64,000 nt of DNA from Prolixibacteraceae bacterium (GTDB taxonomy: Bacteria > Bacteroidota > Bacteroidia > Bacteroidales > Prolixibacteraceae), in contig JAENXA010000001.1 in the NCBI GenBank assembly GCA_016649735.1, forward strand, positions 2,664 through 66,663, in the 5' to 3' direction. The notes below the pieces were generated by a model. It was not told where the DNA came from. It saw only the letters and a list, made by a program, of their open reading frames with translations, and did no database searches. How positions within the stretch are numbered: position 1 is the first letter of the stretch; each line of letters opens with the position of its first letter. Made by a program: the position numbers and the translations under genes. Positions 1 to 64,000 of the stretch are shown here, one piece after another.

Positions 1-498
1 TAACTTTTCGAGCCATAACATGTGACTCGGTTCTCCTGCGCCTGCATTGACATTGCTTTGCTCTAACCTGAACGTGGGATAATCATCCATGGTGCTTACT
101 TCCAGTTCATCAAAGATGGCATTTGCTGTGGCTTCAATAGGTGCAAATAGCCACTGATCACCAATGGCGCCACCATAATAAGTGGAACACTCGTAATGGC
201 TTTTTATCTGGCGTATGCTCATCATGTCGGGTAGCTGAACCGGGGCAAATGGCAGTAGGCAATAAGCCCTTGCGCCACACTGATTTAACACGACTACTGT
301 ATATGTTTTACTCCACGCATCGAGCTGGCTGAAGTCACTTAATTTCTTCCCGTTTAGCCACGTGTTGTATATTGCCTGGTTGAATACATTGTTGAGGTGT
401 TGCTTCACAATCTCAGGATGATAAATACCTTTGCTGTCTTCGGCATTATCACTGGCCATGAAATCCAATATGGTCTCAACTAAGTTTTGCTTTTTCAT
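1..498 (-). CDS. hypothetical virion-module protein, 3' end cut by window edge
   Basis: ATG at 496-498 overlaps (ATGA) the stop of the 495-1196 gene. The frame stays open to position 1 (166 codons, MKKQNLVETILDFMASDNAEDSKG...). It is absent from the ORF track because it has no stop inside the window. Confidence 0.5.
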   Translation of the reverse strand, partial: MKKQNLVETILDFMASDNAEDSKGIYHPEIVKQHLNNVFNQAIYNTWLNGKKLSDFSQLDAWSKTYTVVVLNQCGARAYCLLPFAPVQLPDMMSIRQIKSHYECSTYYGGAIGDQWLFAPIEATANAIFDELEVSTMDDYPTFRLEQSNVNAGAGEPSHMLWLEKL

Positions 499-1196
499 TG
501 TCCTGTTTGTAATTGCTGATTAGCCACCTGTACCAATTCTCCTTCACGTAGGTTTATCCCGATATATTTTAACATCATAGCAACTAATGTAAGGTGCTCA
601 TCAACCGGAAATTCTACTTCGGTGGAGTTCACGGCATCGTATGTCACAAATCCGTCTCCAAGTGTATATGCAAACACCGGCTCAACGGGGAATCTGTAAT
701 AATGGAAGTCTACCAAGGTTATTGAAATGGGCCTGATGTGTATGCCGGAACTCCTTACAACAGCTATTGGATTCTGTGTTGTCGGTCTCTTGGTGTAGTT
801 TCCATTTCTTGAACTGAACTCTGCCTCTCTCAGTATCTCCACTGGCCTTGGTAGTGATGTTGCAACAGTATTTATTGTCTTGGTGTAATTATAAGAAATG
901 GTGTCTCGGTGAGCATAGTCTGCAGGAAAGGGCAAAACCCCTGCCGTGACAGGGGTGCTTATTAATGGCATCTTGAATGCTTTCAGATCATCGGTATTTT
1001 TCAGAGTTATATCTGCATACTCATTCGGCACAGGTCTCCCCGGCTGATACTCCTCTGGCAACCCATACTTGTTTCGGAAGAGGTCAATAGACACGACCTT
1101 GATAAGTTCATTGAATCTCACGGGAGTAATGATGTTTCCTGAGAAGTCCTTATTTGTGATGAACTTTATGAGACTGAACATTTCGTACAAGGTCAT
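495..1196 (-). CDS. hypothetical virion structural protein
   Basis: 233-aa ATG-started ORF downstream of the lysis cassette and translationally coupled to the next gene. No diagnostic motif. Confidence 0.5.
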   Translation of the reverse strand: MTLYEMFSLIKFITNKDFSGNIITPVRFNELIKVVSIDLFRNKYGLPEEYQPGRPVPNEYADITLKNTDDLKAFKMPLISTPVTAGVLPFPADYAHRDTISYNYTKTINTVATSLPRPVEILREAEFSSRNGNYTKRPTTQNPIAVVRSSGIHIRPISITLVDFHYYRFPVEPVFAYTLGDGFVTYDAVNSTEVEFPVDEHLTLVAMMLKYIGINLREGELVQVANQQLQTGQ

Positions 1197-1215
1197 TGTC
1201 TATCCTCCTGATTAT

Positions 1216-1701
1216 TTAAAATGTTATTCCACCACCAAAGAAAAATCCCCACTTACCCATATCAGGTAGCGGATTAGGGGTGAATGTACCACCAACCTTA
1301 AAATACTGCCATAGATTTCCTGCAAGAGTAAATTTTAATTTTGCTAATTCAGGATTATAAATAGTTTCACCAAGAGCAACTCCCATACTGATACCATAGT
1401 TGTTAACAGGTGTAGGATCGAGTAAAGATTTCTGGACGAAATGTTGATATCCTATTGCCGGGCCGATGAAGCTAACAGCAGTTGTTATCAATTCCTTTGT
1501 AACGGTATTACGATTGATCTCCGCAAATGCCTGTGTTGCATCAAATCTCCATTCCCATTTTTGAGTTATAGGTATCTCCCCTATTGATACTTTATAATTG
1601 TTTTCTGCCTTTGTGGAGAATGAGGCCACGGGTTTGAAAATTTGTGCCGATCCTGCAAATGCAAGACTTACGAATAAAAATAAAACGATTAACTTTTTCA
1701 T
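1216..1701 (-). CDS. exported beta-rich (outer-membrane beta-barrel-like) protein
   Basis: Start moved to ATG 1699-1701 (MKKLIVLFLFVSLAFAGSAQ, a classic signal peptide). The sequence has alternating hydrophobic beta-strand patterning and ends ...FFFGGGITF with a terminal Phe, like an OMP beta-signal. Confidence 0.55.
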   Translation of the reverse strand: MKKLIVLFLFVSLAFAGSAQIFKPVASFSTKAENNYKVSIGEIPITQKWEWRFDATQAFAEINRNTVTKELITTAVSFIGPAIGYQHFVQKSLLDPTPVNNYGISMGVALGETIYNPELAKLKFTLAGNLWQYFKVGGTFTPNPLPDMGKWGFFFGGGITF

Positions 1702-1721
1702 AGCTTTTTTATGTTTAATGT

Positions 1722-2501
1722 TTAGAAACCAAAAATTTGTGCAAGACACCCTTTCTTTTTAGGTTCGGGAGGTATCGGTGGCTCAGGTGGAACCGGAGGA
1801 TCAAAACTTTTTGAATCTACTGTAGTCCACAGCTCGTATTGCATCCCAAAGTCATCATAGGACATAACGCAATACCCTTCTTTTCCCCAGTCAGCACCCC
1901 ATGAATTTCGTATGATGAATCCTTCCTTGTTATATCCTACCACGCATAAGGCATGGCCACCAAGAAGATATTCCCCTTTGTTCTTAAACCACATCCTCTC
2001 TGTATAGTTATAAACCGGGATAGCAATGACACATGGTCCATTTGAGAATAGAGATGTTTTCAGATCGTTAATGGTGTCAATAGAACCATAATTGCTGATC
2101 TTATAAAGAGAAGCGTTCATAAGTACTTCAATAGAGGGTAATCCTTTTGTCCCATAAGGAAATACGGATTCAGTACAATCACCCTTTTCTTTTAATACTT
2201 CCATCAGATCCCTCATGTACATACCTTCTTCATTGATGTTCTCCCTGTTATTATATATGAACTGAGGACTCATGTAATCATTCATGTTGACATCAATGTG
2301 TTCCTGCCACTCTTTCATTGCAGCACCGGACATAGCAGCGCATGAACCCTGACTCCCCTGATCACGAATAGGAAACATCACAGGACGATAATCAACAATC
2401 TCTGGTAATGCCACTTTTGGGTAAATAGCAGATACTTTCCAGTCCCGTTTGTCTTTCGGACTTGGAGTGACATTCAATTTATATTGTGAGAAGTCTTTCA
2501 T
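1722..2501 (-). CDS. papain-family (C1A) cysteine peptidase
   Basis: Catalytic motifs in the correct order: DQGSQGSCAAMSG (Cys), GGHALCVVGY (His), NSWGADWGKEGY (Asn-Ser-Trp). Pro-rich tail PPVPPEPPIPPEP. No signal peptide. Start taken at ATG 2499-2501, directly after the upstream stop. Confidence 0.75.
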   Translation of the reverse strand: MKDFSQYKLNVTPSPKDKRDWKVSAIYPKVALPEIVDYRPVMFPIRDQGSQGSCAAMSGAAMKEWQEHIDVNMNDYMSPQFIYNNRENINEEGMYMRDLMEVLKEKGDCTESVFPYGTKGLPSIEVLMNASLYKISNYGSIDTINDLKTSLFSNGPCVIAIPVYNYTERMWFKNKGEYLLGGHALCVVGYNKEGFIIRNSWGADWGKEGYCVMSYDDFGMQYELWTTVDSKSFDPPVPPEPPIPPEPKKKGCLAQIFGF

Positions 2502-2502
2502 A

Positions 2503-2883
2503 CTACTTTTTAAATAATGCCAGTTTAGATACCTTAGATGATTTAGCATTAGGAACTGTGAGGAATGTAGCTATTATGTAGGTCAGGAATACTCCACCTA
2601 CAACTTTAAAAAGCACAAGCCAAACTATTTTACCTTCAACTGCTATCAATCCAATAGCCTCAGATAACCCCGTACCTAAAACTACCAATAGCCCAGAAAT
2701 TACTTTTGCCCATCCGGTAGTAGTGTCTATAATGAACACGATATTCTTCCCTACATACCCAACAAGTGCAGCTATTCCTCCAACAAACAATAAAGCCCAG
2801 TCTACAGGCACTTCACCGAATGCTGATAAGGCAAGTGTAACCAGTAACATTGCAAGTCCTTTCCAAAAATTCTGTACAGTCAT
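2503..2883 (-). CDS. holin-like multi-pass membrane protein
   Basis: 126 aa with about four hydrophobic helices and a basic C-terminus (KSSKVSKLALFKK). Lies directly downstream of the endolysin gene. Confidence 0.5.
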   Translation of the reverse strand: MTVQNFWKGLAMLLVTLALSAFGEVPVDWALLFVGGIAALVGYVGKNIVFIIDTTTGWAKVISGLLVVLGTGLSEAIGLIAVEGKIVWLVLFKVVGGVFLTYIIATFLTVPNAKSSKVSKLALFKK

Positions 2884-2937
2884 GATTTTTATTTTTAGTT
2901 AATAATAACAAAGATACGAAATATCATATATAATATA

Positions 2938-3453
2938 TTAAAAATGAGTATCATCAATTCGATTCAACCACCCCGACAAAAAGACTTGCAGTTCTGGTTT
3001 GCGCCTTGCAAGATCAAAATAGTATTTTTTACGCTCTGATATATACTCCTGAACTATCGCAGATTGCATAGAACTTGAATAATTAGGATAACTATTTATA
3101 AGTCCTGTTGTCTCCGGCCCTATATATCCGTCTGCTTCTGCTTCCACTATCCTCTGAATCATTTTAATAGCTGTCCTTATTCCTGCATTAACACCCATGT
3201 CGAAAATCTGTAAGACTAAATTTTCATCATGAATACCGAGCAGATTCATTTTGTTCCAGTAGTCTTTATGATAAATTTCTATTGCCTCATTACGGGTTAA
3301 GTTTTTAATATCCAGATCAGGATAGGATTTCTTTGCAATACCCATATTAGTAAGTCCTCCAGGATCTTGTGGATGATCAACCAGACCGCCTTCATTTTTT
3401 AAGATGACTTCTATACATTTCATAAAAACATATACTGTGCTGAATTTTGCCAT
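2938..3453 (-). CDS. endolysin, glycoside hydrolase family 108 type with C-terminal peptidoglycan-binding domain
   Basis: N-terminal KNEGGLVDHPQDPGGLTNMGI matches the GH108 EGG...D.GG.T..GI signature. Followed by ...DMGVNAGIRTAIKMIQR...DGYIGPET, like a PG_binding_3 domain. Confidence 0.8.
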   Translation of the reverse strand: MAKFSTVYVFMKCIEVILKNEGGLVDHPQDPGGLTNMGIAKKSYPDLDIKNLTRNEAIEIYHKDYWNKMNLLGIHDENLVLQIFDMGVNAGIRTAIKMIQRIVEAEADGYIGPETTGLINSYPNYSSSMQSAIVQEYISERKKYYFDLARRKPELQVFLSGWLNRIDDTHF

Positions 3454-4088
3454 TATTTAATTCTTTTAATTACATATTGCATACTATCATTCGGATAGTA
3501 CATTATTTTGGTAGAGTCAGGAAGTGCAAGTATTTCGCCTCTGGAATTAGTCACAAAAGGGATACCCATATTATTAACCTTATCTTCAATCTGTGTTTGG
3601 TTTTGATTAATTTTTTCAAATCCAAAATATAAACCCGCCCATAATGACACTAATGCAAACACGGCCGTTATAATCCATATTACCCGCTGCCAGCTATCTC
3701 TTTTTTTTCCTGCTTTCAGATTATATGAAACAAATTCCCTATCTTCACCTTCCTTTTTTATCCTTGCTTTAAGTTCATCTGCTATCAGTTGTTTCTTTTC
3801 AAGATCATCTTTAGTAATGTCTTTCGTTGTTTCTTCTGCTTTAAATATTTCAATCGCATGTACCGCAGTACCGGCAGATTCAATGGCTTTTTTAATATCT
3901 GTTTTTATATCTGAAATATCACTAACAACACTTTTATGATCCTTCATAAACTCATTAAAGCGAAAAGCAAGTCCATCTTCCGGATGACCATTACCAACAA
4001 GTATTAAAGTCATTCGATCGATAGCTTCTTTCTGTGAACACTTGTGAATGTAAACCGGTTTACGACCTGGTTTCTTTGCTCCTGTCAT
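3453..4088 (-). CDS. membrane-anchored coiled-coil protein (possible spanin-like or lysis accessory)
   Basis: The track start is TTG, so ATG 4086-4088 is used (MTGAKKPGRK...). Charged coiled-coil middle and one TM segment (VIWIITAVFALVSLWAGLYFGF). Located in the lysis cassette. Confidence 0.4.
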   Translation of the reverse strand: MTGAKKPGRKPVYIHKCSQKEAIDRMTLILVGNGHPEDGLAFRFNEFMKDHKSVVSDISDIKTDIKKAIESAGTAVHAIEIFKAEETTKDITKDDLEKKQLIADELKARIKKEGEDREFVSYNLKAGKKRDSWQRVIWIITAVFALVSLWAGLYFGFEKINQNQTQIEDKVNNMGIPFVTNSRGEILALPDSTKIMYYPNDSMQYVIKRIK

Positions 4089-4090
4089 TA

Positions 4091-4315
4091 CTATCCAAAT
4101 TTCATTACTATCCAAACTCCTGTTATCGTTCCTAATAAATCAGCACCCAAATCATACATATCAAACTTCCCGCCTCTGTGCTTATCCCATAACTCTTTTA
4201 CTATCCCTGCAGTTATCCCTAAAACTAATCCCATTATCGGGTTAAAAGTTAATGTCGCCCACATGCCTATAAAAAGACATCCGATGAAGTGCCATATTTT
4301 GTCTGAGTATTTCAT
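4091..4315 (-). CDS. small membrane protein (possible second holin or antiholin)
   Basis: 74 aa with 2-3 hydrophobic helices. First gene of the lysis cassette. Confidence 0.45.
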   Translation of the reverse strand: MKYSDKIWHFIGCLFIGMWATLTFNPIMGLVLGITAGIVKELWDKHRGGKFDMYDLGADLLGTITGVWIVMKFG

Positions 4316-4340
4316 TTTGTTTCGTCAGAACCGAAGGCAA

Positions 4341-4521
4341 CTAATGTATATAAGCTCCTATATCCCAAGCTGCACCAGACTGTGTAACTGATTTAATTTG
4401 GGTGTCATCGACCCTTACAGAACATCCATATGCGGTGAATCCTGTTTTTACGGCATGTGGACCTACTCCAACTACTGTCTGCCGTCCTTCTGCTCCGAGT
4501 AACTTATTCTGGATTTCCATG
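4341..4521 (-). pseudogene. small ORF interrupted by a 1-nt frame change (indel, sequencing error or +1 recoding)
   Basis: ATG 4519-4521 gives MEIQNKL. The +1 frame from 4499 then reads the protein-like LGAEGRQTVVGVGPHAVKTGFTAYGCSVRVDDTQIKSVTQSGAAWDIGAYIH-stop (TAG 4341-4343) but has no start codon of its own. The zero frame instead gives an Arg/Ser-rich 38-aa product. Confidence 0.3.
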
Positions 4522-4571
4522 ATTGACTGTTTTTACGTGTTAATACTAACGAACTCACTTACAAATTGCAT

Positions 4572-4579
4572 CAAAGTTA
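4572..4579 (-). promoter_or_regulatory. candidate Bacteroidota-type -7 box (TAACTTTG)
   Basis: Plus-strand CAAAGTTA is TAnnTTTG on the minus strand. It lies just downstream of the 4599-4625 terminator hairpin and about 250 nt upstream of the lysis cassette. Confidence 0.25.
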
Positions 4580-4582
4580 AAC

Positions 4583-4626
4583 TATTTTGATAAAAGGAAT
4601 GCCACACTCGATTAAAATGTGGCATC
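4583..4626 (-). terminator. intrinsic terminator after the 4655-5584 gene
   Basis: 8-bp stem ATGCCACA (4599-4606) / TGTGGCAT (4618-4625) with an 11-nt loop. On the minus strand it is followed by CCTTTTATCAAAAT. Confidence 0.5.
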
Positions 4627-4654
4627 CTGACATGAAAACAACTAAAATGGAAAC

Positions 4655-5584
4655 TTATTCTTCTTTCTCTTCGAGAACTTCTTCTTTTTTACCCTTCTTT
4701 CCCGCATTGGGATTCTTTGTTAGCAACACGGCCTGCAGATCATCCCTGAACTCTTGATTGCCAAGGTAATAATCATACAATGCTTCGCTTGCGCTCTTTG
4801 AAGGCGGCACTTTACATATCTGAGTGGTGCCTTTTTCTCCCGTGGCCTGCCAGAACCATATATTTTTAAGAGCATCATGCCTTAATACTCCCATGTCCAT
4901 TGCCTTTGTGATAGATACACGGGTCTTTATCTCTTCCTCTGAATTGACCATTCTGAAGAACTCCTCAGGGCCTTCTTTGGTCTCATGAATCCTATTGCCA
5001 AGGACAATCCTGATCTGATTTGGAGTCAAGTCATCAACCCCTGGTTCCTGATAGGCTTTTAGCACTGCCTTTAACTTTTCGTCCGAGAGTCCAAAATCTT
5101 CTCCATATAACAGGCCGTCAATCTTAGCTTCAATCTTTTTCTTTTCAACTTTCTTTTCAGCTTCCGACACAAGGTCTTCAAACATGAACTTTACCATAGG
5201 CCCTTGGTTTTCACCATCCTTGCAATACTCGGATTTATTAAGCAGAAAATATATCAGTTCGATATCATTACGCGTTAAAAATTTAGCACCATTGAATATA
5301 AATTTCTTTGGAGTGTATTTCTTAAACCCTTTCTCATCAGTGATGACATTCTCCGCATATCTCCATACCTCTGTGCCATTCTTAGTCTTAACTGTGGATT
5401 TTAAATCAAAAGATATTGAGTTGGGCTTGTCAGGTAACAGGTTGTGCTTTAGTTTACTTTTCACAATCCTCTCCGATGGATACACTACTTTGACCGGGAA
5501 TTTGCCGTGGAAATACTTTTCGATTTTTTTAATCTCTTCCTGGTGCATTTCCAATTTAAACAGTTCTTCATTCTTGTATAACAT
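4655..5584 (-). CDS. hypothetical head-associated protein
   Basis: The track start at 5626 is GTG, so the first ATG at 5582-5584 is used (MLYKNEELFKLEM...). Immediately downstream of the capsid gene. Lys/Glu-rich C-terminus. Confidence 0.5.
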   Translation of the reverse strand: MLYKNEELFKLEMHQEEIKKIEKYFHGKFPVKVVYPSERIVKSKLKHNLLPDKPNSISFDLKSTVKTKNGTEVWRYAENVITDEKGFKKYTPKKFIFNGAKFLTRNDIELIYFLLNKSEYCKDGENQGPMVKFMFEDLVSEAEKKVEKKKIEAKIDGLLYGEDFGLSDEKLKAVLKAYQEPGVDDLTPNQIRIVLGNRIHETKEGPEEFFRMVNSEEEIKTRVSITKAMDMGVLRHDALKNIWFWQATGEKGTTQICKVPPSKSASEALYDYYLGNQEFRDDLQAVLLTKNPNAGKKGKKEEVLEEKEE

Positions 5585-5649
5585 AGCATATTTAGTTTTA
5601 AAGGAAATGAGAGGAATGACTTGCACCCCTCTCTATCCTGTGATTACAT

Positions 5650-7023
5650 TTAGACTGCTTCCATGATAACCATCTGGTTTCCTCCACGGAAATGAGCTCC
5701 AATATTGCATCTCTGATAAGTGTTCCTTGCATCAATATCGGTGACTTTCAAACCTTCACCTGCACCGCCTACCTGCCAAACTTCCATTCTCCGGGAATAT
5801 TTGCCAAGGGCTTTATAACGGGTGCCAAATGAGTCAACCATATTACTGGTAACAGGGTCTTTCTTCTTATTGATTGGAAGGAATACTCCCATCTTGCGTG
5901 CTCCGTAACCTTCTGCTCCTGCGAGTTTCTTGTTGTTGAACGAACCCATTCTCTTGAATAAGAAAGTCCTCTCTGATTTCGTCAGGTAAGTGAAGTTCAC
6001 CGATGCGCTAAGGGCCTCATTACTATTAAACAAAGCATCATTGGTATCCTGTTTCGCAAACGAGATGTTCGTGTTTTTGAAATAATTTACCAATGCGTTC
6101 TCGATGTCCTGATGAAGCGAAATCCCTAACAGAGCAAGTATACGATTACCTGCAAACTCCCTGTCAAGGGTATTGTCCATCTCATCAAATTCATCTACTG
6201 TGAATGCACCATCAACACTGGTCTGCTCATTCCCTACTCGTCTAACATAAGGAACAAGACCTTCGGTTGTATAGATTGGCCGTCCGGTAACAGGGTCGGT
6301 GATGACGTTTGTGGTCTGTTTGCCCCAAAGGAGAGCACCGTCAATCTTAAGTGCCATACGATAATCAATGTCAATCTGACCTTTGAAATAGTATGCGGGT
6401 ATTGACTTCCCTGCACTGGTTATTGTTACCCATGACTGATTGGTCATCTCTGATCCGGTAACGCCCATAGATTCCTTTATGATCTGTGTGTGGTTGGAAT
6501 ATTCCCATGTTCCTGATACTGCACCTGCTGGCTGTCCTGATCCTTCTGAGAAGGCACTGGATATGATCACAAGTTCTTCTCCTGCGGTGAGTGCCGGAAA
6601 TTGGTCAGTGATCTCATTAAGTCTTACCGTGATGACGGGTGCAGCAGGAACGGCTACGTTTCTGGTAATAACTATTCCTGTAACCTCATTCGGAAATAAG
6701 ATTTCGTCATATAACCTGACGTAGAAATTGTTGTTTGCATCAAGATCAATAAGGTCAAGTGTGAACGATATGTTTGCGCCAACTGCGGGTTGTGCAACAA
6801 TATTCTTGACGTGCATGACTTCATGAATGTGATTATCTTCAAAATGTCCGTATGTGTCTTGTGATACCGGCAGTTCAAATCCCATGGATCTGATTAACTG
6901 AAAGTACGATGCTCCCTGATCTCCGAACCTGTTGAATAACACGTTCATTATCTCTGGCTTGTGAATATCAAAGCCTGATACGATATCTGAGGCATATATT
7001 TGAGAAATAGCTTCTGGTCCCAT
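5650..7023 (-). CDS. major capsid protein (by synteny)
   Basis: 457 aa, directly after the scaffold gene in the order TerL-portal-scaffold-capsid. No enzyme motifs. The call rests on position and size. Confidence 0.65.
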   Translation of the reverse strand: MGPEAISQIYASDIVSGFDIHKPEIMNVLFNRFGDQGASYFQLIRSMGFELPVSQDTYGHFEDNHIHEVMHVKNIVAQPAVGANISFTLDLIDLDANNNFYVRLYDEILFPNEVTGIVITRNVAVPAAPVITVRLNEITDQFPALTAGEELVIISSAFSEGSGQPAGAVSGTWEYSNHTQIIKESMGVTGSEMTNQSWVTITSAGKSIPAYYFKGQIDIDYRMALKIDGALLWGKQTTNVITDPVTGRPIYTTEGLVPYVRRVGNEQTSVDGAFTVDEFDEMDNTLDREFAGNRILALLGISLHQDIENALVNYFKNTNISFAKQDTNDALFNSNEALSASVNFTYLTKSERTFLFKRMGSFNNKKLAGAEGYGARKMGVFLPINKKKDPVTSNMVDSFGTRYKALGKYSRRMEVWQVGGAGEGLKVTDIDARNTYQRCNIGAHFRGGNQMVIMEAV

Positions 7024-7089
7024 TTGTTTAATTTTTAATTATGAATACTATCAAAATACATTGCCTCTTGTGATTACTGTCTTTAAAAA

Positions 7090-8268
7090 CTACCTTTTAA
7101 ATTCCATGTCGTAAGCCTTCTTACGCTGTGCTTCTTCCGAATCTGGCTCTCCACTTGAAGGCGGGGTGTCATTGTTTTTCGGTGAAGGGTTGTGGTAAAC
7201 TTTTAATATCTCCTCTTCGGTCATACTTCTTGCACGCTCAAATATGGCGTGATAGATATCCTCCCGGTGAGTAAATAATATGTCGGAGTACATTGCCTCT
7301 GCAACACTCGTGACGTTTGCTTGGTTAACTTCCAATTGGTTGCTAACTACATAGTCAAGGGCGTTCTTTAATACAACCTTCTGCGACTCCTCTGGTAATA
7401 CAAAGTTGACGATAGGTTCTTTTCCTCCTTTGAGTGTTATCGGAATCTTTGCAAACTCCACACCCATCTTTTCGTTTACCTTAGTCCAGCTGTCTGTCTG
7501 TGACTTTTCAATCTCAGGTGTCCACTTGGACTTGCTTGCAGGCTCATCTTCTTGGATTTCAGGCATCTTGATCTTCCCTTTGAGTTCCTGTAGTTTATCC
7601 TTGGCTCTCGCTCCATCAGAAGCTACTCCAATAAGATTAACATCCAGTTCGTCTTGTGTCAAATCGCCTGACTCGACTTTTGCAGAATCCACATTGTATT
7701 TCGTCTCGAAATATCTGCGTACCTGTGGTTCTTTGTTTGCCAATGCCGGGTTGTCAATAATATGCTGCATAACTAAAGCATCCATGTCATTCATGTTTGC
7801 CACGTCAGCCGCATTTAACCTATTGAAAACCGTTGCATCTTTAATGCCCGTCTCACGTGCGAACTCATTAAACTTGGCAATGTCGTCACTCGCGAAATTA
7901 TGTTTCGGCTTTGCCTTTAATTGAGTTTCAAGCTCCTGAGTCTTCTGTCTCAGAGTAGTCAGTTCTTGAAGTGATGCGGATATATTTGCTTTTTTAACAT
8001 CCTCAACTGTCTTAAACTGCTCGCCAAACATCTCGTTCAGCATGGCAGTGCGGATAGCCTCTGGATTGGGTACTTCTGTTTTTATTTCCGGTTTTATTTC
8101 CGGCTTAATTTCGGGCTTAATTTCGGGTTTTATCTCGGGGTTTATCTCAGGTTTTTGTTCACCTGCTTCGCCCTTCCCACTTATTTGTTCTGCGATTTTT
8201 GCCGAATCGACACCTTCAATGCTCATTAGAGCTTCCATCTCTGCGTCTCTGCCGTCATTTCTTGCCAT
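7090..8268 (-). CDS. head scaffolding protein
   Basis: 392 aa, acidic and coiled-coil rich, with a PEIK tandem repeat. Located between the portal and capsid genes. Confidence 0.6.
   Translation of the reverse strand: MARNDGRDAEMEALMSIEGVDSAKIAEQISGKGEAGEQKPEINPEIKPEIKPEIKPEIKPEIKTEVPNPEAIRTAMLNEMFGEQFKTVEDVKKANISASLQELTTLRQKTQELETQLKAKPKHNFASDDIAKFNEFARETGIKDATVFNRLNAADVANMNDMDALVMQHIIDNPALANKEPQVRRYFETKYNVDSAKVESGDLTQDELDVNLIGVASDGARAKDKLQELKGKIKMPEIQEDEPASKSKWTPEIEKSQTDSWTKVNEKMGVEFAKIPITLKGGKEPIVNFVLPEESQKVVLKNALDYVVSNQLEVNQANVTSVAEAMYSDILFTHREDIYHAIFERARSMTEEEILKVYHNPSPKNNDTPPSSGEPDSEEAQRKKAYDMEFKR
8081..8152. repeat. 12-bp tandem repeat x6 inside the scaffold gene
   Basis: Units tttatttccggt / tttatttccggc / ttaatttcgggc / ttaatttcgggt / tttatctcgggg / tttatctcaggt encode (PEIK/PEIN)x6. 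Confidence 0.9.
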
Positions 8269-8291
8269 AGTGCTTAATTATTTTGATTTTA

Positions 8292-8299
8292 CAAATGTA
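8292..8299 (-). promoter_or_regulatory. candidate -7 box (TACATTTG) upstream of the scaffold and capsid genes
   Basis: Plus-strand CAAATGTA is TAnnTTTG on the minus strand, 24-31 nt upstream of ATG 8268. Confidence 0.3.
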
Positions 8300-8306
8300 A
8301 ATAAAA

Positions 8307-10586
8307 TTACTGTGCGGGTACTACAGACTCTGCCTCCTGAGTCTTTTCAACTATATTAAGGCTACTCTGTAATCCGAGTTTTTCCATATCTCTTTTGTGT
8401 TGCTGTGTAGCGAACTGCTCATCAATAGTCTTTTTAGCTTCATATAATCTTATTGCCTCATCCGTCTTAACTTTTTGCAGAGTGTTAGCTGCATCAGATT
8501 TAAGCTTAATATCTTCCTGTTCTCGTTGTTTATCCAAGTTCATGTTATCTCTCTGTAACTTCAATTGTCTTTCCTTATTCTTTTTACTCTTATGATTAAG
8601 AAATGCTTCTGCATATTTTAAACTACCACTTTCCAAAAGTCTTTCTATCATCAAAAAGTCCGGTAACTCAATTCCAATTATTCCATCCCTATCTGGAGAC
8701 ATTGCTGTAATTGCTGCCTGACGGATAACATCTTTTCGTTCCTTGGTCGGTTTTGCCTCATATTTGATGAAATAGTCCGCATCAACGGTATCTGCACCTA
8801 CGCTTATGACCTGTACACCAATAGTCCCTATCACTGGCATATATCCTGTATAGGCTTCTTTATCGTGCTTAATAAGTAATTGCAACCTGAGCGATATGTT
8901 CTTTGCGGACTTTTCTTTTATTGTCACATATCCACTGTAAATATAGCGCAATGCGTTATTAGTGGCTGCCATAGCAATCTCTGAGCCTCCTACCGACTGT
9001 TCTGGATTAGGTGTTGACGCATCAGCTATCTGACTTATACCTGTCATGTCACGAATAGCATTGGCATTGAAGTCCCATACGGCAATGAACTCAGTTAACT
9101 GTGCCCCGATGCCTCCTTCCAACTCCTGTATCGGTCTGTATCCTCCGGGTGCATTGGGTATGCCTTTATGTGTTGTGGCCTTGTAGAGTAAGTCTCCTGT
9201 CTGCGTGAGTATTTTCAACAGGTCTAATGGTTGAAGTTTATTGGCTCCAAGTGTCATGTTCTGTAATGCCGTAAATTCGATAGCAATACCTGAAGGTCTG
9301 GCTTTGGCAATAGCATTTTGTAATTTGAAATAAGCAAGTACCATCTGATGTACGTGTGTCTCTGCAAGGCTCACAAGTGATCTGAATGGCAGTTTATAAA
9401 GATGATATGATAACTCAACCTCTTTCTTTCCCGGACGTGGCACGTCATACTGTAAGCCAAAATCGTAAGGATAGTTAGTGCCTATTATCCACTTGCATTT
9501 ATAAACAACTTTTATGTCGAACTTATCAGTCTTTTTCTTCTCGGTATCATAGACAACTCCCCATTTCTCATCATACATATTCTCTGTGCCGTCAGGGGAC
9601 TTTCTTTTAGTCTTGTAGGTGCTGTTTACAGAAAACCATTCTGAATCCATAACATCAACCAGGAAGCCATCATAATTAGCAGTGTGGGTGTCCTCGTTAT
9701 AAGTATAAGAATCGAGTGGAAGTCCATATTGTTTTGCCAACATGAGCAATTCACTCTCCGGTATTTCGGGATTGAGTTTACGAAGGTCGGATATAAGTAC
9801 CTGTATGATCTCGCCTCCATATTCCATGTTCTTATGGTCGTTGTGTTTTGAGTATTGTCCTACGAAACAGGCAGGGTCAACATATCTTACTCTTACTTTT
9901 TTCGTGTACTGATCGGTATAGTCTTTTGTAGCCAAGCAGTTTATCACACAAGCATCCCTGATGATCTGTTTTTTAATCTCTTTCCAGTCAGATATATAAA
10001 ACGTGTAGTCTATACCCTGTTCAATCTCTGTCTCCTTTGCAAGTTTAAAGCCTCCTGCTCCTTCGTATAGATTCAACTCGTCCATTGACTCAGGGACATA
10101 CTCTGATGACCTGTCAATGCCCATGGATTTATCAATATAGTCAAGTGTTTCTTTGAACTTCATCCGGTACTGCATATCTAACTTTGCAGACTCTTTTTCA
10201 TCGGTGCTGGACGGGTCAACGGCTGTGGCTACTACCTGGTGATCGGTTTGTTCCATCATACCCTCGACAACACGTAAAAATTTAGGAAGGACTGAAGGTA
10301 TATCCCAATTGATATTCATGTAGCCTGTCATGGCTGCACTGGGATCGGTTATGTCGAGTAATGTTTTCTGGTATTGCTTCACATCCTGCCTGCCGTCTGC
10401 AAGCTGTCTTAATGCTGCAAACTCGCTTACACTGCTGAAAGGGATTGCACTCTTGCCCTGCCTATAACGAGCATACATGGCTTCACACCACTTCTTTCCC
10501 CATATCTCATTCTTATCATCAGGGTTTATATCATCCTTCGGGAAGGAGTACCCGCCTTTGGTGTATGCTTCGAGTGAAAATGCCAT
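8307..10586 (-). CDS. portal protein (by synteny)
   Basis: The track start is TTG, so ATG 10584-10586 is used (MAFSLEAYTKGG...). About 759 aa, directly downstream of TerL, with a charged coiled-coil C-terminus. Confidence 0.65.
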   Translation of the reverse strand: MAFSLEAYTKGGYSFPKDDINPDDKNEIWGKKWCEAMYARYRQGKSAIPFSSVSEFAALRQLADGRQDVKQYQKTLLDITDPSAAMTGYMNINWDIPSVLPKFLRVVEGMMEQTDHQVVATAVDPSSTDEKESAKLDMQYRMKFKETLDYIDKSMGIDRSSEYVPESMDELNLYEGAGGFKLAKETEIEQGIDYTFYISDWKEIKKQIIRDACVINCLATKDYTDQYTKKVRVRYVDPACFVGQYSKHNDHKNMEYGGEIIQVLISDLRKLNPEIPESELLMLAKQYGLPLDSYTYNEDTHTANYDGFLVDVMDSEWFSVNSTYKTKRKSPDGTENMYDEKWGVVYDTEKKKTDKFDIKVVYKCKWIIGTNYPYDFGLQYDVPRPGKKEVELSYHLYKLPFRSLVSLAETHVHQMVLAYFKLQNAIAKARPSGIAIEFTALQNMTLGANKLQPLDLLKILTQTGDLLYKATTHKGIPNAPGGYRPIQELEGGIGAQLTEFIAVWDFNANAIRDMTGISQIADASTPNPEQSVGGSEIAMAATNNALRYIYSGYVTIKEKSAKNISLRLQLLIKHDKEAYTGYMPVIGTIGVQVISVGADTVDADYFIKYEAKPTKERKDVIRQAAITAMSPDRDGIIGIELPDFLMIERLLESGSLKYAEAFLNHKSKKNKERQLKLQRDNMNLDKQREQEDIKLKSDAANTLQKVKTDEAIRLYEAKKTIDEQFATQQHKRDMEKLGLQSSLNIVEKTQEAESVVPAQ

Positions 10587-10610
10587 TTGTCGCAAATATT
10601 TTTATCAAAG

Positions 10611-12932
10611 TTAGTACTTTCTCATTGAACCATACTCTCTTTTTGTTAAATAACTATCAAGGGTATATGCCTTCTCGTCTATCTCCTGTGTCTCGTTATA
10701 TGAACCACAAGTACCAAGTAGTGCGTATCCCCCTGCTGTAAAGAGGTCATAATTAGTCATATCTTCCGGCCCGTCAATATCCCTGCATTCCTCTAATATT
10801 TCAATATGATTCTCTATATCAGCCTCATTTTCAATCCATGTCATGTACTCCTGAAAGATGCTCTGCTTGGTGCGATTTGCTGTGTCTCCGGGGGTGGCAC
10901 TTATCTTGAAAGTATTCGGGTCCATCTTGTAAAGTAAGAACCCTTCCCATCCCCTGTCTCTGAAATAATCCCAAAGGAACGGCACGTCTATCTCAGGAAA
11001 CATAGGTACCCCGTAATAAATGCACATCATAAGCATGTCCTCGCCATAGATATTTTTATCAAATGTCCTCTGAGCATAGGTACATGCGAACTTACGCTTC
11101 ATGGAGATGTCCCCGTCCTTAATCATACCTTTCTTTACTACGGCACCACCTCCTTTTGACTTTCTTGTGCCTTTAGTTATATTGAATTTGAACGGGTCTC
11201 CTCCTGCCACGCCCCAATGCGCATTTGCGGGCTTCCATGTTTCTTCTTCATCACTCCAGAACTTCTTATTTGATTCGAGTTCATTAAGCTGATGGCTTAG
11301 TCTAAATTTGCCCTGTGGGTTTGCAGTAAAAATAACCTTGCCATCCCTTACATTCTCTTTCCAACTCAAATTACCTACTGCGATATCCTGCTTGCTGAAA
11401 GATAGGTTATCAATATACGATTCGAGTTTATTCATATTAAACCCTGACGACTTTGCTGCGGTGCGGAAACACTCTATAAAACGTGTGGGGTATAGTCTTA
11501 TTTCCTCAGATAACGCTTCCTGCTCATCGGTAAATGCCTTACGTCTGTTTGCCAAAAACTCCCTCGCCCCTACCTCTTTTCTGACATATTCAGCTTTGTT
11601 TTTTATCAATGCGTTGATAACAACATTGCTATGCTTATCAAAAGCCTCTACCCTGTCATACGCGATGTATTCAGCCTGCTCTTTTGTCGGGGCGTTTATA
11701 ATACTCATCCCAAACTTATCAATGAATCCTTCCAAACCATCGTAAGCTGGAATGAACAATGTGGCAAGTCCTGATTTAGTCTGCCCGTTCTGTGTGCGTT
11801 GATAGTATCTGCTCATCTTACACTGATACTTAAATGAAGCACCTCCACCTTTCTCCATCTCCCCTACCGTGGATGTTTTAATAGTATATCCGATGATCTT
11901 TGCTCCAATAGAAAGACACTCTTTTACAACCGTATGCCTATCCCAACACAACAGTCCTTTTTTCAGTTTACCAACCTCATCATCATGGTGAAAGTATAAT
12001 TTGTCGCCATCATAAGCCGATGCGTCTGCCATCTCATAACTGATGCCCGATTCAAGTCCCAGTTCTGATGTGGATAACGCTCCCCGGGAAGAAAGTCTTT
12101 TTGCAGGAGGCGTAAAGGATAGTTCTGTCTTTGGTGATGTAGAACCCTCATAGTTTGGCTTAAAGAAAAATGGCAGTTTCTTCCATGGTGCTACAAGATG
12201 CCTGAGAAAACATTTACGAGCCTGTACATCATTCATGGACTGTATTCCTCCAAATGCTGACATCGTACGCGAGATGATCTCATAGTGGATACATTCGGCC
12301 TTATATGTCGCTCCCTCGCGCCTATGCTTGGGATAATTGAATCCATAAAACAATCTTCTGCCAAAATCTACCCATATATAATTTCCTTTCGCATCCCTTG
12401 TCGCAAAACCATCATTATTAACCCTTGGTGCTTTTGTTTCAGTATAGATTTTACGTGCAAATAAAAAGAATCGCCTGTCCCTGTCCCTGTAATCCGGCAG
12501 ACCTGTGTCTATCTTCCACCATGCACAATAAAAATAATGCCACCCGTCAATGAATGTGGGTATGCCGTTATTATAAAACCAATACCCGTTAAGCCTTCTG
12601 TCCCATTGTGTTTTAATAAACTCGATCTCCTCGGTATAGATGTCTTTATGATCTTCCAACTCATCCCATATCTCATCAAGGGTCTCCATCTTTATCTGAA
12701 GTTCCTTTAACCGCTTTGGAAGTTTTGGTGCATGCCATATCTGATCTTGCGCAGGCAATCCGAAATTATCTATCAGATGAGGCTCTGGGGGTATCGGCAG
12801 TTCGAGTTCAATAGGAATAAGGTCTTTATCATCGGTGTTTACCCATACACTCTTATCCGCATCCTCATACCCAGATAATATCTGAGCATCGACTTCTTTG
12901 TAATAGCGTTTTAAGAGTGCGAGATGATTCAT
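10611..12932 (-). CDS. terL: terminase large subunit
   Basis: The track start is TTG, so ATG 12930-12932 is used; it overlaps the upstream stop as ATGA. Motifs: deviant Walker A-like HRREGATYK, Walker B-like LYFHHDDE, and nuclease-domain-like WGVAGGDPF and YYGVPMFPE. Sits upstream of the portal. Confidence 0.7.
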   Translation of the reverse strand: MNHLALLKRYYKEVDAQILSGYEDADKSVWVNTDDKDLIPIELELPIPPEPHLIDNFGLPAQDQIWHAPKLPKRLKELQIKMETLDEIWDELEDHKDIYTEEIEFIKTQWDRRLNGYWFYNNGIPTFIDGWHYFYCAWWKIDTGLPDYRDRDRRFFLFARKIYTETKAPRVNNDGFATRDAKGNYIWVDFGRRLFYGFNYPKHRREGATYKAECIHYEIISRTMSAFGGIQSMNDVQARKCFLRHLVAPWKKLPFFFKPNYEGSTSPKTELSFTPPAKRLSSRGALSTSELGLESGISYEMADASAYDGDKLYFHHDDEVGKLKKGLLCWDRHTVVKECLSIGAKIIGYTIKTSTVGEMEKGGGASFKYQCKMSRYYQRTQNGQTKSGLATLFIPAYDGLEGFIDKFGMSIINAPTKEQAEYIAYDRVEAFDKHSNVVINALIKNKAEYVRKEVGAREFLANRRKAFTDEQEALSEEIRLYPTRFIECFRTAAKSSGFNMNKLESYIDNLSFSKQDIAVGNLSWKENVRDGKVIFTANPQGKFRLSHQLNELESNKKFWSDEEETWKPANAHWGVAGGDPFKFNITKGTRKSKGGGAVVKKGMIKDGDISMKRKFACTYAQRTFDKNIYGEDMLMMCIYYGVPMFPEIDVPFLWDYFRDRGWEGFLLYKMDPNTFKISATPGDTANRTKQSIFQEYMTWIENEADIENHIEILEECRDIDGPEDMTNYDLFTAGGYALLGTCGSYNETQEIDEKAYTLDSYLTKREYGSMRKY

Positions 12933-13654
12933 ATCGTAATCCAATATTTACAATTAACGTCATCTGTCTGTACTGGTAATCCGGGAAACCAATCTGCAGG
13001 AAACACTGCTTTTGCTTTTGACAACCATGCTCCCCACCAGCTGAACGTACTGTTAGAGCCTATGATATATTCGGCTTTTGTCAGTAAATAAAAATCTTCT
13101 ATCGGTGTATTGCTAACATATTCAAAATCCTCTTTTATGGTGTCTTTTGCTTTTTGCAGATCATCGGTAATCACAATAACTCTTCTGCCTGGAAAGTGTT
13201 TGAGTGCTGCCATGTAATAATCCCGACTCATGTTATTAAATCCCATAGCAAGATATTGTGGTGCGTAGTTACGACAATGAAGCAATATACAGTCCTTGTA
13301 CGGTGTTTCTCCTCGATCCTTTAGGGTGAAGTAATGCCTTATCAAATCAGTGCAATGTTCAAAATATTTTTCTGACTGCAGGTATCCCCAAATAGATGAA
13401 TTGTCCGGGATATTGAACCCTATGAAATTTCCTTCCGGTATTTCCACATTTTGATAGTTTCCCGGAATGACTGAAGGCAATGGATTGACAAAATAATCCT
13501 GATTATTCCAATATGGGAATCCATAAGGATACCCATTCTTTACAGCGATGCCTATTGTTGATGCAATGAAAAATAAGATATTACCAAAAGTATTGTCTCC
13601 CTTGGCATCTGCTTTTGGTCGGTTATTAAACCACTCGTTTCTGAATGTTATCAT
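12929..13654 (-). CDS. GT11-like glycosyltransferase (alpha-1,2-fucosyltransferase family)
   Basis: C-terminal IGSNSTFSWWGAWL matches the conserved GT11 SNS(T/S)FSWWAA(Y/W)L motif. Length of 241 aa is appropriate. Confidence 0.6.
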   Translation of the reverse strand: MITFRNEWFNNRPKADAKGDNTFGNILFFIASTIGIAVKNGYPYGFPYWNNQDYFVNPLPSVIPGNYQNVEIPEGNFIGFNIPDNSSIWGYLQSEKYFEHCTDLIRHYFTLKDRGETPYKDCILLHCRNYAPQYLAMGFNNMSRDYYMAALKHFPGRRVIVITDDLQKAKDTIKEDFEYVSNTPIEDFYLLTKAEYIIGSNSTFSWWGAWLSKAKAVFPADWFPGLPVQTDDVNCKYWITI

Positions 13655-14268
13655 GGCTTTAGATATAATGCGTCACCCCATGTCTTTGGAGTGCTATCTG
13701 TTAGTACCCTCTGAAATCCAAACTCTTTTAAAAAGTTATCCAGATCACCTACAAGACAACATCCCTTATAAACTTCCTCAAAGTTAACTTCCGTATAGAT
13801 AATATCAATAAACGGAAGCGTTTCGACTGCACCTTTGAAGACTTCCAGTTCATATCCCTGAACATCAATATTGATCATATTATAGAGATCATGTCTAATG
13901 AAAATATTGTCCAATTTTTGAACTTTTACAATTTCTTTTTTGTCGAAAATTACACCGGGATATTGATAAAGATGCGTTCCTGGTTCAAGTAACGAACAAC
14001 TCTGCCCATTATTAGCTGTCTCTACATACATTTCTTTTTCTCCGGTCATATTACCAAGCGCAATATTGAATATTCGTATATTATCATCAGTGGCTATTCT
14101 CCGATGTAACTCATCACAGCTTGCGACTATTGGCTCAAAAAACATCATGTTTTCGATACCTTGCTTTTTATAATCCTGATATTCCTCCCCATAGTGTGCT
14201 CCGATATGCAATACACCTCGTATATTCAGATTGAAGTCTTTTATTATTTTATCAAGTTTTATAAGCAT
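13651..14268 (-). CDS. FkbM-family SAM-dependent methyltransferase
   Basis: Start set at ATG 14266-14268. Motifs: HIGAHYGEEY, FFEP, NIALGNMTGEKEMYV and IDVQGYELEVFKGA, typical of Methyltransf_21/FkbM. Confidence 0.7.
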   Translation of the reverse strand: MLIKLDKIIKDFNLNIRGVLHIGAHYGEEYQDYKKQGIENMMFFEPIVASCDELHRRIATDDNIRIFNIALGNMTGEKEMYVETANNGQSCSLLEPGTHLYQYPGVIFDKKEIVKVQKLDNIFIRHDLYNMINIDVQGYELEVFKGAVETLPFIDIIYTEVNFEEVYKGCCLVGDLDNFLKEFGFQRVLTDSTPKTWGDALYLKP

Positions 14269-14777
14269 CTTGCAATAAGTATATCGTTTGGAATAAACCC
14301 ATCTTCGAGCGTAAAAATATAATTGGGGTTGATCTCCAATATTTTCTTCATCAGATCCAGTGTATCGAATCCTCTTAATTCTTTTGTCCATCCTCTTAAA
14401 TCATCAATCAGTATAGTGTGTGTCTTAATTGGATGTGCCTTTATTGCTTCTAATTCCTCTAATAACGGGGTGTTCTTCTTCCCCATTGCCGTATCTAATC
14501 CGCAAAAATGACCATCGAGCCAAAAGGCTATTGGAGTAGTAATATGTTTTATAAACTTTGGGAGTTCTTCTGCTGAGTCGCCTTGGAATAAGGTTACATC
14601 GAAATTTCCTTCAAATCGCTTTGAACATAAATAATGAAGTTCTGTGGACAATTCAAATGACACAATGTTCTTAAATCCTGCATCCAACGCCTGCTGAACA
14701 CCATCTCCGTGCCACGTTCCGGTTTCAATGAAAATAGGATTAAGATACTTCTGAAAAATTTCTTTACTTGCTGGCAT
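14259..14777 (-). CDS. class I SAM-dependent methyltransferase-like protein
   Basis: FIETGTWHGDGVQQAL resembles SAM-binding motif I, followed by an acidic strand-end (SFELS). 172 aa. Confidence 0.45.
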   Translation of the reverse strand: MPASKEIFQKYLNPIFIETGTWHGDGVQQALDAGFKNIVSFELSTELHYLCSKRFEGNFDVTLFQGDSAEELPKFIKHITTPIAFWLDGHFCGLDTAMGKKNTPLLEELEAIKAHPIKTHTILIDDLRGWTKELRGFDTLDLMKKILEINPNYIFTLEDGFIPNDILIARCL

Positions 14778-15360
14778 TTGTATAACGATTAAAGTGATTA
14801 ATAATCTGAGTGTAATCTACATTCATATTTTCAATATCCGAGAATCCTGGTCTCTGTGTTGCTACAAGAGGACTGACAATATAGCAATTAAATTTCTCCT
14901 GAACCTCTGTAAAGTAAAACACGTCAAGCGTATTTCGTTCCAATGAGTTCCTAAAAAAACGATCGCAATTATTGAGAATATAATCCACAACCCTTTCGGA
15001 ATTATAGATTATCGCATGTGCGCAATAAGCTCCTTTTAATCGAAATAGGTTTTCAGAATGTCTCTCAATTGGTCTCATTAATGTTGCTCCAAGATATAGT
15101 AAGTCCCAATTATCTGGCAATTGGCTCATTGCATTTACTACTGCTTCCCATGGACGCAATAATACACAGTCATCCTCAAATATGATAAATGGAAATTCAT
15201 TTTCTATGGCGAGTATAGTGAGTTGTGATTCGGTGCATCCCTTCCATCCGGGGTTTGTCTTAATAGCATTAAACCGTTCAACTTCAAAAGGAAATATATT
15301 CCCTTGGAACTCAGCCATTCTATCAGGTCTGCTTTCAAGATTTATTACATACGCTTTCAT
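14764..15360 (-). CDS. GT25-family glycosyltransferase
   Basis: Start at ATG 15358-15360 (ATGA overlap with the upstream stop). MKAYVINLESRPDRMAEF is the GT25 N-terminal signature, and FIIFEDDC is DXD-like. Confidence 0.65.
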   Translation of the reverse strand: MKAYVINLESRPDRMAEFQGNIFPFEVERFNAIKTNPGWKGCTESQLTILAIENEFPFIIFEDDCVLLRPWEAVVNAMSQLPDNWDLLYLGATLMRPIERHSENLFRLKGAYCAHAIIYNSERVVDYILNNCDRFFRNSLERNTLDVFYFTEVQEKFNCYIVSPLVATQRPGFSDIENMNVDYTQIINHFNRYTNASK

Positions 15361-16460
15361 AATTCTTGTGACCATTTTAAAAGTTCATTATAAGAGTGTT
15401 CGTAGGTGTAGAAAGGGGCCCCTGATTCCAGATATACACTATCACTCATGCCGTATTCCTTTGCCTTATTATAGATGCTCGTGTTCGGAAGTACCCAACA
15501 TATATTTGGACCATATTGAGTTATCCGACTTCTTAACCTATTTGCCTTTGTTTCTTCAATGTTCTTGTAGGTATCTCCGGGCAACCCTACCAGAAATAAA
15601 CTCATGGTGTTTATTCCATTGTTCTCTGCAATCTCCACACCTCTCAACATCTTTTCTACTGTGGTGTTCTTTCCCATGCGGTCAAGTGCATCCTGGCTTA
15701 AAGATTCAATGCCAAAATGTACTTTTCTGCACCCGGCACGGTATAATTCTCTTGCAAGTTCCTCGTCCATAGATTCTGCACGTCCTACGCATTGCCATTT
15801 TAATTCTCCGTCAAGTCCTGCGCATATCTCAAAGACTCTTTTCTTATTTGCGGTGAAATTGTCGTCATAGAATATCCATGTCTTAAACCCTTCTGATTTG
15901 CGTTTCTCGATCTCAAGGATAACATTGTCGGCTGATCGCATCTGATATTTATGTCCCCAAAATTCTGTTGATCCACAGAAGTTACAACGAAATGGACAAC
16001 CTCTTGATGATATTATCGGAATACCCTGTGTTCCATAGAACTTCAATCCGGTATAATCAGGAAATGGAATCTCATTGATCCCATAGAAATATTTATGCTC
16101 ACAATTACTGACTATTTTTTCGTTATTTCCCTGCACTATGTCAATGATGGCATTTTCCCCTTCTCCTATCACAACCTGATCGTATCCTATTGAAAGCATT
16201 TGCTCTGGCATTGCTGATGGGTGATGGCCACCGCATATCAGTCTCCCTTTTATCCTATCTCTTATGAGCCTTGCGTGTCTTACTGAGAAACTGTGGAATG
16301 AAACTCCGGTTATATCGTAGGTTTCGGTATCATTTATTGCGTCATGAAGGTCTTTTACTGCAACATCAACTCCCTGATCCTTTAATGCCGACTGTAAGTA
16401 AGCGATTGAAGGTGGTGGAAATTCCCCTGTCTCCCATGGATTGATTAGTAGTACTCTCAT
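15357..16460 (-). CDS. B12-binding (class B) radical SAM enzyme
   Basis: N-terminal Rossmann-like MRVLLINPWE...AYLQSALKDQGVDV fits a cobalamin-binding domain. SSRGCPFRCNFCGS is the CxxxCxxC radical SAM cluster motif. Confidence 0.8.
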   Translation of the reverse strand: MRVLLINPWETGEFPPPSIAYLQSALKDQGVDVAVKDLHDAINDTETYDITGVSFHSFSVRHARLIRDRIKGRLICGGHHPSAMPEQMLSIGYDQVVIGEGENAIIDIVQGNNEKIVSNCEHKYFYGINEIPFPDYTGLKFYGTQGIPIISSRGCPFRCNFCGSTEFWGHKYQMRSADNVILEIEKRKSEGFKTWIFYDDNFTANKKRVFEICAGLDGELKWQCVGRAESMDEELARELYRAGCRKVHFGIESLSQDALDRMGKNTTVEKMLRGVEIAENNGINTMSLFLVGLPGDTYKNIEETKANRLRSRITQYGPNICWVLPNTSIYNKAKEYGMSDSVYLESGAPFYTYEHSYNELLKWSQEL

Positions 16461-16462
16461 GG

Positions 16463-17092
16463 CTAAAAATCTATGGCTCCCGGAATGTGCGCCACATAAT
16501 ACTGTGGTGTCGGTATCTTTACAGAAGGATGAGGTAATAAATACTTCTCAATCATCGCAAAATCATGTCCGTATCCATCTCCCCAGACAATATTTAGACT
16601 TCTTTTGTGTGCAATAGAACTTGTACCTATACGTCCAAGTGTGAGTAGATTGTCTCTTTCCCTTAGGTCTGTAAACTCGGCATTATGGACGGTATAGTCG
16701 TTGTAATACACCCAATCGTATTTTTCGGTATCAAAATTATCACTGATGATCTGCAGATGATTTTCCCCAAACTTATCATCATGGTCAAGATAGCAGATCA
16801 CATCTCCCTTTGCCATTTCAATTCCTGTCTGCCTGACAATACCACTGAATGTAGGCTGTTTATTAATGTACTTGAAATGTATTTTAGAATTATTAACCCA
16901 AAGGTGAGCCCACGTGTCTTCCGCAAGTCTGTCCCCGTCTGAAACAATGATAAGTTCTGCATCTTCATAAGATTGATGAAGAAATGATTTTACAGCTCGC
17001 ATAAACTTCACTCCCGGATTTGATGCGCCCCTACTTCCTCCATAGCTCTCATATCCTCCAAGATACACTGGCATTATGACTGATATTCTCAT
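16463..17092 (-). CDS. GT2-family glycosyltransferase
   Basis: MRISVIMPVY...FLHQSYEDAELIIVSDGD and YLDHDD (DXD) are typical of the GT-A/GT2 fold. Confidence 0.7.
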   Translation of the reverse strand: MRISVIMPVYLGGYESYGGSRGASNPGVKFMRAVKSFLHQSYEDAELIIVSDGDRLAEDTWAHLWVNNSKIHFKYINKQPTFSGIVRQTGIEMAKGDVICYLDHDDKFGENHLQIISDNFDTEKYDWVYYNDYTVHNAEFTDLRERDNLLTLGRIGTSSIAHKRSLNIVWGDGYGHDFAMIEKYLLPHPSVKIPTPQYYVAHIPGAIDF

Positions 17093-17724
17093 TTGTCTTT
17101 CAGGTATTGGTCAAAGTTAAGCAGATGTCCCCATACATCACTGATTCCCTCTCTCTGGTACACAAGTCTGGGATTAAATATATAACAGGGATGCGCAGCC
17201 TGTATGTCGGTTAAGATCACATCGCCATTACGAGTTATTACCTCCGGCTTAAAGAGTTCCAGAATGAAGTTATATGCTCTCTCATGGATGCCTATTGCGT
17301 GAACGTAGTACGCACGCGTGACACGATTAATATTTTCTGTTACCGGAATAGGTCTATGGACATTTTGCCCTCCTAAGTACAGTAAATTCCAATCCTCTGG
17401 CACTTGACGTATGTACTTATCAAACAACTCCACAAAATTCTCATGAAACACCGCATCGTCCTCGAAGAATAGAAATCTTTTTAATCCAAGTTCTTTTGCC
17501 TCTTTTACTGCATTATACATGGTCTGGATTGTGCCTATAACACCTACATTGAAGTTACCGGGCTCGCATGGTAGATTATATGGGTTGCCATAGACAAGTC
17601 CCTTAAATCTCTCTGCTGCAATCCCGAATCTGGCTGTTTCTTCTGTGAATTGAGCCAATCGGTCTGTCCTGTGATCGCAATTAGTGAAAATTGCTTTGTC
17701 GAAAAAAGTATTTACTGTTATCAT
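17089..17724 (-). CDS. GT25-family glycosyltransferase (second copy)
   Basis: FTNCDHRTDRLAQF and LFFEDDAVF are parallel to the motifs of the 14764-15360 product. Confidence 0.6.
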   Translation of the reverse strand: MITVNTFFDKAIFTNCDHRTDRLAQFTEETARFGIAAERFKGLVYGNPYNLPCEPGNFNVGVIGTIQTMYNAVKEAKELGLKRFLFFEDDAVFHENFVELFDKYIRQVPEDWNLLYLGGQNVHRPIPVTENINRVTRAYYVHAIGIHERAYNFILELFKPEVITRNGDVILTDIQAAHPCYIFNPRLVYQREGISDVWGHLLNFDQYLKDK

Positions 17725-17732
17725 ATCGTATT

Positions 17733-18353
17733 TTATTTCTCTTTTCCTTCCTGTGCTTTTTTTGCGTAGTCCTCTGGGCGTAATGCAAGGCGCTCATCTT
17801 CCAAATACCTCAGCATTTCGTCTTTTAGGTGTGGATTATTGTCCTCATTTAAGAGTTCCATGAGATTACTTTCAAGTTCATCCCTGAGTTCTCCAAGTTT
17901 TGTGATGCTTTTCGTGTCTCCTGCCTGTATTGCGAGCATGAGGTTGAAATAAGCGGCTTCAACGCTTATCTGATACGCATATTTGTATGACCTATGGAGT
18001 ATTGCATACTGAACTATCTTCTGATTCACGACACGATTCTTCCCTTTGAGAAAATCTTCAACAACACTTTCAAATATACCGCCTTCTTGTATCGGAAACT
18101 CGCAATCATGGGCAACTTCAATCTTTCTCTTTAAAACATCACTGTATTTTTTACGATAAGGTGAGTTCATGTCGTACATACACAAAACATACTGTATGAC
18201 CTTGTTATTATCAAGGGATTCACCTGGATTCAGACGAAACTCTTTTATCTTCCCAAGGTCTTTGTAGAATTTTAGAATGTCTGTACCCTTCGGCACTCGT
18301 GTCGGGTCAAATCGCATCTGTGCGTACTCTTTGGGATGAAAGGATGGATTCAT
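17733..18353 (-). CDS. hypothetical protein
   Basis: 206-aa ATG ORF, tightly packed. No motif recognised. Confidence 0.5.
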   Translation of the reverse strand: MNPSFHPKEYAQMRFDPTRVPKGTDILKFYKDLGKIKEFRLNPGESLDNNKVIQYVLCMYDMNSPYRKKYSDVLKRKIEVAHDCEFPIQEGGIFESVVEDFLKGKNRVVNQKIVQYAILHRSYKYAYQISVEAAYFNLMLAIQAGDTKSITKLGELRDELESNLMELLNEDNNPHLKDEMLRYLEDERLALRPEDYAKKAQEGKEK

Positions 18354-19036
18354 ATCTTTGCGAGTAAATTTCGTCTCTGAACCCTGTAATACTTCGCACC
18401 ACCATCAATCTTTGCATGGAGATCATACTGCAAGGGAATATCGTTACTCTTACGGATGACAACAACATCATCCACGGCAATATCCACACCTTCATCTGAA
18501 CTGCCCTCATCTACGTATTGTCTATTGGCTATCCCTGCATATTTAACTCTGCCGTAGATAACCTCTTTGCTATTTCTTTTTTCTGTGATGATGAGCTCCA
18601 TGTTTAACTTAGCCATCCTTTCCTTGTCGTGTGTTATTGCCGGATCCTCTATGGGTTCTATCAACACATAACCGTTGGCTGGAATGATCTTTTCATCACG
18701 GATAATGGCATAGATAAATTGATATGGGATAAGCACAAACCTCTCACCGTCCTCAATGATACACCGGCTTTCCTTTGGTTTTAAGGCGTTTACGATCGAC
18801 AAATAATAAACAATGACACCATCGCCTATCTTTGCTTCCAATGGTGTTTGCCACGGCATCCCCTTGTTTGGTTCTCCTGAGTAGTATAGATGTGATGGCA
18901 GTCCAAATATAGTTCCGGTTACTGTTGTGTGCCGTTCTGGATCAAAGGTCGTATCAACGAATAACCCTCTCACGGTGTCATTCTCTTTGCCTAACTTAAT
19001 TAATATCAAGTTATTAAGTGTCCTTTTACGATCCAT
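18350..19036 (-). CDS. hypothetical protein with weak tandem GroES/Cpn10-like beta segments
   Basis: 228 aa. The second half (NGYVLIEPIED...GRVKYAG...VDDVVVIRKSNDIPL) loosely follows the Cpn10 pattern. Weak, by eye only. Confidence 0.4.
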   Translation of the reverse strand: MDRKRTLNNLILIKLGKENDTVRGLFVDTTFDPERHTTVTGTIFGLPSHLYYSGEPNKGMPWQTPLEAKIGDGVIVYYLSIVNALKPKESRCIIEDGERFVLIPYQFIYAIIRDEKIIPANGYVLIEPIEDPAITHDKERMAKLNMELIITEKRNSKEVIYGRVKYAGIANRQYVDEGSSDEGVDIAVDDVVVIRKSNDIPLQYDLHAKIDGGAKYYRVQRRNLLAKI

Positions 19037-19701
19037 CAGTCCTTAAAATTAAGATTTGCAAATTCACCGTGATATAATTTTGCAGCATCATCATAAGCGT
19101 GTGCAGCAAGTTCTTCGGTCTTAAAAGTTCCAAGATATTTCATTTTACCATTCAGCCTAATTGTTGCTTTAATATATTTCCATTTCCCTCTGCAAGTATA
19201 AATATGAACTCCTAGATATTTAGAAGTACTGCCTATTTGACTTATTACGTTTTGACAATTCTGGGCATGAGTGCAATTTCGAAGATTATATTGTTGATTA
19301 TTTAAAGTATTGTGGTCAATATGATCGACCATTAAACCCTTAGGCGTCTGCATTATTAAGCGATGCATTCTACATACAACTCCATTAATTCTGGTTTCGG
19401 CATAAAAATAATTATTACCCCATTTAACAGCACACCATTTAAATTGATTTAAATAATTAAATATTGCATCGTCAACCAATGCAACTTTGCCCTGAGTTAA
19501 ATTAATTGTTTTCATGACTTCCGATTTTAAATGATCCCGAACAAATGTATCTGGACGTGGAGTTCGGGAATCCACTTTCATCGGGCAATTACCCCCGACT
19601 ATCCAGATACAAATATATAAAATTATTTTCATTACCATCACTTCTTCCTCTTCCATGTCACCAACAATACTATCAGAAGTATTGCGGGTATGATTAGACA
19701 T
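19036..19701 (-). CDS. HNH homing endonuclease with C-terminal AP2 DNA-binding domain
   Basis: Motifs: HRLIMQTPKGLMVDHIDHNTLNNQQYNLRNCTHAQN (HNH_3 type), then YLGVH...WKYIKATIRLNGKMKYLGTFKTEELAAHAYDDAAKLYHGEFANLNF (AP2). The conserved part begins at MKTINL (ATG 19515), which is an alternative start. Confidence 0.75.
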   Translation of the reverse strand: MSNHTRNTSDSIVGDMEEEEVMVMKIILYICIWIVGGNCPMKVDSRTPRPDTFVRDHLKSEVMKTINLTQGKVALVDDAIFNYLNQFKWCAVKWGNNYFYAETRINGVVCRMHRLIMQTPKGLMVDHIDHNTLNNQQYNLRNCTHAQNCQNVISQIGSTSKYLGVHIYTCRGKWKYIKATIRLNGKMKYLGTFKTEELAAHAYDDAAKLYHGEFANLNFKD

Positions 19702-19723
19702 ACTAAAATCTCTTTACTCATAG

Positions 19724-19975
19724 CTATTTGTTTTTAATGTTTACGAACCAGTAATCATAAAGTTCTTCAGATGATTTAAAAATAATGTTTTTTGGCAGAT
19801 CAACTAACAAGTATTGTCCTTCTTTTTCCCAATCAATCATTATTCTTTTTTTAATTATCCACTCAATGAACTCCATTACATAAACAACGATTTCCGGAAC
19901 TGTGTATTGAGTGTCACCTTCATCATAATAATTATTCCATGATTCTTTAATTATTTTAAGTATCTGCTCTTCCAT
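19724..19975 (-). CDS. hypothetical protein
   Basis: 83-aa ATG ORF, same-strand packing. Confidence 0.45.
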   Translation of the reverse strand: MEEQILKIIKESWNNYYDEGDTQYTVPEIVVYVMEFIEWIIKKRIMIDWEKEGQYLLVDLPKNIIFKSSEELYDYWFVNIKNK

Positions 19976-20325
19976 TATTTTGCCTCCTTTGCTTTCTCTG
20001 CCCGTCTCTGATAATCTAAGTTATTCACGCATATCAACTGTCCGTCCACTTCTACGAACTTTACCAATCCATCTCTTTCAAACTTGGCAAACCTTAACAT
20101 GGTGATGCGTTTGTCTTTCCTGGATGATAGCTTCCATGCCGGATACTCTATTGCACGGGTTAGGTTTATTCTCTGACCATGATATGTTATCACGATGTAG
20201 TCCTTGGCAACGTCTACTGCCATAGTTCGTAATGGTTGTTGTTTAGGTGGCGTTGAAACGGGTTTGTCCCAAAGATATAACTTCACCCACTTTAAGAATT
20301 TTATGATTGCCTGTAATATCTTCAT
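19975..20325 (-). CDS. hypothetical protein
   Basis: 116-aa ATG ORF. Its start overlaps the upstream stop. Confidence 0.45.
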   Translation of the reverse strand: MKILQAIIKFLKWVKLYLWDKPVSTPPKQQPLRTMAVDVAKDYIVITYHGQRINLTRAIEYPAWKLSSRKDKRITMLRFAKFERDGLVKFVEVDGQLICVNNLDYQRRAEKAKEAK

Positions 20326-20732
20326 GGTTGCATTCTTTTTCGTGTCGTTGCCCCTTCTGCCGAAGGTTGGGTGTCAGATTTTATTTCATAGAATACAAAC
20401 GGTAATGGAGCGGTGTGTTTTACTTTTGATTTAGGATCAGCAAGCCCGAGGAGTATATCTGAACAATACCACGAGCCATGCATTCCAATATTCTCGGGAT
20501 ACGCCATACCTGCACCACAACTGCATCTTACATAAGCAGCAAATCTGAGTTCTGATTCTGCAAATTTATCTTTACATAACTCAGTTCTCTTAATTTTCTT
20601 CTCGCATTCATCTTGTTTATTACCCCGTATCTTTAGTAGTTCTGCTTTCTTTGGCTCTATCTGAACCTCGAGGCTTTTTATTTCGGCCTTTAATTCATCT
20701 TCTCTGTTCATAATTGAGTTTATTTTATTCAT
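20322..20732 (-). CDS. hypothetical coiled-coil / Cys-rich protein
   Basis: 136 aa with an N-terminal coiled coil and a C-terminal CSCGAGMAYPENIGMHGSWYC. Confidence 0.45.
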   Translation of the reverse strand: MNKINSIMNREDELKAEIKSLEVQIEPKKAELLKIRGNKQDECEKKIKRTELCKDKFAESELRFAAYVRCSCGAGMAYPENIGMHGSWYCSDILLGLADPKSKVKHTAPLPFVFYEIKSDTQPSAEGATTRKRMQP

Positions 20733-20768
20733 AATTCAAAATTAAGATTAATTATTTGAGATGCCAAA

Positions 20769-20794
20769 CGGGGGAATAACTAAGTAAACCCCCG
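20769..20794 (-). terminator. possible terminator hairpin
   Basis: CGGGGG (20769-20774) / CCCCCG (20789-20794) form a 6-bp GC stem downstream of the 20874-21557 gene. The T tract is weak (TTTGG). Confidence 0.3.
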
Positions 20795-20873
20795 CTGACT
20801 ATGAAAAAAAATGCAGAAACCTGATCGGCATTCAGGCGAGTCAAAGATAGCCTATTTTTTTCTGCTTTCATTT

Positions 20874-21557
20874 TTATAGGTTTTTAAATTCAATTACCCA
20901 TACCCAAGGGTTACTGTTCCATGAAGCACGTTTTAGATTTATCGAATCCCATAATATAGCGAAGGCATTCGTCGGTTCAATACATGGCGTTTTGTTCATG
21001 TCTATTCCTTCATCAAGAGCGTCCTTATTTGAAATATCTTGCACCCTCTCAACTCTAATCCCTGTTATCTCAAGTTTAATCCGGCAGGCTTCTTTAGGCA
21101 TGAATATTGAAGGACGCTTATGATAACCTAAGCCCCATCTTTTTAAAATAGTCTCAGGGGGATTATCTTCATACATATAAACTTTTTTCTCGGATAAAGT
21201 CAAATCATGAAAATGATGTTCTTTTTTTACCGAGTTCATTAGCGTTGTGCTTATTCGTGTCCAGTGACCATAAGCATAATGAGTTTCACGCACCCAAAGG
21301 ATATCGCCTGACTTATGACTGTAAATTACCCACGAACACGCATTTGAATTAACTAATTCCCATGAATGATAAAGCCTATCATCATAAGGAATGGCAAGTC
21401 TGGGTATATCAAATTCAGATGAATTGCCTTTATATCTAAATCTATCAGGCTTTTCAATAAGATCATGAATCTTAATTATCCTTCTGGTTTGCGTTTTTCT
21501 TCCGTCCAGAATTGCCTGAACCATTGGAGTCGAAAATAAGATAGGATGTTCTTTCAT
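20874..21557 (-). CDS. ASCH-domain-like protein
   Basis: N-terminal HPILFSTPMVQAILDGRKTQTRR is the common phage ASCH-like signature. Confidence 0.55.
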   Translation of the reverse strand: MKEHPILFSTPMVQAILDGRKTQTRRIIKIHDLIEKPDRFRYKGNSSEFDIPRLAIPYDDRLYHSWELVNSNACSWVIYSHKSGDILWVRETHYAYGHWTRISTTLMNSVKKEHHFHDLTLSEKKVYMYEDNPPETILKRWGLGYHKRPSIFMPKEACRIKLEITGIRVERVQDISNKDALDEGIDMNKTPCIEPTNAFAILWDSINLKRASWNSNPWVWVIEFKNL

Positions 21558-21560
21558 GAT

Positions 21561-22061
21561 TTATATTTTAGGTTGGTTAAGGGTTTGCTCCCATTCTGAT
21601 GCTTTTTTAAACATCTCGGCTATTCTTGCGGTTGCTGATTTTCTACCAAAAGGGAAATGCGTAACAAGTATATTTTCCTTACTATATTGTAGAATAGAAC
21701 AAACATGCCCATGAAGAACAACCATAACTCTCATGGGTAGCATTTTAGGATTTGGGAATTTATAAATTTCGACATCTTTAAATAATGTTTTATCTCCTGA
21801 TTTTTTAAGTCGCTCAATTTCAAGATGGCAGTATTCGCAAAGTGTAGATAATTCTTCATCTTCATATTCCCACGGCTTTAATCCTGCGTGGTATTCAATG
21901 TGGTGTACATGAAGTGTTGTTTCTTCATCTTTGCATTTTATGCATTTCCACTCATCTCTATGCATAATACCAAGTCTTCTTTTCTGCCACATAGGATGAG
22001 TAAGTAGTTTTTGATATTCTTCTTGAGATAGTGTCGGTTTTAATTCTTTTTTTGTTTTCAT
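21561..22061 (-). CDS. HNH endonuclease
   Basis: RDEWKCIKCKDEETTLHVHHIEY...LSTLCEYCHLE fits the C..C...H.HH...C..CH pattern. Confidence 0.7.
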   Translation of the reverse strand: MKTKKELKPTLSQEEYQKLLTHPMWQKRRLGIMHRDEWKCIKCKDEETTLHVHHIEYHAGLKPWEYEDEELSTLCEYCHLEIERLKKSGDKTLFKDVEIYKFPNPKMLPMRVMVVLHGHVCSILQYSKENILVTHFPFGRKSATARIAEMFKKASEWEQTLNQPKI

Positions 22062-22069
22062 AATTTAGG

Positions 22070-22654
22070 CTATTTAAATTCTTCAGGTATATATTCTTTA
22101 GGCTCAAACTCTCCTGCTTCCATTCTTCTATTCCAATCGTCCTGTTTCTCCTGATATATCCTATCTCTTTCTTTTTGTTCTTGGATTTCAGTAAGAGAAA
22201 AAATTTCTTTTTCTTCTTCTTTTTCTTTTTTCCCATTCTCTCCATTATTACCATTGTTGTATATCGGCGTGCTTCTCTCGTGCTTCTCTCGTGCTTTACT
22301 TGTGCTTTCTATGGTGCGTCTAAAATTATCTAAGTCTTGATATTCACTGTAATTCAATACCTTAACTATCATTCCTCTCGTGCTTCTCGTGGTGCTTATC
22401 ATTGATGACTCCTTTGCGTACTGTAAAAACTTCTTGATTTTATCAGGGGTACAGTCATTTCCGATTAATTTTATCTCTTCTGTAAAGTTAAAAAATCCTT
22501 CTCCTTCTCCGAGACCATTGTAAGGCTCATGGTTTACTTTTCCGAGTATATACACCCAAATTACCTTCCATGTAGATGGTTTTCGTAACCATAGTTCGCT
22601 TGTGAATATTTTACGGGCTATTATAAAGGCACCCCCCTGTATCTTAGCTTCCAT
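22070..22654 (-). CDS. putative DNA-binding (winged-helix, replication-organizer-like) protein
   Basis: 194 aa. The N-terminal region resembles phage replisome-organizer N-domains, and the C-terminus is a Lys/Glu low-complexity tail. Weak. Confidence 0.35.
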   Translation of the reverse strand: MEAKIQGGAFIIARKIFTSELWLRKPSTWKVIWVYILGKVNHEPYNGLGEGEGFFNFTEEIKLIGNDCTPDKIKKFLQYAKESSMISTTRSTRGMIVKVLNYSEYQDLDNFRRTIESTSKAREKHERSTPIYNNGNNGENGKKEKEEEKEIFSLTEIQEQKERDRIYQEKQDDWNRRMEAGEFEPKEYIPEEFK

Positions 22655-22687
22655 TTACAATTTGTAAAATCTTAGAACAAAAAAAAG

Positions 22688-22864
22688 TTACTTAATCTCT
22701 GCCGATGCCTCTGCTTTGAGTCGGATATAATCAACTCCTGATATCCTCTCAACAACCAATCTACCCTCCTCGATAAGTTTATCAATGGCTACCCTATTGA
22801 TGTTGTACTGTTTAGAGTATTCCATTTTGCTCATTAAATCTTTCCGTTCAATAATCCTTTTCAT
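22688..22864 (-). CDS. small helix-turn-helix (excisionase/MerR-like) DNA-binding protein
   Basis: 58-aa ORF below the track cutoff: MKRIIERKDLMSKMEYSKQYNINRVAIDKLIEEGRLVVERISGVDYIRLKAEASAEIK. It shows the HTH_17-like pattern. Confidence 0.5.
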   Translation of the reverse strand: MKRIIERKDLMSKMEYSKQYNINRVAIDKLIEEGRLVVERISGVDYIRLKAEASAEIK

Positions 22865-22916
22865 ACACGGTGTAAATTTTTGTTTTTAAAAACACCCCAT
22901 GTTCAATGAGGTGCTG

Positions 22917-22924
22917 CAAATATA
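22917..22924 (-). promoter_or_regulatory. candidate -7 box (TATATTTG)
   Basis: Plus-strand CAAATATA is TAnnTTTG on the minus strand, about 55 nt upstream of ATG 22864. Confidence 0.3.
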
Positions 22925-22968
22925 TGCTATTTTTTAATATAAAAATAAAAGAAGCAGTCTTTTATTAA

Positions 22969-23277
22969 TTAAACTTCTTTAAAATATGAATAAAACGTGT
23001 CTACCGTTTTTCCGCTTTCTGTTACATAACAGTCGGACTTTGGCAAAACTAATAGATCATGTTTTAATGTTGTGTCGGCATTAAGGATTAATACATGCGA
23101 GGCCATAAATGGTTGTTCGCTTGCTGAATCTATATAACCAACCCATCGGGAATCAGGATAGTTTTTTAATTCCGTCCCCTTCATAATCCCCTCAGCGTGT
23201 GAAATCGAATCTCCGTAAAACAACGATGTCTGTTCGTCGTTATTTTGATCTAACGTAACTACTTTTAATGTTAACAT
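22969..23277 (-). CDS. hypothetical protein
   Basis: 102-aa ATG ORF. Confidence 0.45.
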   Translation of the reverse strand: MLTLKVVTLDQNNDEQTSLFYGDSISHAEGIMKGTELKNYPDSRWVGYIDSASEQPFMASHVLILNADTTLKHDLLVLPKSDCYVTESGKTVDTFYSYFKEV

Positions 23278-23328
23278 GGTTTCTGATTTTTAATGTTTCT
23301 ACTAATACTGTTTCTATTTCGACTGCTT

Positions 23329-23553
23329 CTATTTATTTTTATGTCTTCTGACCATTGCGGTTGATCGGTTATTCCTTCTTACTCTGAGCCATGCCCTGTT
23401 GCCCTCTACTTTAAAATCAATATCATGGACTAGCCCACAATCGCAACAAGCCATTTTATAACCCTCCTCAATAGGTCGGAACCATGCATTGGCTTCTGTT
23501 TTTTCATAAGTTTGACCATGTTTTTTCCTCTTGATAATAAGTTTGTCTTTCAT
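23329..23553 (-). CDS. hypothetical small basic protein
   Basis: The track start is TTG, so ATG 23551-23553 is used (MKDKLIIKRKK...). Contains a CCDCG motif. Confidence 0.45.
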   Translation of the reverse strand: MKDKLIIKRKKHGQTYEKTEANAWFRPIEEGYKMACCDCGLVHDIDFKVEGNRAWLRVRRNNRSTAMVRRHKNK

Positions 23554-23558
23554 AATTA

Positions 23559-24455
23559 TCAAAGGTTATTTTCCTTACAAAACTTATCAATGCGGAAAAA
23601 TATTTCCTGTCCCTGATCGTTGATCTTTGCATCAGGTGACCCAAAATCATAGAGCCTCATCCTTACCCGTGCCATGTTTCCCTTGTCAGTCTTTGTTGTT
23701 CCCCAATAATGGGTGTACTTGTGCTTGGGGTCGCTTCCGGCTTTTATTGCATCTTTGTTAATGACCTTAACCTCTGGTCTTAACTCGTGTGCTTTTATCA
23801 GTGATGCAGCAAAATACTGCTCATGGAACAGGTTCTGATGAATGACTACATCGCCATATTTCTTAAAGAATAAGTTCTGGTTCTCCGGTGCAAAGATGTA
23901 CTCCGCACTGCACTTTATCCACTCTTTAAAGAACTCCATGTCGTGACCGCCACATATGCCACAATTATAGGCAAAGTCCGTCACGGGGTTATCTACAATG
24001 ATCTGAGGCCTTATTTTAGCCTTATTGAAACATGGTCTGAGAAGATCGTAGTAATGGTATCCCTTCAGGTGCATAGGCTCGTGGCTCTGGAAACACAACT
24101 TGGCATTAAGAATACGTGGAGGCAATGGATCCCATAGGAACACATCATTGTCCAAGTGTACAAATGGCTCTGTCTGTTCGTTGTAAGCAAGCAATTTGCC
24201 ATATGCCCAGAAGTATTTAGAGACGGATTTCATCTCATTGAGCTTATTAGAATAGCTTGTTATAGGCAATCCGAGAGGCTTGATGACATCAAGTCCCCAG
24301 TCGGAAGAAATAAACTGCACCTCCTTAAAATGACGGGAGGCACAGAGTATTGAGAGTGCTGTAGTGAAAAGAAAATCACTGTACTTGACGAAACCACATC
24401 TGTTGCCGAAGGATTCGTCTGGATTAAAGTATGAAAATACTGCCTTCTTTATCAT
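23559..24455 (-). CDS. hypothetical protein with a DXD-like motif (possible nucleotide-sugar transferase fold)
   Basis: 298 aa. HLDNDVFLW resembles a GT-A DXD segment. Otherwise unrecognised. Confidence 0.4.
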   Translation of the reverse strand: MIKKAVFSYFNPDESFGNRCGFVKYSDFLFTTALSILCASRHFKEVQFISSDWGLDVIKPLGLPITSYSNKLNEMKSVSKYFWAYGKLLAYNEQTEPFVHLDNDVFLWDPLPPRILNAKLCFQSHEPMHLKGYHYYDLLRPCFNKAKIRPQIIVDNPVTDFAYNCGICGGHDMEFFKEWIKCSAEYIFAPENQNLFFKKYGDVVIHQNLFHEQYFAASLIKAHELRPEVKVINKDAIKAGSDPKHKYTHYWGTTKTDKGNMARVRMRLYDFGSPDAKINDQGQEIFFRIDKFCKENNL

Positions 24456-24470
24456 AGTCGGATGAATCTA

Positions 24471-24713
24471 TTAAACCCACCCACTACCAATGGCATCACC
24501 ATAACTGGTGTAGTCGGTAGAACCGCCACAGAGAATGTCTGTTGCGGCTTGAAACCGCCAGTCCCATTCGCTCTTACTGCAGGTTGTCACACAATAATGT
24601 TTATTGTGCCATTGTGCTCCTTCTTTTGGTCCATGTGTCGTATGCTCCGTTACAGAGTTTAAGACGCAGACGCGGGCTTTCAGGAAAATCCTTGCTTTGA
24701 CATTGTAAGCCAT
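24471..24713 (-). CDS. hypothetical protein
   Basis: 80-aa ATG ORF immediately after the tmRNA terminator. Visibly GC-richer than its surroundings. Confidence 0.35.
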   Translation of the reverse strand: MAYNVKARIFLKARVCVLNSVTEHTTHGPKEGAQWHNKHYCVTTCSKSEWDWRFQAATDILCGGSTDYTSYGDAIGSGWV

Positions 24714-24744
24714 GATGCAAAAAATTAAGTTTAAAAACTATGAT

Positions 24745-24907
24745 TAAGAAAAAAAATTTAAACCAAACCGGGATTTAGCTCCCGGAAGGCTGTCTAAGCC
24801 ACTGCTTTAAGCGATGGATTATACATTTGAATTGTTTTGCCGTTTATTTTGGCGTACTACCTTCAACGAACTATTCCTTTATTTGCTGTCAAAACCAAGT
24901 CATCCCC
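24745..24907 (-). ncRNA. ssrA: tmRNA coding piece (5' acceptor strand, D-analogue, P2 strands, tag ORF, terminator)
   Basis: The minus strand from 24907 reads GGGGATGACTTGGTTTTGACAGCAAAT... Next comes TAGTAC|GCC and an open frame at 24853-24794. The stop lies in the hairpin GGCT-TAGAC-AGCC. The unit ends with the terminator hairpin CCGGGA-GCTAAA-TCCCGG (24785-24768) plus a T-rich run. Confidence 0.7.
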
Positions 24908-25042
24908 GTGGACGAGCGATTGCGGTAATATCGCATCTTAACAATGCTCCCTCAACCATTTTTGTCAATCTCTCTTAGGCTACCTCGAACTCTCCTAAGT
25001 TCATTTGGGCATTACCCAACAGCATCTTTAAGGCGAAAGAAG

Positions 25043-25091
25043 TGGAGATGCCGGGAGTCGAACCCGGGTCCAAACAAACTATCTAATAATT
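25043..25091 (-). ncRNA. ssrA: tmRNA acceptor piece (P2 3' strands, T-arm, 3' acceptor strand)
   Basis: The minus strand reads AATTATT-AGATA-GTTTGTT-T-GGAC-CCGGG-TTCGACT-CCCGG-CATCTCC-A. CATCTCC pairs with GGGGATG at 24907-24901, including a G3-U wobble. CCA is not encoded. The 5' boundary could extend to about 25126. Confidence 0.7.
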
Positions 25092-25126
25092 CTCCAGTAA
25101 TATATTTTCAAAGAACTTTTATTTAA

Positions 25127-25657
25127 TTACACTGCTAATGTCTTGAAATGGCGTGTTATACCATACTTCTCTCCTGTGGCATTAGACACCCTTAACCTGT
25201 AAGCATACTTCGTATCAGGGGTGAGCCCTATAAGTGTTGAATGACAGGCATGAGTCCCTACGGTTGCTTTTGGACTTTCGTTAGCAGCCAGGTGTGATCC
25301 GTAGCTATCAAGGTCTTCCGTGGAATCAACCTCAAAGAATAATGTTGTGGAGATAGCCTGTGTGAGTACTGCCGTGCCATGGACTGTTGCTGTGGTACTG
25401 CCTGTGACTTCCACACCATCGGTGATACCTATCGGGGGCCTGTCGTTATCCAAAGCACTGCCATATCTAAGAACTTCTTCTGCATCGGCTATTCTCTGAT
25501 CCCACTCATCTCTTGGGAGCTCCATTGTAGGGATGTCGATGATGACTTTTCTCTGTGCGCCATCTCTCCCTGGACGGTTCTGTGGATCACTCCTGTCATT
25601 TAACTCATTGGCGAGTCCGAGTATCCTTACTTTAATTCTGACATTCTTGTTACTCAT
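25127..25657 (-). CDS. small protein with C-terminal fibronectin type III-like domain
   Basis: ...STLIGLTPDTKYAYRLRVSNATGEKYGITRHFKTL fits the FN3 C-terminal strand pattern (gL.P.T.Y..rV.A.N..G......f.T). GC-richer by eye. Confidence 0.5.
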   Translation of the reverse strand: MSNKNVRIKVRILGLANELNDRSDPQNRPGRDGAQRKVIIDIPTMELPRDEWDQRIADAEEVLRYGSALDNDRPPIGITDGVEVTGSTTATVHGTAVLTQAISTTLFFEVDSTEDLDSYGSHLAANESPKATVGTHACHSTLIGLTPDTKYAYRLRVSNATGEKYGITRHFKTLAV

Positions 25658-25695
25658 CTTACTTACGTTTTAAATTTAACATACAATTACGATGT

Positions 25696-25703
25696 CAAAA
25701 TTA
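25696..25703 (-). promoter_or_regulatory. candidate -7 box (TAATTTTG) upstream of the FN3 gene and the tmRNA unit
   Basis: Plus-strand CAAAATTA is TAnnTTTG on the minus strand, about 40 nt upstream of ATG 25657. No terminator lies between this gene and the tmRNA pieces. Confidence 0.25.
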
Positions 25704-26123
25704 ATCTTTTTTTCTTAACAGTGCGAACACATCTTTGTTTTTCTCATCATCGAGAGGTAACCGGGCTATTCGGAACACCACAGAAGAAGGCTTTTGTCCT
25801 CCCACGGCATGGCTCTGACACCTATCCCAAGTAGCATCAATGATAAACCGTGCCAGCCCAACATTGTTGAATATAACACCGCCTGCAGGTGCTTTACGTA
25901 GTGGCCATCCCTCGACATCTTTGAAGATGCCAAAGTCAGATTTACATTTGGTGTCACGGCATATATTAACTGTGGCATAGACATCTTTCTTCTTGTCGTA
26001 CAAGCCCAGGTGTTTAACCGCGGCCTTGTTGAAGAACACCACGCCTTTGATTGTGAACCTCACCGTTGGCTCACCTCTCATGGCATCTGTAAAATCCTCT
26101 TTGCATAGTTTTTCTACTTCCAT
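25701..26123 (-). CDS. hypothetical protein
   Basis: 140-aa ATG ORF. No motif. Confidence 0.45.
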   Translation of the reverse strand: MEVEKLCKEDFTDAMRGEPTVRFTIKGVVFFNKAAVKHLGLYDKKKDVYATVNICRDTKCKSDFGIFKDVEGWPLRKAPAGGVIFNNVGLARFIIDATWDRCQSHAVGGQKPSSVVFRIARLPLDDEKNKDVFALLRKKD

Positions 26124-26127
26124 GGCA

Positions 26128-26622
26128 TCAGGAGATATAGTGTTTCAACAACACATCAATGGCCTCAATCTTTTCTTTTAAGGATGCCCTTTCTTCAAGG
26201 AGAAGATTAACCATTTCCCCTACATTTAACCGAGGTTGTGGTTTAATTTCTTCAATAGGCTTCTCTTTATGTTGTTTTAGTACAGATTTTACCCAATGGG
26301 GTTCGATTTTATCCGGTTCTGATACGGTTTCCTTCTTTTCTGTATCAGTTTTTGCCTCTTTTAATACAGAAGGTGATTTTGTCATCAATGTTTTACCATG
26401 TTTCTGTGCATATTCAGTGATCTTCTGCCCTGAATTAATCCATGAAAGAACACGTTCCCAAAAGGTTTCGCCAATCTTATCCCAATACTTAGGATTTTTA
26501 AACCACGAGATATAACTTGGGTGCATTCCAAAGATAGCAGCCACATCTTGTGCCAGTAGATTCTCGGCTTCAATAGCCTTTACAAGTTTTTCTTTGATGT
26601 TTGTTCGTGTAATGATGTTCAT
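26128..26622 (-). CDS. helix-turn-helix DNA-binding protein
   Basis: The N-terminal LLAQDVAAIFGMHPSYISWFKN is HTH-like. The C-terminal part is coiled coil. Confidence 0.5.
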   Translation of the reverse strand: MNIITRTNIKEKLVKAIEAENLLAQDVAAIFGMHPSYISWFKNPKYWDKIGETFWERVLSWINSGQKITEYAQKHGKTLMTKSPSVLKEAKTDTEKKETVSEPDKIEPHWVKSVLKQHKEKPIEEIKPQPRLNVGEMVNLLLEERASLKEKIEAIDVLLKHYIS

Positions 26623-26630
26623 AGTAGTAA

Positions 26631-26861
26631 TTATTTTAGTAACTCCATTAGTTTCTCTTCAAGCCACTTCACGTAATCTGTATTGGGTTTATTAAATATG
26701 ATTGTACCCCGATTCCCTGCCAAATCAAATTTCTCCGCATCTGACATATCGAGTATCCACTGACCTTTTGATCGCCATACATCAAATACAACTTCTTCTT
26801 CGTCAAAAGATGTATTACTCGTTTCTGCCTTGTATTTCATTTGCAGTTCGAGTCTGTTCAT
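26631..26861 (-). CDS. hypothetical protein
   Basis: 76-aa ATG ORF. Its start overlaps the upstream stop. Confidence 0.45.
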   Translation of the reverse strand: MNRLELQMKYKAETSNTSFDEEEVVFDVWRSKGQWILDMSDAEKFDLAGNRGTIIFNKPNTDYVKWLEEKLMELLK

Positions 26862-27613
26862 TTGCTGTCCTCCATATCAGGTAGCAATATATCATCGTCC
26901 GTAGTCTCTTTTGCACCAAACTCACACCGCATCCGGCAATACTCAGAATTATAATGCAGGCAATCACGATATTTAACCGGTGCATCGCTCTCACACAGCT
27001 TTCCTTCCGGAAAATTAAGATTGGCAAATTCTCCTTTGAGTTCTTTCGCTTTAGCATCGTATAATTTAGCAGCAATAATCACATCTCTTGTAGTGCCTAA
27101 ATCATAAACCACCCCATTATGTGTAATAGATACTCCATAAGAAAGTCCCCATGTTCCTGTTTTCTTTTTAAACCATCTATGCTCACTAACTCCAAGGTAT
27201 TGAATTTTGCCACGAGGTTTAATCCAACTTCTGTTTTGATTTACAGTGCAGTTTCGTAAATTATATCTGCGGTTATTCAATCCGTCCCAATCTCTATGGT
27301 CTGTTTGCATGTCATCAGGTGTCTGCATTATCTCCCTGTGCATAATAATTGCGATTCTTTTTCCACTTTCAAGTGTTTTGTTTCTGTACGCATAGTTCGT
27401 ATCTCTACTTTTTCTAGCAAACCACTTCCATTGATTCAGCCAATCATAGTCTCCTATGTCAACTTTCGTAGATAAACCTCTTGATAACGGAATTTCTTTC
27501 CATGCCACGCTTTGGCCAGGAGCAACACCATCCACATTAACCACCGTAGGTTGCATCACAGTCATCTTTACATAACGTCCCCCTTCCTCAGCTCTGTACT
27601 TCTTCTTTTCCAT
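26858..27613 (-). CDS. HNH homing endonuclease with AP2 domain (paralog of 19036-19701)
   Basis: Motifs: HREIMQTPDDMQTDHRDWDGLNNRRYNLRNCTVNQN, then YLGVSEH...ITHNGVVYDLGTTRDVIIAAKLYDAKAKELKGEFANLNF. Confidence 0.75.
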   Translation of the reverse strand: MEKKKYRAEEGGRYVKMTVMQPTVVNVDGVAPGQSVAWKEIPLSRGLSTKVDIGDYDWLNQWKWFARKSRDTNYAYRNKTLESGKRIAIIMHREIMQTPDDMQTDHRDWDGLNNRRYNLRNCTVNQNRSWIKPRGKIQYLGVSEHRWFKKKTGTWGLSYGVSITHNGVVYDLGTTRDVIIAAKLYDAKAKELKGEFANLNFPEGKLCESDAPVKYRDCLHYNSEYCRMRCEFGAKETTDDDILLPDMEDSK

Positions 27614-27634
27614 AACTAATCGTTTTTATCAAGG

Positions 27635-27958
27635 TTAATAATCAGTTCTCTTACCTATATACTTAGCGAAATTCTCCATACCACCCTTTCCCCTTCTTAT
27701 CATGCTCTGTCCTCCCTTTTCTATATCTCCCGGGTAAACCTTTAATATTAATGTGTCGTCATTCTCATAATAACTCTTTCCCTGTCTCGTAAAGTTCCAC
27801 ATCAATGTATTATAGTCAATACCCGTTCGCTTGCTTAAAACCCTCTTATTTGTGCATCCCTTTGGAATAATGCTATTATTGCCTATCCCTATCTTCTTGT
27901 GATAGTAAATAAACAAATCCTTACCCCCTAATCTTACCTCTCTTCTCCTTATTCCCAT
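27635..27958 (-). CDS. hypothetical protein, first gene of the leftward unit (possible HTH)
   Basis: 107 aa. The VLSKRTGIDYNTLMWNFTRQG segment is HTH-like. Confidence 0.45.
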   Translation of the reverse strand: MGIRRREVRLGGKDLFIYYHKKIGIGNNSIIPKGCTNKRVLSKRTGIDYNTLMWNFTRQGKSYYENDDTLILKVYPGDIEKGGQSMIRRGKGGMENFAKYIGKRTDY

Positions 27959-28145
27959 GGCTCTTATAACTCCTTACTCCTATTCTACGTGGTAGAAATA
28001 GCACCACTTACAGTTCTTATGTGCTGTAAAGTAACAACCTATTTCTGAATATACCAAATAAATTATAGTATTTCTTACCCTAACCTAAGTGAGCGTGTCC
28101 TTGCAGTCTATATACATGTTTTCGGTCGGTCGCCAAATTCCAAAA

Positions 28146-28169
28146 CCCAAAACCCGAACCCGCCCCCCC
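28146..28169 (-). other. canonical G-quadruplex-forming motif
   Basis: The minus strand reads GGGGGGG-C-GGG-TTC-GGG-TTTT-GGG. On the plus strand this is the telomere-like run CCAAAACCCAAAACCCGAACCCGCCCCCCC. It lies in the 600-bp ORF-free divergent region. Confidence 0.6.
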
Positions 28170-28563
28170 TGGTTCTGACTCCCGGACCTTTTTATAATGC
28201 CTGGGAAGCGCGTTATTGCTTCCTGATCAGCAAATAAAGCGATTTGTAACATTGATCAATAGGGCAGGGGATAGGCTCACAATAGTACAATGCTGGTGCC
28301 TGCCTGGTCCATACAAATACATTCTATTTTACATAATATTAATTATAGGACTTATTTAGCAGTGTTTTATATGCCTTAATATGGCTGTCTGCCGTGCGTT
28401 CGCATTGCCTCATTAAATCGTGGGTTTATGCGTGCTTTTATCTGTTTATACCTCAATTATAAGCTCTAATATTATGTATAACAGTATAGTAAACGGTTTA
28501 AAAGTGTGTAATATTGTGGCTTTAAGTGGTTGGCGTTTCAATACTGACTAATAACATGTACAT

Positions 28564-29151
28564 ATGGACGAACAAACGAGTGTAACCAAGGCTAATGACC
28601 TGAATAATGGTCTTTCATTGTCTTCTCTTCCTTCTCTCTCTCCTCAGCTTAATAGCTTGTATAAGTCTTTAAATGATGATATGAGGCGTATATTTATTAA
28701 GGTGTATGGTTATTTATGGAGTGCTATTAATGGCTATTCGGTGCGGTCCTGTGGTGTGGTGTCTTATTACTGGCTATTTAACAGGATTGCGGCCTCTTCT
28801 TCTCTGTCTCCTTCTTCTTTGGTCCTGCTGTCTTATCTTTATATGATGACAAATAAAGGAAGTAAGTTAATACATTCGAGTATAGTATATAATAGTGGGG
28901 TGCTGCCAGGTGCGCTATCTATAACAGTTCAGCGTGTCACTTGGGACCTTAAGCATGCCGGATATATTACCAGGCATACAAAGGATCCAGGACAATTATA
29001 TAACCAACGGGCACAACATAACAGGCAACCGGTTTATATAAAATTATCTTCTTCAGGTGTGGCCCTGATTGAAGGCATAGAAAAGGATATAAATAAATTA
29101 CTACTTAATACCTCGTTGAATGATCTAACAGGGGTAAATAAAAAAGCCTGA
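28564..29151 (+). CDS. putative winged-helix (MarR-like) regulator with Ser-rich N-terminus
   Basis: 195 aa. ...LSYLYMMTNKGSKLIHSSIV...LKHAGYITRHT...VYIKLSSSGVALIEGI resembles a wHTH recognition helix plus wing. First gene of the rightward unit. Confidence 0.4.
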   Translation: MDEQTSVTKANDLNNGLSLSSLPSLSPQLNSLYKSLNDDMRRIFIKVYGYLWSAINGYSVRSCGVVSYYWLFNRIAASSSLSPSSLVLLSYLYMMTNKGSKLIHSSIVYNSGVLPGALSITVQRVTWDLKHAGYITRHTKDPGQLYNQRAQHNRQPVYIKLSSSGVALIEGIEKDINKLLLNTSLNDLTGVNKKA

Positions 29152-29178
29152 ACGTTGTATATTCAGGCTCTTTGTTGT
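29138..29178. terminator. bidirectional intrinsic terminator
   Basis: Stem AGCCTGAA (29145-29152) / TTCAGGCT (29162-29169). Flanked by AAAAA upstream and CTTTGTTG downstream, between convergent genes. Confidence 0.6.
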
Positions 29179-29190
29179 GGGTAATTGCTT

Positions 29191-29688
29191 TTATTTCAGT
29201 GTGCTGTCTTCCGTAAAATAATACTCATTTGCTTCGATAGTGTCAGTTATTGCCTCTTCGCTGGTCCCGTACTCATACTCCTTTGTTAATATTATCCTGT
29301 AATCTTCACAAAGAGACTTTAAAAACTCGTCTTCTATCTCTTCAATCTCTTCTTCTGGTACGTCTTCAATGTTTTCTTTCGTACTCGTGAGCTCATTAAG
29401 GCTGGTTAAAAATTCTTTTGCGGTGTCAAATGTTTCGCATTCATTGCCGTGACTTACTTTTATTAATTCTGCGGTGTCTGCTGCTGATATCATAAAATTA
29501 CCGTTTACATAACTTGCCCTATCAATGTCAAAGCCTGTTATCTTAAAGTTGATATTTTCCGCATCTTCATATGTTGATTCGAACCAGTCAGAATCCACGT
29601 TTATATCTGATAGCTTATTTATTGCATTTTCTTTTGCCTTGTCTGATAGTTCGCTGAACTGATACAGATTAATAGTTTTTGTTTTCAT
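29191..29688 (-). CDS. acidic hypothetical protein (anti-restriction / DNA-mimic candidate)
   Basis: 165 aa, strongly acidic (EDVPEEEIEEIEDEF). The N-terminal MKTKTINLYQFSELSDKAKENAI... resembles a family common on phages and conjugative elements. No function recognised. Confidence 0.5.
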   Translation of the reverse strand: MKTKTINLYQFSELSDKAKENAINKLSDINVDSDWFESTYEDAENINFKITGFDIDRASYVNGNFMISAADTAELIKVSHGNECETFDTAKEFLTSLNELTSTKENIEDVPEEEIEEIEDEFLKSLCEDYRIILTKEYEYGTSEEAITDTIEANEYYFTEDSTLK

Positions 29689-29700
29689 TGTCTCAGGTAT

Positions 29701-29934
29701 TTAATTATATATATAATCTCTTAATTCTCTTACTTGTTCTTCTTCTTCCCATTGTTCGGCTGCCCTGTCTGCGCAATCATTGCAGATATTAACATCTAAT
29801 GGCCCTATTTCCCCGTTCTCGATTAGAATGATCTCTGTTTCAGATAGTTGAAACTTTTCTTTACATATAATACAGGTCCGTGTAATAGCCTGGTGCCTGG
29901 TGTGTGTTCTGAGTGCTAAATGTGTGTTTTTCAT
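29701..29934 (-). CDS. small zinc-ribbon protein
   Basis: 77 aa with CIICKEKF...CNDCADRA (two CxxC pairs) and an acidic tail. Confidence 0.5.
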   Translation of the reverse strand: MKNTHLALRTHTRHQAITRTCIICKEKFQLSETEIILIENGEIGPLDVNICNDCADRAAEQWEEEEQVRELRDYIYN

Positions 29935-30112
29935 TGGTTTGTGTTTTTAATTAATATTACTGAGCTACAAATGTACACCTTATATATTATATAAACAAAT
30001 CTTTTTATATATTTATTTTACATTTATTTATTATTATTATTGCTTTTTATTTGTTTATGTGATATTTATAGTTTTACTTTGTACTGTTAACCAATAAAAA
30101 CACATATCAATT

Positions 30113-30502
30113 ATGACAAACTACACAGCACAAGCGGAAACATTCGCACAGAAACACGGGGTTAAACTTTCTTTTATCGGTGATCCTGAGTATAAAATAC
30201 ATTTTGCAGGAGACAAAACAGAACGGTATGTATTCAAATGTCGTTTAACTCGTGCCGGAAAGTCTTACACCTTTGACTTTGGGCAGTCTATAAAGTCAGG
30301 CGCAGAGGAACCAACATTATATGATGTTTTAACTTGCCTACAAAAATATGATGTAGGGGACTTTGAAAATTTTTGCTCTGACTTTGGTTATGATACTGAC
30401 AGCCGGACCGCTGAACGCACATATAAAGCGGTATGCAAAGAATTTGCAGCCGTTGAGCGTTTATTCTCTGATATTATTGAGGAATTGCAGGAGATACAAT
30501 AA
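30113..30502 (+). CDS. hypothetical protein
   Basis: 129-aa ATG ORF, preceded by the motif AACCAATAAAAACACA. Confidence 0.5.
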   Translation: MTNYTAQAETFAQKHGVKLSFIGDPEYKIHFAGDKTERYVFKCRLTRAGKSYTFDFGQSIKSGAEEPTLYDVLTCLQKYDVGDFENFCSDFGYDTDSRTAERTYKAVCKEFAAVERLFSDIIEELQEIQ

Positions 30503-30575
30503 ATAAAGGTTTACTGATGATTGTTAAATACATGAAAGCGGGTTAATTGCCCGCTATAAACCAATAAAAAACACA

Positions 30576-30824
30576 ATGAAAACAATTAACGAAAATTTAA
30601 CTCTTGCCGATTTTGACGCATGGAGTGGAGCAAAAGACACAAAAGAAACAATTTTGAACGCTAATAAGGGAGATGAATTTGATTCTCTTATTGAAGACCT
30701 TTACCCCGATGGGCTGACAGATACAGCCTTAAACGATATTTTATGGTTTGAAAATGACTGGCTAATGGAACAACTTGGAATATCAGAAGAAGACAACGAA
30801 GAAGAAGAAGAAACAGAAGAATAG
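30576..30824 (+). CDS. very acidic small protein (DNA-mimic candidate)
   Basis: 82 aa with about 25 Asp/Glu versus 4 Lys. The C-terminus is EEDNEEEEETEE. Preceded by AACCAATAAAAAACACA. Confidence 0.5.
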   Translation: MKTINENLTLADFDAWSGAKDTKETILNANKGDEFDSLIEDLYPDGLTDTALNDILWFENDWLMEQLGISEEDNEEEEETEE

Positions 30825-30921
30825 TTTTTATTGGTTGTGTTTGGTTATCTGGTCCCTGGGGTTGTGCCTGGGGGCCTAAACCAAATCTAGCCCAGTTTTT
30901 AAACCTTAATAATTCAATGCT

Positions 30922-31044
30922 ATGAACTTACAATATTTTTATATCGTGCCGTTGGTCCTCTTTGTTGTGATCTGTATTGTTATGATCTTCTTACCATCTG
31001 TTAAACCATTTAAAAATACGAACCATGATAAAAAGGCTTTCTAA
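30922..31044 (+). CDS. possible 40-aa single-pass membrane peptide
   Basis: MNLQYFYIVPLVLFVVICIVMIFLPSVKPFKNTNHDKKAF. Below the track cutoff. Confidence 0.3.
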   Translation: MNLQYFYIVPLVLFVVICIVMIFLPSVKPFKNTNHDKKAF

Positions 31045-31214
31045 ATCAATTTACGCCCCTTTCTTACTCATTCCCCTGTCTTGTATCTATTGGGGTGCGC
31101 TCTGGCTAATGGGCTCTCTTTTGGGCCTTATGTAGCCGGTAATGGATCAGGGCAAAGGTTTTAATATTACAATCAAATAGTTTTGAATTTTTTAAACCAT
31201 AAAAACACAGCAAA

Positions 31215-31388
31215 ATGATGAAAGAAACAGAATCTATAACCGTACAAGTCGGAACCTTTGAAGGGATGCCGATAACTGAAACTTTATCAGAAAAGGAGAT
31301 AAGAGAAGCAAGAAAAGCGGGTTTCTCTGAATCTGATTTGATAGATTTAGTAAGAGAAACACACAGAGACTGGCAAGCCGATTGTTAA
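31215..31388 (+). CDS. possible 57-aa acidic protein
   Basis: MMKETESITVQVGTFEGMPITETLSEKEIREARKAGFSESDLIDLVRETHRDWQADC. Preceded by AAACCATAAAAACACA. Confidence 0.4.
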   Translation: MMKETESITVQVGTFEGMPITETLSEKEIREARKAGFSESDLIDLVRETHRDWQADC

Positions 31389-31406
31389 ACCTAATAAAAT
31401 AAAGTT

Positions 31407-31535
31407 ATGATCTGGAAGAAAGAAATATTTTTAAGGTACGATTTTTATGGGCGTAACGTTAACCTGATTATTTGGTTTTTGATCGTTATCCCTATATGTA
31501 TTTATGTAGAAACCGACAAGCCCCATAGAAAATGA
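31407..31535 (+). CDS. possible 42-aa membrane peptide
   Basis: MIWKKEIFLRYDFYGRNVNLIIWFLIVIPICIYVETDKPHRK. Its stop overlaps the next ATG as ATGA. Confidence 0.3.
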   Translation: MIWKKEIFLRYDFYGRNVNLIIWFLIVIPICIYVETDKPHRK

Positions 31536-31777
31536 GCAACAAACTATCATACACCGCAAAAGAGATACGGGGCAAGTATATTGCTTGCTCTGTATTACTC
31601 GACCCTCCCGGACTGGGTGCCGTTCTGTATGCAGCAGGACCATATAAGGGACTGCCTGTTCTCTACAATCAAATAGAATCAGCACAAGATGACCGATTTT
31701 TCGATGATGAGTATGATCATGTTATACCTGCAATTGAATATTTTGGCAGGGTGGCCTCGAATAATTTTAAATTTTAA
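31532..31777 (+). CDS. hypothetical protein
   Basis: 81-aa ATG ORF. Confidence 0.4.
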   Translation: MSNKLSYTAKEIRGKYIACSVLLDPPGLGAVLYAAGPYKGLPVLYNQIESAQDDRFFDDEYDHVIPAIEYFGRVASNNFKF

Positions 31778-31796
31778 TAACCAAATAAAGCGAATT

Positions 31797-32114
31797 ATGA
31801 AACACACAGAAGGACAATGGATATTTAATGCAGAATGCAAAAATATTACCGATAGCGAAGGAATCACAATAGCATCGTTAGGCAATAAAAATAAAATTGG
31901 ATTTAGCAACTATGAGGCAAATGCAAAACTCATTGCAGCAGCACCTGATATGCTTGAAGCCTTAAATGAGGCAAAAAGAATGTATGAAGAATTAGAACCA
32001 GCCGGAGGATGGCAGGGCGTCTATGAACAAATTGAAGATGCAATTAAAAAACAACAGAATAATGCCACAATTCAACCTATTTGGAGAGATAGAATGCCCG
32101 GTGATGACAATTGA
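31797..32114 (+). CDS. hypothetical protein
   Basis: Start moved to ATG 31797 (MKHTEGQWIFNAEC...NYEANAKLIAAAPDMLEALNEAK...). This is a recurrent phage small-protein pattern. Confidence 0.5.
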   Translation: MKHTEGQWIFNAECKNITDSEGITIASLGNKNKIGFSNYEANAKLIAAAPDMLEALNEAKRMYEELEPAGGWQGVYEQIEDAIKKQQNNATIQPIWRDRMPGDDN

Positions 32115-32361
32115 ACCGGAATATGAGCCCGAACCTATCCCCGTGCCTGTCCCTACGCGTAAAAAGAAAGCACGTAAGGACTTTGAAATTGGGGTGTGTA
32201 TTCGTTGTGGTCAGCTACTTTTAGATGATCCTGATAACACCAGGATTAAGATTGACGAGGAACTTTGTGAGGACTGTGATACTACATTAAGAGCAAACTA
32301 TAATCAGTATAAGAACTTTGCACTGGCAAAAGCACTTAGAGCACATAAACATCTTAAATAA
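32104..32361 (+). CDS. small zinc-ribbon protein
   Basis: CIRCGQ...CEDCD. Start uncertain: ATG 32104 is used, and ATG 32062 is an alternative. Confidence 0.4.
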   Translation: MTIEPEYEPEPIPVPVPTRKKKARKDFEIGVCIRCGQLLLDDPDNTRIKIDEELCEDCDTTLRANYNQYKNFALAKALRAHKHLK

Positions 32362-32371
32362 AAACAATATT

Positions 32372-32854
32372 ATGAAAAAACTAATCTTTTTACTTTTAAT
32401 CAGCGTGTCGTTCTCAGCAATGGCACAGCGTCAGCCTTCTGCCCTCTATCTCTCACATCAACCGGTTGACTTTGGTATTGGTGTGCGTGGTGACTATTAC
32501 ATCAATGGATTCGGCTTGTATAGTTCGGTGTCTTATGGCAATTGGGGACTTTACAGACAGTTTGACATTAAACATCACGTTAAGCTCTCAACTGGTGTAT
32601 TATTGCCTCTCCCAGACTATAATGGGGGGAAATTTGATGTTACTGCAGGAATTAATTATCATCTGCTTGGCTCCGTTATGCTTGATGACTCCCCTCTTAA
32701 CCCTAAAATTTTTAACCCTTGGAGTTTTGAATTGGGGCTCACAGTTAAATTAAAGCGTTTTGCAATTGGTGTCCGTACCGATATTTTAAGGTGGGAACCC
32801 TGCGTGGACGCAGGTTTTAAACTATTTAAAGGACAATATCATGACAAAAATTGA
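32372..32854 (+). CDS. exported beta-rich (small OMP-like) protein
   Basis: Start moved to ATG 32372 (MKKLIFLLLISVSFSAMAQ signal peptide). Alternating aromatic/hydrophobic strands, with ...DAGFKLF near the C-terminus. Confidence 0.55.
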   Translation: MKKLIFLLLISVSFSAMAQRQPSALYLSHQPVDFGIGVRGDYYINGFGLYSSVSYGNWGLYRQFDIKHHVKLSTGVLLPLPDYNGGKFDVTAGINYHLLGSVMLDDSPLNPKIFNPWSFELGLTVKLKRFAIGVRTDILRWEPCVDAGFKLFKGQYHDKN

Positions 32855-33107
32855 AGAAAAACAGGAAGAACTGATTAAGGCTTTAAGTAAAATGTTAGAT
32901 TGGGATAATTACCCTACTGACAGACTTGACGAATATTATGAACTTCTATCCGAAATAGAGCAACTCAAATCACAGGAGCAGCCGGTGACGGATGAGATGA
33001 TTGAAAACTGGGCAGAGAAAATTTCATTACTTACAAGTAAATTGATGAGTTTTGAACAAGCGTTAATAGAGGGAGCAAAAGCACTCAGGGACAATAAGAT
33101 TAAATAA
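32841..33107 (+). CDS. hypothetical coiled-coil protein
   Basis: 88-aa ATG ORF. Confidence 0.45.
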   Translation: MTKIEEKQEELIKALSKMLDWDNYPTDRLDEYYELLSEIEQLKSQEQPVTDEMIENWAEKISLLTSKLMSFEQALIEGAKALRDNKIK

Positions 33108-33116
33108 AAGATAGAT

Positions 33117-33467
33117 ATGACAAAGCAAATACTTCTTCAGACACAGAACTTAAAGAGCCCGGCAATATCAGCATCTAAGCCTATCGGGTGGTGTGCTATT
33201 AACTTTGATGGCATCAGGCTCATCGTGGACGCTTATAACGGCTCTCCCTGCCATGGCTCTCCCCGTGAGGACTGTATGGTACAGGTTGTTGATGACAGGC
33301 AGGTACATGAGCTCACAGCAGAACAACTACTACAGGCAGTTAAGTTCTATAAGGCATATCACGCAATGGGTAAAGATGTGGTGTGCTATAAGAATGTATT
33401 CCATAATGTACTCCCAGACTTATACCGTAGTGCGTGTAAACAGCGCAAAAACGGTCTTAAAATTTGA
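33117..33467 (+). CDS. hypothetical protein
   Basis: 116-aa ATG ORF. Confidence 0.45.
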   Translation: MTKQILLQTQNLKSPAISASKPIGWCAINFDGIRLIVDAYNGSPCHGSPREDCMVQVVDDRQVHELTAEQLLQAVKFYKAYHAMGKDVVCYKNVFHNVLPDLYRSACKQRKNGLKI

Positions 33468-33497
33468 ATTTCACAGAAATTGTATATTTGCAAAATC

Positions 33498-33923
33498 ATG
33501 AAAGAGCAAGACGTCATATCAAAAAATAGATTAGACAGAGTATTGTGCATCTATAATGATGATGTACGGATACTTGACTTCCTTGCAGACCTTAAAGACC
33601 GGGGACCTATTCATGGCTTGGAGAAGTTCATTAAATGGGGTAATCATGAATCTGCATGCCTTCTTTATAACTGTGATGCTGACGATCTGGTGGTGCTCCT
33701 ACTCTATAAATCACCTTTTGGCTTTAACGATAAGGGCAATAACCTGATACTGTACGCACATAATAATCTTAAGGATATGATTAAGTATTTCAAAGGATGG
33801 AATGAAGCCGTGGCAGGCATAAATGAGGATGTCTATCTGGCATTAAACGACATTACCATGCTTCTACTACACGAGTGGAACGAGGCAGAGGAAAATAGTA
33901 CCCAGCTCAATTTTATGGGCTGA
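33498..33923 (+). CDS. hypothetical protein
   Basis: The track start is TTG, so ATG 33498 is used (MKEQDVISKN...). Confidence 0.45.
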   Translation: MKEQDVISKNRLDRVLCIYNDDVRILDFLADLKDRGPIHGLEKFIKWGNHESACLLYNCDADDLVVLLLYKSPFGFNDKGNNLILYAHNNLKDMIKYFKGWNEAVAGINEDVYLALNDITMLLLHEWNEAEENSTQLNFMG

Positions 33924-33928
33924 GGTCA

Positions 33929-33971
33929 GGGGAAGGGGTTTTAAGTTGTGTTTTTACCCTTTCCCTTTTTT
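33929..33971 (+). terminator. possible intrinsic terminator
   Basis: GGGGAAGGGG ... CCCTTTCCC form an imperfect stem followed by TTTTTT. Confidence 0.4.
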
Positions 33972-34001
33972 ACTTAAACACATTTCATCAAATTAAATGT
34001 A

Positions 34002-34397
34002 ATGAAAATGATTTTAATGTTTGTAATACTGATGTTCTCTGTCCCTCTGTACGCACCCTTTGAGAAGGTTGTGTATATTGAGCGTTCAGAACCGATAAAC
34101 TACTATGATCCGCTTATTAAAGCGATTGTAGACTATGAAAGTAAGGGTGATGTATTTGCCTTTAACTTTCTCGAACAAGCCGCAGGACCCATGCAGATAC
34201 GCCCCTGTCGCATTGATCACTATAATAAATTGACAGGCTCAAATTACACCCTTTCTGACTGCTTTGATATGAAGCTAAGCCGGAAAGTGTTTTTGCGCTT
34301 TACAAATGGCAAAGATTGGGAGCATGCAGCGAAAAATTGGAATGGATCCGGCCCGATGACTATTAACTACTGGAAGCAAATAAAGAAAAGACTATGA
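34002..34397 (+). CDS. lytic transglycosylase (SLT-like) with N-terminal signal/anchor
   Basis: MKMILMFVILMFSVPLYA is hydrophobic. DYESKGDVFAFN...AAGPMQIRP fits the catalytic Glu-Ser ... G(L/P)MQI SLT pattern. Confidence 0.6.
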   Translation: MKMILMFVILMFSVPLYAPFEKVVYIERSEPINYYDPLIKAIVDYESKGDVFAFNFLEQAAGPMQIRPCRIDHYNKLTGSNYTLSDCFDMKLSRKVFLRFTNGKDWEHAAKNWNGSGPMTINYWKQIKKRL

Positions 34398-34525
34398 AAA
34401 AAGAAACTACCCATGACCCTGATCCCTTTGACGGGGTGAAAGCTGTCGGATGTCTGTTTGTAGGGTCAGCCCTGCTTGCAATTGTACTATTTCTATTTGG
34501 AGAATTAATTAAATACTTGAAATAA
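34394..34525 (+). CDS. possible 43-aa single-pass membrane peptide
   Basis: MKKETTHDPDPFDGVKAVGCLFVGSALLAIVLFLFGELIKYLK. ATGA overlap with the SLT stop. Confidence 0.4.
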   Translation: MKKETTHDPDPFDGVKAVGCLFVGSALLAIVLFLFGELIKYLK

Positions 34526-34527
34526 CT

Positions 34528-34692
34528 ATGAAACTATTTTTAGCCATCCTGATGGGGATTGTCGCCATCATATTCCTGTTCCTTGCCGGCTTTGCAGAGG
34601 TGGTGGCAGTTGCTTTTGTCTATGTACTGCTCGCTGTATTGAGTATGCTCTTATCATTCTGTATTTACTTTGGTAATATGAGGCTACAGTGA
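34528..34692 (+). CDS. possible 54-aa two-pass membrane peptide
   Basis: MKLFLAILMGIVAIIFLFLAGFAEVVAVAFVYVLLAVLSMLLSFCIYFGNMRLQ. Confidence 0.45.
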   Translation: MKLFLAILMGIVAIIFLFLAGFAEVVAVAFVYVLLAVLSMLLSFCIYFGNMRLQ

Positions 34693-34922
34693 GACACCCC
34701 AAATCACACAAAAAGAAACCGGTTAAACTCTCTCAGAAGACTAAACTGGTAAGGATTAATCACAGGACACAAGTAGAAGTGCCTGTAGCCGTCCCTGATG
34801 ATGTGGCAATAGAAAGATACTATCAAAGGCACACCACTGCTGTAAGGCCTCCTATTGTTGCTGATGTGGAAGAACTGGAAGAGGCAATCATTGATGAAGA
34901 TGTATTACCAGAAGAAGAATAA
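34689..34922 (+). CDS. hypothetical protein (GTG start)
   Basis: 77 aa with no in-frame ATG. GTG 34689 overlaps the upstream stop. Basic N-terminus and acidic C-terminus. Confidence 0.3.
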   Translation: MRHPKSHKKKPVKLSQKTKLVRINHRTQVEVPVAVPDDVAIERYYQRHTTAVRPPIVADVEELEEAIIDEDVLPEEE

Positions 34923-34924
34923 TT

Positions 34925-35077
34925 ATGGACAAAAGACTATTTTCATTTTTAAAAGATCGTAAGATATTCACCGATGGAGGACATAAGAGCTTCCGTGAAT
35001 ACATGGACGCCAAAGAGCGAAACACGGAATGGAATGATCGTGCTCGTAAAGGACACAAGAAAGCCAAACATAAATAG
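34925..35077 (+). CDS. possible 50-aa basic protein
   Basis: MDKRLFSFLKDRKIFTDGGHKSFREYMDAKERNTEWNDRARKGHKKAKHK. Confidence 0.3.
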   Translation: MDKRLFSFLKDRKIFTDGGHKSFREYMDAKERNTEWNDRARKGHKKAKHK

Positions 35078-35152
35078 ATTTGGAAATTAAACTTACATTT
35101 CATACTTTTGAAGTGTTATAACGGGGATATTCCCACAAAACAACAAAAACAA

Positions 35153-35542
35153 ATGCGCATGAAAAAAATGCTAATCCTCGCACTGATCGCACTCTTTTAC
35201 ATTGTGTCCAGTGCTATGGTGCCGCCTCAAACGGTGCCTGTTGACAATGATGTTGGCTATTCGTTAATTGCGAATCAGAACACATCAATAGTAATAATTC
35301 TTCCTGTTCAAAGCCCGGTCATTGCCGGAGATGTAAATTACATTTTAGACAGAGGGGTCAGTGTACCATATCGGGGTCTGATTAATCAGGACATTATAAC
35401 TTTTAATGATTCCGAAAGTTTTGAATATAATTTATACTATACTATTGACGAGCTTGATTTAAAGTTCCCGACTTTGACAGGATTTGAAGATCAACCAGAT
35501 AAGTACCCGTTCGCCTCTGACCTCGGACTTAGGCATAGCTAA
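35153..35542 (+). CDS. exported hypothetical protein
   Basis: The track start is TTG, so ATG 35153 is used (MRMKKMLILALIALFYIVSSAM signal peptide). Confidence 0.5.
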   Translation: MRMKKMLILALIALFYIVSSAMVPPQTVPVDNDVGYSLIANQNTSIVIILPVQSPVIAGDVNYILDRGVSVPYRGLINQDIITFNDSESFEYNLYYTIDELDLKFPTLTGFEDQPDKYPFASDLGLRHS

Positions 35543-35563
35543 GCGAATAAGTATTTGAAATAC

Positions 35564-35600
35564 AAAAACCCTCTCATTGATTTGAGGGGGTTTCTTTTTT
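35564..35600. terminator. bidirectional intrinsic terminator
   Basis: AAAAA-CCCTC (35569-35573) ... GAGGG(GG) (35584-35590) followed by TTTCTTTTTT, between convergent genes. Confidence 0.65.
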
Positions 35601-35614
35601 CTGTGCAAGTCCGG

Positions 35615-36097
35615 TTATTTAAACGAATCCCAAAATTCAGCATTTAAATGCCCTACAATCAATTCTACATCTCTCATGGGATACTTATATCCAATGATGT
35701 GCTTATATGTGAAAGGAAAGTGTTTCTTATATATCACAAGCAATTCCGCTTTAAGATCATCAATGGCTTTCCAGTTAGCCGTGGCTTTCCCTCCTGTGCG
35801 TTCCTCTATATCCAGAGCATAATGTATAAGCGATTCAGGGGTGCATTGTAAGTACAAAGCCCGTTCACCAGGTGTCAACAAAACAATGTTTCCACAGTAA
35901 AATCTAAAATTCGGATAGTCTTTTACCGGAATAATATTCAAAAAGCAATTCTTCCATAGTGGTGTGCGGTAAAAATCCCGTAGCCAAAGTCCTGACACGA
36001 ATGATTTGTTAGGCACACGCTTCCATATCTCCTGGAATATCAAAGTCTCCGCTACTTCAGATGCCCTTGGCGGTGTTATCTCGTGAAAATTATTCAT
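35615..36097 (-). CDS. hypothetical protein (paralog of 38377-38871)
   Basis: Shared block: SGLWLRDFYRTPLWKNCFLNIIPVKDYPNFRF..NIVLLTPGE versus TGMRLNGFYGTDLWVNCFLHILPKKNYTYFKL..NIAIAYPEF. Confidence 0.5.
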   Translation of the reverse strand: MNNFHEITPPRASEVAETLIFQEIWKRVPNKSFVSGLWLRDFYRTPLWKNCFLNIIPVKDYPNFRFYCGNIVLLTPGERALYLQCTPESLIHYALDIEERTGGKATANWKAIDDLKAELLVIYKKHFPFTYKHIIGYKYPMRDVELIVGHLNAEFWDSFK

Positions 36098-36121
36098 AGC
36101 TTAATATAATTTACTTTTGTA

Positions 36122-36583
36122 TTAGGAGTTATTCTCAAAATAAAATACAATAGGCTTAATGTTCTCTTTCACAAGTCCATAACGCTTTGCGATCTTGTAT
36201 TGCGTATTCAGTTCATTCAGATGTTTCATAAATCCTTGAATAAGCTGTCTAAAATCTTCAAGACTCATTGAATGCTTATTAATATTACAACTCGCACAGG
36301 CTGGCATTTGATTTTCAATAACAAGTCTTTCGGGATATTCACATCCATCTGGAAGATATGCCGATACTACATACTTCCATTTTTCAGGATTCCTTACTAC
36401 CGCTCTGTTTGATGTTGTGTTTTCTCCTGTTTCTAAGTTAATCCAGTGTGATGCAATGTATTTATATTTCCTCTTGCATGGCATTAATTCATCAACGTGC
36501 CATCCCTTTTGTAATTCACAACCGCAATAAGCACAATGACCATTGAATTTATCAAATATTATTTTTCTGTCCTTTTGGTTCAT
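36122..36583 (-). CDS. HNH endonuclease
   Basis: GHCAYCGCEL...WHVDELMPC...ACASCNINKH. Confidence 0.7.
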   Translation of the reverse strand: MNQKDRKIIFDKFNGHCAYCGCELQKGWHVDELMPCKRKYKYIASHWINLETGENTTSNRAVVRNPEKWKYVVSAYLPDGCEYPERLVIENQMPACASCNINKHSMSLEDFRQLIQGFMKHLNELNTQYKIAKRYGLVKENIKPIVFYFENNS

Positions 36584-36630
36584 CTTATTGACTTTTTGGT
36601 TTATACTCTACACACCCTGAAATAATTGAG

Positions 36631-36897
36631 TTATTCTCCTTTTGGTTTATCAATTTGACGTTCTTTCATCAACATGTCAATGACTTCGAGTACATCTTTA
36701 AGACAAGTATTATTCCAAACCGTATCAAATTCAAGGTTAGGTGTAAAACAATATTGCCTCCATGCTCCGTACCACTCAATATAAGCAAGCAAATAACCTG
36801 ATGATTTATTAATTACTGCGATAGTTTTGGTTTTTTTATTATATCCCTTTGATTCATCAGAGAAATATAAATACTTTGTTTGTTTAATTATTTTCAT
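36631..36897 (-). CDS. hypothetical protein
   Basis: Start moved to ATG 36895-36897 (MKIIKQTKYLYFSDE...). Confidence 0.45.
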   Translation of the reverse strand: MKIIKQTKYLYFSDESKGYNKKTKTIAVINKSSGYLLAYIEWYGAWRQYCFTPNLEFDTVWNNTCLKDVLEVIDMLMKERQIDKPKGE

Positions 36898-36898
36898 C

Positions 36899-37246
36899 TT
36901 ATTTATTTTTAATTGGATACACACCGCAGTTTGGAATACACCTATTCGACTTAACTTTGTCGTTAGTACATTTGTTACGTCCCTGGGCTTCATCTCTGAA
37001 ATCGCAGGATAATGGACTATCTGATTCGTAATAAAACTTATCAATTACGACATCTTTCGGTTCCTGTCCTTTCCACCACCATTCGCCTCCTGTAGTCATG
37101 TGTGTATCATTCTCGGTTGTGACTAATACTTTCGTTTCTACAGCGAGATAATAAAGAACACTATCATCGAGATAGCAATCTCCCGGCTCCTCTTTGTTAA
37201 TTGCAGCGCAAAATATTCTACCGTTTTTTCTTATTCTTGCTCCCAT
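36899..37246 (-). CDS. hypothetical protein
   Basis: 115-aa ATG ORF. Confidence 0.45.
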   Translation of the reverse strand: MGARIRKNGRIFCAAINKEEPGDCYLDDSVLYYLAVETKVLVTTENDTHMTTGGEWWWKGQEPKDVVIDKFYYESDSPLSCDFRDEAQGRNKCTNDKVKSNRCIPNCGVYPIKNK

Positions 37247-37249
37247 GGG

Positions 37250-37411
37250 TTACTTCTTATTTATTTCATCTCTTATTTCTAGTACGCCTGACCAAAAGAA
37301 ACAATTAAGACAAATAGCTATTTCAATCAGAGTTTGTGCATTTAATTCTGGATTAACACACCAGATGAATCCAAGAGAAATTATTCCAATAAATACTAAT
37401 AGATATTTCAT
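37250..37411 (-). CDS. possible 53-aa two-pass membrane protein
   Basis: Below the track cutoff: MKYLLVFIGIISLGFIWCVNPELNAQTLIEIAICLNCFFWSGVLEIRDEINKK. It fills the gap between same-strand genes. Confidence 0.4.
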   Translation of the reverse strand: MKYLLVFIGIISLGFIWCVNPELNAQTLIEIAICLNCFFWSGVLEIRDEINKK

Positions 37412-37416
37412 AATTG

Positions 37417-37599
37417 TTAATTAATTACAATCCCTTCATTTTTAGTACTAAGCACGCCCCTGTTATAAATAAATTTTGCTAATACTTCAGGTGTTGATTC
37501 TTCTCCAAGAATGAAGTATCCAAACCAATACGACTTCCAAACATTGTCATTAGGATTTTCAAAACCCATTTTTAACAAAATTTCCTGTGTCTCTTTCAT
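37417..37599 (-). CDS. hypothetical protein
   Basis: 60-aa ATG ORF, start/stop coupled. Confidence 0.4.
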   Translation of the reverse strand: MKETQEILLKMGFENPNDNVWKSYWFGYFILGEESTPEVLAKFIYNRGVLSTKNEGIVIN

Positions 37600-37841
37600 A
37601 ATTTCACTTTATCAATAAACCATACAATTTCTTCACAAAACGTCACTTGTTTACCTAATGAGTCAGGATATAACTCTTCTGCAAGAGATTGAATTTTAGC
37701 ATCCGTTATAAAAACTACTTTTGCCATCTCTATAAACTCCACGATATCAGAATCATGAAACCACACAGGATAAAGCCCATTTCTGTGGGGGATAATTCCT
37801 GTTGTTTCTCCAATTCTACCCTCAATACTTACTTTTTTCAT
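37596..37841 (-). CDS. hypothetical protein
   Basis: 81-aa ATG ORF. Confidence 0.45.
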   Translation of the reverse strand: MKKVSIEGRIGETTGIIPHRNGLYPVWFHDSDIVEFIEMAKVVFITDAKIQSLAEELYPDSLGKQVTFCEEIVWFIDKVKL

Positions 37842-37844
37842 ATC

Positions 37845-38363
37845 TTATTTAGTTTTAGTGTTTACAATATTGCCATCTCTCGTTGCTTTTGCACCCTCAA
37901 TAAATACTTCTTTAATAAGATATGATATTTCTGTAGGAGTATATACGTTTGAATCTTTTACATCAAAACATTGATCTTTAGTGTAAGCAATGGCAGTATT
38001 AACAATTTCTTCATCACTCGGCAAACTAACCGGAGATTGAGAAGCGTATTCGTGCATTGCGTCCCAAAAAGTATGTATTTCATTTGAGGTCAAGCAAGTT
38101 TTATTTACTTTCTGATGTTTTAAAAGTATTGGATAAAATCCTTTTATGTCCGCTCCTTTCACTTCTCCCTTTACTGGCTCCTGTTTGAGGGCTGCGAGTT
38201 CTGATTCAATCCATTTAAGCCGCTTTTCCATTTTTATATACATTGAATTTAATGTGCTTTCTAAACTTAATTGCACCATCCAATGTTCAAGAAAAAACTG
38301 CTCACTTAAAAACATCCTTTCTTTGTCTTTGTTTTTCATCTCTCTGTTATTTATTAAATACAT
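37845..38363 (-). CDS. hypothetical protein
   Basis: 172-aa ATG ORF. Confidence 0.45.
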   Translation of the reverse strand: MYLINNREMKNKDKERMFLSEQFFLEHWMVQLSLESTLNSMYIKMEKRLKWIESELAALKQEPVKGEVKGADIKGFYPILLKHQKVNKTCLTSNEIHTFWDAMHEYASQSPVSLPSDEEIVNTAIAYTKDQCFDVKDSNVYTPTEISYLIKEVFIEGAKATRDGNIVNTKTK

Positions 38364-38376
38364 CTTCTAACTTTAA

Positions 38377-38871
38377 TCATGCAAGTAAATTCTTCTGCTT
38401 AAACACGGCGTACTCCGCTTTCATTGCTATTACACGTGCGTCCCATAGATCAAATCTCCATGTCGGATGTTCTGCACGTTCCTTCTGCGTTCCTGCATCC
38501 ACGATACGATGAAACTCTGGATAAGCTATGGCAATATTTGCCGGGTTTAGTTTGAAGTATGTGTAATTCTTTTTAGGAAGGATGTGCAGGAAGCAATTTA
38601 CCCATAAATCAGTGCCATAGAAGCCATTTAAGCGCATCCCAGTGAATGGGCATATTATGTAACCCTTTTCATCGCCTGCGTTCTCCCATAGTGCGTGAAA
38701 CATGCTCAGCTGATCTTCAAAGCCAAAGTCTATTGTAGATATTCGCTCCTTTGCGGTGTGTGGTGCAATATTCTTAGGCTTTTTGTCCTCACGCAATCGT
38801 TGATGGTAGGTGCAGAACCCGCCACCCCATCTTGGTCTATAACATCCTTCCGCATTACAAGTATGTGCCAT
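38377..38871 (-). CDS. hypothetical protein with N-terminal Cys/His cluster (paralog of 35615-36097)
   Basis: CNAEGCYRPRWGGGFCTYH, then the shared block described for 35615-36097. Confidence 0.5.
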   Translation of the reverse strand: MAHTCNAEGCYRPRWGGGFCTYHQRLREDKKPKNIAPHTAKERISTIDFGFEDQLSMFHALWENAGDEKGYIICPFTGMRLNGFYGTDLWVNCFLHILPKKNYTYFKLNPANIAIAYPEFHRIVDAGTQKERAEHPTWRFDLWDARVIAMKAEYAVFKQKNLLA

Positions 38872-39212
38872 TATTCCTCATTTCTTACTGCGTAAACCAA
38901 CTCACAAATAAAATTACCCGCACCAAGGGCACCAAAAACACCTATTACAGCAAATAACCACCAAGGCGAGAAAATTATTATGTAAAATAGACTCAACAGA
39001 AGTGCAACCCATGGGGTCACGCAAAAACTACATCTGATGAATTTAACAAGCATCGAATCCGATACGTATGAAATAAGATGCCGGTTATTGACCCGATCGA
39101 GATACTTCCCAAACTTACGGAATATCATGTTCTTCTTTATAAGTCGAGTCCAAAAAGTTGCTATCATGCCGGATAATAGCCCTAAAAACATCATTAAGAT
39201 TATGTGATTCAT
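38871..39212 (-). CDS. multi-pass membrane protein
   Basis: The track start is TTG, so ATG 39210-39212 is used (MNHIILMMFLGLLSGMIATFW...). 3-4 hydrophobic helices. Confidence 0.45.
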   Translation of the reverse strand: MNHIILMMFLGLLSGMIATFWTRLIKKNMIFRKFGKYLDRVNNRHLISYVSDSMLVKFIRCSFCVTPWVALLLSLFYIIIFSPWWLFAVIGVFGALGAGNFICELVYAVRNEE

Positions 39213-39319
39213 AGTTTTAAATTTAATTGTTAATAAAAAAGGAGGCTCTTCCAATCATCTCGATCTTTGTAGCCTCCCTGTTTCTTTCGCAGTAATCAAA
39301 AGAAGTAGCTACAAATATA

Positions 39320-40957
39320 CTACTTATTTGCGTTAAGTAATAAATTTATTTCCTCCACGCTCGCAAGTTTCAGGAACATTTCTTTATCCGCATATTTCGC
39401 CTGCATCCCTGTATTTGAAATGAGGGTCATAAAAACCGGAGTAGTTATCTGAGGTGTGATACCCATGAGCTTATTGAAAAGTTGTTTTACAAGCGAGAAA
39501 TCCCTTGGTGTCTCTGCAGGTATCTCAATTTTGTATTTGTTCCCGGATTCAACTTTAACCTCAGACTTGGTTTCCTCTTTCTTTATTGGCTCATTACTCA
39601 GAAACGCATCAATCTTTGCCTCTTCTGTGGCTTTGTCAAGCTCTTTATTAACGGGTATCTCTCCTGCCTGAGTATTTGCAACCGGTTCTTTTGCTACGGC
39701 TGATGCCTTCTCTTGTTTCTCCCTCTCTTCATTTGCTTTCAGATATGGTGCTACGTGAGCATCCAATTTGCCTTCCTGGTGAGCAAATATTATTTCCCTG
39801 AGTTTCTTATTGGTGTTCTTGCCACCTATTATCTCAGACGCTTCCATCATATCCATGTCTTCCATGACAATCTTTAGCAGTATAGGTGTCTCCATCTTCT
39901 CCATGCCATCGAGAGTGTACTGTCCGGGAACTTCTGGTGCAGCATCATCTTTCTTCACACCGTCAATCTCATCCATGTTGGTGATGTTATTCTGCTCATC
40001 CCTGATGACTTGTACTCCATTCATGTATTCTGCCGATCCTTTACCTGCAATGAACGGTGACTCGTCTTTGTCCTTGCCTGTTGTCTCAAGTGCATCCATA
40101 TCCTCTTTAAAGGTTGTTTGAACTTCTGGCTTTGGTTCATCCACGATTGTGGCCTCTTGGATATTCTCATTTCCTACCTTGCCGAATTTGTTGTCAGGAA
40201 TCTTGTCAGCAACACGGTCAGTCATCTTTGTTGAACGTGATTTTGAATGTTCCTTATCCGGAATGATGATCTTCGCACCAGATTCGGTTTCAATCACCTC
40301 AGTAACGTCACGGTCAATATCGACTGCCTCCTCTGTGGTGTACATATTAAGAAGTACGTCTGAAAACAAGTCACGTGCAATATTGCCTAACGCCCGATAA
40401 TTCAACATCCTGTCAGGAGTTTTATACCATGCAGATTTTTGGTGCTTCCATCCGTCCTGTCCTTCTGCCATTTGTTTTGTCACCCATAGACCCATCCTCT
40501 TTGCTTTGTCAACAGAGAAGGTACGAGTTAATGTGATGCCATTATCCTCCCTCGTAGCTGTGATAGACACAACCATATCCTCATTCTCGATACTGCCCGT
40601 AACAGTCTCTTTCCATGAGTCCTTTCTTAGCTTACCGGATGCAAATATCATGGTCTTTGCAAGGTCTCCTTTGATGGAGAGCAAGCCATTAACCGGGACT
40701 ATATGCTGTAATCCGGTCATAGGTGGCACGTTCAGCTGCTGTGCCTGTAATAACACAATCACCACTGCTGATGTCTTTCCTTTGGTGTAATCCGGTTTCT
40801 TGTCAAGTCCTTTCTCGTAATAGGAGTCAGGCACGAGTTTGCTTTCCAGCAGCATGTTTGCGAACTGCTTCATACCTTCAATACTGTCATACGCCTGTTC
40901 TACAAATTTCGGAAGTTTAGCTCCCGCTGATTTTACTAATCCTGTTTCATTTTCCAT
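39320..40957 (-). CDS. RecT-like single-strand annealing protein with long acidic C-terminal extension
   Basis: N-terminal ~215 aa: QAQQLNVPPMTGLQHIVPVNGLLSIKGDLAKTM... and WYKTPDRMLNYRALGNIARDLFSDVL fit the RecT/Bet-type pattern. About 330 further residues have no counterpart. Confidence 0.6.
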   Translation of the reverse strand: MENETGLVKSAGAKLPKFVEQAYDSIEGMKQFANMLLESKLVPDSYYEKGLDKKPDYTKGKTSAVVIVLLQAQQLNVPPMTGLQHIVPVNGLLSIKGDLAKTMIFASGKLRKDSWKETVTGSIENEDMVVSITATREDNGITLTRTFSVDKAKRMGLWVTKQMAEGQDGWKHQKSAWYKTPDRMLNYRALGNIARDLFSDVLLNMYTTEEAVDIDRDVTEVIETESGAKIIIPDKEHSKSRSTKMTDRVADKIPDNKFGKVGNENIQEATIVDEPKPEVQTTFKEDMDALETTGKDKDESPFIAGKGSAEYMNGVQVIRDEQNNITNMDEIDGVKKDDAAPEVPGQYTLDGMEKMETPILLKIVMEDMDMMEASEIIGGKNTNKKLREIIFAHQEGKLDAHVAPYLKANEEREKQEKASAVAKEPVANTQAGEIPVNKELDKATEEAKIDAFLSNEPIKKEETKSEVKVESGNKYKIEIPAETPRDFSLVKQLFNKLMGITPQITTPVFMTLISNTGMQAKYADKEMFLKLASVEEINLLLNANK

Positions 40958-40974
40958 TTGTCTCTGTTTTTAAA

Positions 40975-41787
40975 TTATAACTTGTAATTAATTTCTAATT
41001 GACTATCTGATCCTTTCCTTCCGCGAAGCATAACCTCAAACGAATCCCTGATTTTTCTTGCTTCCTCTATTGTTTCAGCATTCCCCCCATAGTACGATTT
41101 GCCATTACTCCCTAAGTAAATACTATATGGTCTTAATTCCCATGATCTATAAAATATCCCGTAGTCTGGACGTTTCCTTTTGTTCAATTGATTTACTCTT
41201 CTTGTTACAAATCTACAATTAGATGGCTCATAATTACCATCATTGTCCTCACGATCAATTTCTAAGGTATCTTTATATCCATGGGATAATGCCCACTCCA
41301 TGAATGGGATGAATTTCTTCCATTCCTCGCAAATAGAAATATTTCTTCCCCCGTAATTATGATAAGAACTATCATTTGGATTAGTGATTCTTTGTACCAT
41401 GGCATCCCAGACTCTATATAGCCGAGTATTAGACATTCTATGCTTAGAATGTAATTGATTTGTCATGCACCCACAATTTGCATTACGATTTTCATATTTG
41501 TATAATTGGGCAAGTGCTTTTTCTGTTATATTTCCACAATCACAGAGACATTTTACATAACGCTCCCTGCCTCCCTTATTATTCGGCTTATAAAACTCTT
41601 CAATTACGGTTACTCTGCCAAATTTTAATCCGGGATTCCCTAATAATTTTCTTTTAAATGCCATAGGTTTTACGAATAAAGTAGCCCCGATTGATAATGG
41701 CGTACCACTCAATCCGAAAAGGAGAGAATGCATTATCGCACGGGGCTGATTTATAATTTCTTTATTCATCGAATTGGTGATACGCAT
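40975..41787 (-). CDS. homing-endonuclease-like protein (HNH-family annotation type) with AP2-like C-terminus
   Basis: CLCDCGN...CGC, then RLYRVWDAMVQRITNPNDSSYHNYGGRNISICEEW...LEIDREDNDGNYEPSNCRFVT..VN. The C-terminus is YRSWELRPYSIYLGSNGKSYYGGNAETIEEA. Confidence 0.6.
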   Translation of the reverse strand: MRITNSMNKEIINQPRAIMHSLLFGLSGTPLSIGATLFVKPMAFKRKLLGNPGLKFGRVTVIEEFYKPNNKGGRERYVKCLCDCGNITEKALAQLYKYENRNANCGCMTNQLHSKHRMSNTRLYRVWDAMVQRITNPNDSSYHNYGGRNISICEEWKKFIPFMEWALSHGYKDTLEIDREDNDGNYEPSNCRFVTRRVNQLNKRKRPDYGIFYRSWELRPYSIYLGSNGKSYYGGNAETIEEARKIRDSFEVMLRGRKGSDSQLEINYKL

Positions 41788-41804
41788 TACAAAGATAATA
41801 AATA

Positions 41805-42392
41805 TTATGATTTGTAATTATATTCTGGCTGATTATTCGATACCCAACTTCTTAATCTTGGTTCGCACCAGGGTATTCCAAGAAATTCATAAAAATGCTC
41901 TTCAGTGTCAAATGCGGGAGGCAAGGTAGCGTTTGCTTTATATTCTGGCTTAATTCGCCATATATTCCCCTTATGATCACATTCGGATTTTCTTCTTAAT
42001 CCATTCTCTGTCCCACAAAAACCAATCCGGTTCCATCTTATAGCAAGCACGGCATGAGAATAAAAACTACTACCCGTCCTTATAGCAAGCTGTCTTCCGT
42101 AATCTGCCATGGTAGTTATGTAAAGCTCAATATGAAGTTCTTTCTCGGGATAATAGAACTTTTTCAGTCGTGTGCCATTGGTTGTTAATCCTGGATATCC
42201 CTCAGGAAAACATAATCCCATAGAGAACTCATCCTTGGCTACACACACAACTTCCACATCGTGACAATACCCTACTTCCCTTCTTACGCTACCTACCACG
42301 GACATCATGCTTACAAATGGCTCTAAATGCTTCATAAAACGATTTGCAATCATCTGTGCCAATTCTAATTTCATTTTTGGTCCTTCACTCAT
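41805..42392 (-). CDS. minimal family-X (Pol beta-like) nucleotidyltransferase / DNA polymerase
   Basis: 195 aa. VGSVRREVGYCHDVEVVCV (GS.RR...D.D/E), HIELYITT...LAIRTGSSFYS and EEHFYEFLGIPWCEPRLR are collinear with the palm and thumb of the minimal PolX of African swine fever virus. Confidence 0.6.
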   Translation of the reverse strand: MSEGPKMKLELAQMIANRFMKHLEPFVSMMSVVGSVRREVGYCHDVEVVCVAKDEFSMGLCFPEGYPGLTTNGTRLKKFYYPEKELHIELYITTMADYGRQLAIRTGSSFYSHAVLAIRWNRIGFCGTENGLRRKSECDHKGNIWRIKPEYKANATLPPAFDTEEHFYEFLGIPWCEPRLRSWVSNNQPEYNYKS

Positions 42393-42597
42393 GGCAAATA
42401 GAATTAAGGCAATTTCTTATGGCATCTTCTTTCGTTCCCCATACACCATTCATGCCCATGCCTTCGCAATAAGAAAGTAGGCGATGATCATATCTAACAT
42501 AATTATTACCAACAATGCCATTATCAAAAACCACTCGTTTCCATAACCATTTCCGGGAAAGTAGCCATAATTCAAATTTCGATACTTTTTTTCTCAT
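42385..42597 (-). CDS. hypothetical protein
   Basis: 70-aa ATG ORF. Confidence 0.4.
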   Translation of the reverse strand: MRKKVSKFELWLLSRKWLWKRVVFDNGIVGNNYVRYDHRLLSYCEGMGMNGVWGTKEDAIRNCLNSICHE

Positions 42598-42899
42598 TTC
42601 AGTTCAAAGTTTTTGATTAACCATTGTAGTCCTCTATTGTACCACTTGTTCTCTGCCCTGATGAGTATTCTGTTTTTCTTTGGGTAGAAGTCAAGTGTGC
42701 CAAGTCTTTTGTGTTTCATCGTGTATTTGCCCGTCTTATCATCATAGGTGACATTTACCTTCTCAAGCAGTACTTGCAGCCACCTATCTTCAAAAGTCTC
42801 TGCACGCTTCTCCCTGAGTGCCTTGGTGTGTAATCTCAGCGATTCATAGTCATTGTCTGCTGACTGTGCATCTAAATGGAGTTGTTCTGACTTTTTCAT
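42594..42899 (-). CDS. hypothetical protein
   Basis: 101-aa ATG ORF. Confidence 0.45.
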   Translation of the reverse strand: MKKSEQLHLDAQSADNDYESLRLHTKALREKRAETFEDRWLQVLLEKVNVTYDDKTGKYTMKHKRLGTLDFYPKKNRILIRAENKWYNRGLQWLIKNFELK

Positions 42900-43183
42900 T
42901 TCTTGTCTTTTAAAAGGTCATAGCCAAATAGTCTGATGACAACGGAATATCCGAAAATCACACTGCCTACATGTCCATTTCTACGACTGTAAAAACAGTC
43001 CTTTGCTTTACGGATTGATAGCCAAAGCTGTCTGTCTCTCCTTATTTTCTGCCCTGGTATATGATTTGCCTTTTCTGCCAGTTGCAGTTCGTCATCAAAT
43101 CCAAACATACGAGGGTTGGTAAAATGATTTAATTGCGGGTCGTTATGGCTTCCCTTACCTCTTTTTTCGTACCAATGTTTCAT
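42896..43183 (-). CDS. hypothetical protein
   Basis: 95-aa ATG ORF. Confidence 0.45.
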   Translation of the reverse strand: MKHWYEKRGKGSHNDPQLNHFTNPRMFGFDDELQLAEKANHIPGQKIRRDRQLWLSIRKAKDCFYSRRNGHVGSVIFGYSVVIRLFGYDLLKDKK

Positions 43184-43512
43184 TTCTGCGGATTTAGTCT
43201 GTTTAAAAAATTACGGTTGTAGGTCCAAACTCGGTTCAGTGTACCATAAGCACCGGGACGACTCTCTGAATAGTCACACTTGATAAGCCTTCCCTCTTTT
43301 GCAAGGTCTGTGATACTTCTTCGCACCGATGTCAGTAACATGTGTTCTCCAAGCTGAATATGCACTTCAAGCGGGGTGAATGACATCGAGAATCGCTGTC
43401 TGAAATAATCAAGGATCATCTCTTTCTGCTGATGTGCTTTCTCCCGTGCCTCTGGAAGTTGCTCTTCGCTTATCGGCACGGTGTCGTGGAATATGAGTTC
43501 TAATTCTCCCAT
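43180..43512 (-). CDS. winged-helix-like DNA-binding protein
   Basis: ...FTPLEVHIQLGEHMLLTSVRRSITDLAKEGRLIK...GTLNRVW shows a wHTH pattern. Confidence 0.4.
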   Translation of the reverse strand: MGELELIFHDTVPISEEQLPEAREKAHQQKEMILDYFRQRFSMSFTPLEVHIQLGEHMLLTSVRRSITDLAKEGRLIKCDYSESRPGAYGTLNRVWTYNRNFLNRLNPQK

Positions 43513-43524
43513 GATTTTATCCTC

Positions 43525-43827
43525 CTATCCTTTTATTGCGTTCTGTCCATTGAGTGTGTTGAAATACCGTACGGGTTGCCCTTCTTTTGCGTATTTACGC
43601 CCTGCAAGCTCATAGGTGACAATACACCATTCCCCTACTTTTAAGTCGTTCAGTTGCGTCCCTCTGTCGTTTTTAAACTCAAAATTTACCTGATTCGAGT
43701 ACTGTCCGGTGAAAACTTCCATGATAAGACTTCTCTTTGTAAGTTTCTCTGAGATGTATTCCGGTGGAAGTATTTCTAAGATACGTCCTGCAATTTGAAA
43801 TGAATTTTGTTGTACTTGATTTCCCAT
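43525..43827 (-). CDS. DUF3127-like OB-fold protein (putative ssDNA-binding)
   Basis: 100 aa. The pattern ...GRILEILPPE...LIMEVFTGQYSNQVNFEFKNDR...LKVGEWCIVTYELAGRKY...YFNTL resembles the DUF3127 family seen in Bacteroidota. Confidence 0.45.
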   Translation of the reverse strand: MGNQVQQNSFQIAGRILEILPPEYISEKLTKRSLIMEVFTGQYSNQVNFEFKNDRGTQLNDLKVGEWCIVTYELAGRKYAKEGQPVRYFNTLNGQNAIKG

Positions 43828-43831
43828 AACT

Positions 43832-44593
43832 TTAAAATTTATTAAGTGGATGATTTGTTTTATGTGTGATTATAAAATTATTATATGCCTGTGCTGCCTG
43901 TTCAGGAAATTCAAAATACCCTAAATAGTAGAATTTTCCATTAAACCCTATTTGCGACATCCATTTTTTTGCATCCTTTTTCCGTTTATGATAAAATACT
44001 CCACGAAATCCTGAAGTATTATTATTTTGGATCAATCGGGTATTTTGATTATTTATGGAATGGGTGGTAAATTCACAATTCTCTGGATTATACCCCTTAT
44101 CATTATCCCTCCTGTTTAGTTCGTATTTTTGCCCCTCTGTATATCCTTCTTTTTTTGCCCATTCATAAAAATTAATGAAATCCTCATTCCATTCCTTGCA
44201 AACAGAAATTCCTCTACTTCCATAGTCTTTATAAGATGGCGAATTTGGATTAAAACATCTACCTTTCATCATAGACCACCTTTTATAAAGTGGATGTCTC
44301 CACATTCTATGTTTGGGTGTGCCAAAAGAAGAACACCGACAGGCTTTTGTATGTCCATGTTTAATAGCATATATACTTGCCCTGAATGGCTGCTTGCATA
44401 GGGGGCATTCAAATATTCCTAAATGTTTTTTGACCTTACTTTTTTCACAAGGATATTGTAATCCTAAATCTTCAATCATTTTCATGGTAGTAGATAATGG
44501 AACATCCCCGGCTGCTTTATCCATCAGTATCCGAGAATAGACCTCGAAAGGTGATGAAACCGGGGATGTAATATTTTTAACTAAAATTTCCAT
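43832..44593 (-). CDS. homing-endonuclease-like protein with AP2 domain (paralog of 40975-41787)
   Basis: The track start is TTG, so ATG 44591-44593 is used. CPLCKQ...CRC, then PLYKRWSMMKGRCFNPNSPSYKDYGSRGISVCKEW...LNRRDNDKGYNPENCEFTT. The AP2 segment is FRGVFYHKRKKDAKKWMSQIGFNGKFYYLGYFEFPEQAAQAYN. Confidence 0.6.
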   Translation of the reverse strand: MEILVKNITSPVSSPFEVYSRILMDKAAGDVPLSTTMKMIEDLGLQYPCEKSKVKKHLGIFECPLCKQPFRASIYAIKHGHTKACRCSSFGTPKHRMWRHPLYKRWSMMKGRCFNPNSPSYKDYGSRGISVCKEWNEDFINFYEWAKKEGYTEGQKYELNRRDNDKGYNPENCEFTTHSINNQNTRLIQNNNTSGFRGVFYHKRKKDAKKWMSQIGFNGKFYYLGYFEFPEQAAQAYNNFIITHKTNHPLNKF

Positions 44594-44648
44594 TATAGAT
44601 ACTGTGAATAAAGCGTAACAAAGATATGAAATAAAATTGATATGCAAG

Positions 44649-45662
44649 TTATTTACGTAATAGTTCGATCGCTAATGAAATGTGCGCCTCTGCATTTTTT
44701 AGAACATCTTTCCCTGGAACTGATTTCATTATCGGTCTGGATAAGTTTTCAAGGGAGGTTGCAAAATTGAATAGTTTTTCTTCGTCTGATATTTCGCTGA
44801 TTTCAGGGCGTGTTATCTCTCCTATATTCCTTCCTGTCGCATTACTGAATGCTACTGCTCCCGAAAAACTGGACGCAATATGTGTTTCTGTTGGTTTCGG
44901 AGGGATAACTGCATTCTGAAACACCTCAACAATCTTTGGCCATCCTTCGTCAATGCAGTCCTTAATGGTCTGTGCTGTCACCGATGCGCTACCTTTGCGA
45001 TAAACCTTACCAAGTCCATCTGAATAAAGTACTGCTCCTGTGGCAATAAGTTCATTCTCCCTGGCAATAGTTCTCTCCAAGAGTTTCTTTGCATTGGCAT
45101 CATCAATGATTTTCTGCTGTGCTGCGAGTTTTTTCCCCTGTGCAGTGACTATAATCTGATTCCATTTATCATCAGTAAATGCCATTATGATTTCATCATC
45201 CAATGGGTCGGTCTTTTCAAGATCATCCATTGCGGTAAGGATAAACATATCATCCGCAATTAAACCCCCGATGCCAACTACCTGAGTCTTTCTTCCCGGT
45301 AGCTTCAAAAGCCTCTCTGCCCTGATCTTTTGCGCTTCAATGATTGCATCAATAGCTTCCTCTTGTGTTTTAAGGTGTTGTTCCACCTCCGAAATTTTAG
45401 CCACAACTTCTTTCTCTTTGGCTATCCATGCTTTCTGTTCTTTATTGGCATCTTCCCTTCCAGCTTTACAAATCTTCTCTGCAAGCACTCTGTGATCCCT
45501 GCAATCTATTCTTGCATCATGCACCTTTTTGTATCCCTCCTTATCATCAATGCCGTTGATTTTAAGAGGTAGGTAATCTTTCTTTAGCTTTGCAATAACA
45601 GCCTCGGTGACGTTCTGTTTTGCCAATTCTGTTGTGATAATGTTTTCTGCTGTCTCTTTCAT
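44649..45662 (-). CDS. hypothetical coiled-coil protein (DUF1351-like by eye)
   Basis: 337-aa ATG ORF. Weak resemblance only. Confidence 0.4.
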   Translation of the reverse strand: MKETAENIITTELAKQNVTEAVIAKLKKDYLPLKINGIDDKEGYKKVHDARIDCRDHRVLAEKICKAGREDANKEQKAWIAKEKEVVAKISEVEQHLKTQEEAIDAIIEAQKIRAERLLKLPGRKTQVVGIGGLIADDMFILTAMDDLEKTDPLDDEIIMAFTDDKWNQIIVTAQGKKLAAQQKIIDDANAKKLLERTIARENELIATGAVLYSDGLGKVYRKGSASVTAQTIKDCIDEGWPKIVEVFQNAVIPPKPTETHIASSFSGAVAFSNATGRNIGEITRPEISEISDEEKLFNFATSLENLSRPIMKSVPGKDVLKNAEAHISLAIELLRK

Positions 45663-45671
45663 GTCTGTTTA

Positions 45672-45812
45672 TTATAAATTAATTACTTCCACTATGGAAG
45701 CAAATCTATTTTCTCTGTTAAATTCATTCATCGCTTCCCATATTGAAAAGGAAGTAACATCTTTATATTTGCGTTCATTATTTAAATTATAGATAATTCT
45801 ATATTTGTTCAT
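45672..45812 (-). CDS. possible 46-aa protein
   Basis: Below the track cutoff: MNKYRIIYNLNNERKYKDVTSFSIWEAMNEFNRENRFASIVEVINL. It fills an inter-gene gap. Confidence 0.35.
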   Translation of the reverse strand: MNKYRIIYNLNNERKYKDVTSFSIWEAMNEFNRENRFASIVEVINL

Positions 45813-45825
45813 GGTATTTTCCTTT

Positions 45826-46344
45826 TTAATTTAAGTCAATTTGCTTTCCTTTATTCCACGCCTTGTTGTCGCCTTCTCTTTTGGCAATAATCTTTGATGA
45901 ATCAATTTTAGGGAATTTCCAATCATCGTGTTCGTGTTCAAATACGTTCCCTAAATCTCTCTTATCAACTAAGTCACCACACTTTGCACAGACAAAGAAA
46001 TGTTCTCTATTTTTGTCGAAATCAGATAGCCATTTAGCTGCTTTTGAATTGGGAAAATGGAATATTATTGCATCATACATCTTACAAAGTGCATCCTCTA
46101 AATCCATTTCTTTCCCTCTGGCAATCCAATCTTTCTGCGATAAATCTTTTTCAATTTCCTGTTTAAATTTAGCAGATGCAGTAATCTCAATGCTTTGTTT
46201 TTTACCTTCTTTCATATCGTCATTCCAAATACGAGGAAATTTATTATCTTGAATCGACCAAGTAAAACCACCATCCCATATCCATTCTATGCGACAATTA
46301 ATTTCGCTTTCGTAAATCTTTTTGAAAATTGTCTTGAATAACAT
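45826..46344 (-). CDS. hypothetical protein
   Basis: 172-aa ATG ORF. Confidence 0.45.
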   Translation of the reverse strand: MLFKTIFKKIYESEINCRIEWIWDGGFTWSIQDNKFPRIWNDDMKEGKKQSIEITASAKFKQEIEKDLSQKDWIARGKEMDLEDALCKMYDAIIFHFPNSKAAKWLSDFDKNREHFFVCAKCGDLVDKRDLGNVFEHEHDDWKFPKIDSSKIIAKREGDNKAWNKGKQIDLN

Positions 46345-46354
46345 GTCTTTTTAG

Positions 46355-46771
46355 TTATAAAGTTTGTATTAATATGTATGTCCGTGGTGACTCTGAATAA
46401 AGTTTCTCTGAGAATAACCTGCATATCTGGCAGTCATCTTTGTAGAATATATGATTCATAGAATCTGTTGCAAATTTTACGCAGTTATCTAAATCTTTGC
46501 GTGAGGTATGAAACTCCGGTGCTGCATCTTTTAGCAAGGAACTCTTTGCGCCACTGCCATAATGATTCTTTGGTCTGCCAAAATAGAATATGATAACTAC
46601 GCTTATGGGCCCATCTAATGGCTCCTTTGGTGCCCTGTCCTGTATCACAGACAGAAAGTCATTTTTCTTATCTTTTGAAGGATCATAGGTGCCTTTAAAA
46701 TTACCCTTACTAAAACTCCGGTGTCTCATCTGAGCACTCGGTTCTCCAAGTATTGTCAATGCTATTTCCAT
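46355..46771 (-). CDS. rusA: RusA-family Holliday junction resolvase
   Basis: ILGEPSAQMRHR...FYFGRPKNH...RKDLDNCVKFATDSMNHIFYKDDCQI matches the RusA pattern (.PD.DN..K...D.L......DD.qi). Confidence 0.65.
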   Translation of the reverse strand: MEIALTILGEPSAQMRHRSFSKGNFKGTYDPSKDKKNDFLSVIQDRAPKEPLDGPISVVIIFYFGRPKNHYGSGAKSSLLKDAAPEFHTSRKDLDNCVKFATDSMNHIFYKDDCQICRLFSEKLYSESPRTYILIQTL

Positions 46772-47061
46772 TATTCCTTAATTTCTGTTTCCCAATACTC
46801 ATAAATATCTTCCATCGATAGAATCCCTGGCTTTTCAGCATCATTTATTTCAAAACCATAATCTTCCATCGAATTATAATGTTGCTTAACATCGCATCCA
46901 AATACAAGCCATTCTATAAATTCTTTCGGATACACTTTCTCCTCGGTAAATCCCATTGATGGCTGTTCTGGATGATCATGCCAGATTAACGGATGAACTC
47001 CTACATAACTAACTGGCTCCGGAGAACTAATTTCTACTGCTCTGTAATATTGTCCTATCAT
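46771..47061 (-). CDS. hypothetical protein
   Basis: 96-aa ATG ORF. Confidence 0.45.
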   Translation of the reverse strand: MIGQYYRAVEISSPEPVSYVGVHPLIWHDHPEQPSMGFTEEKVYPKEFIEWLVFGCDVKQHYNSMEDYGFEINDAEKPGILSMEDIYEYWETEIKE

Positions 47062-47064
47062 AGT

Positions 47065-47289
47065 CTATTTTTTAAGTTCAGTTCCTAAAATTCTTATCTG
47101 TGAAGGATCGAACATCTCCAGCTGTCCGGTCTTGTAATTCTGACATATAGCCACGGTGTAATTTACTGCCACGTTATTAATGATTGCATACTTTAATCCA
47201 AAATGAAGTAAGAAGTATTTCTCCTTTACCATTATAGGTTCTTCCTCCGTGTCCTCCTTTTGCCAACTTACTTCTACCAAATCCCTCAT
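47065..47289 (-). CDS. hypothetical protein
   Basis: 74-aa ATG ORF. Confidence 0.45.
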   Translation of the reverse strand: MRDLVEVSWQKEDTEEEPIMVKEKYFLLHFGLKYAIINNVAVNYTVAICQNYKTGQLEMFDPSQIRILGTELKK

Positions 47290-47567
47290 TTCACAATGAT
47301 TTTATATTCCATCTGCGGGTCCTCTGCGAGCCTCTTTAACTGCTGATACAAGGCATTGCTGATGACCTTATCCTTTAACATGCCATGGAGAAACTGTGTG
47401 CCAGGTAACGGCTTTGATACCGATGTGTCTTTAAACTCATTCAGAGTCCTTGCACGCTTGATAAACAGGTCAATGAGTATCTTCCACTCATGATTCATAC
47501 TTACCATTAACTTATTCTTACTGATGTTGATCGTCTCCATTGTCTGTGTATCTGAAATAATGTCCAT
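47286..47567 (-). CDS. hypothetical protein
   Basis: 93-aa ATG ORF. It overlaps the upstream gene by 50 nt, so a later start (ATG 47540 or 47507) is possible. Confidence 0.4.
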   Translation of the reverse strand: MDIISDTQTMETINISKNKLMVSMNHEWKILIDLFIKRARTLNEFKDTSVSKPLPGTQFLHGMLKDKVISNALYQQLKRLAEDPQMEYKIIVK

Positions 47568-47868
47568 TTCTCATTCTTTTAAACTTACCAGAAAGGGTGT
47601 TGTAAATTGTCTTCCTTGGTATCTCCAACTCATTCTCTGCCTCGGTGATTGATTTGAACGTCCCTAAATTTTCGTCATTCCGTCCAAAGTAATCAACCCT
47701 CTTACACGTTCCCTGCCTGTTCTTCTTATCTATTCCTCTCTGGTATTCAAGTCCTGCCGCCCATACCTCTGCAAGTATCCGCTCCGTCTGCTCACTGCTC
47801 TTCTCTTCAATGATGTTCCTGAATTTTAAGTCACGCAAAGCATTATTTACAGTGGTGTCCTGATCCAT
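47518..47868 (-). CDS. small HTH (NUMOD1-like) DNA-binding protein
   Basis: The track start is TTG, so ATG 47866-47868 is used. FKSITEAENELEIPRKTIYNTLSGK is NUMOD1/HTH-like. Confidence 0.45.
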   Translation of the reverse strand: MDQDTTVNNALRDLKFRNIIEEKSSEQTERILAEVWAAGLEYQRGIDKKNRQGTCKRVDYFGRNDENLGTFKSITEAENELEIPRKTIYNTLSGKFKRMRNGHYFRYTDNGDDQHQ

Positions 47869-47875
47869 TTTGTTA

Positions 47876-48178
47876 TTAGTCAAATAAGATATTGGCAGCA
47901 ACCCACCCCATTAAAAATGAAAACAACCACCAATATCCAATAAATGTTGGACAATATAGAGATACAAGGACTGATCCACCTATTAGCACTGTTAAAAGTA
48001 CAAGTATCACGCTTGACACAAAAAGTATTTTTTTGATTATTTTTAAAACTTTCGTTCTTAATGGAATTTTTTCAATTCTATCCATTGAATAGCATGGTTC
48101 TATCAAAAAAGAGGATTGTGGATGGCTTACCCCGATTCTCTCATAACGCAACTTGTGTTCTTTATACATATCTTCCAT
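47876..48178 (-). CDS. two-pass membrane protein
   Basis: 100 aa. VSSVILVLLTVLIGGSVLVSLY and WWLFSFLMGWVAANILF. Confidence 0.45.
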   Translation of the reverse strand: MEDMYKEHKLRYERIGVSHPQSSFLIEPCYSMDRIEKIPLRTKVLKIIKKILFVSSVILVLLTVLIGGSVLVSLYCPTFIGYWWLFSFLMGWVAANILFD

Positions 48179-48188
48179 TTGCTTTAAT

Positions 48189-49292
48189 TTAATAACATTC
48201 TAAGTTCAGTTTCTTAAACTCTGCCATGAGTTGATCATCGGTAGGTTTCTCTTTGATCCTATTATTGAAAGTTCTATTCTTGGCTCCCTTGCGTTCGCTC
48301 CATGTAACATTTCCTAATCTGCCAAAGTCGATCATCTCAGCTCCGGCAAGCGTAAGTTCTTTTATGAGTACGTTTTTCAATCCACTTCTCTCGTCATCAA
48401 TAAGACTCGATATGCCGTTAAGAACCTTATCGTGCTTACAAATGTCGTAAAGCCTCATCGTACCCTCAACGCTATCTCTTTCTTTAAGGAACTTTTCACT
48501 TTGAAATTCCCTGTAGGCTTCCGTGGTGTCGGGCTCAGGTTCATGTTCTTGAATGATTGCTTCAAATGCCTCAACCTGCCCTATGTTGCCCACTTTCTCT
48601 GCTTCCTGTTTTTTGGCAAATGCCGCTTTTCCTGGGAGTACGAGTTTTTTCCAAAATGCCTCAGTTATGTTTATGATTTTCTCGCAAAGAGATTCATCAC
48701 GCTGATATTTCTCAACAATAAATTCCGAGCCATCCTTTAGTATTGCTATTTCTGCGTAATCACATTCGAGAATTATCATGTACACATGAATTTGAATGAG
48801 GTAGCTCACAGGGATTCCTCCCTCCCACATCTGGCTTGACCAAAAACTAAGGGTTTTAATTTCAAGAACCGCTTCGGTCTTTAATGGCTCCCCTGTGATC
48901 AGATTAACGCCCCCTTTAATATTCTGAACTCGGTCAAAAGAACCAAACAGCCATGGGTATTTGGGATTAACTACAAATCCATTAACTGCCCGACAATCTC
49001 TGATGATCTTTTTGTTCTTATAATTTTCTATCCATCCATCCGATGTCCCATCGTAGTATTTCCAGAGTTCTGCGATATTATCCTCCATATATCGCCCAAA
49101 AAACATCTTAGCATTATCAAATTGCATGGGTTCAATAGCCCCTATCTTCTCATAATACGTCCGTGTTACAGTATTGTATTTGTTAAGCCCAAGCACTGTC
49201 GCAGCCTCTGAACCGCCAATGCCTGACTTACGATACTCGTGCCATTCCTTGGTATGAACCGGTATTCTTGTTATTGTTAGATCACTTCTCAT
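48189..49292 (-). CDS. YqaJ-type (lambda Exo-like PD-(D/E)XK) recombination exonuclease
   Basis: N-terminal HTKEWHEYRKSGIGGSEAATVLGLNKY is the YqaJ signature. ...LEIKT... is present. Sits in a module with RecT-like and RusA genes. Confidence 0.65.
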   Translation of the reverse strand: MRSDLTITRIPVHTKEWHEYRKSGIGGSEAATVLGLNKYNTVTRTYYEKIGAIEPMQFDNAKMFFGRYMEDNIAELWKYYDGTSDGWIENYKNKKIIRDCRAVNGFVVNPKYPWLFGSFDRVQNIKGGVNLITGEPLKTEAVLEIKTLSFWSSQMWEGGIPVSYLIQIHVYMIILECDYAEIAILKDGSEFIVEKYQRDESLCEKIINITEAFWKKLVLPGKAAFAKKQEAEKVGNIGQVEAFEAIIQEHEPEPDTTEAYREFQSEKFLKERDSVEGTMRLYDICKHDKVLNGISSLIDDERSGLKNVLIKELTLAGAEMIDFGRLGNVTWSERKGAKNRTFNNRIKEKPTDDQLMAEFKKLNLECY

Positions 49293-49540
49293 AGTTTAAG
49301 ATTATTATAATTCATACTGTTTGTATCCATTTCACTGCCAAGTCCACCATAAGGGTCTGAGTTTGACCTGTTAAAGTTGAGTCTTGCCTCGTCGGTAGTT
49401 TTTTGCAGAAAACTGATAACACAATCCAAGTCAACTTTAGCAACATCCTGCATATACTGAAGCATAAACTCTGTTGATTTATCATAGTCATCGCAATACT
49501 GCCATGCCTCAAATAGTTTTCTTTTTGTTTCTGCCTTCAT
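49289..49540 (-). CDS. hypothetical protein
   Basis: 83-aa ATG ORF. Confidence 0.45.
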   Translation of the reverse strand: MKAETKRKLFEAWQYCDDYDKSTEFMLQYMQDVAKVDLDCVISFLQKTTDEARLNFNRSNSDPYGGLGSEMDTNSMNYNNLKL

Positions 49541-49541
49541 C

Positions 49542-49970
49542 TTACTTTATATTAAGCCCTTGTGGCGGTTTCATTCCCGGAAGATTCAATGGCAGTAACT
49601 CCTTGAATATCTCACCGAATATTTCTACGAGCATGTCTGCCTGCATGGACATCATCTCCGTTTCCTGCTTTCCATCATTGCTGATGTCGCTGTACCATTT
49701 ATCATAGACCTTTGACATGGTGTTAACAAGCTGCTCGTGCTGATGGACAAGTACCATGCCCTGCTCATGGAACTCTTTATAAAACTTCAACCAATCCTTA
49801 AAGTTCTTCAACTTAGTCTCTGCTAAGGCAAATTGTCCCACTTCCCATTGATGTAATGGATCATCCATTATCTTCTGTGCATCATCCACTCTTTTTATCT
49901 GTGGGTCAAGTATCCTTAACTTGAATTGATCAAGTTCTTTTGCGAAGTTGTAATTGTTTACGTTACTCAT
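49542..49970 (-). CDS. hypothetical protein
   Basis: 142-aa ATG ORF. Confidence 0.45.
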   Translation of the reverse strand: MSNVNNYNFAKELDQFKLRILDPQIKRVDDAQKIMDDPLHQWEVGQFALAETKLKNFKDWLKFYKEFHEQGMVLVHQHEQLVNTMSKVYDKWYSDISNDGKQETEMMSMQADMLVEIFGEIFKELLPLNLPGMKPPQGLNIK

Positions 49971-50220
49971 TATAAAAGACTTTATGTTCGTTAGTCAAAA
50001 AATGATCTTCTCCATCAATAACAATCACGCTCGATGCCCTACGAGGGAATATCACGTGATCACCTGCTTTTATCCTGCTACATGCCTTTCCTGCCTGTAA
50101 CACTACCCCAATTTGCGGTAACATCTCTACAGAGTTTTCAGGGATGATTAGGTGTCCTGCCTCTGTTCTCTCAGGGAGTTTATCGGGCTTTATTAATATT
50201 GCTGTACCGAGTACTTCCAT
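49963..50220 (-). CDS. GroES/Cpn10-like co-chaperonin
   Basis: 85 aa. AILIKPDKLPERTEAGHLIIPENS...IGVVLQAGKA..IKAGDHVIFPRR follows the Cpn10 pattern. Confidence 0.6.
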   Translation of the reverse strand: MEVLGTAILIKPDKLPERTEAGHLIIPENSVEMLPQIGVVLQAGKACSRIKAGDHVIFPRRASSVIVIDGEDHFLTNEHKVFYNE

Positions 50221-50807
50221 TATTTCTTACCTTTCTTAACTTCTTTTACTTCGGCAGGACCGAACTCTCTGTTGATAAATTCTTCATTTGCGCCCATCTG
50301 TGACCATATCTCAGTCTTCTCCGACTCTGCAATCTCCCTTATAAGACAAAGCCTCAACGACCCATCAATATAGGTGTAGAAATAGAACCTGCCCTGATAT
50401 GGAATCCTATACGTGTACTTCTCATCCAGAATCATGTCTTTTAAACCCCTTTTAGCCTCTGCTGCAAGATTCTTGGCACGGTTAATAGTGAAGTCGTATG
50501 CCTCTTGTGAGTTCTTTAAAGTGGCCTCTGCGTTCACCAGAGCGAGTTCTGCTGCCGACAGTTCTTTCTCATACACTGGTACAAGGTTTTCAAGTACATC
50601 CTGGTAATCCTCTCTGCATGTTTTCTTTTCAAACGCATCCATATGGCGTGATACCGTCACTCCACGATTCAATGCTGTGAGATTTGAGCCAATGAATTTA
50701 CCTGCATCTTCAGGTGTTGCAAATTCGCCAAGGCTTTCGGGGATGTTCGTTCCGTCCTTACTGACATTAAATTCAATGTTGTCTGGTCTGTAGTCTTCTT
50801 TAATCAT
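50220..50807 (-). CDS. hypothetical protein
   Basis: 195-aa ATG ORF. Confidence 0.45.
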   Translation of the reverse strand: MIKEDYRPDNIEFNVSKDGTNIPESLGEFATPEDAGKFIGSNLTALNRGVTVSRHMDAFEKKTCREDYQDVLENLVPVYEKELSAAELALVNAEATLKNSQEAYDFTINRAKNLAAEAKRGLKDMILDEKYTYRIPYQGRFYFYTYIDGSLRLCLIREIAESEKTEIWSQMGANEEFINREFGPAEVKEVKKGKK

Positions 50808-50834
50808 GTCAAATAGTTTTTATGTTAATACTGA

Positions 50835-51092
50835 TTATTCTTCATAGTTTTGCAAAAAACGACATAAGTCGGTGTAGGTGTCGTGTCCTCTTAGTTTAAA
50901 TAAATTCCAATCTTCTATAAAAAGGACAGATTCGGCAGCTGTTCTTGGAAATTTCTTTCTTAAGGGTCGGGGGGATTCTTTTTCCAGCACATCTATTTTT
51001 ATAATTTTAGGATAAAATGATGGGGTGTCTTCAATCGTCAGAAGAACATCTGATCCGTCTGTTGCCTTTAAAATTACTTCTTTCATTTTCAT
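50835..51092 (-). CDS. hypothetical protein
   Basis: 85-aa ATG ORF. Confidence 0.45.
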   Translation of the reverse strand: MKMKEVILKATDGSDVLLTIEDTPSFYPKIIKIDVLEKESPRPLRKKFPRTAAESVLFIEDWNLFKLRGHDTYTDLCRFLQNYEE

Positions 51093-51097
51093 CTCGT

Positions 51098-51322
51098 TTA
51101 TTTTAATCCATTTCCCTTTATCAAATAATTATATGCCCTAACGATATGTTCGGGAATTTCTTTTTTCAAATCCATTGCTTCCTGAATAGTAAGAATAAGG
51201 ACATCAAGATGTATTACAATATCTTCACCCTTTGGCAAATACTTTGATTTTTCTACATCAGGAAGTTTCTGCCATTCTTCAAATGACATTGGTTGCGGAA
51301 TGTTCTTGTTTAATTTTGGCAT
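51098..51322 (-). CDS. hypothetical protein
   Basis: 74-aa ATG ORF. Confidence 0.45.
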   Translation of the reverse strand: MPKLNKNIPQPMSFEEWQKLPDVEKSKYLPKGEDIVIHLDVLILTIQEAMDLKKEIPEHIVRAYNYLIKGNGLK

Positions 51323-51340
51323 AGCGTTTATTTTTAAGTT

Positions 51341-53305
51341 TTAAAATGGTAAATCGTTTAGTTCGTCCTTGCCGTTGTCAAATACTTCGTCCTGTTGTGC
51401 TTTTGGAGGGTTCAATGCGCCTTTAATTGGTTCCGGTGGTTTCTTCTTGTCCTCTGTCACGTAAAACCTTCCTCCTTTGGCAAAATCCATCCGCATCTTA
51501 ATCTTTCCAAGTTTTCCCGTCTCTTCAAACCGAATCTTCTCCGTGACAATGATATTTGGAGCTTCGGTATCAATCATTATCTTATCATCATCGGTGGCAT
51601 CATCAGGTATATCCTCGGGTTTCTTTTTTTTATTCATGTACCGGTGGATAATTATGCCAACATCCGGTTTTTCCTTCCATGCCGAACTACCCTTAATGTC
51701 ATACAGACACGGCATCCGGTAGTTAATGCCTACTTTCTCGATCTTTGTAGGGTGTGCAATAAGTATGCAATGAACATCATAAACATCGCAGAAATTAATC
51801 AGATAATCGAGTTGTTTACTGATGAATGTCGTCTCAGTCTGGTTTCGGGGTTGTTCATGCTCGATCTTATTCCACGCATCAATTACAAATCCGAATATAT
51901 TCTCTGTCTTTTTAAGATAGACAAGATACTGTAACAACGATTCCATGCTATTGACGTGATCTGAATCAACCTTTCCTAACCATGTTTCAAAATTCAATTT
52001 ATTCGGTGCAATAAAAAAGAATTTCTTCTGGATATATCTTAATGTCTTTGCCCTTAACTCTTCCGTCATTGAGTTGCGATAACCCCTCTTAAACGACTGC
52101 CCTGTTATAACTTCTGCTACTTTTGCCTGCTCTCTTGATACGGGACGATTCTCAGGTGTGAACAATGCCCATTTGACATCTTCTTTGTCATTATGTCGTA
52201 CAAACTCAGATAGATACCAACGAACCCAAACGCTTTTCCCGCTGCTCGGTAATCCCGTAACCACCGTGAATTGTTTTCTTTTAAGTGTGAATAACTCATC
52301 TATTGCCGGAATGCCTATCCCGAGTCCCGGAGTGAATCCATCAGCAGCAATCATCTCCAATTCGTCCCTGACATCCTGTGGCCTTACTATTCCTTTTACC
52401 GGAAATGATGATAGGTTCTGATAACACTCGTCAACACCTGCTTTGCCAAGTGCCGGAAGAATAACATCAGACTTGTTATTGCCCTTAAACACATCATTCA
52501 CGTCTTTATAGCCAACCGGATATTGGATGTACTTACACCTCTCCTTACCAAAGATAAGTGCTAATTGGTTACGCAGGACGTGTCCGGGCTTATCATTATC
52601 CGTGCTGAATATGATCGACTCAACTCCGGCAAAGAAGCTCTGTACATATTTATCATTGGCATAGTCAAACTCATGTTCAAACTCTTTAGCATTGGGATTT
52701 GGTGCTCCCATTGGCACGCTTACCACGTTCTTATAACCACACTGCTTCCATGTTAGCCAATCCCATTCTCCTTCGGTTATTATGACCTCTTTCTTTTCTC
52801 CTTCATCAAAGGATAGGTTCTGCATGCCAAGGAATATTGACTTTGTTCCCAGTTCTCTTTTCATTTGGAACCACTTTGGAGAGTCATCACCCGGCTTCCA
52901 TCTCACATTGAAGTATTTTACATTGACAAGCGTAAGATTGATGTAGAACGGGAATCCCATGATAGGCTTACCACCCATGGAGTATTCGTAGATGAGTTCT
53001 TTCTGTGCGACTTTCATGTCAATGCCTCTTTTCTCCAAATACTCTCTGACTTCTTTGGAGTATGTCTCAGCAACCTGCTTTGGCATGCGTGACTTCTCTG
53101 CCACTTTGGCGAATTTCTCCATACTACCAAGGTTTCCTTTCCACCCACAATGCGAACAATTCCACCATTGATTATCAGGCTCGTCATTAACGGTAAGGCA
53201 TGGCACGTTCTTATGCTTTTGTCTTGTGTCGTTGCATTCAGGGCAGATAGTTGAGTATCTTACCTTGCCTGGTTTTGTTGATATCCGTAGCTCTTCAAAG
53301 GTCAT
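51341..53305 (-). CDS. bifunctional primase-helicase (T7 gp4-like: zinc finger, Toprim, DnaB/RecA-type NTPase)
   Basis: CPECND...CSHCGW zinc motif. Toprim ITEGEWDW and STDNDKPG. Walker A VVTGLPSSGKS, Walker B GFVIDAWN, and ILIAHPTK. Confidence 0.8.
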   Translation of the reverse strand: MTFEELRISTKPGKVRYSTICPECNDTRQKHKNVPCLTVNDEPDNQWWNCSHCGWKGNLGSMEKFAKVAEKSRMPKQVAETYSKEVREYLEKRGIDMKVAQKELIYEYSMGGKPIMGFPFYINLTLVNVKYFNVRWKPGDDSPKWFQMKRELGTKSIFLGMQNLSFDEGEKKEVIITEGEWDWLTWKQCGYKNVVSVPMGAPNPNAKEFEHEFDYANDKYVQSFFAGVESIIFSTDNDKPGHVLRNQLALIFGKERCKYIQYPVGYKDVNDVFKGNNKSDVILPALGKAGVDECYQNLSSFPVKGIVRPQDVRDELEMIAADGFTPGLGIGIPAIDELFTLKRKQFTVVTGLPSSGKSVWVRWYLSEFVRHNDKEDVKWALFTPENRPVSREQAKVAEVITGQSFKRGYRNSMTEELRAKTLRYIQKKFFFIAPNKLNFETWLGKVDSDHVNSMESLLQYLVYLKKTENIFGFVIDAWNKIEHEQPRNQTETTFISKQLDYLINFCDVYDVHCILIAHPTKIEKVGINYRMPCLYDIKGSSAWKEKPDVGIIIHRYMNKKKKPEDIPDDATDDDKIMIDTEAPNIIVTEKIRFEETGKLGKIKMRMDFAKGGRFYVTEDKKKPPEPIKGALNPPKAQQDEVFDNGKDELNDLPF

Positions 53306-53308
53306 TTA

Positions 53309-53677
53309 TTATCTTGGTATATGTGTTGGTTCTCCCATTCCTGCTCTCTCAGAGAAAGCATGAAATATAATAATAGCAGGTCCCGTATATTCAGAATATT
53401 TCCACATAGCACGATTTGACGAAACTTTACACTTGCCTTCCTGTGGTGGCGTTGTGATGATGTAAACAACACCCTCTTCACACAAGGGGAAAAGTATACC
53501 GTCATTCATAACCAATGCTTTTCCCGCATCATGCTCTATCTCTGCGGTCACAAATGCCCTTCTTGGAGGAATAGGAATATTAAACAACTTGCAAATTTTA
53601 CGCTTCTTCTTTGAAAGTTTTTTCTCTAATGTGGTTTCTATTGTTGTCCACTTAGTGATATTAAATTCAGTTTTCAT
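53309..53677 (-). CDS. hypothetical protein
   Basis: 122-aa ATG ORF. Confidence 0.45.
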   Translation of the reverse strand: MKTEFNITKWTTIETTLEKKLSKKKRKICKLFNIPIPPRRAFVTAEIEHDAGKALVMNDGILFPLCEEGVVYIITTPPQEGKCKVSSNRAMWKYSEYTGPAIIIFHAFSERAGMGEPTHIPR

Positions 53678-54321
53678 ACCTTAATATATTTTTCCGATTT
53701 TTCGTTTCTGACTATAAACTTTGGGCCCTCCCCTTTCAGGTCAGTATAGGGATAAGCAACATCTAATTCTGGACATAATATTTTACCTTTAGAATATACG
53801 GGTCTTGTTTTATTAGTAATAGTACTAATTGCAAGATTTGTTAACGAAGAAAACTGTCCGATAGTGAAGATGTTATACCAAAGCATGTCCTCTACCAGTT
53901 TTCTGGGCAGATTAGTTCTCTTTTCAATCATAGAGATTACTAAGTCATCGGTATCTACATGTAAACAAAGGAATCCCACATCTTTTTTAAGAGGACTTTT
54001 GAGTTCGGGACTATTGAAGTAAATTACCGATGCTATATTATATGTAGGTTTTAATTTTGCTACCCAGAAAGATTCTCTCTCATACAACGAAAACCGATCT
54101 TCAATAAATTCTATTATTTCAAACGCAAATGACTGTTCTCCGAATAATTTAAAATCTTTCTTTAACCTACTATTATAATGGGTATTGGTGCGTAACATAT
54201 TTAAGTGAGCATATTTTCTCGTAAAATAATTCCGAGTACTCCCAACATAAGTATTGCCACTTTTGTTATTTGAAATTCCATAAACAACTGACCCCTTATA
54301 ATTTTCAAATAATGATTCCAT
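53674..54321 (-). CDS. GIY-YIG homing endonuclease
   Basis: N-terminal VVYGISNNKSGNTYVGSTRNYFTRKYAHLN...FEIIE (GIY...YVG..R...E). Its C-terminal DNA-binding-like module is shared with the next ORF. Confidence 0.7.
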   Translation of the reverse strand: MESLFENYKGSVVYGISNNKSGNTYVGSTRNYFTRKYAHLNMLRTNTHYNSRLKKDFKLFGEQSFAFEIIEFIEDRFSLYERESFWVAKLKPTYNIASVIYFNSPELKSPLKKDVGFLCLHVDTDDLVISMIEKRTNLPRKLVEDMLWYNIFTIGQFSSLTNLAISTITNKTRPVYSKGKILCPELDVAYPYTDLKGEGPKFIVRNEKSEKYIKV

Positions 54322-54680
54322 TAATATTTGATATAAGATTCTGACTTTTCGTTACGAACAATGAATTTAGGCCCTTTCCCCCCTGAGTTTGGACAGGGGA
54401 AACAATAGTTTAACCTTGAAGTGAGCTTTTCCTGCCCCACTGAATAAACGGGTCTGGCTAAATTATTAGCAGAGGATACTTTTAATCCCGAAATATCACA
54501 GAACTGATCAATAGTCCATACGTTGTAACGCATAAGAACTCTAACCTGAGACTCATTAAGATAAGGATTACGTAGTTCCTTTGTTTCTTCAGAAAGTCTC
54601 TTAAATAGTTTCTTAATGAGTTCTGGGTCTGTCTTGACCAACCCTAACTCAATATTCAATAAACCACATTCTTCTTCCAT
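54321..54680 (-). CDS. orphan copy of the GIY-YIG endonuclease C-terminal module
   Basis: YNVWTIDQFCDISGLKVSSANNLARPVYS...GGKGPKFIVRNEKSESYIKY parallels YNIFTIGQFSSLTNLAISTITNKTRPVYS...GEGPKFIVRNEKSEKYIKV. No nuclease motif. Confidence 0.55.
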   Translation of the reverse strand: MEEECGLLNIELGLVKTDPELIKKLFKRLSEETKELRNPYLNESQVRVLMRYNVWTIDQFCDISGLKVSSANNLARPVYSVGQEKLTSRLNYCFPCPNSGGKGPKFIVRNEKSESYIKY

Positions 54681-54701
54681 AGTATATAAAATTTAATATC
54701 A

Positions 54702-54709
54702 CAAAATTA
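54702..54709 (-). promoter_or_regulatory. candidate -7 box (TAATTTTG)
   Basis: Plus-strand CAAAATTA lies 22-29 nt upstream of ATG 54680, in an AT-rich spacer right after the terminator. Confidence 0.3.
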
Positions 54710-54761
54710 TATTATATTTTTAAACTACGCAAATATTTTTAAATAAATTATTCGTTTTATT

Positions 54762-54794
54762 GCAAAATAAAAGGGACACCATGATGATGTCCCG
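54762..54794 (-). terminator. intrinsic terminator after the giant ORF
   Basis: GGGACA (54773-54778) / TGTCCC (54788-54793). On the minus strand it is followed by TTTTATTTTG. Confidence 0.7.
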
Positions 54795-54828
54795 ATTAAA
54801 TGCGCAGATGATACGTTTCTACTTTTTA

Positions 54829-57800
54829 CTATCTGATTGACCCATTTGCTATGTCACGAGCTGTACTCGCAGCATCGGCAGCCATCTCCTGTAGTGTTGT
54901 TGTCTTTTCAGGCGTTGGGCGTGTCGTGGATTCGATGATGTTGGTTATCCTTCTTTTAGCATCATCCATCTCCTCCTGAGTGGTGAGTCCCATCTGATTT
55001 AGATTTCTCACATACTCTGACCAGTAAATATTGGAATAAGTCTTTCTCTCTTGCTCGGATAGTTGTCTCCCTTGCCAGTATGCGGGTATTATAGGCTTAT
55101 TTAACAGGTCATTCTTTTTAAGGATAGAATACTCCGATGGATACTTCTTCTGCAGGTCAATGTCATTAAGAACGTTAAATCTCTGGTTTATCCCCGACTG
55201 CATATTCTGATAGTTCTCTTGTATGGATGGGTCCTGTGGGTACCATTTGGAATATACCCCTGTAAGCCTTTCGAGTTCTTTCATTACCGGTACCTGCTCG
55301 TCCATAGATTTCTGTAGTTGTCCTGATCGCTTCTTATCTGCTACTTCATAGGCACGTGCCATAGCATCTACGGATAACCCTTTTTCTTCGGCATTTTTTA
55401 TTGTTTTGAGGAAATCAGAATTTGCATCTCCCATCCTTTGTGCCAGGGCGGTGTATCTGTTTGTCAGATAATCAATATTTCGTTCTACATATACCTTTAA
55501 TTCGGGTTTGTCGAACTCTTGAATCTTTATGACATTATTAAGTATGGTCTGTTTCCAATCCCTTTTCCTGCCATAATAGTCCAGATTACCCCTGATGCCA
55601 GCATACATGTCCTGTGCGCCCTTAAAGAATGGTACCTGACTCCTTGCTATGTAAGTCATAACATTGAGTATCCTCTCATCAGTGGTGATATTGGCATTAT
55701 GATAGACAGATGCGTTGGGGTTCTGAATAGATATCCCTCTGTAATCTCTGTCAAAAACTACTGCGCCAATCCATCCCCATGTAGCATCAGCAAAAGCCGG
55801 AAGATTAGCAGTCTCTCCTAATATCGGTCTGTTGACCTTTGATAGCTGAATTGGAAGGAACTTACTTATTTCAGATAGTTGCGCCCCTGCATCAGCATAG
55901 TTGTAATTATACAGAGGTGACAGGTATCTTGCAACATTTACTTCTGACTTGCCCACTTTAAAACTCAATGGGATATTGACTATCGGTATCTTGGCTACCC
56001 CTTTTCTCCCTTCACGTACCTTCCTTTCTTCTTCTGTTTCTCCAGATAAGGTACTTGCAAGTATTCCTCCCATCTTAATGAGCATAAGCGTGCCTATTAA
56101 AGTAAGGGGTGTCGTGGTGATGTTATTAACAAGTATCCTCTGCAGGTCTGCTTGGAACTTTGCGAATGTTGGCCCTACCAATGGTATTTTTGACGTTAAG
56201 TCCCATGTCTTACCAACAGTGGAATAGTTCTGGAACGCATCATAAGCCCTTCTGACAGAAGCCTCGTGACTCATACCCTGCTCTCTGAAAGCCAAGTATG
56301 CGGAAATCTTTGCAATGTTATCAGCTCCTACGTATGATTTTGTAGCAATTTCATCTGCCTTACTGAGCACGCCTCCCTCTTTGCTTTTAATTGCGGAGAT
56401 AGGTTTTAATTCTCCGGTAAATGCTACGTCCCCTATCAGTCCGGTTTTGAGTAGTGCTTTATATGCTTCGGGATTCTTACGAGATAAATTTATTGCTTCA
56501 TAGGCATTACCTAAGAATGAAATAGGGTTGATACCATTTGCCGATGCAAAGAATATGTTTCCGGTGACGTTACCAAGTTGCACCATAGGATTATAAACAG
56601 TCCTGAGTTTCTTATAAAACTGATTAACATTCGATCTGTCCACTTTCTTAAAGGAATTGTAAAGATCATTAGCGACTGCATTGGAATAATAGAATCCGGT
56701 GAAGTCCTCAACGACATGATTTATCACAGCCTTGTTCCTGAACTGTCCCCAACTATATGACGAACCGAGTCGGGTATATCCCTTTGGAGTAGATTCTCCT
56801 TTTTTAAGAGGAAGTACAAAATCTGGATGTTCTTGAATGATTAAGCTCTGGTAATCATTTATAGCCACGTTCTGTATCGTCTGCATAACTCTTTTACCAG
56901 TCAGATAAGTCGGGTCCCTGATGGCATGCTCCTTCTTCCATTCCGTTGTCTCCTCACGTGCCTTAAACATATCTGTCATCATCTTAGTAGTGATGGCACT
57001 GTTTCCTCTATTGATAAACTCCTGAATAGCAGGATCAAGCAATGTCTCCCCTTCATACTTATCGTACATACGGGCAATATATTTTGAATCACCGGTGACA
57101 TCTTTATTTTTCAAGTATGTCTCGGTGTCCAACATGCCAATAGCATAGTTTGTCTCATGTACCCATGTATTCCAATCCCTCATCTTAAAATAGAGATTCT
57201 TTTCAGCAAGTGATAAGTCACCATAACTCAGTTTTTCTATTGCAAAATCGGGATCGGGGTCAAGAACATCCAATACCCTGCGCAACTGTTCTGGATCAGA
57301 ATGAACCATCTCCAGCCACTTACCCCTTAGTTCTTTCGCTTCATAAGGTGCAAAGGACTTAACGGTACCCGTAAATGCAAGTTTTCCTGGCTTACCTCCT
57401 TTGCCATGTATATCGGCTTGCGTGCGTCCAAGACCTCCCCAGAAGTTAGTAATGGACTTGCTTGGCCATCTCAGTAAGTCCATCTGAGACTTCATGCCTT
57501 TATGTAATGTATTTGCAATGGTATTAGCCACGGCATCCCTTACTTTTACTAACTGTTTGTACAGTATGGTGTTCATCAAAGGAATTGGATCCGGTGGCAG
57601 AAATCTTATTGCTACCTTTCCTTCTTCTCCTTTTTTCTTACCAAGTTCATTAAGCATCCTGTCTTCTGACTCTTTTGTGGAGTTGCCCATCTTCTTATCC
57701 ATGTTGACAGAGTTATCCTGTGCGGTCTTTCTCAGATTTTCTTCAAAATTACCTACATCTTCACGTAACTTCTTGGATTCTTCAAAGGTGATATCGCCCT

Positions 57801-60800
57801 TGTCAATAGCATCCATTACCTGATCTACATTGGTATATGTCTTGTCTTTGAACTTGATTCCTTGTGTAGGTGTTTCTTCAACAGAGGGCTCTGAGGGCTC
57901 TGATGGTCTGGCTTTTTTCACTACCCCAACTATGTCAGATTTTTCTACAGGGAACTGTCCTACTTTTCTGTTGGTGACGATAGCCTTGCCTTTATCCCAT
58001 CCTCTGAATGACATATCCTGTGTCGTTCCGTCTTTTAACTTAACTGATACTATGTCGTCAGGGAATAAATCATTCAATTCCTTATCCGTTATCTTGGGTG
58101 TTTCTTTTACAGGTGTCTCTATTTTGGCTTCGGGATTCAACTCAAAATAACTCTGGGCATATTCCAATTCCTTTTCAAGTTTTATAATATTATCTTTTAT
58201 TTTTTGCGAAGGGTTCTTTTCGTATGCCTCAATTTGGCGTTGATAATTATCTGCTTTTGCCTGCCTTGATTGTAATTCAGCAATTTTACCTCCGACCCCT
58301 GCAATGAGTTTTCCTTGCGGTGTATTTTTGAGTTCTTCAATACTCGGTTTCACTTCTTTCGCATAATACCTATCCTTCAGAAGTTTCTCCGCACTCTTTT
58401 CAATCTGTCCTCTGCCATCCATTAGCTTTGTGCCGGACATATCCATGAACTTATAAGTGCCTTTCTTGGTGTTCACAACGACTTTTACTACGGGTTTGCC
58501 GTCTTTGTTCTGCAACCAAAAGCCTTCTGGATTCTTTACTGCACTCCATCCGTATTTTGATACTGCATCATTTAACTCTGTGCCTTTAGTGGATTTCCCT
58601 GCGGTAATAGGTTTCGCTTCACCTTCTGCAATAACTGGTTTCTTACCTGTCTCTGTGCTTCCTGATAACTGATTTTCTTCTCCTTTGATAATTGGAGGAT
58701 TTGGTTCGTTAATTGGTTTTTCATTCTGTTTGGGTTTTATTTCTTCTGATCCTTGGACTTTCTTTCCTCCATTTTCTCCCGGAGGAGCCTCAATTCTTCC
58801 AGGTACGATGTCCCCTTCGCCTTTGACTTCAGCAACAGGAGGCTGTGCAGCCCTTTGGCTAAATTCGATTTGTTCTCCATGGCTTGATAATATTTCGTTT
58901 AATTTTTTAATTTGTTCTGGCTTTAAATCAAATAACCAGTTGTTTACAAAAAACTCAGGATCGGTTTTTATTTTCTCCTTTATATAGTTCCAATCAAATT
59001 CACCACTTCCTAATTCTGTCTGAAAGGCTTTTATAGCATCTTCTATATCCTTATCTCCCTCTGCTTCCTTTATGAGATCAGTAAATTCTCCGGTGCTTTT
59101 AACAATCTCTATGTCATTATCCAAGTCTATTTTTGCTCTCTCTTCGGGACTGAGAATTTCTTTATCCTGCCAATCAACCTCTTTATGCCTCTCTTTGAAC
59201 TTTGCTATTATAGAACCCCTATTGATCTTTCCCTTCACGTCTTTAAGCGCATCAATGGCATTAAGAATCTCATCTGGGGTTATTTCCTCCATGTTTTTTC
59301 TACCAAATTCACTCGCCAGACTCTCGTGCAATACATCAAAAGACACCCCTTTCTCTTTATTGAGAAAGAAACTCAATCCTGCATCCCTGATATCATTATT
59401 GCCATAATTTGAGAACCTTAAAAAATCTGCCCTACTTAATGTTTTGCCACTGAGTAAAAATTGAGCAATATGGTCAGTAAGGTCGCTTGGCGTCGTATTA
59501 AGAATTTTCCCCGACTCGCTATCTGGAGATATGTTGGCTGATTTCTTTGGCTTACTTGCCTTATCAAGTGCCGCCTGCGCTCTTGCTACTTCTGCCTGTT
59601 GCTTTTTTGTAAGTTTTTTAGGTTCAGGTTTAACCTCTACTTTTGGCTTAATAAATACATCACCCTTATCATTCGTGGTGACATCATATATCTTACCAAA
59701 TTTTTCAAAGAGATGAGGCACTGCGGTCTTATTAGTTATAGTTGGTTCGGGAAAATACAACCCCTCGTGCCCTTCTGGTAAATTCTCCATGGCATACTTT
59801 ATGACGTTCTGTCCTATGCCTTTACCTTCACTTTCTTTCCCCGTGGCGAGACTACCGCCTTCCCAATACTGCGCTCCCTCTACATCAACGGATTTGAGAT
59901 TGAACCTACTCGCTACCACTCCTTCTTCATTGGTGATCTTTATTCTATCTCCACTCCTTGTCTTTTCAATGGAGGGAGTCATTCCTTCTGGAAATTCAGA
60001 TGTGGACTTTACTTCTTTTGGTGCGGTCTCTGACTTCTTGGCTTCTTCTGCTTTCTTAGCCACTGCTTCCTCTCCAAACTTATCTTCCAAGGCTTTTTCA
60101 ACTGTGGCATCATTCTGAATCTTTAATCCTTCAAGATCACCTACGTTTTCAGCCTGTTTAATGAGATTTAAGGCTTCGTCTTTTTCAATGGAATTACCTG
60201 CCATCTCATACTTAGGTTGTGCGCCAAGCGGTCTATTGATAGTTTTTGATGCTAATTTCTCCTGTTCCTTAATCTGTTCTTCAATGATAGTTACCTTCTC
60301 ATTGCGTACATTCTCATCAGGATAAAGGGTCTCTGCCTCCTGAATGCTTAGTTTAAGTTCAGCTATCTTATCGTAAATAGGCATTGCTTCATCAATACGT
60401 GGGTCTGCAAAATTCACGGTTTTCCTTATCTTCTCTGTCCATTTTGCTTTCTCAGTATCACTTAACCTCGTGTCTTTCTTTATCTCATTCAGGAATGCAG
60501 TAGGATTCTCTATGATAGACTGAGTAACGGCATTGACATTTATCATGTTGTCAATAATAGTTTTTTCTTCGAGAATTTCATGTTTAGTTCTGAGTCCTGT
60601 GGTTTCTACCTTTCCCGCATCAGGCTTGCCTTCTGTTAAATTTTGCTCATAATCTTTTATTCGTTGATATACAATATCTTCTATGGGTTTAAATGCTTTA
60701 TTCGCTTTATTCCCATGTCTTAAGACTTTATACATATCCTCTATAAGTCCACGTGGTTTTACTTCGTTTGATATTACGTCTATATCCGCATCCTGACCAA

Positions 60801-62601
60801 AGGCTTTTACCTGCAACTTATCATAATTAGATAGCGCATCTAATAACTCTGTATCGTTTTGTTCTTTGGCTATTTTTTCTACTTCAGACTTAAATATGCC
60901 TTCTTCGTCTACGGCATTTTCTTTTAGTAATTTACCTATTGTATTTACTGAAGTTCCTCTCTTTTCATATTCATCCCATAGTTCATCCGACTTTGCCCTT
61001 AATTTAGCAGGGTCAAGATTCATCTTTGAGATATTACGGATAGCATTATCTGTGGTGGTCAGATACGATACGTATGCTCTCTTTGCCACGGACTGCTTAA
61101 CGATATTGGTCACGTCCTGTTTGAACTCCGGTGCTGAGAATATGAAGCCTGTGATTGCTCCTGTCCACTTCTCTCCTCCCTTTATTCTTGAATCTCCTTC
61201 AAATAATGCTGAGTTTGCTAATGCGCTTGCAGATGTTTTTGCCAATGCCTTGCCTGTGACCACTTCTTTTACTGCATTTTCAATAAACACTTTCCCTACA
61301 CGCCCACCTGCTAACTTCTGCACCATCTCACCAAATCTTCCGGCAGTAATACCCATACCTTCATAAGTTACTCCTGCGAGCCCTCCTCCTCCTGTGGCTT
61401 TTGCAACTTCTTTGATTCCGCCTCCTTCTCTTGCTTTTGTCGTACCCTGCATGGTAGCCAAATAGGTAGGGAACATCGGTATCCGTGCCATGTCATATTT
61501 TGCAAGAGCATTAAGTTTTAATGTTGGCATTGACCTTACCGTGGCAATATCAAATGCAACGCTTCCAAGAGTAGACAAGACACTACCTGCTATATTCTCC
61601 GGTATTGCTTTCGGATTACCTGCTTTTTCAATAGCAGTAGCAAGATTATCAATATTGTCTTTACTGAATGCTCCTATTATTGGCAGGTCTTTAAATGACT
61701 GCTCGAGATACTTAGTTATTGCCTTGGCATTTTTACCACCAATCTTATTGATATAGTATTCCATGGTGTTCTGAGGCAGGTTTATGAACTCCCCTACGTT
61801 GCGTATTGCCTCGCCAAATCTCTTATTAAATGCTTGTGGTGCTGCGGTGATGTAGTTCTCTGCGGTAACAGCTTCTCCTGATGCGTGAGTACCTTTTACT
61901 GTGGCATCTGTCAATGCAGAATAACCCTCGTCATAGACTGAAGGCTTTTGTCTTGTTCTTTCTACCCCTTGTTCGTCTGTATATAACTCATTTCCTAATT
62001 TGGACTCTGCTTCAACTGTTTTGTTATGTGTCTCATGTTCTTTAGATTTCAACACCTTCCCATCCAATCCTATTGAGTAGAAATGATAATTAGGGTCTTC
62101 TTTTACATAATCATTTATTGTAGATTTTAAATCACCACTTGATTTCTCTGATTCATAGAATCCTCGGTAGTCATAATCCTTACTATCAGGTTCTCCTCCC
62201 ATCCATTTCTGAAAGTTAGTTTCGTCCTGAGAGGATAATTGAGTCTTTTTAAACTCTGACTTGTTTTTAGGAACTTCTAAAGTAGCTGTTACTTCTGTCG
62301 GAGTAGTCGCCTCATCTTTTGCAATACTGCCATTATTTTCCGGTGAATTTTCTGAAAAAGTCTCTGAAGTAGGATAGATATAGTCTGAAATACCTTTTTT
62401 TTTTAAGCCTAACGTCTCCGAAAAGCTTTCATAGGTATCTGGCGCATCAAACTTATTATTTTTCAGATAATCATAATACTGTTTTGCACTCGCCTCATCT
62501 GATAATGTTTTCTGAAATGATTCGTAAGTACTTGGGATATCAGCTTTCGCACCTTTTAGATAGGTGTAGTATTTCTGTAAGTTATCAGTTTCTACTTCCA
62601 T
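54829..62601 (-). CDS. giant 2590-aa multidomain protein (virion-packaged or ejected protein candidate)
   Basis: Uninterrupted ATG ORF. Contains an N-terminal 31-aa-period repeat, Gly-rich hydrophobic segments, long Lys/Glu coiled-coil linkers, an internal GNAT-like segment (GKGIGQNVIKYAMENL) and a conserved-looking ~900-aa C-terminal region. Function not recognisable. Confidence 0.6.
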   Translation of the reverse strand: MEVETDNLQKYYTYLKGAKADIPSTYESFQKTLSDEASAKQYYDYLKNNKFDAPDTYESFSETLGLKKKGISDYIYPTSETFSENSPENNGSIAKDEATTPTEVTATLEVPKNKSEFKKTQLSSQDETNFQKWMGGEPDSKDYDYRGFYESEKSSGDLKSTINDYVKEDPNYHFYSIGLDGKVLKSKEHETHNKTVEAESKLGNELYTDEQGVERTRQKPSVYDEGYSALTDATVKGTHASGEAVTAENYITAAPQAFNKRFGEAIRNVGEFINLPQNTMEYYINKIGGKNAKAITKYLEQSFKDLPIIGAFSKDNIDNLATAIEKAGNPKAIPENIAGSVLSTLGSVAFDIATVRSMPTLKLNALAKYDMARIPMFPTYLATMQGTTKAREGGGIKEVAKATGGGGLAGVTYEGMGITAGRFGEMVQKLAGGRVGKVFIENAVKEVVTGKALAKTSASALANSALFEGDSRIKGGEKWTGAITGFIFSAPEFKQDVTNIVKQSVAKRAYVSYLTTTDNAIRNISKMNLDPAKLRAKSDELWDEYEKRGTSVNTIGKLLKENAVDEEGIFKSEVEKIAKEQNDTELLDALSNYDKLQVKAFGQDADIDVISNEVKPRGLIEDMYKVLRHGNKANKAFKPIEDIVYQRIKDYEQNLTEGKPDAGKVETTGLRTKHEILEEKTIIDNMINVNAVTQSIIENPTAFLNEIKKDTRLSDTEKAKWTEKIRKTVNFADPRIDEAMPIYDKIAELKLSIQEAETLYPDENVRNEKVTIIEEQIKEQEKLASKTINRPLGAQPKYEMAGNSIEKDEALNLIKQAENVGDLEGLKIQNDATVEKALEDKFGEEAVAKKAEEAKKSETAPKEVKSTSEFPEGMTPSIEKTRSGDRIKITNEEGVVASRFNLKSVDVEGAQYWEGGSLATGKESEGKGIGQNVIKYAMENLPEGHEGLYFPEPTITNKTAVPHLFEKFGKIYDVTTNDKGDVFIKPKVEVKPEPKKLTKKQQAEVARAQAALDKASKPKKSANISPDSESGKILNTTPSDLTDHIAQFLLSGKTLSRADFLRFSNYGNNDIRDAGLSFFLNKEKGVSFDVLHESLASEFGRKNMEEITPDEILNAIDALKDVKGKINRGSIIAKFKERHKEVDWQDKEILSPEERAKIDLDNDIEIVKSTGEFTDLIKEAEGDKDIEDAIKAFQTELGSGEFDWNYIKEKIKTDPEFFVNNWLFDLKPEQIKKLNEILSSHGEQIEFSQRAAQPPVAEVKGEGDIVPGRIEAPPGENGGKKVQGSEEIKPKQNEKPINEPNPPIIKGEENQLSGSTETGKKPVIAEGEAKPITAGKSTKGTELNDAVSKYGWSAVKNPEGFWLQNKDGKPVVKVVVNTKKGTYKFMDMSGTKLMDGRGQIEKSAEKLLKDRYYAKEVKPSIEELKNTPQGKLIAGVGGKIAELQSRQAKADNYQRQIEAYEKNPSQKIKDNIIKLEKELEYAQSYFELNPEAKIETPVKETPKITDKELNDLFPDDIVSVKLKDGTTQDMSFRGWDKGKAIVTNRKVGQFPVEKSDIVGVVKKARPSEPSEPSVEETPTQGIKFKDKTYTNVDQVMDAIDKGDITFEESKKLREDVGNFEENLRKTAQDNSVNMDKKMGNSTKESEDRMLNELGKKKGEEGKVAIRFLPPDPIPLMNTILYKQLVKVRDAVANTIANTLHKGMKSQMDLLRWPSKSITNFWGGLGRTQADIHGKGGKPGKLAFTGTVKSFAPYEAKELRGKWLEMVHSDPEQLRRVLDVLDPDPDFAIEKLSYGDLSLAEKNLYFKMRDWNTWVHETNYAIGMLDTETYLKNKDVTGDSKYIARMYDKYEGETLLDPAIQEFINRGNSAITTKMMTDMFKAREETTEWKKEHAIRDPTYLTGKRVMQTIQNVAINDYQSLIIQEHPDFVLPLKKGESTPKGYTRLGSSYSWGQFRNKAVINHVVEDFTGFYYSNAVANDLYNSFKKVDRSNVNQFYKKLRTVYNPMVQLGNVTGNIFFASANGINPISFLGNAYEAINLSRKNPEAYKALLKTGLIGDVAFTGELKPISAIKSKEGGVLSKADEIATKSYVGADNIAKISAYLAFREQGMSHEASVRRAYDAFQNYSTVGKTWDLTSKIPLVGPTFAKFQADLQRILVNNITTTPLTLIGTLMLIKMGGILASTLSGETEEERKVREGRKGVAKIPIVNIPLSFKVGKSEVNVARYLSPLYNYNYADAGAQLSEISKFLPIQLSKVNRPILGETANLPAFADATWGWIGAVVFDRDYRGISIQNPNASVYHNANITTDERILNVMTYIARSQVPFFKGAQDMYAGIRGNLDYYGRKRDWKQTILNNVIKIQEFDKPELKVYVERNIDYLTNRYTALAQRMGDANSDFLKTIKNAEEKGLSVDAMARAYEVADKKRSGQLQKSMDEQVPVMKELERLTGVYSKWYPQDPSIQENYQNMQSGINQRFNVLNDIDLQKKYPSEYSILKKNDLLNKPIIPAYWQGRQLSEQERKTYSNIYWSEYVRNLNQMGLTTQEEMDDAKRRITNIIESTTRPTPEKTTTLQEMAADAASTARDIANGSIR

Positions 62602-63893
62602 GATATTCCGCTATTTTTAAGTACTGAATTTCTCCCTGCTGCCTTAGGGTCTGCTCCCGGGAGAATATCCTTCAATGTCTTTTTCTTACCATCAACCATT
62701 ATTGGTAATTCATCTGACTTGGCAAGATTCTTTCTCGGTATTGATATGGTGGTATTGTTCTTTATCCACGGATAACGTGCGTCCTGAGACACCTTAAAAA
62801 GAAGAGCATCTGTCTGGGGATCATAAAACAATAAGTTTCCTTCTATTGGACCTCCTGCTGCGGGGATGGGTTCCCATGAGTTTTCAGTTGAATATTCACC
62901 TCCTGCAGGGGGAATAAAGAAAGTCTTTGCTACGGGAAAAGAAAAATCATACCTTTCATTAAAATTTCTACCTCCATATTGTATGTTATCGACTTGATGT
63001 TCTCCTGGTATTATCTTTCCTGAGGCATGAAGAAAACTGAAAGGTACTCCTTTGCTCTCTGTATCAGTTTCCTGCAATTGACGTGTTAGTTTTCCTCTGG
63101 CCGCATCACTATAATTTGCGATATAGTAATCTTTCAAAGGGACGACATCATAAACTGGATTCCTTGCCTTTTCTGCTTTCAATGCACGCATCTCCGGTTC
63201 TGGCATCCTGTCAAATAGATTTCCATAATCCTTGGCTTGCTGTGCCTCCTGTGCCGCATTGGGTTTTCCTGTAACCGGGTCGACCATTACCTGAGTGATA
63301 CGTTCCTTATTATCATCGGTGTATTTATCCACATTACCCATTGTTGGGTTCTTTATCAATAAATTATCATACAAACTCTGAGTCTCGAGTACTCCTCCTT
63401 TGAATTTTCTGGCAGCCTCTATGTTTGCTTTTGTAGCCTCTTGGTCATATACTTGCTTTTCTTTTGGCAATTTACTATCCTCAAATGCTGCTTTGCTCTG
63501 CAATTCAAGAATTTTCTTATTTGCCGTCATCACATCAACCTTCTTCATAGACTCTTCCTGCGTTTTCATGATTGCCTGATAAGCCTTTATCTCTAATGGT
63601 GTCGTAGGACTAAATACATTAACCCCTGATGTTTGAAGTTTAATAAATGCTTCTTTTGCCCTTGCCTGATCACCTAACACCTCATTAACACCTCGTTCTC
63701 CATATAAGTCTTTAAGGTCAAGCGTAAGGTTATCAAGTCCTTTGGCAATATTCCTTTGGTTCTCGGCTCGCCTCTGCATGTTCCGTTGATACTTGACCAT
63801 AGTCTGCCTTCTCGAAAACTCAATAGGGTCGTGAGATGATTCACCAAGGAACGGTGCTGCCTGCATTGCAGGGTCTATATTGCCTTTTGCCAT
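62592..63893 (-). CDS. hypothetical protein (virion-module candidate)
   Basis: 433-aa ATG ORF. Overlaps the giant ORF start by 10 nt. Confidence 0.5.
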   Translation of the reverse strand: MAKGNIDPAMQAAPFLGESSHDPIEFSRRQTMVKYQRNMQRRAENQRNIAKGLDNLTLDLKDLYGERGVNEVLGDQARAKEAFIKLQTSGVNVFSPTTPLEIKAYQAIMKTQEESMKKVDVMTANKKILELQSKAAFEDSKLPKEKQVYDQEATKANIEAARKFKGGVLETQSLYDNLLIKNPTMGNVDKYTDDNKERITQVMVDPVTGKPNAAQEAQQAKDYGNLFDRMPEPEMRALKAEKARNPVYDVVPLKDYYIANYSDAARGKLTRQLQETDTESKGVPFSFLHASGKIIPGEHQVDNIQYGGRNFNERYDFSFPVAKTFFIPPAGGEYSTENSWEPIPAAGGPIEGNLLFYDPQTDALLFKVSQDARYPWIKNNTTISIPRKNLAKSDELPIMVDGKKKTLKDILPGADPKAAGRNSVLKNSGISWK

Positions 63894-63897
63894 GATA

Positions 63898-64000
63898 TTA
63901 TGGTTGTTTACTTAAAAGTCCTTGAATTATCCTCACAGCCTCATCGGAATTATATCCTCCGGCATTCCCATTATTGTTCTTTCCCCACATGAGTGAAGAG
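63898..64000 (-). CDS. 3' end of a gene that starts beyond the window
   Basis: The frame reads ...SSLMWGKNNNGNAGGYNSDEAVRIIQGLLSKQP-stop (TAA 63898-63900), 4 nt before the next ATG. Confidence 0.4.
   Translation of the reverse strand, partial: SSLMWGKNNNGNAGGYNSDEAVRIIQGLLSKQP

Follow-up and report, generated by a model that had tools for sequence, protein, structure and literature searches.

A circularly permuted tmRNA gene with a Bacteroidota-type tRNA-like domain in a tailed-phage genome

Does a T-arm that lacks a tRNA body on a phage contig belong to a two-piece tmRNA, and from where would such a gene have come? The initial annotation of the window (the whole 64,000-nucleotide stretch analysed here) had proposed a circularly permuted tmRNA gene at 24745-25091, pointing to a T-arm, 3' acceptor strand and discriminator A at 25071-25043 and to a partner, GGGGATG, 135 nt downstream from 24907. 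Both elements read as described, and we confirmed the minus strand 25116-24749 as a circularly permuted tmRNA (ssrA) gene; the locus had been placed correctly and its extent drawn too narrowly, as the acceptor piece begins near 25116. ARAGORN and Rfam, which the annotation had named as checks, agreed. ARAGORN called a permuted tmRNA with a tag at the minus-strand locus, and the Rfam model RF04321 (tmRNA_permuted) matched with 62.4 bits (E = 1e-9; full model, positions 1-213) against a gathering threshold of 47 bits, while the standard Rfam tmRNA model reached 29.5 bits, below its threshold of 47. The tRNA-like domain was present, with a 7-bp acceptor stem and a T-arm with a UUCGAnU-type loop. 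The permuted model was built from alpha, beta and cyano sequences only and spans the tRNA-like domain only (PMC11915505); the older clade-specific models (alpha, beta, cyano) gave no separate match in the Rfam search. The features of the locus are as follows.

25696-25703, minus strand: Bacteroidota-type -7 promoter box TAATTTTG, a putative promoter by box match
25127-25657, minus strand: 176-aa ORF adjoining the tmRNA gene upstream, with a weak fibronectin-like/purple-acid-phosphatase N-terminal match
25043-25116, minus strand: acceptor piece (sequence, Rfam, family comparison, co-folds, covariation)
25116-25107, minus strand: 5' motif GUUCUUUGAA of the acceptor piece
25102-25096, minus strand: P2c strand, acceptor piece
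25095-25093, minus strand: GGA, non-bulged side of the kink-turn-like loop, acceptor piece
25092-25085, minus strand: P2b strand, acceptor piece
25079-25071, minus strand: P2a strand, acceptor piece
25071-25068, minus strand: GGAC just before the T-arm
25067-25051, minus strand: T-arm (T-stem CCGGG 25067-25063, T-loop TTCGACT 25062-25056, T-stem CCCGG 25055-25051)
25050-25044, minus strand: 3' acceptor strand CATCTCC
25043, minus strand: discriminator A
24908-25042, minus strand: intervening segment of 135 nt, presumably excised
24749-24907, minus strand: coding piece (sequence, ARAGORN, Rfam, co-folds, covariation)
24907-24901, minus strand: 5' acceptor strand GGGGATG, in which G3 pairs with U70
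24896-24888, minus strand: D-loop analogue GGTTTTGAC
24888-24881, minus strand: P2a strand, coding piece
24875-24868, minus strand: P2b strand, coding piece
24867-24862, minus strand: kink-turn-like bulge and GAA, coding piece
24861-24855, minus strand: P2c strand, coding piece
24794-24841, minus strand: tag reading frame (ARAGORN; same frame open in relatives with a complete coding piece)
24817-24799, minus strand: P5 hairpin in the 3' half of the tag frame (covariation)
24749-24785, minus strand: terminal hairpin CCGGGAGCUAAAUCCCGG (24785-24768), then U-tract UUUGGUUUAAAUUUUUUUU (terminator scan, covariation)

The DNA of the acceptor piece lacks CCA and after the discriminator reads A-C-U-U. 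Its 5' end was placed near 25116 by analogy with family members whose motif follows a promoter box or the 3' end of a tRNA at a distance of 3-10 nt. In the coding piece, P2c is followed by a 13-nt linker, the tag ORF, the P5 hairpin and the terminator. The tag-like frame followed by an intrinsic terminator that had been described earlier was recovered by ARAGORN as a resume codon GGC (24841-24839), the peptide GKTIQMYNPSLKAVA and a stop TAG (24796-24794), ahead of the hairpin at 24785-24768. This hairpin and its U-tract probably act as an intrinsic terminator and also as the 3' end of the coding piece.

The single-sequence fold was no better than that of shuffles (z = -0.74), so the structure rests on comparative data, and the caution first attached to the AU/GU-rich helices was fair for one sequence. 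Independent co-folds of the pieces, another suggested check, recovered the two trans helices already proposed, AGCAAAT (24887-24881) with GTTTGTT (25079-25073) and AATAGTT (24875-24869) with AATTATT (25091-25085), which correspond to P2a and P2b and were found to covary. The third helix, P2c, had been missed and came out of the co-folds and covariation.

A search with the pattern GGTTTTGACAG-N25-55-AAACGGCAAAAC returned about 30 distinct homologues in viral and metagenomic contigs (IMG/VR, JGI metagenomes), all from uncultured sources; the seven family members tested against Rfam scored 49-73 bits. The acceptor stem was paired at 7 of 7 positions in all 28 members whose retrieved locus holds both pieces, in 8 sequence variants, and the T-stem at 5 of 5 in the window and in the same 28 of 28, in 13 variants. 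G3.U70, highlighted at the outset as the alanine identity pair, and the discriminator A (A73) were invariant in the family while neighbouring pairs varied, and position 5 of the 3' strand was always U. Covariation was measured in 11 window-type members, with slid partners and 500 shuffles as controls. In this set 92.1% of cells were paired, compared with 35-54% with slid partners, and 21 pairs had changed on both sides, compared with 1-7 in the slid controls. None of the 500 shuffles reached the observed value on four of the five measures (6 of 500 for further pair types). Pairing in the trans helices was 95.5% (P2a), 90.9% (P2b) and 97.4% (P2c) of cells; together they held 7 pairs changed on both sides, including 4 in P2b and 2 in P2c. 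The acceptor stem and T-stem also covaried among these members, as did the P5 hairpin, five of the six pairs of the terminal hairpin showed both-side changes, and compensatory changes were retained in every helix across the family. We consider that covariation across the homologues settles the predicted acceptor stem, T-arm and three inter-piece helices (P2a, P2b, P2c).

From the observed anatomy, homology and covariation we infer that the locus is very probably a functional permuted tmRNA gene, derived from Bacteroidota and carried as an accessory cassette of a lytic-type tailed phage. A single precursor would probably start at the promoter box 25703-25696, read through the upstream ORF and end at the terminator 24785-24749. 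RNase P would cut 5' of G24907 and a tRNA 3'-end nuclease after A25043, where CCA would be added by the host CCA-adding enzyme, and the 135-nt intervening RNA would be released. The two products, an acceptor piece of ~74 nt plus CCA and a coding piece of ~150-160 nt, would be joined by the 7-bp acceptor stem and the trans helices P2a, P2b and P2c. The Bacteroidota-type tRNA-like domain (G3.U70, A73) would be charged by host AlaRS, and host SmpB and EF-Tu would bring the charged complex to stalled ribosomes. Translation would resume at GGC 24841, append A-GKTIQMYNPSLKAVA and stop at UAG, so that the ribosome would be freed and the truncated protein marked. The phage may gain extra ribosome-rescue capacity during infection, a phage-specific tag, or both.

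The tag of the window is 15 aa long, and all family members whose coding piece is complete have the same frame open. Family tags begin with GKT, measure 15-17 aa, apart from two of 26 aa, and follow the pattern GKTI...AVA/LAA; they end in AVA, LAA, MVA, AAA or VAA, with indels in frame and Ala-rich hydrophobic C-termini. The GCC at 24853-24851, which in the window shares the tag frame, was considered as the resume codon and rejected because GGC and its preceding UAAAC context are invariant in the family; in other members, e.g. L134 and L147, the corresponding Ala codon either falls outside the frame or has a stop after it. Rescue may be real and yet pay off through a different fate of the tag, with GKTI...AVA diverting products from or towards host proteases or countering RNA-cleaving, ribosome-stalling defences. 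The N-terminal part of the 15-17-aa phage tags is unrelated to the 9-10-aa GENNYALAA of the host and yet conserved in the family, and the gene behaves like an accessory cassette that moves between phage backbones; similar speculation has been offered for phage Melnitz (PMC9004378). We nevertheless think this pay-off unlikely, since part of the tag conservation is attributable to the P5 hairpin in the RNA and not to the peptide, and the C-termini still resemble degrons.

The origin of the gene was examined through its 5' motif, GGGGnTGA(1-3)TGGTTTTGACAG, which occurred in at least 120 bacterial genomes; 118 of the 120 listed were Bacteroidota. ARAGORN called a standard one-piece tmRNA of ~395 nt in 34 of 35 motif loci tested, with GENNYALAA-type tags and a Gly resume codon in 33, and neither the permuted arrangement nor the resume block of the phage family was found in any of the 120 motif genomes listed. 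Bacteroidota tmRNAs have the same D-loop analogue as the window gene, GGUUUUGAC (24896-24888), and the P2a strand of the gene, UUGUUUGGAC, also takes the Bacteroidota form. In Mangrovibacterium marinum DSM 28823 (L179) the one-piece tmRNA has nearly identical 5' 22-23 nt (GGGGATGACTGGTTTTGACAGC), to which the window adds one loop nucleotide, and over the 3' 34 nt the two do not differ. Other features common to the phage gene and Bacteroidota one-piece tmRNAs are a three-segment P2, a tag with an Ala-rich end, and GGC (Gly) as the resume codon after UAAAC (e.g. L161) or a similar context. The permuted consensus instead has an Ala codon there; outside the tRNA-like domain the window gene could not be aligned to that consensus, and neither an Ala resume codon nor a tag of the ANDN... 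type, both typical of the alpha, beta and cyano clades, was observed. Host tmRNAs of Bacteroidota (e.g. Flavobacteriaceae, Bacteroidales) are one-piece molecules of ~395 nt with PK1-PK4 and a 9-10-aa GENNYALAA tag, whereas the phage gene is permuted and lacks pseudoknots, with a mature length of ~230 nt and a tag of 15 aa. Because the tRNA-like domain and the Gly resume codon are of Bacteroidota type, the comparison suggests that permutation took place separately from the alpha, beta and cyano lineages, starting from a one-piece Bacteroidota tmRNA with loss of PK1-PK4, although the same likeness of domain and codon could be mimicked by selection for compatibility with the host.

The near confinement of the exact 5' motif to Bacteroidota among the matches listed, the Mangrovibacterium 3' end, the P2a strand, the Gly codon in its context and the failure to align beyond the tRNA-like domain all argue against horizontal gain from a known permuted lineage (alpha, beta, cyano or their phages) in which the tRNA-like domain was reshaped for a Bacteroidota host and no independent permutation took place. 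We regard such a gain as quite improbable, even though a model made from alpha, beta and cyano sequences alone still recognises the gene (PMC11915505), the 5' end of other permuted phage tmRNAs is much like its own (GGGGAUGACUUGGUUUUCGACAGGG in L016 and L022), and phages are known to carry two-piece tmRNAs across host classes (Melnitz; PMC9004378). On the side of such a gain, too, a T-arm/acceptor 23-mer common to many unrelated phage tmRNAs indicates that the tRNA-like domain is strongly constrained. A curated tmRNA database records 48 'permuted' genes in Bacteroidota genomes (PMC11915505), which may be phage genes of the present family.

The absence of pseudoknots sets the family further apart. 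PK1-PK4 are typical of tmRNA and not universal in reduced forms, with PK1 nearly universal; to our knowledge, the known permuted lineages (alpha, beta, cyano) retain at least PK1. Co-folds and covariation revealed none of PK1-PK4 in the coding piece, which ends with P5 and one hairpin. The initial annotation had correctly found no room for PK2-PK4, and PK1 proved to be missing as well. A PK1-like pseudoknot was considered and rejected, as the gap from P2c to the resume codon measures only 13 nt and a 3-bp GCC...GGC pairing is too weak and unsupported. Likeness to canonical tmRNA is lowered by this loss and membership of the permuted family is not, because the permuted model covers the tRNA-like domain only. 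With all four pseudoknots missing, PK1 included, the RNA may work differently or less well. The place where PK1 would be is occupied by a kink-turn-like loop, a putative kink-turn by its sequence pattern of C-stem, 3-nt bulge, predicted tandem sheared G.A/A.G pairs and NC-stem. This signature was family-wide: the bulged strand read NNN-GA in 24 of 25 members and the opposite strand G-A in 22 of 25 (the A in all 25), with covarying flanking helices.

So strong a reduction, with every pseudoknot missing, could also mark an inhibitor or decoy of host trans-translation, e.g. one that titrates SmpB, modelled on the tmRNA of mycobacteriophage DS6A; a DS6A-like molecule inhibits tmRNA in E. coli (PMC4131195, PMC11915505). 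Both are strongly reduced phage tmRNAs, but that of DS6A consists of the tRNA-like domain only, without a tag frame, whereas the window family keeps the tag frame and resume context. The tag frame, resume context, stop codon and P5 are conserved in the ~30 members and a pure decoy needs none of them, which makes a decoy very improbable. A tblastn search of the window for SmpB, a weak test with an approximate E. coli query, gave no match below E = 0.08; this agrees with a decoy and, for a functional tmRNA, would mean that the RNA depends on host SmpB.

The intervening segment (24908-25042), which contains TCGCC at 25035-25031, holds a conserved 'type-1' module in which two covarying hairpins are separated by AGAGAUUGACAAAAA from a third stem downstream. 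Compensatory changes were observed in 12 of the 23 predicted pairs of this module (5 sequences), and no Rfam family matched the segment at E <= 10. Across the family its length ranged from 52 to 400 nt, and in two members (L145 and L300) it enclosed a tRNA-like unit. The segment looks like a new conserved structured RNA. A hammerhead or other ribozyme was rejected, as the flanks of hairpin 2 are unlike the CUGAnGA/GAAA core and Rfam gave no match at E <= 10, and a sigma-70-like TTGACA within the segment was dismissed for its wrong spacing. Pairing of a 5' GUUC with GAAC/GAGC of the terminal-hairpin loop, or with the U-tract, offered only 4-5 weak pairs and was rejected because it was inconsistent across members and would disrupt the terminal stem. 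We tentatively propose, at somewhat less than even likelihood, that the family represents a fourth, phage-borne origin of permuted tmRNA, a cassette among Bacteroidota phages and the first tag-bearing lineage without pseudoknots, with a kink-turn in place of PK1 and an excised segment with a role of its own (processing guide or separate small RNA).

At roughly 75 kb, the phage is related to Flavobacteriia podophages and has phages of Flavobacterium, Cellulophaga and Maribacter as its nearest cultured TerL relatives. Together with the scarcity of Shine-Dalgarno-like motifs and the distribution of TAnnTTTG boxes given below, this makes a Bacteroidota host the most probable one. RecT/RecE, a primase-helicase and homing endonucleases were observed in the window, and their presence points to a lytic phage type. 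Homology to the closest relatives (L113, L115) breaks at ~25700/25645 and returns at ~24755, just past the terminator, so that the 176-aa ORF and the tmRNA gene together fill a variable slot. The gene was absent from the syntenic slot in 27 of 28 relatives, from 33 TerL-anchored loci, and members of its family were also found on unrelated phage backbones; it appears to behave as a mobile accessory cassette. A non-functional remnant is hardly credible, whether as a decaying captured gene or as the 3' end of a host ssrA retained for an attP core beside a fortuitous 5'-like partner: tmRNA genes are common integration sites with ssrA fragments in prophages (PMC4383910, PMC9004378), the closest relatives lack the gene and the single-sequence fold is not significant, but the family is widespread with compensatory changes in every helix and the gene content is typical of a lytic phage, and the attP copy that the initial annotation had itself raised is excluded because the two halves occur together and covary in trans and PHROG and Pfam scans (42 distinct ORFs) found no integrase in 64 kb.

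A two-piece tmRNA in a phage is itself not new, and its first description here as unusual for a phage was too strong. Such genes are documented in the OM43 phage Melnitz, pelagimyophages, CbK-like Caulobacter phages and some cyanophages (PMC9004378). The order of acceptor piece, intervening segment and coding piece is that of Alphaproteobacteria, some Betaproteobacteria and Cyanobacteria (RF04321; formerly RF01849-51), in which, as in the window, the pieces are joined by the acceptor stem and P2; the window gene differs in its Bacteroidota-type tRNA-like domain and resume codon and its long structured intervening segment. Melnitz-type genes resemble it as accessory ssrA genes of lytic phages with a patchy occurrence in their phage group and a permuted ARAGORN call, but they belong to the alpha or cyano lineage and to large myo- or siphophage genomes, and Melnitz has a glutamine riboswitch (PMC9004378), whereas no riboswitch match was found in the window (Rfam). 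Two further permuted genes occur in Bacteroidota phages, those of Cellulophaga phage phi4:1 ('Permuted' ARAGORN call, Table S1; PMC9004378) and crAssphage cr130_1 (RefSeq NC_055901, 82000-82390), both tabulated or annotated without analysis in the sources examined. Neither belongs to the present family. Phage cr130_1 shares a tRNA-like unit in the intervening segment with L145 and L300, but its tag is another one (DNYNVVDYTHVA) and the blocks TGGTTTTGACAG and AAACGGCAAAAC are missing from it. As to phi4:1, the GenBank phage search gave no phage that matched the window tmRNA beyond the T-arm. By DNA similarity, the 2.5-kb region had no match in GenBank phages and the tmRNA alone matched only generic T-arms; a one-piece Bacteroidota tmRNA as query found no related cultured-phage gene. 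The family of ~30 copies in uncultured phages seems undescribed, and three features look novel, namely the Bacteroidota-type tRNA-like domain and Gly resume codon of a permuted gene, the lack of pseudoknots with a kink-turn-like loop, and the structured intervening segment.

The literature examined treats tmRNA permutation as three bacterial events (alpha, beta, cyano). If an extra event did occur in phages of a one-piece phylum, permutation recurs and phages can be its site. A pseudoknot-free tmRNA of ~230 nt that keeps its tag would serve as a minimal model for the purpose of PK1-PK4 and the substitution of a kink-turn for PK1, and as a concrete system for why phages invest in ribosome rescue. 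The family could also be a host-prediction marker for uncultured Bacteroidota phages and flag sequences likely filed as alpha, beta or cyano in tmRNA databases.

Unlike most family members, the window copy has no TAnnTTTG box directly upstream of its acceptor piece, and its expression is uncertain because it has no -7 box of its own. A sigma-70 promoter scan gave fewer sites than shuffles and nothing useful. A Shine-Dalgarno-like motif was found in only 8 of 80 ORFs, and TAnnTTTG was 2.7 times denser in the intergenic DNA of the window than in its genes.

The minus strand carries a circularly permuted (two-piece) tmRNA gene, as an initial annotation had proposed from the sequence alone. Its reading of the T-arm, the acceptor strands, the 135-nt gap and the D-side GGTTTTGAC agreed exactly with the minus-strand sequence, and its interpretation of these elements was right. 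The elements below were read directly, except for the last, which came from a terminator scan.

25071-25068, minus strand, GGAC
25067-25051, minus strand, T-arm (stem CCGGG, loop TTCGACT, stem CCCGG)
25050-25044, minus strand, 3' acceptor strand CATCTCC
25043, minus strand, discriminator A
from 24907, minus strand, 5' acceptor strand GGGGATG, 135 nt past the discriminator
24896-24888, minus strand, GGTTTTGAC
24785-24768, minus strand, terminator-like hairpin, then a U-tract

The two acceptor strands form 7 of 7 pairs, including a G3.U wobble. Two trans helices (AGCAAAT/GTTTGTT and AATAGTT/AATTATT) were present where they had been placed, as were an open tag frame and the terminator. ARAGORN called a permuted tmRNA as the sole RNA gene of the 64-kb window (24703-25132, minus strand, tag GKTIQMYNPSLKAVA). 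The Rfam permuted-tmRNA model RF04321 matched 25091-24794 over its full length with 62.4 bits (E = 1e-9; gathering score 47 bits), while the standard Rfam tmRNA model reached 29.5 bits versus a threshold of 47, with its whole score coming from the T-arm and acceptor. The extent first given (24745-25091) located the gene but was too short at the 5' boundary, where the unit reaches approximately 25116.

The nearest relatives of this phage mostly lacked the gene. No tmRNA was called in 27 of 28 relatives' loci for which the DUF6734 gene downstream served as anchor, or in any of the 33 loci anchored on TerL; their slot (~25700-24755) was filled by different DNA, with homology resuming in the alignment right past the terminator. 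The exception among the 28, L134, clearly had a homologue: it scored 70.5 bits in Rfam, its T-stem and acceptor stem both carried compensatory changes, and its resume codon lay in a conserved block, TAAACGGCAAAACAAT. Searching with a pattern that combined the two conserved blocks yielded 11 viral and 31 metagenomic stretches, or approximately 30 distinct genes, which form a family across unrelated phage backbones. The acceptor stem was fully paired (7/7) in each of the 28 members whose retrieved locus held both pieces, in 8 sequence variants, and G3.U70 and the discriminator A were invariant in these 28. CCA was mostly unencoded across the family. Wherever the coding piece was complete, a single GGC-initiated frame was open. 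All tags began with GKT and ended in AVA, LAA, MVA, AAA or VAA; two had 26 aa and the others 15-17 aa. One metagenomic contig (JGI24728J21555_1000008, 165,133 bp) contained three identical copies (L281, L284, L298) ~69.6 kb apart, most likely a concatemeric assembly of a ~69.6-kb phage genome, the same as that of the L149 contig (69,374 bp).

The initial annotation had been cautious about the AU/GU-rich trans helices, with reason: the single-sequence fold of the window gene was no better than shuffled (z = -0.74). The case for the predicted structure is carried by comparative data, not by single-sequence folding. Independent two-piece co-folds of window-type members, one of the two subgroups of the family, recovered the same three trans helices. 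We also aligned 11 window-type members after excising the intervening segment and compared pair counts with those of versions slid by 1-3 columns and of 500 shuffles. Standard pairs made up 92.1% of cells, compared to 35-54% with partners slid, and both-side changes occurred in 21 pairs versus 1-7. On four of five measures all 500 shuffles stayed below the observed value, and on the fifth, further pair types, 6 of 500 attained it. P2b (AATAGTT/AATTATT) showed both-side changes in four pairs, e.g. UAGAUC/GAUCUA, UAAGCC/GGCUUA and AUAAAUC/GAUUUAU, and P2c, a third trans helix (25102-25096 with 24861-24855), in two. The P5 hairpin in the 3' half of the tag (24817-24799) and the terminal hairpin also covaried.

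The host RNA of Bacteroidota is ordered as a three-segment P2, PK1, tag, P5 and PK2-PK4, whereas the phage RNA retains the tRNA-like domain and a three-segment P2, the latter formed in trans. The absence of pseudoknots PK2-PK4 had been recognized at the outset; PK1 is missing as well, and P2c had been overlooked. We conclude that all four are lost because only 13 nt separate P2c from the resume codon and because P5 and one hairpin alone lie 3' of the tag. The place of PK1 is occupied by the P2b/P2c internal loop (24875-24855 with 25102-25085), whose sequence bears a kink-turn signature: following a C-stem, one strand has a bulge of 3 nt and then G-A, and the other reads G-A immediately ahead of that stem, giving tandem G.A/A.G pairs.

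24871-24862, minus strand, bulged strand GUUC-GUU-GA-A in the coding piece
25095-25093, minus strand, opposite strand GGA in the acceptor piece

The orientation is flipped in the other subgroup, the L029 type (14 members: L029, L292, L271, L145, L300, L150, L147, L273, L276, L288, L301, L296, L141, L281), with the conserved acceptor 5' end (GUUC-NUU-GA-A) as bulged strand, facing a GGA-GAAC that precedes the resume codon by 13-19 nt. The C-stem covaried (GUUC/GAAC, GUUC/GAGC, GUAC/GUAC, AUCC/GGGU). The bulged-strand G-A was found in 24 of 25 members, the opposite-strand A in 25 of 25, and a G before that A in 22 of 25. The loop is kink-turn-like as a match at the sequence level. Window-type members had a second, 'orphan' GUUC(U/A)UUGAA at the acceptor-piece 5' end (25116-25107 in the window), for which we did not identify a pairing partner. 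The motif recurred just past the terminal hairpin in L144, L148, L280, L295 and L278, all without a U-tract terminator; it may serve as a signal for processing or be left over from the rearrangement.

To place the gene, a 5' motif, GGGGnTGA(1-3)TGGTTTTGACAG, was scanned against one genome per bacterial and archaeal species, with at least 120 matches. Bacteroidota titles accounted for 118 of the 120 matches listed, the other two being MAGs labelled Clostridium and Competibacteraceae. Of 35 of these matches examined with ARAGORN, 34 yielded a gene, in every case a standard one-piece tmRNA of ~395 nt; 33 had GENNYALAA-type tags starting with Gly. Neither the family resume block nor an upstream matching T-arm was observed in any of the 120 listed. 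The Mangrovibacterium tmRNA was identical to the window gene over the last 34 nt and nearly so over the first 22-23 nt, where it lacks one loop nucleotide, and all 100 bacterial genes with a locatable 3' end had 26-35 of the last 39 nt in common with the window gene. A UAAAC-GGC resume context was also present in some Flavobacteriaceae tmRNAs. In contrast, the RF04321 permuted consensus has an Ala resume codon versus GGC (Gly) in the window gene, and the two do not align outside the tRNA-like domain. The most economical reading of these sequences is descent from a one-piece Bacteroidota tmRNA, with a permutation probably independent of the alpha, beta and cyano events. This separate permutation is something we infer, because the tRNA-like domain is strongly selected for host compatibility and because the 5' ends of other permuted tmRNAs from phages are similar. 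Another group of short permuted tmRNAs from phages (L001, L002, L008, L023, L028; Rfam 69-73 bits) had a model match of ~160 nt, an intervening segment of ~20 nt and tags starting with Gly (GEQVELAMAA, GKQVEYAMAA), with the Bacteroidota-type TGGTTTTGACAG in at least L002; it may be a sister lineage.

The intervening segment (25042-24908 in the window) is conserved and structured, not a neutral spacer, and had no match in Rfam. Most members had TCGCC a few nt past the acceptor 3' end, or further downstream where a tRNA or other element was inserted. The window, L272, L142, L147 and L278 shared a 'type-1' module of two covarying hairpins, AGAGAUUGACAAAAA and a third stem, with compensatory changes in 12 of 23 predicted pairs across the five sequences. 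A 'type-2' hairpin, whose stem covaries and whose loop reads CRCGUUAGU, took its place in other members. Several of the permuted genes in phages had a tRNA or tRNA-like unit within this segment, ending at the coding-piece 5' end.

L145, 3927-4002, minus strand
L286, L300 and L276/L289
L302 (crAssphage cr130_1), ~1600-1640

tRNA genes also flanked other members on one or both sides. Given these units in or beside the gene, the pieces would therefore be released by ordinary tRNA processing.

A two-piece tmRNA had been regarded initially as unusual for a phage of this kind, but 53 permuted forms are already documented among 133 unique phage tmRNA structures (PMC9004378), and a permuted tmRNA in a phage is as such ordinary. 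Table S1 of that study gives 'Permuted' for Cellulophaga phage phi4:1 and 'linear' for phi14:2 and phi38:1. The RefSeq 'SsrA' of crAssphage cr130_1 (NC_055901.1 82000-82390) was also permuted (ARAGORN tmRNA*; RF04321 54.4 bits), yet falls outside the window's family. A 2025 tmRNA database classes every permuted gene as alpha, beta or cyano; without comment, it includes 48 such genes from Bacteroidota genomes as well as 79 phage sequences (PMC11915505). In the literature searched, which left out most subscription journals, we found no Bacteroidota-phage tmRNA lineage, no tag-bearing pseudoknot-free tmRNA and no tmRNA kink-turn. What is new for a tmRNA is the predicted combination of Bacteroidota derivation, pseudoknot loss, a structured intervening RNA and a junction resembling a kink-turn, with independent permutation probable. 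The function of the gene is predicted from sequence.

Beyond the anatomy, homology and covariation, which were observed directly, we infer a mechanism by analogy with established tmRNA biology. In most of the family, the GUUC motif was preceded at 5-10 nt by a TAnnTTTG box, or the gene lay within a tRNA array. The window copy had neither, and would probably be transcribed by read-through from the box at 25703-25696 via a 176-aa ORF, stopping at the terminator. RNase P would cut 5' of G24907 and a 3' nuclease after A25043, to which the host enzyme would add CCA. The two pieces, joined by 7 + 8 + 8 + 7 base pairs, would be charged by host AlaRS and brought to stalled ribosomes by host SmpB and EF-Tu, and the tag would be translated from GGC to UAG. 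SmpB was not detectable in the window by a weak test with an E. coli query. Candidate benefits to the phage include additional rescue capacity in infection, an altered fate of tagged proteins and resistance against RNA-cleaving defences.

The window is a tailed-phage fragment encoding a large terminase, portal protein, virion proteins, a primase-helicase and RecT- and RecE-like proteins, with no integrase among the ORFs searched. No GenBank phage matched it at the DNA level. The closest cultured TerL relatives were Flavobacterium, Cellulophaga and Maribacter phages (27-30% identity), and IMG/VR held many nearer uncultured relatives (60-85%; contigs of ~72-78 kb). A Shine-Dalgarno-like 4-mer preceded only 8 of 80 ORFs, and the Bacteroidota -7 motif TAnnTTTG was 2.7 times as dense in intergenic as in genic DNA, a Bacteroidota-like expression signature. 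Boxes were observed 10-46 nt upstream of several genes, e.g. at 2909-2916, 8292-8299, 25696-25703 and 54702-54709. These genome signals and the tmRNA lineage evidence together point to a Bacteroidota host as the most likely. At least five homing-endonuclease-type genes were observed in the 64 kb, one of them ~1.7 kb upstream of the tmRNA slot.

19036-19701, 26858-27613, 40975-41787 and 43832-44647, minus strand, HNH homing endonucleases
53674-54321, minus strand, GIY-YIG-like homing endonuclease

Such abundance is consistent with cassettes turning over often in these phages. A 2590-aa ORF (54829-62601, minus strand) had no Pfam or PHROG match and, from its size and the kinship with Flavobacteriia podophages, could be an RNA polymerase of the crAss/phi14:2 type, packaged in the virion. 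A glycosyltransferase-, methyltransferase- and GtrB-like cluster (12929-17092, minus strand) adjoins the large terminase gene and may be a DNA- or surface-modification module. On a related phage contig (L117, 1940-2011, minus strand) we observed a type-P3 twister ribozyme (RF03154, 51 bits versus a threshold of 39.9), ~4 kb upstream of the DUF6734 gene next to the tmRNA slot.
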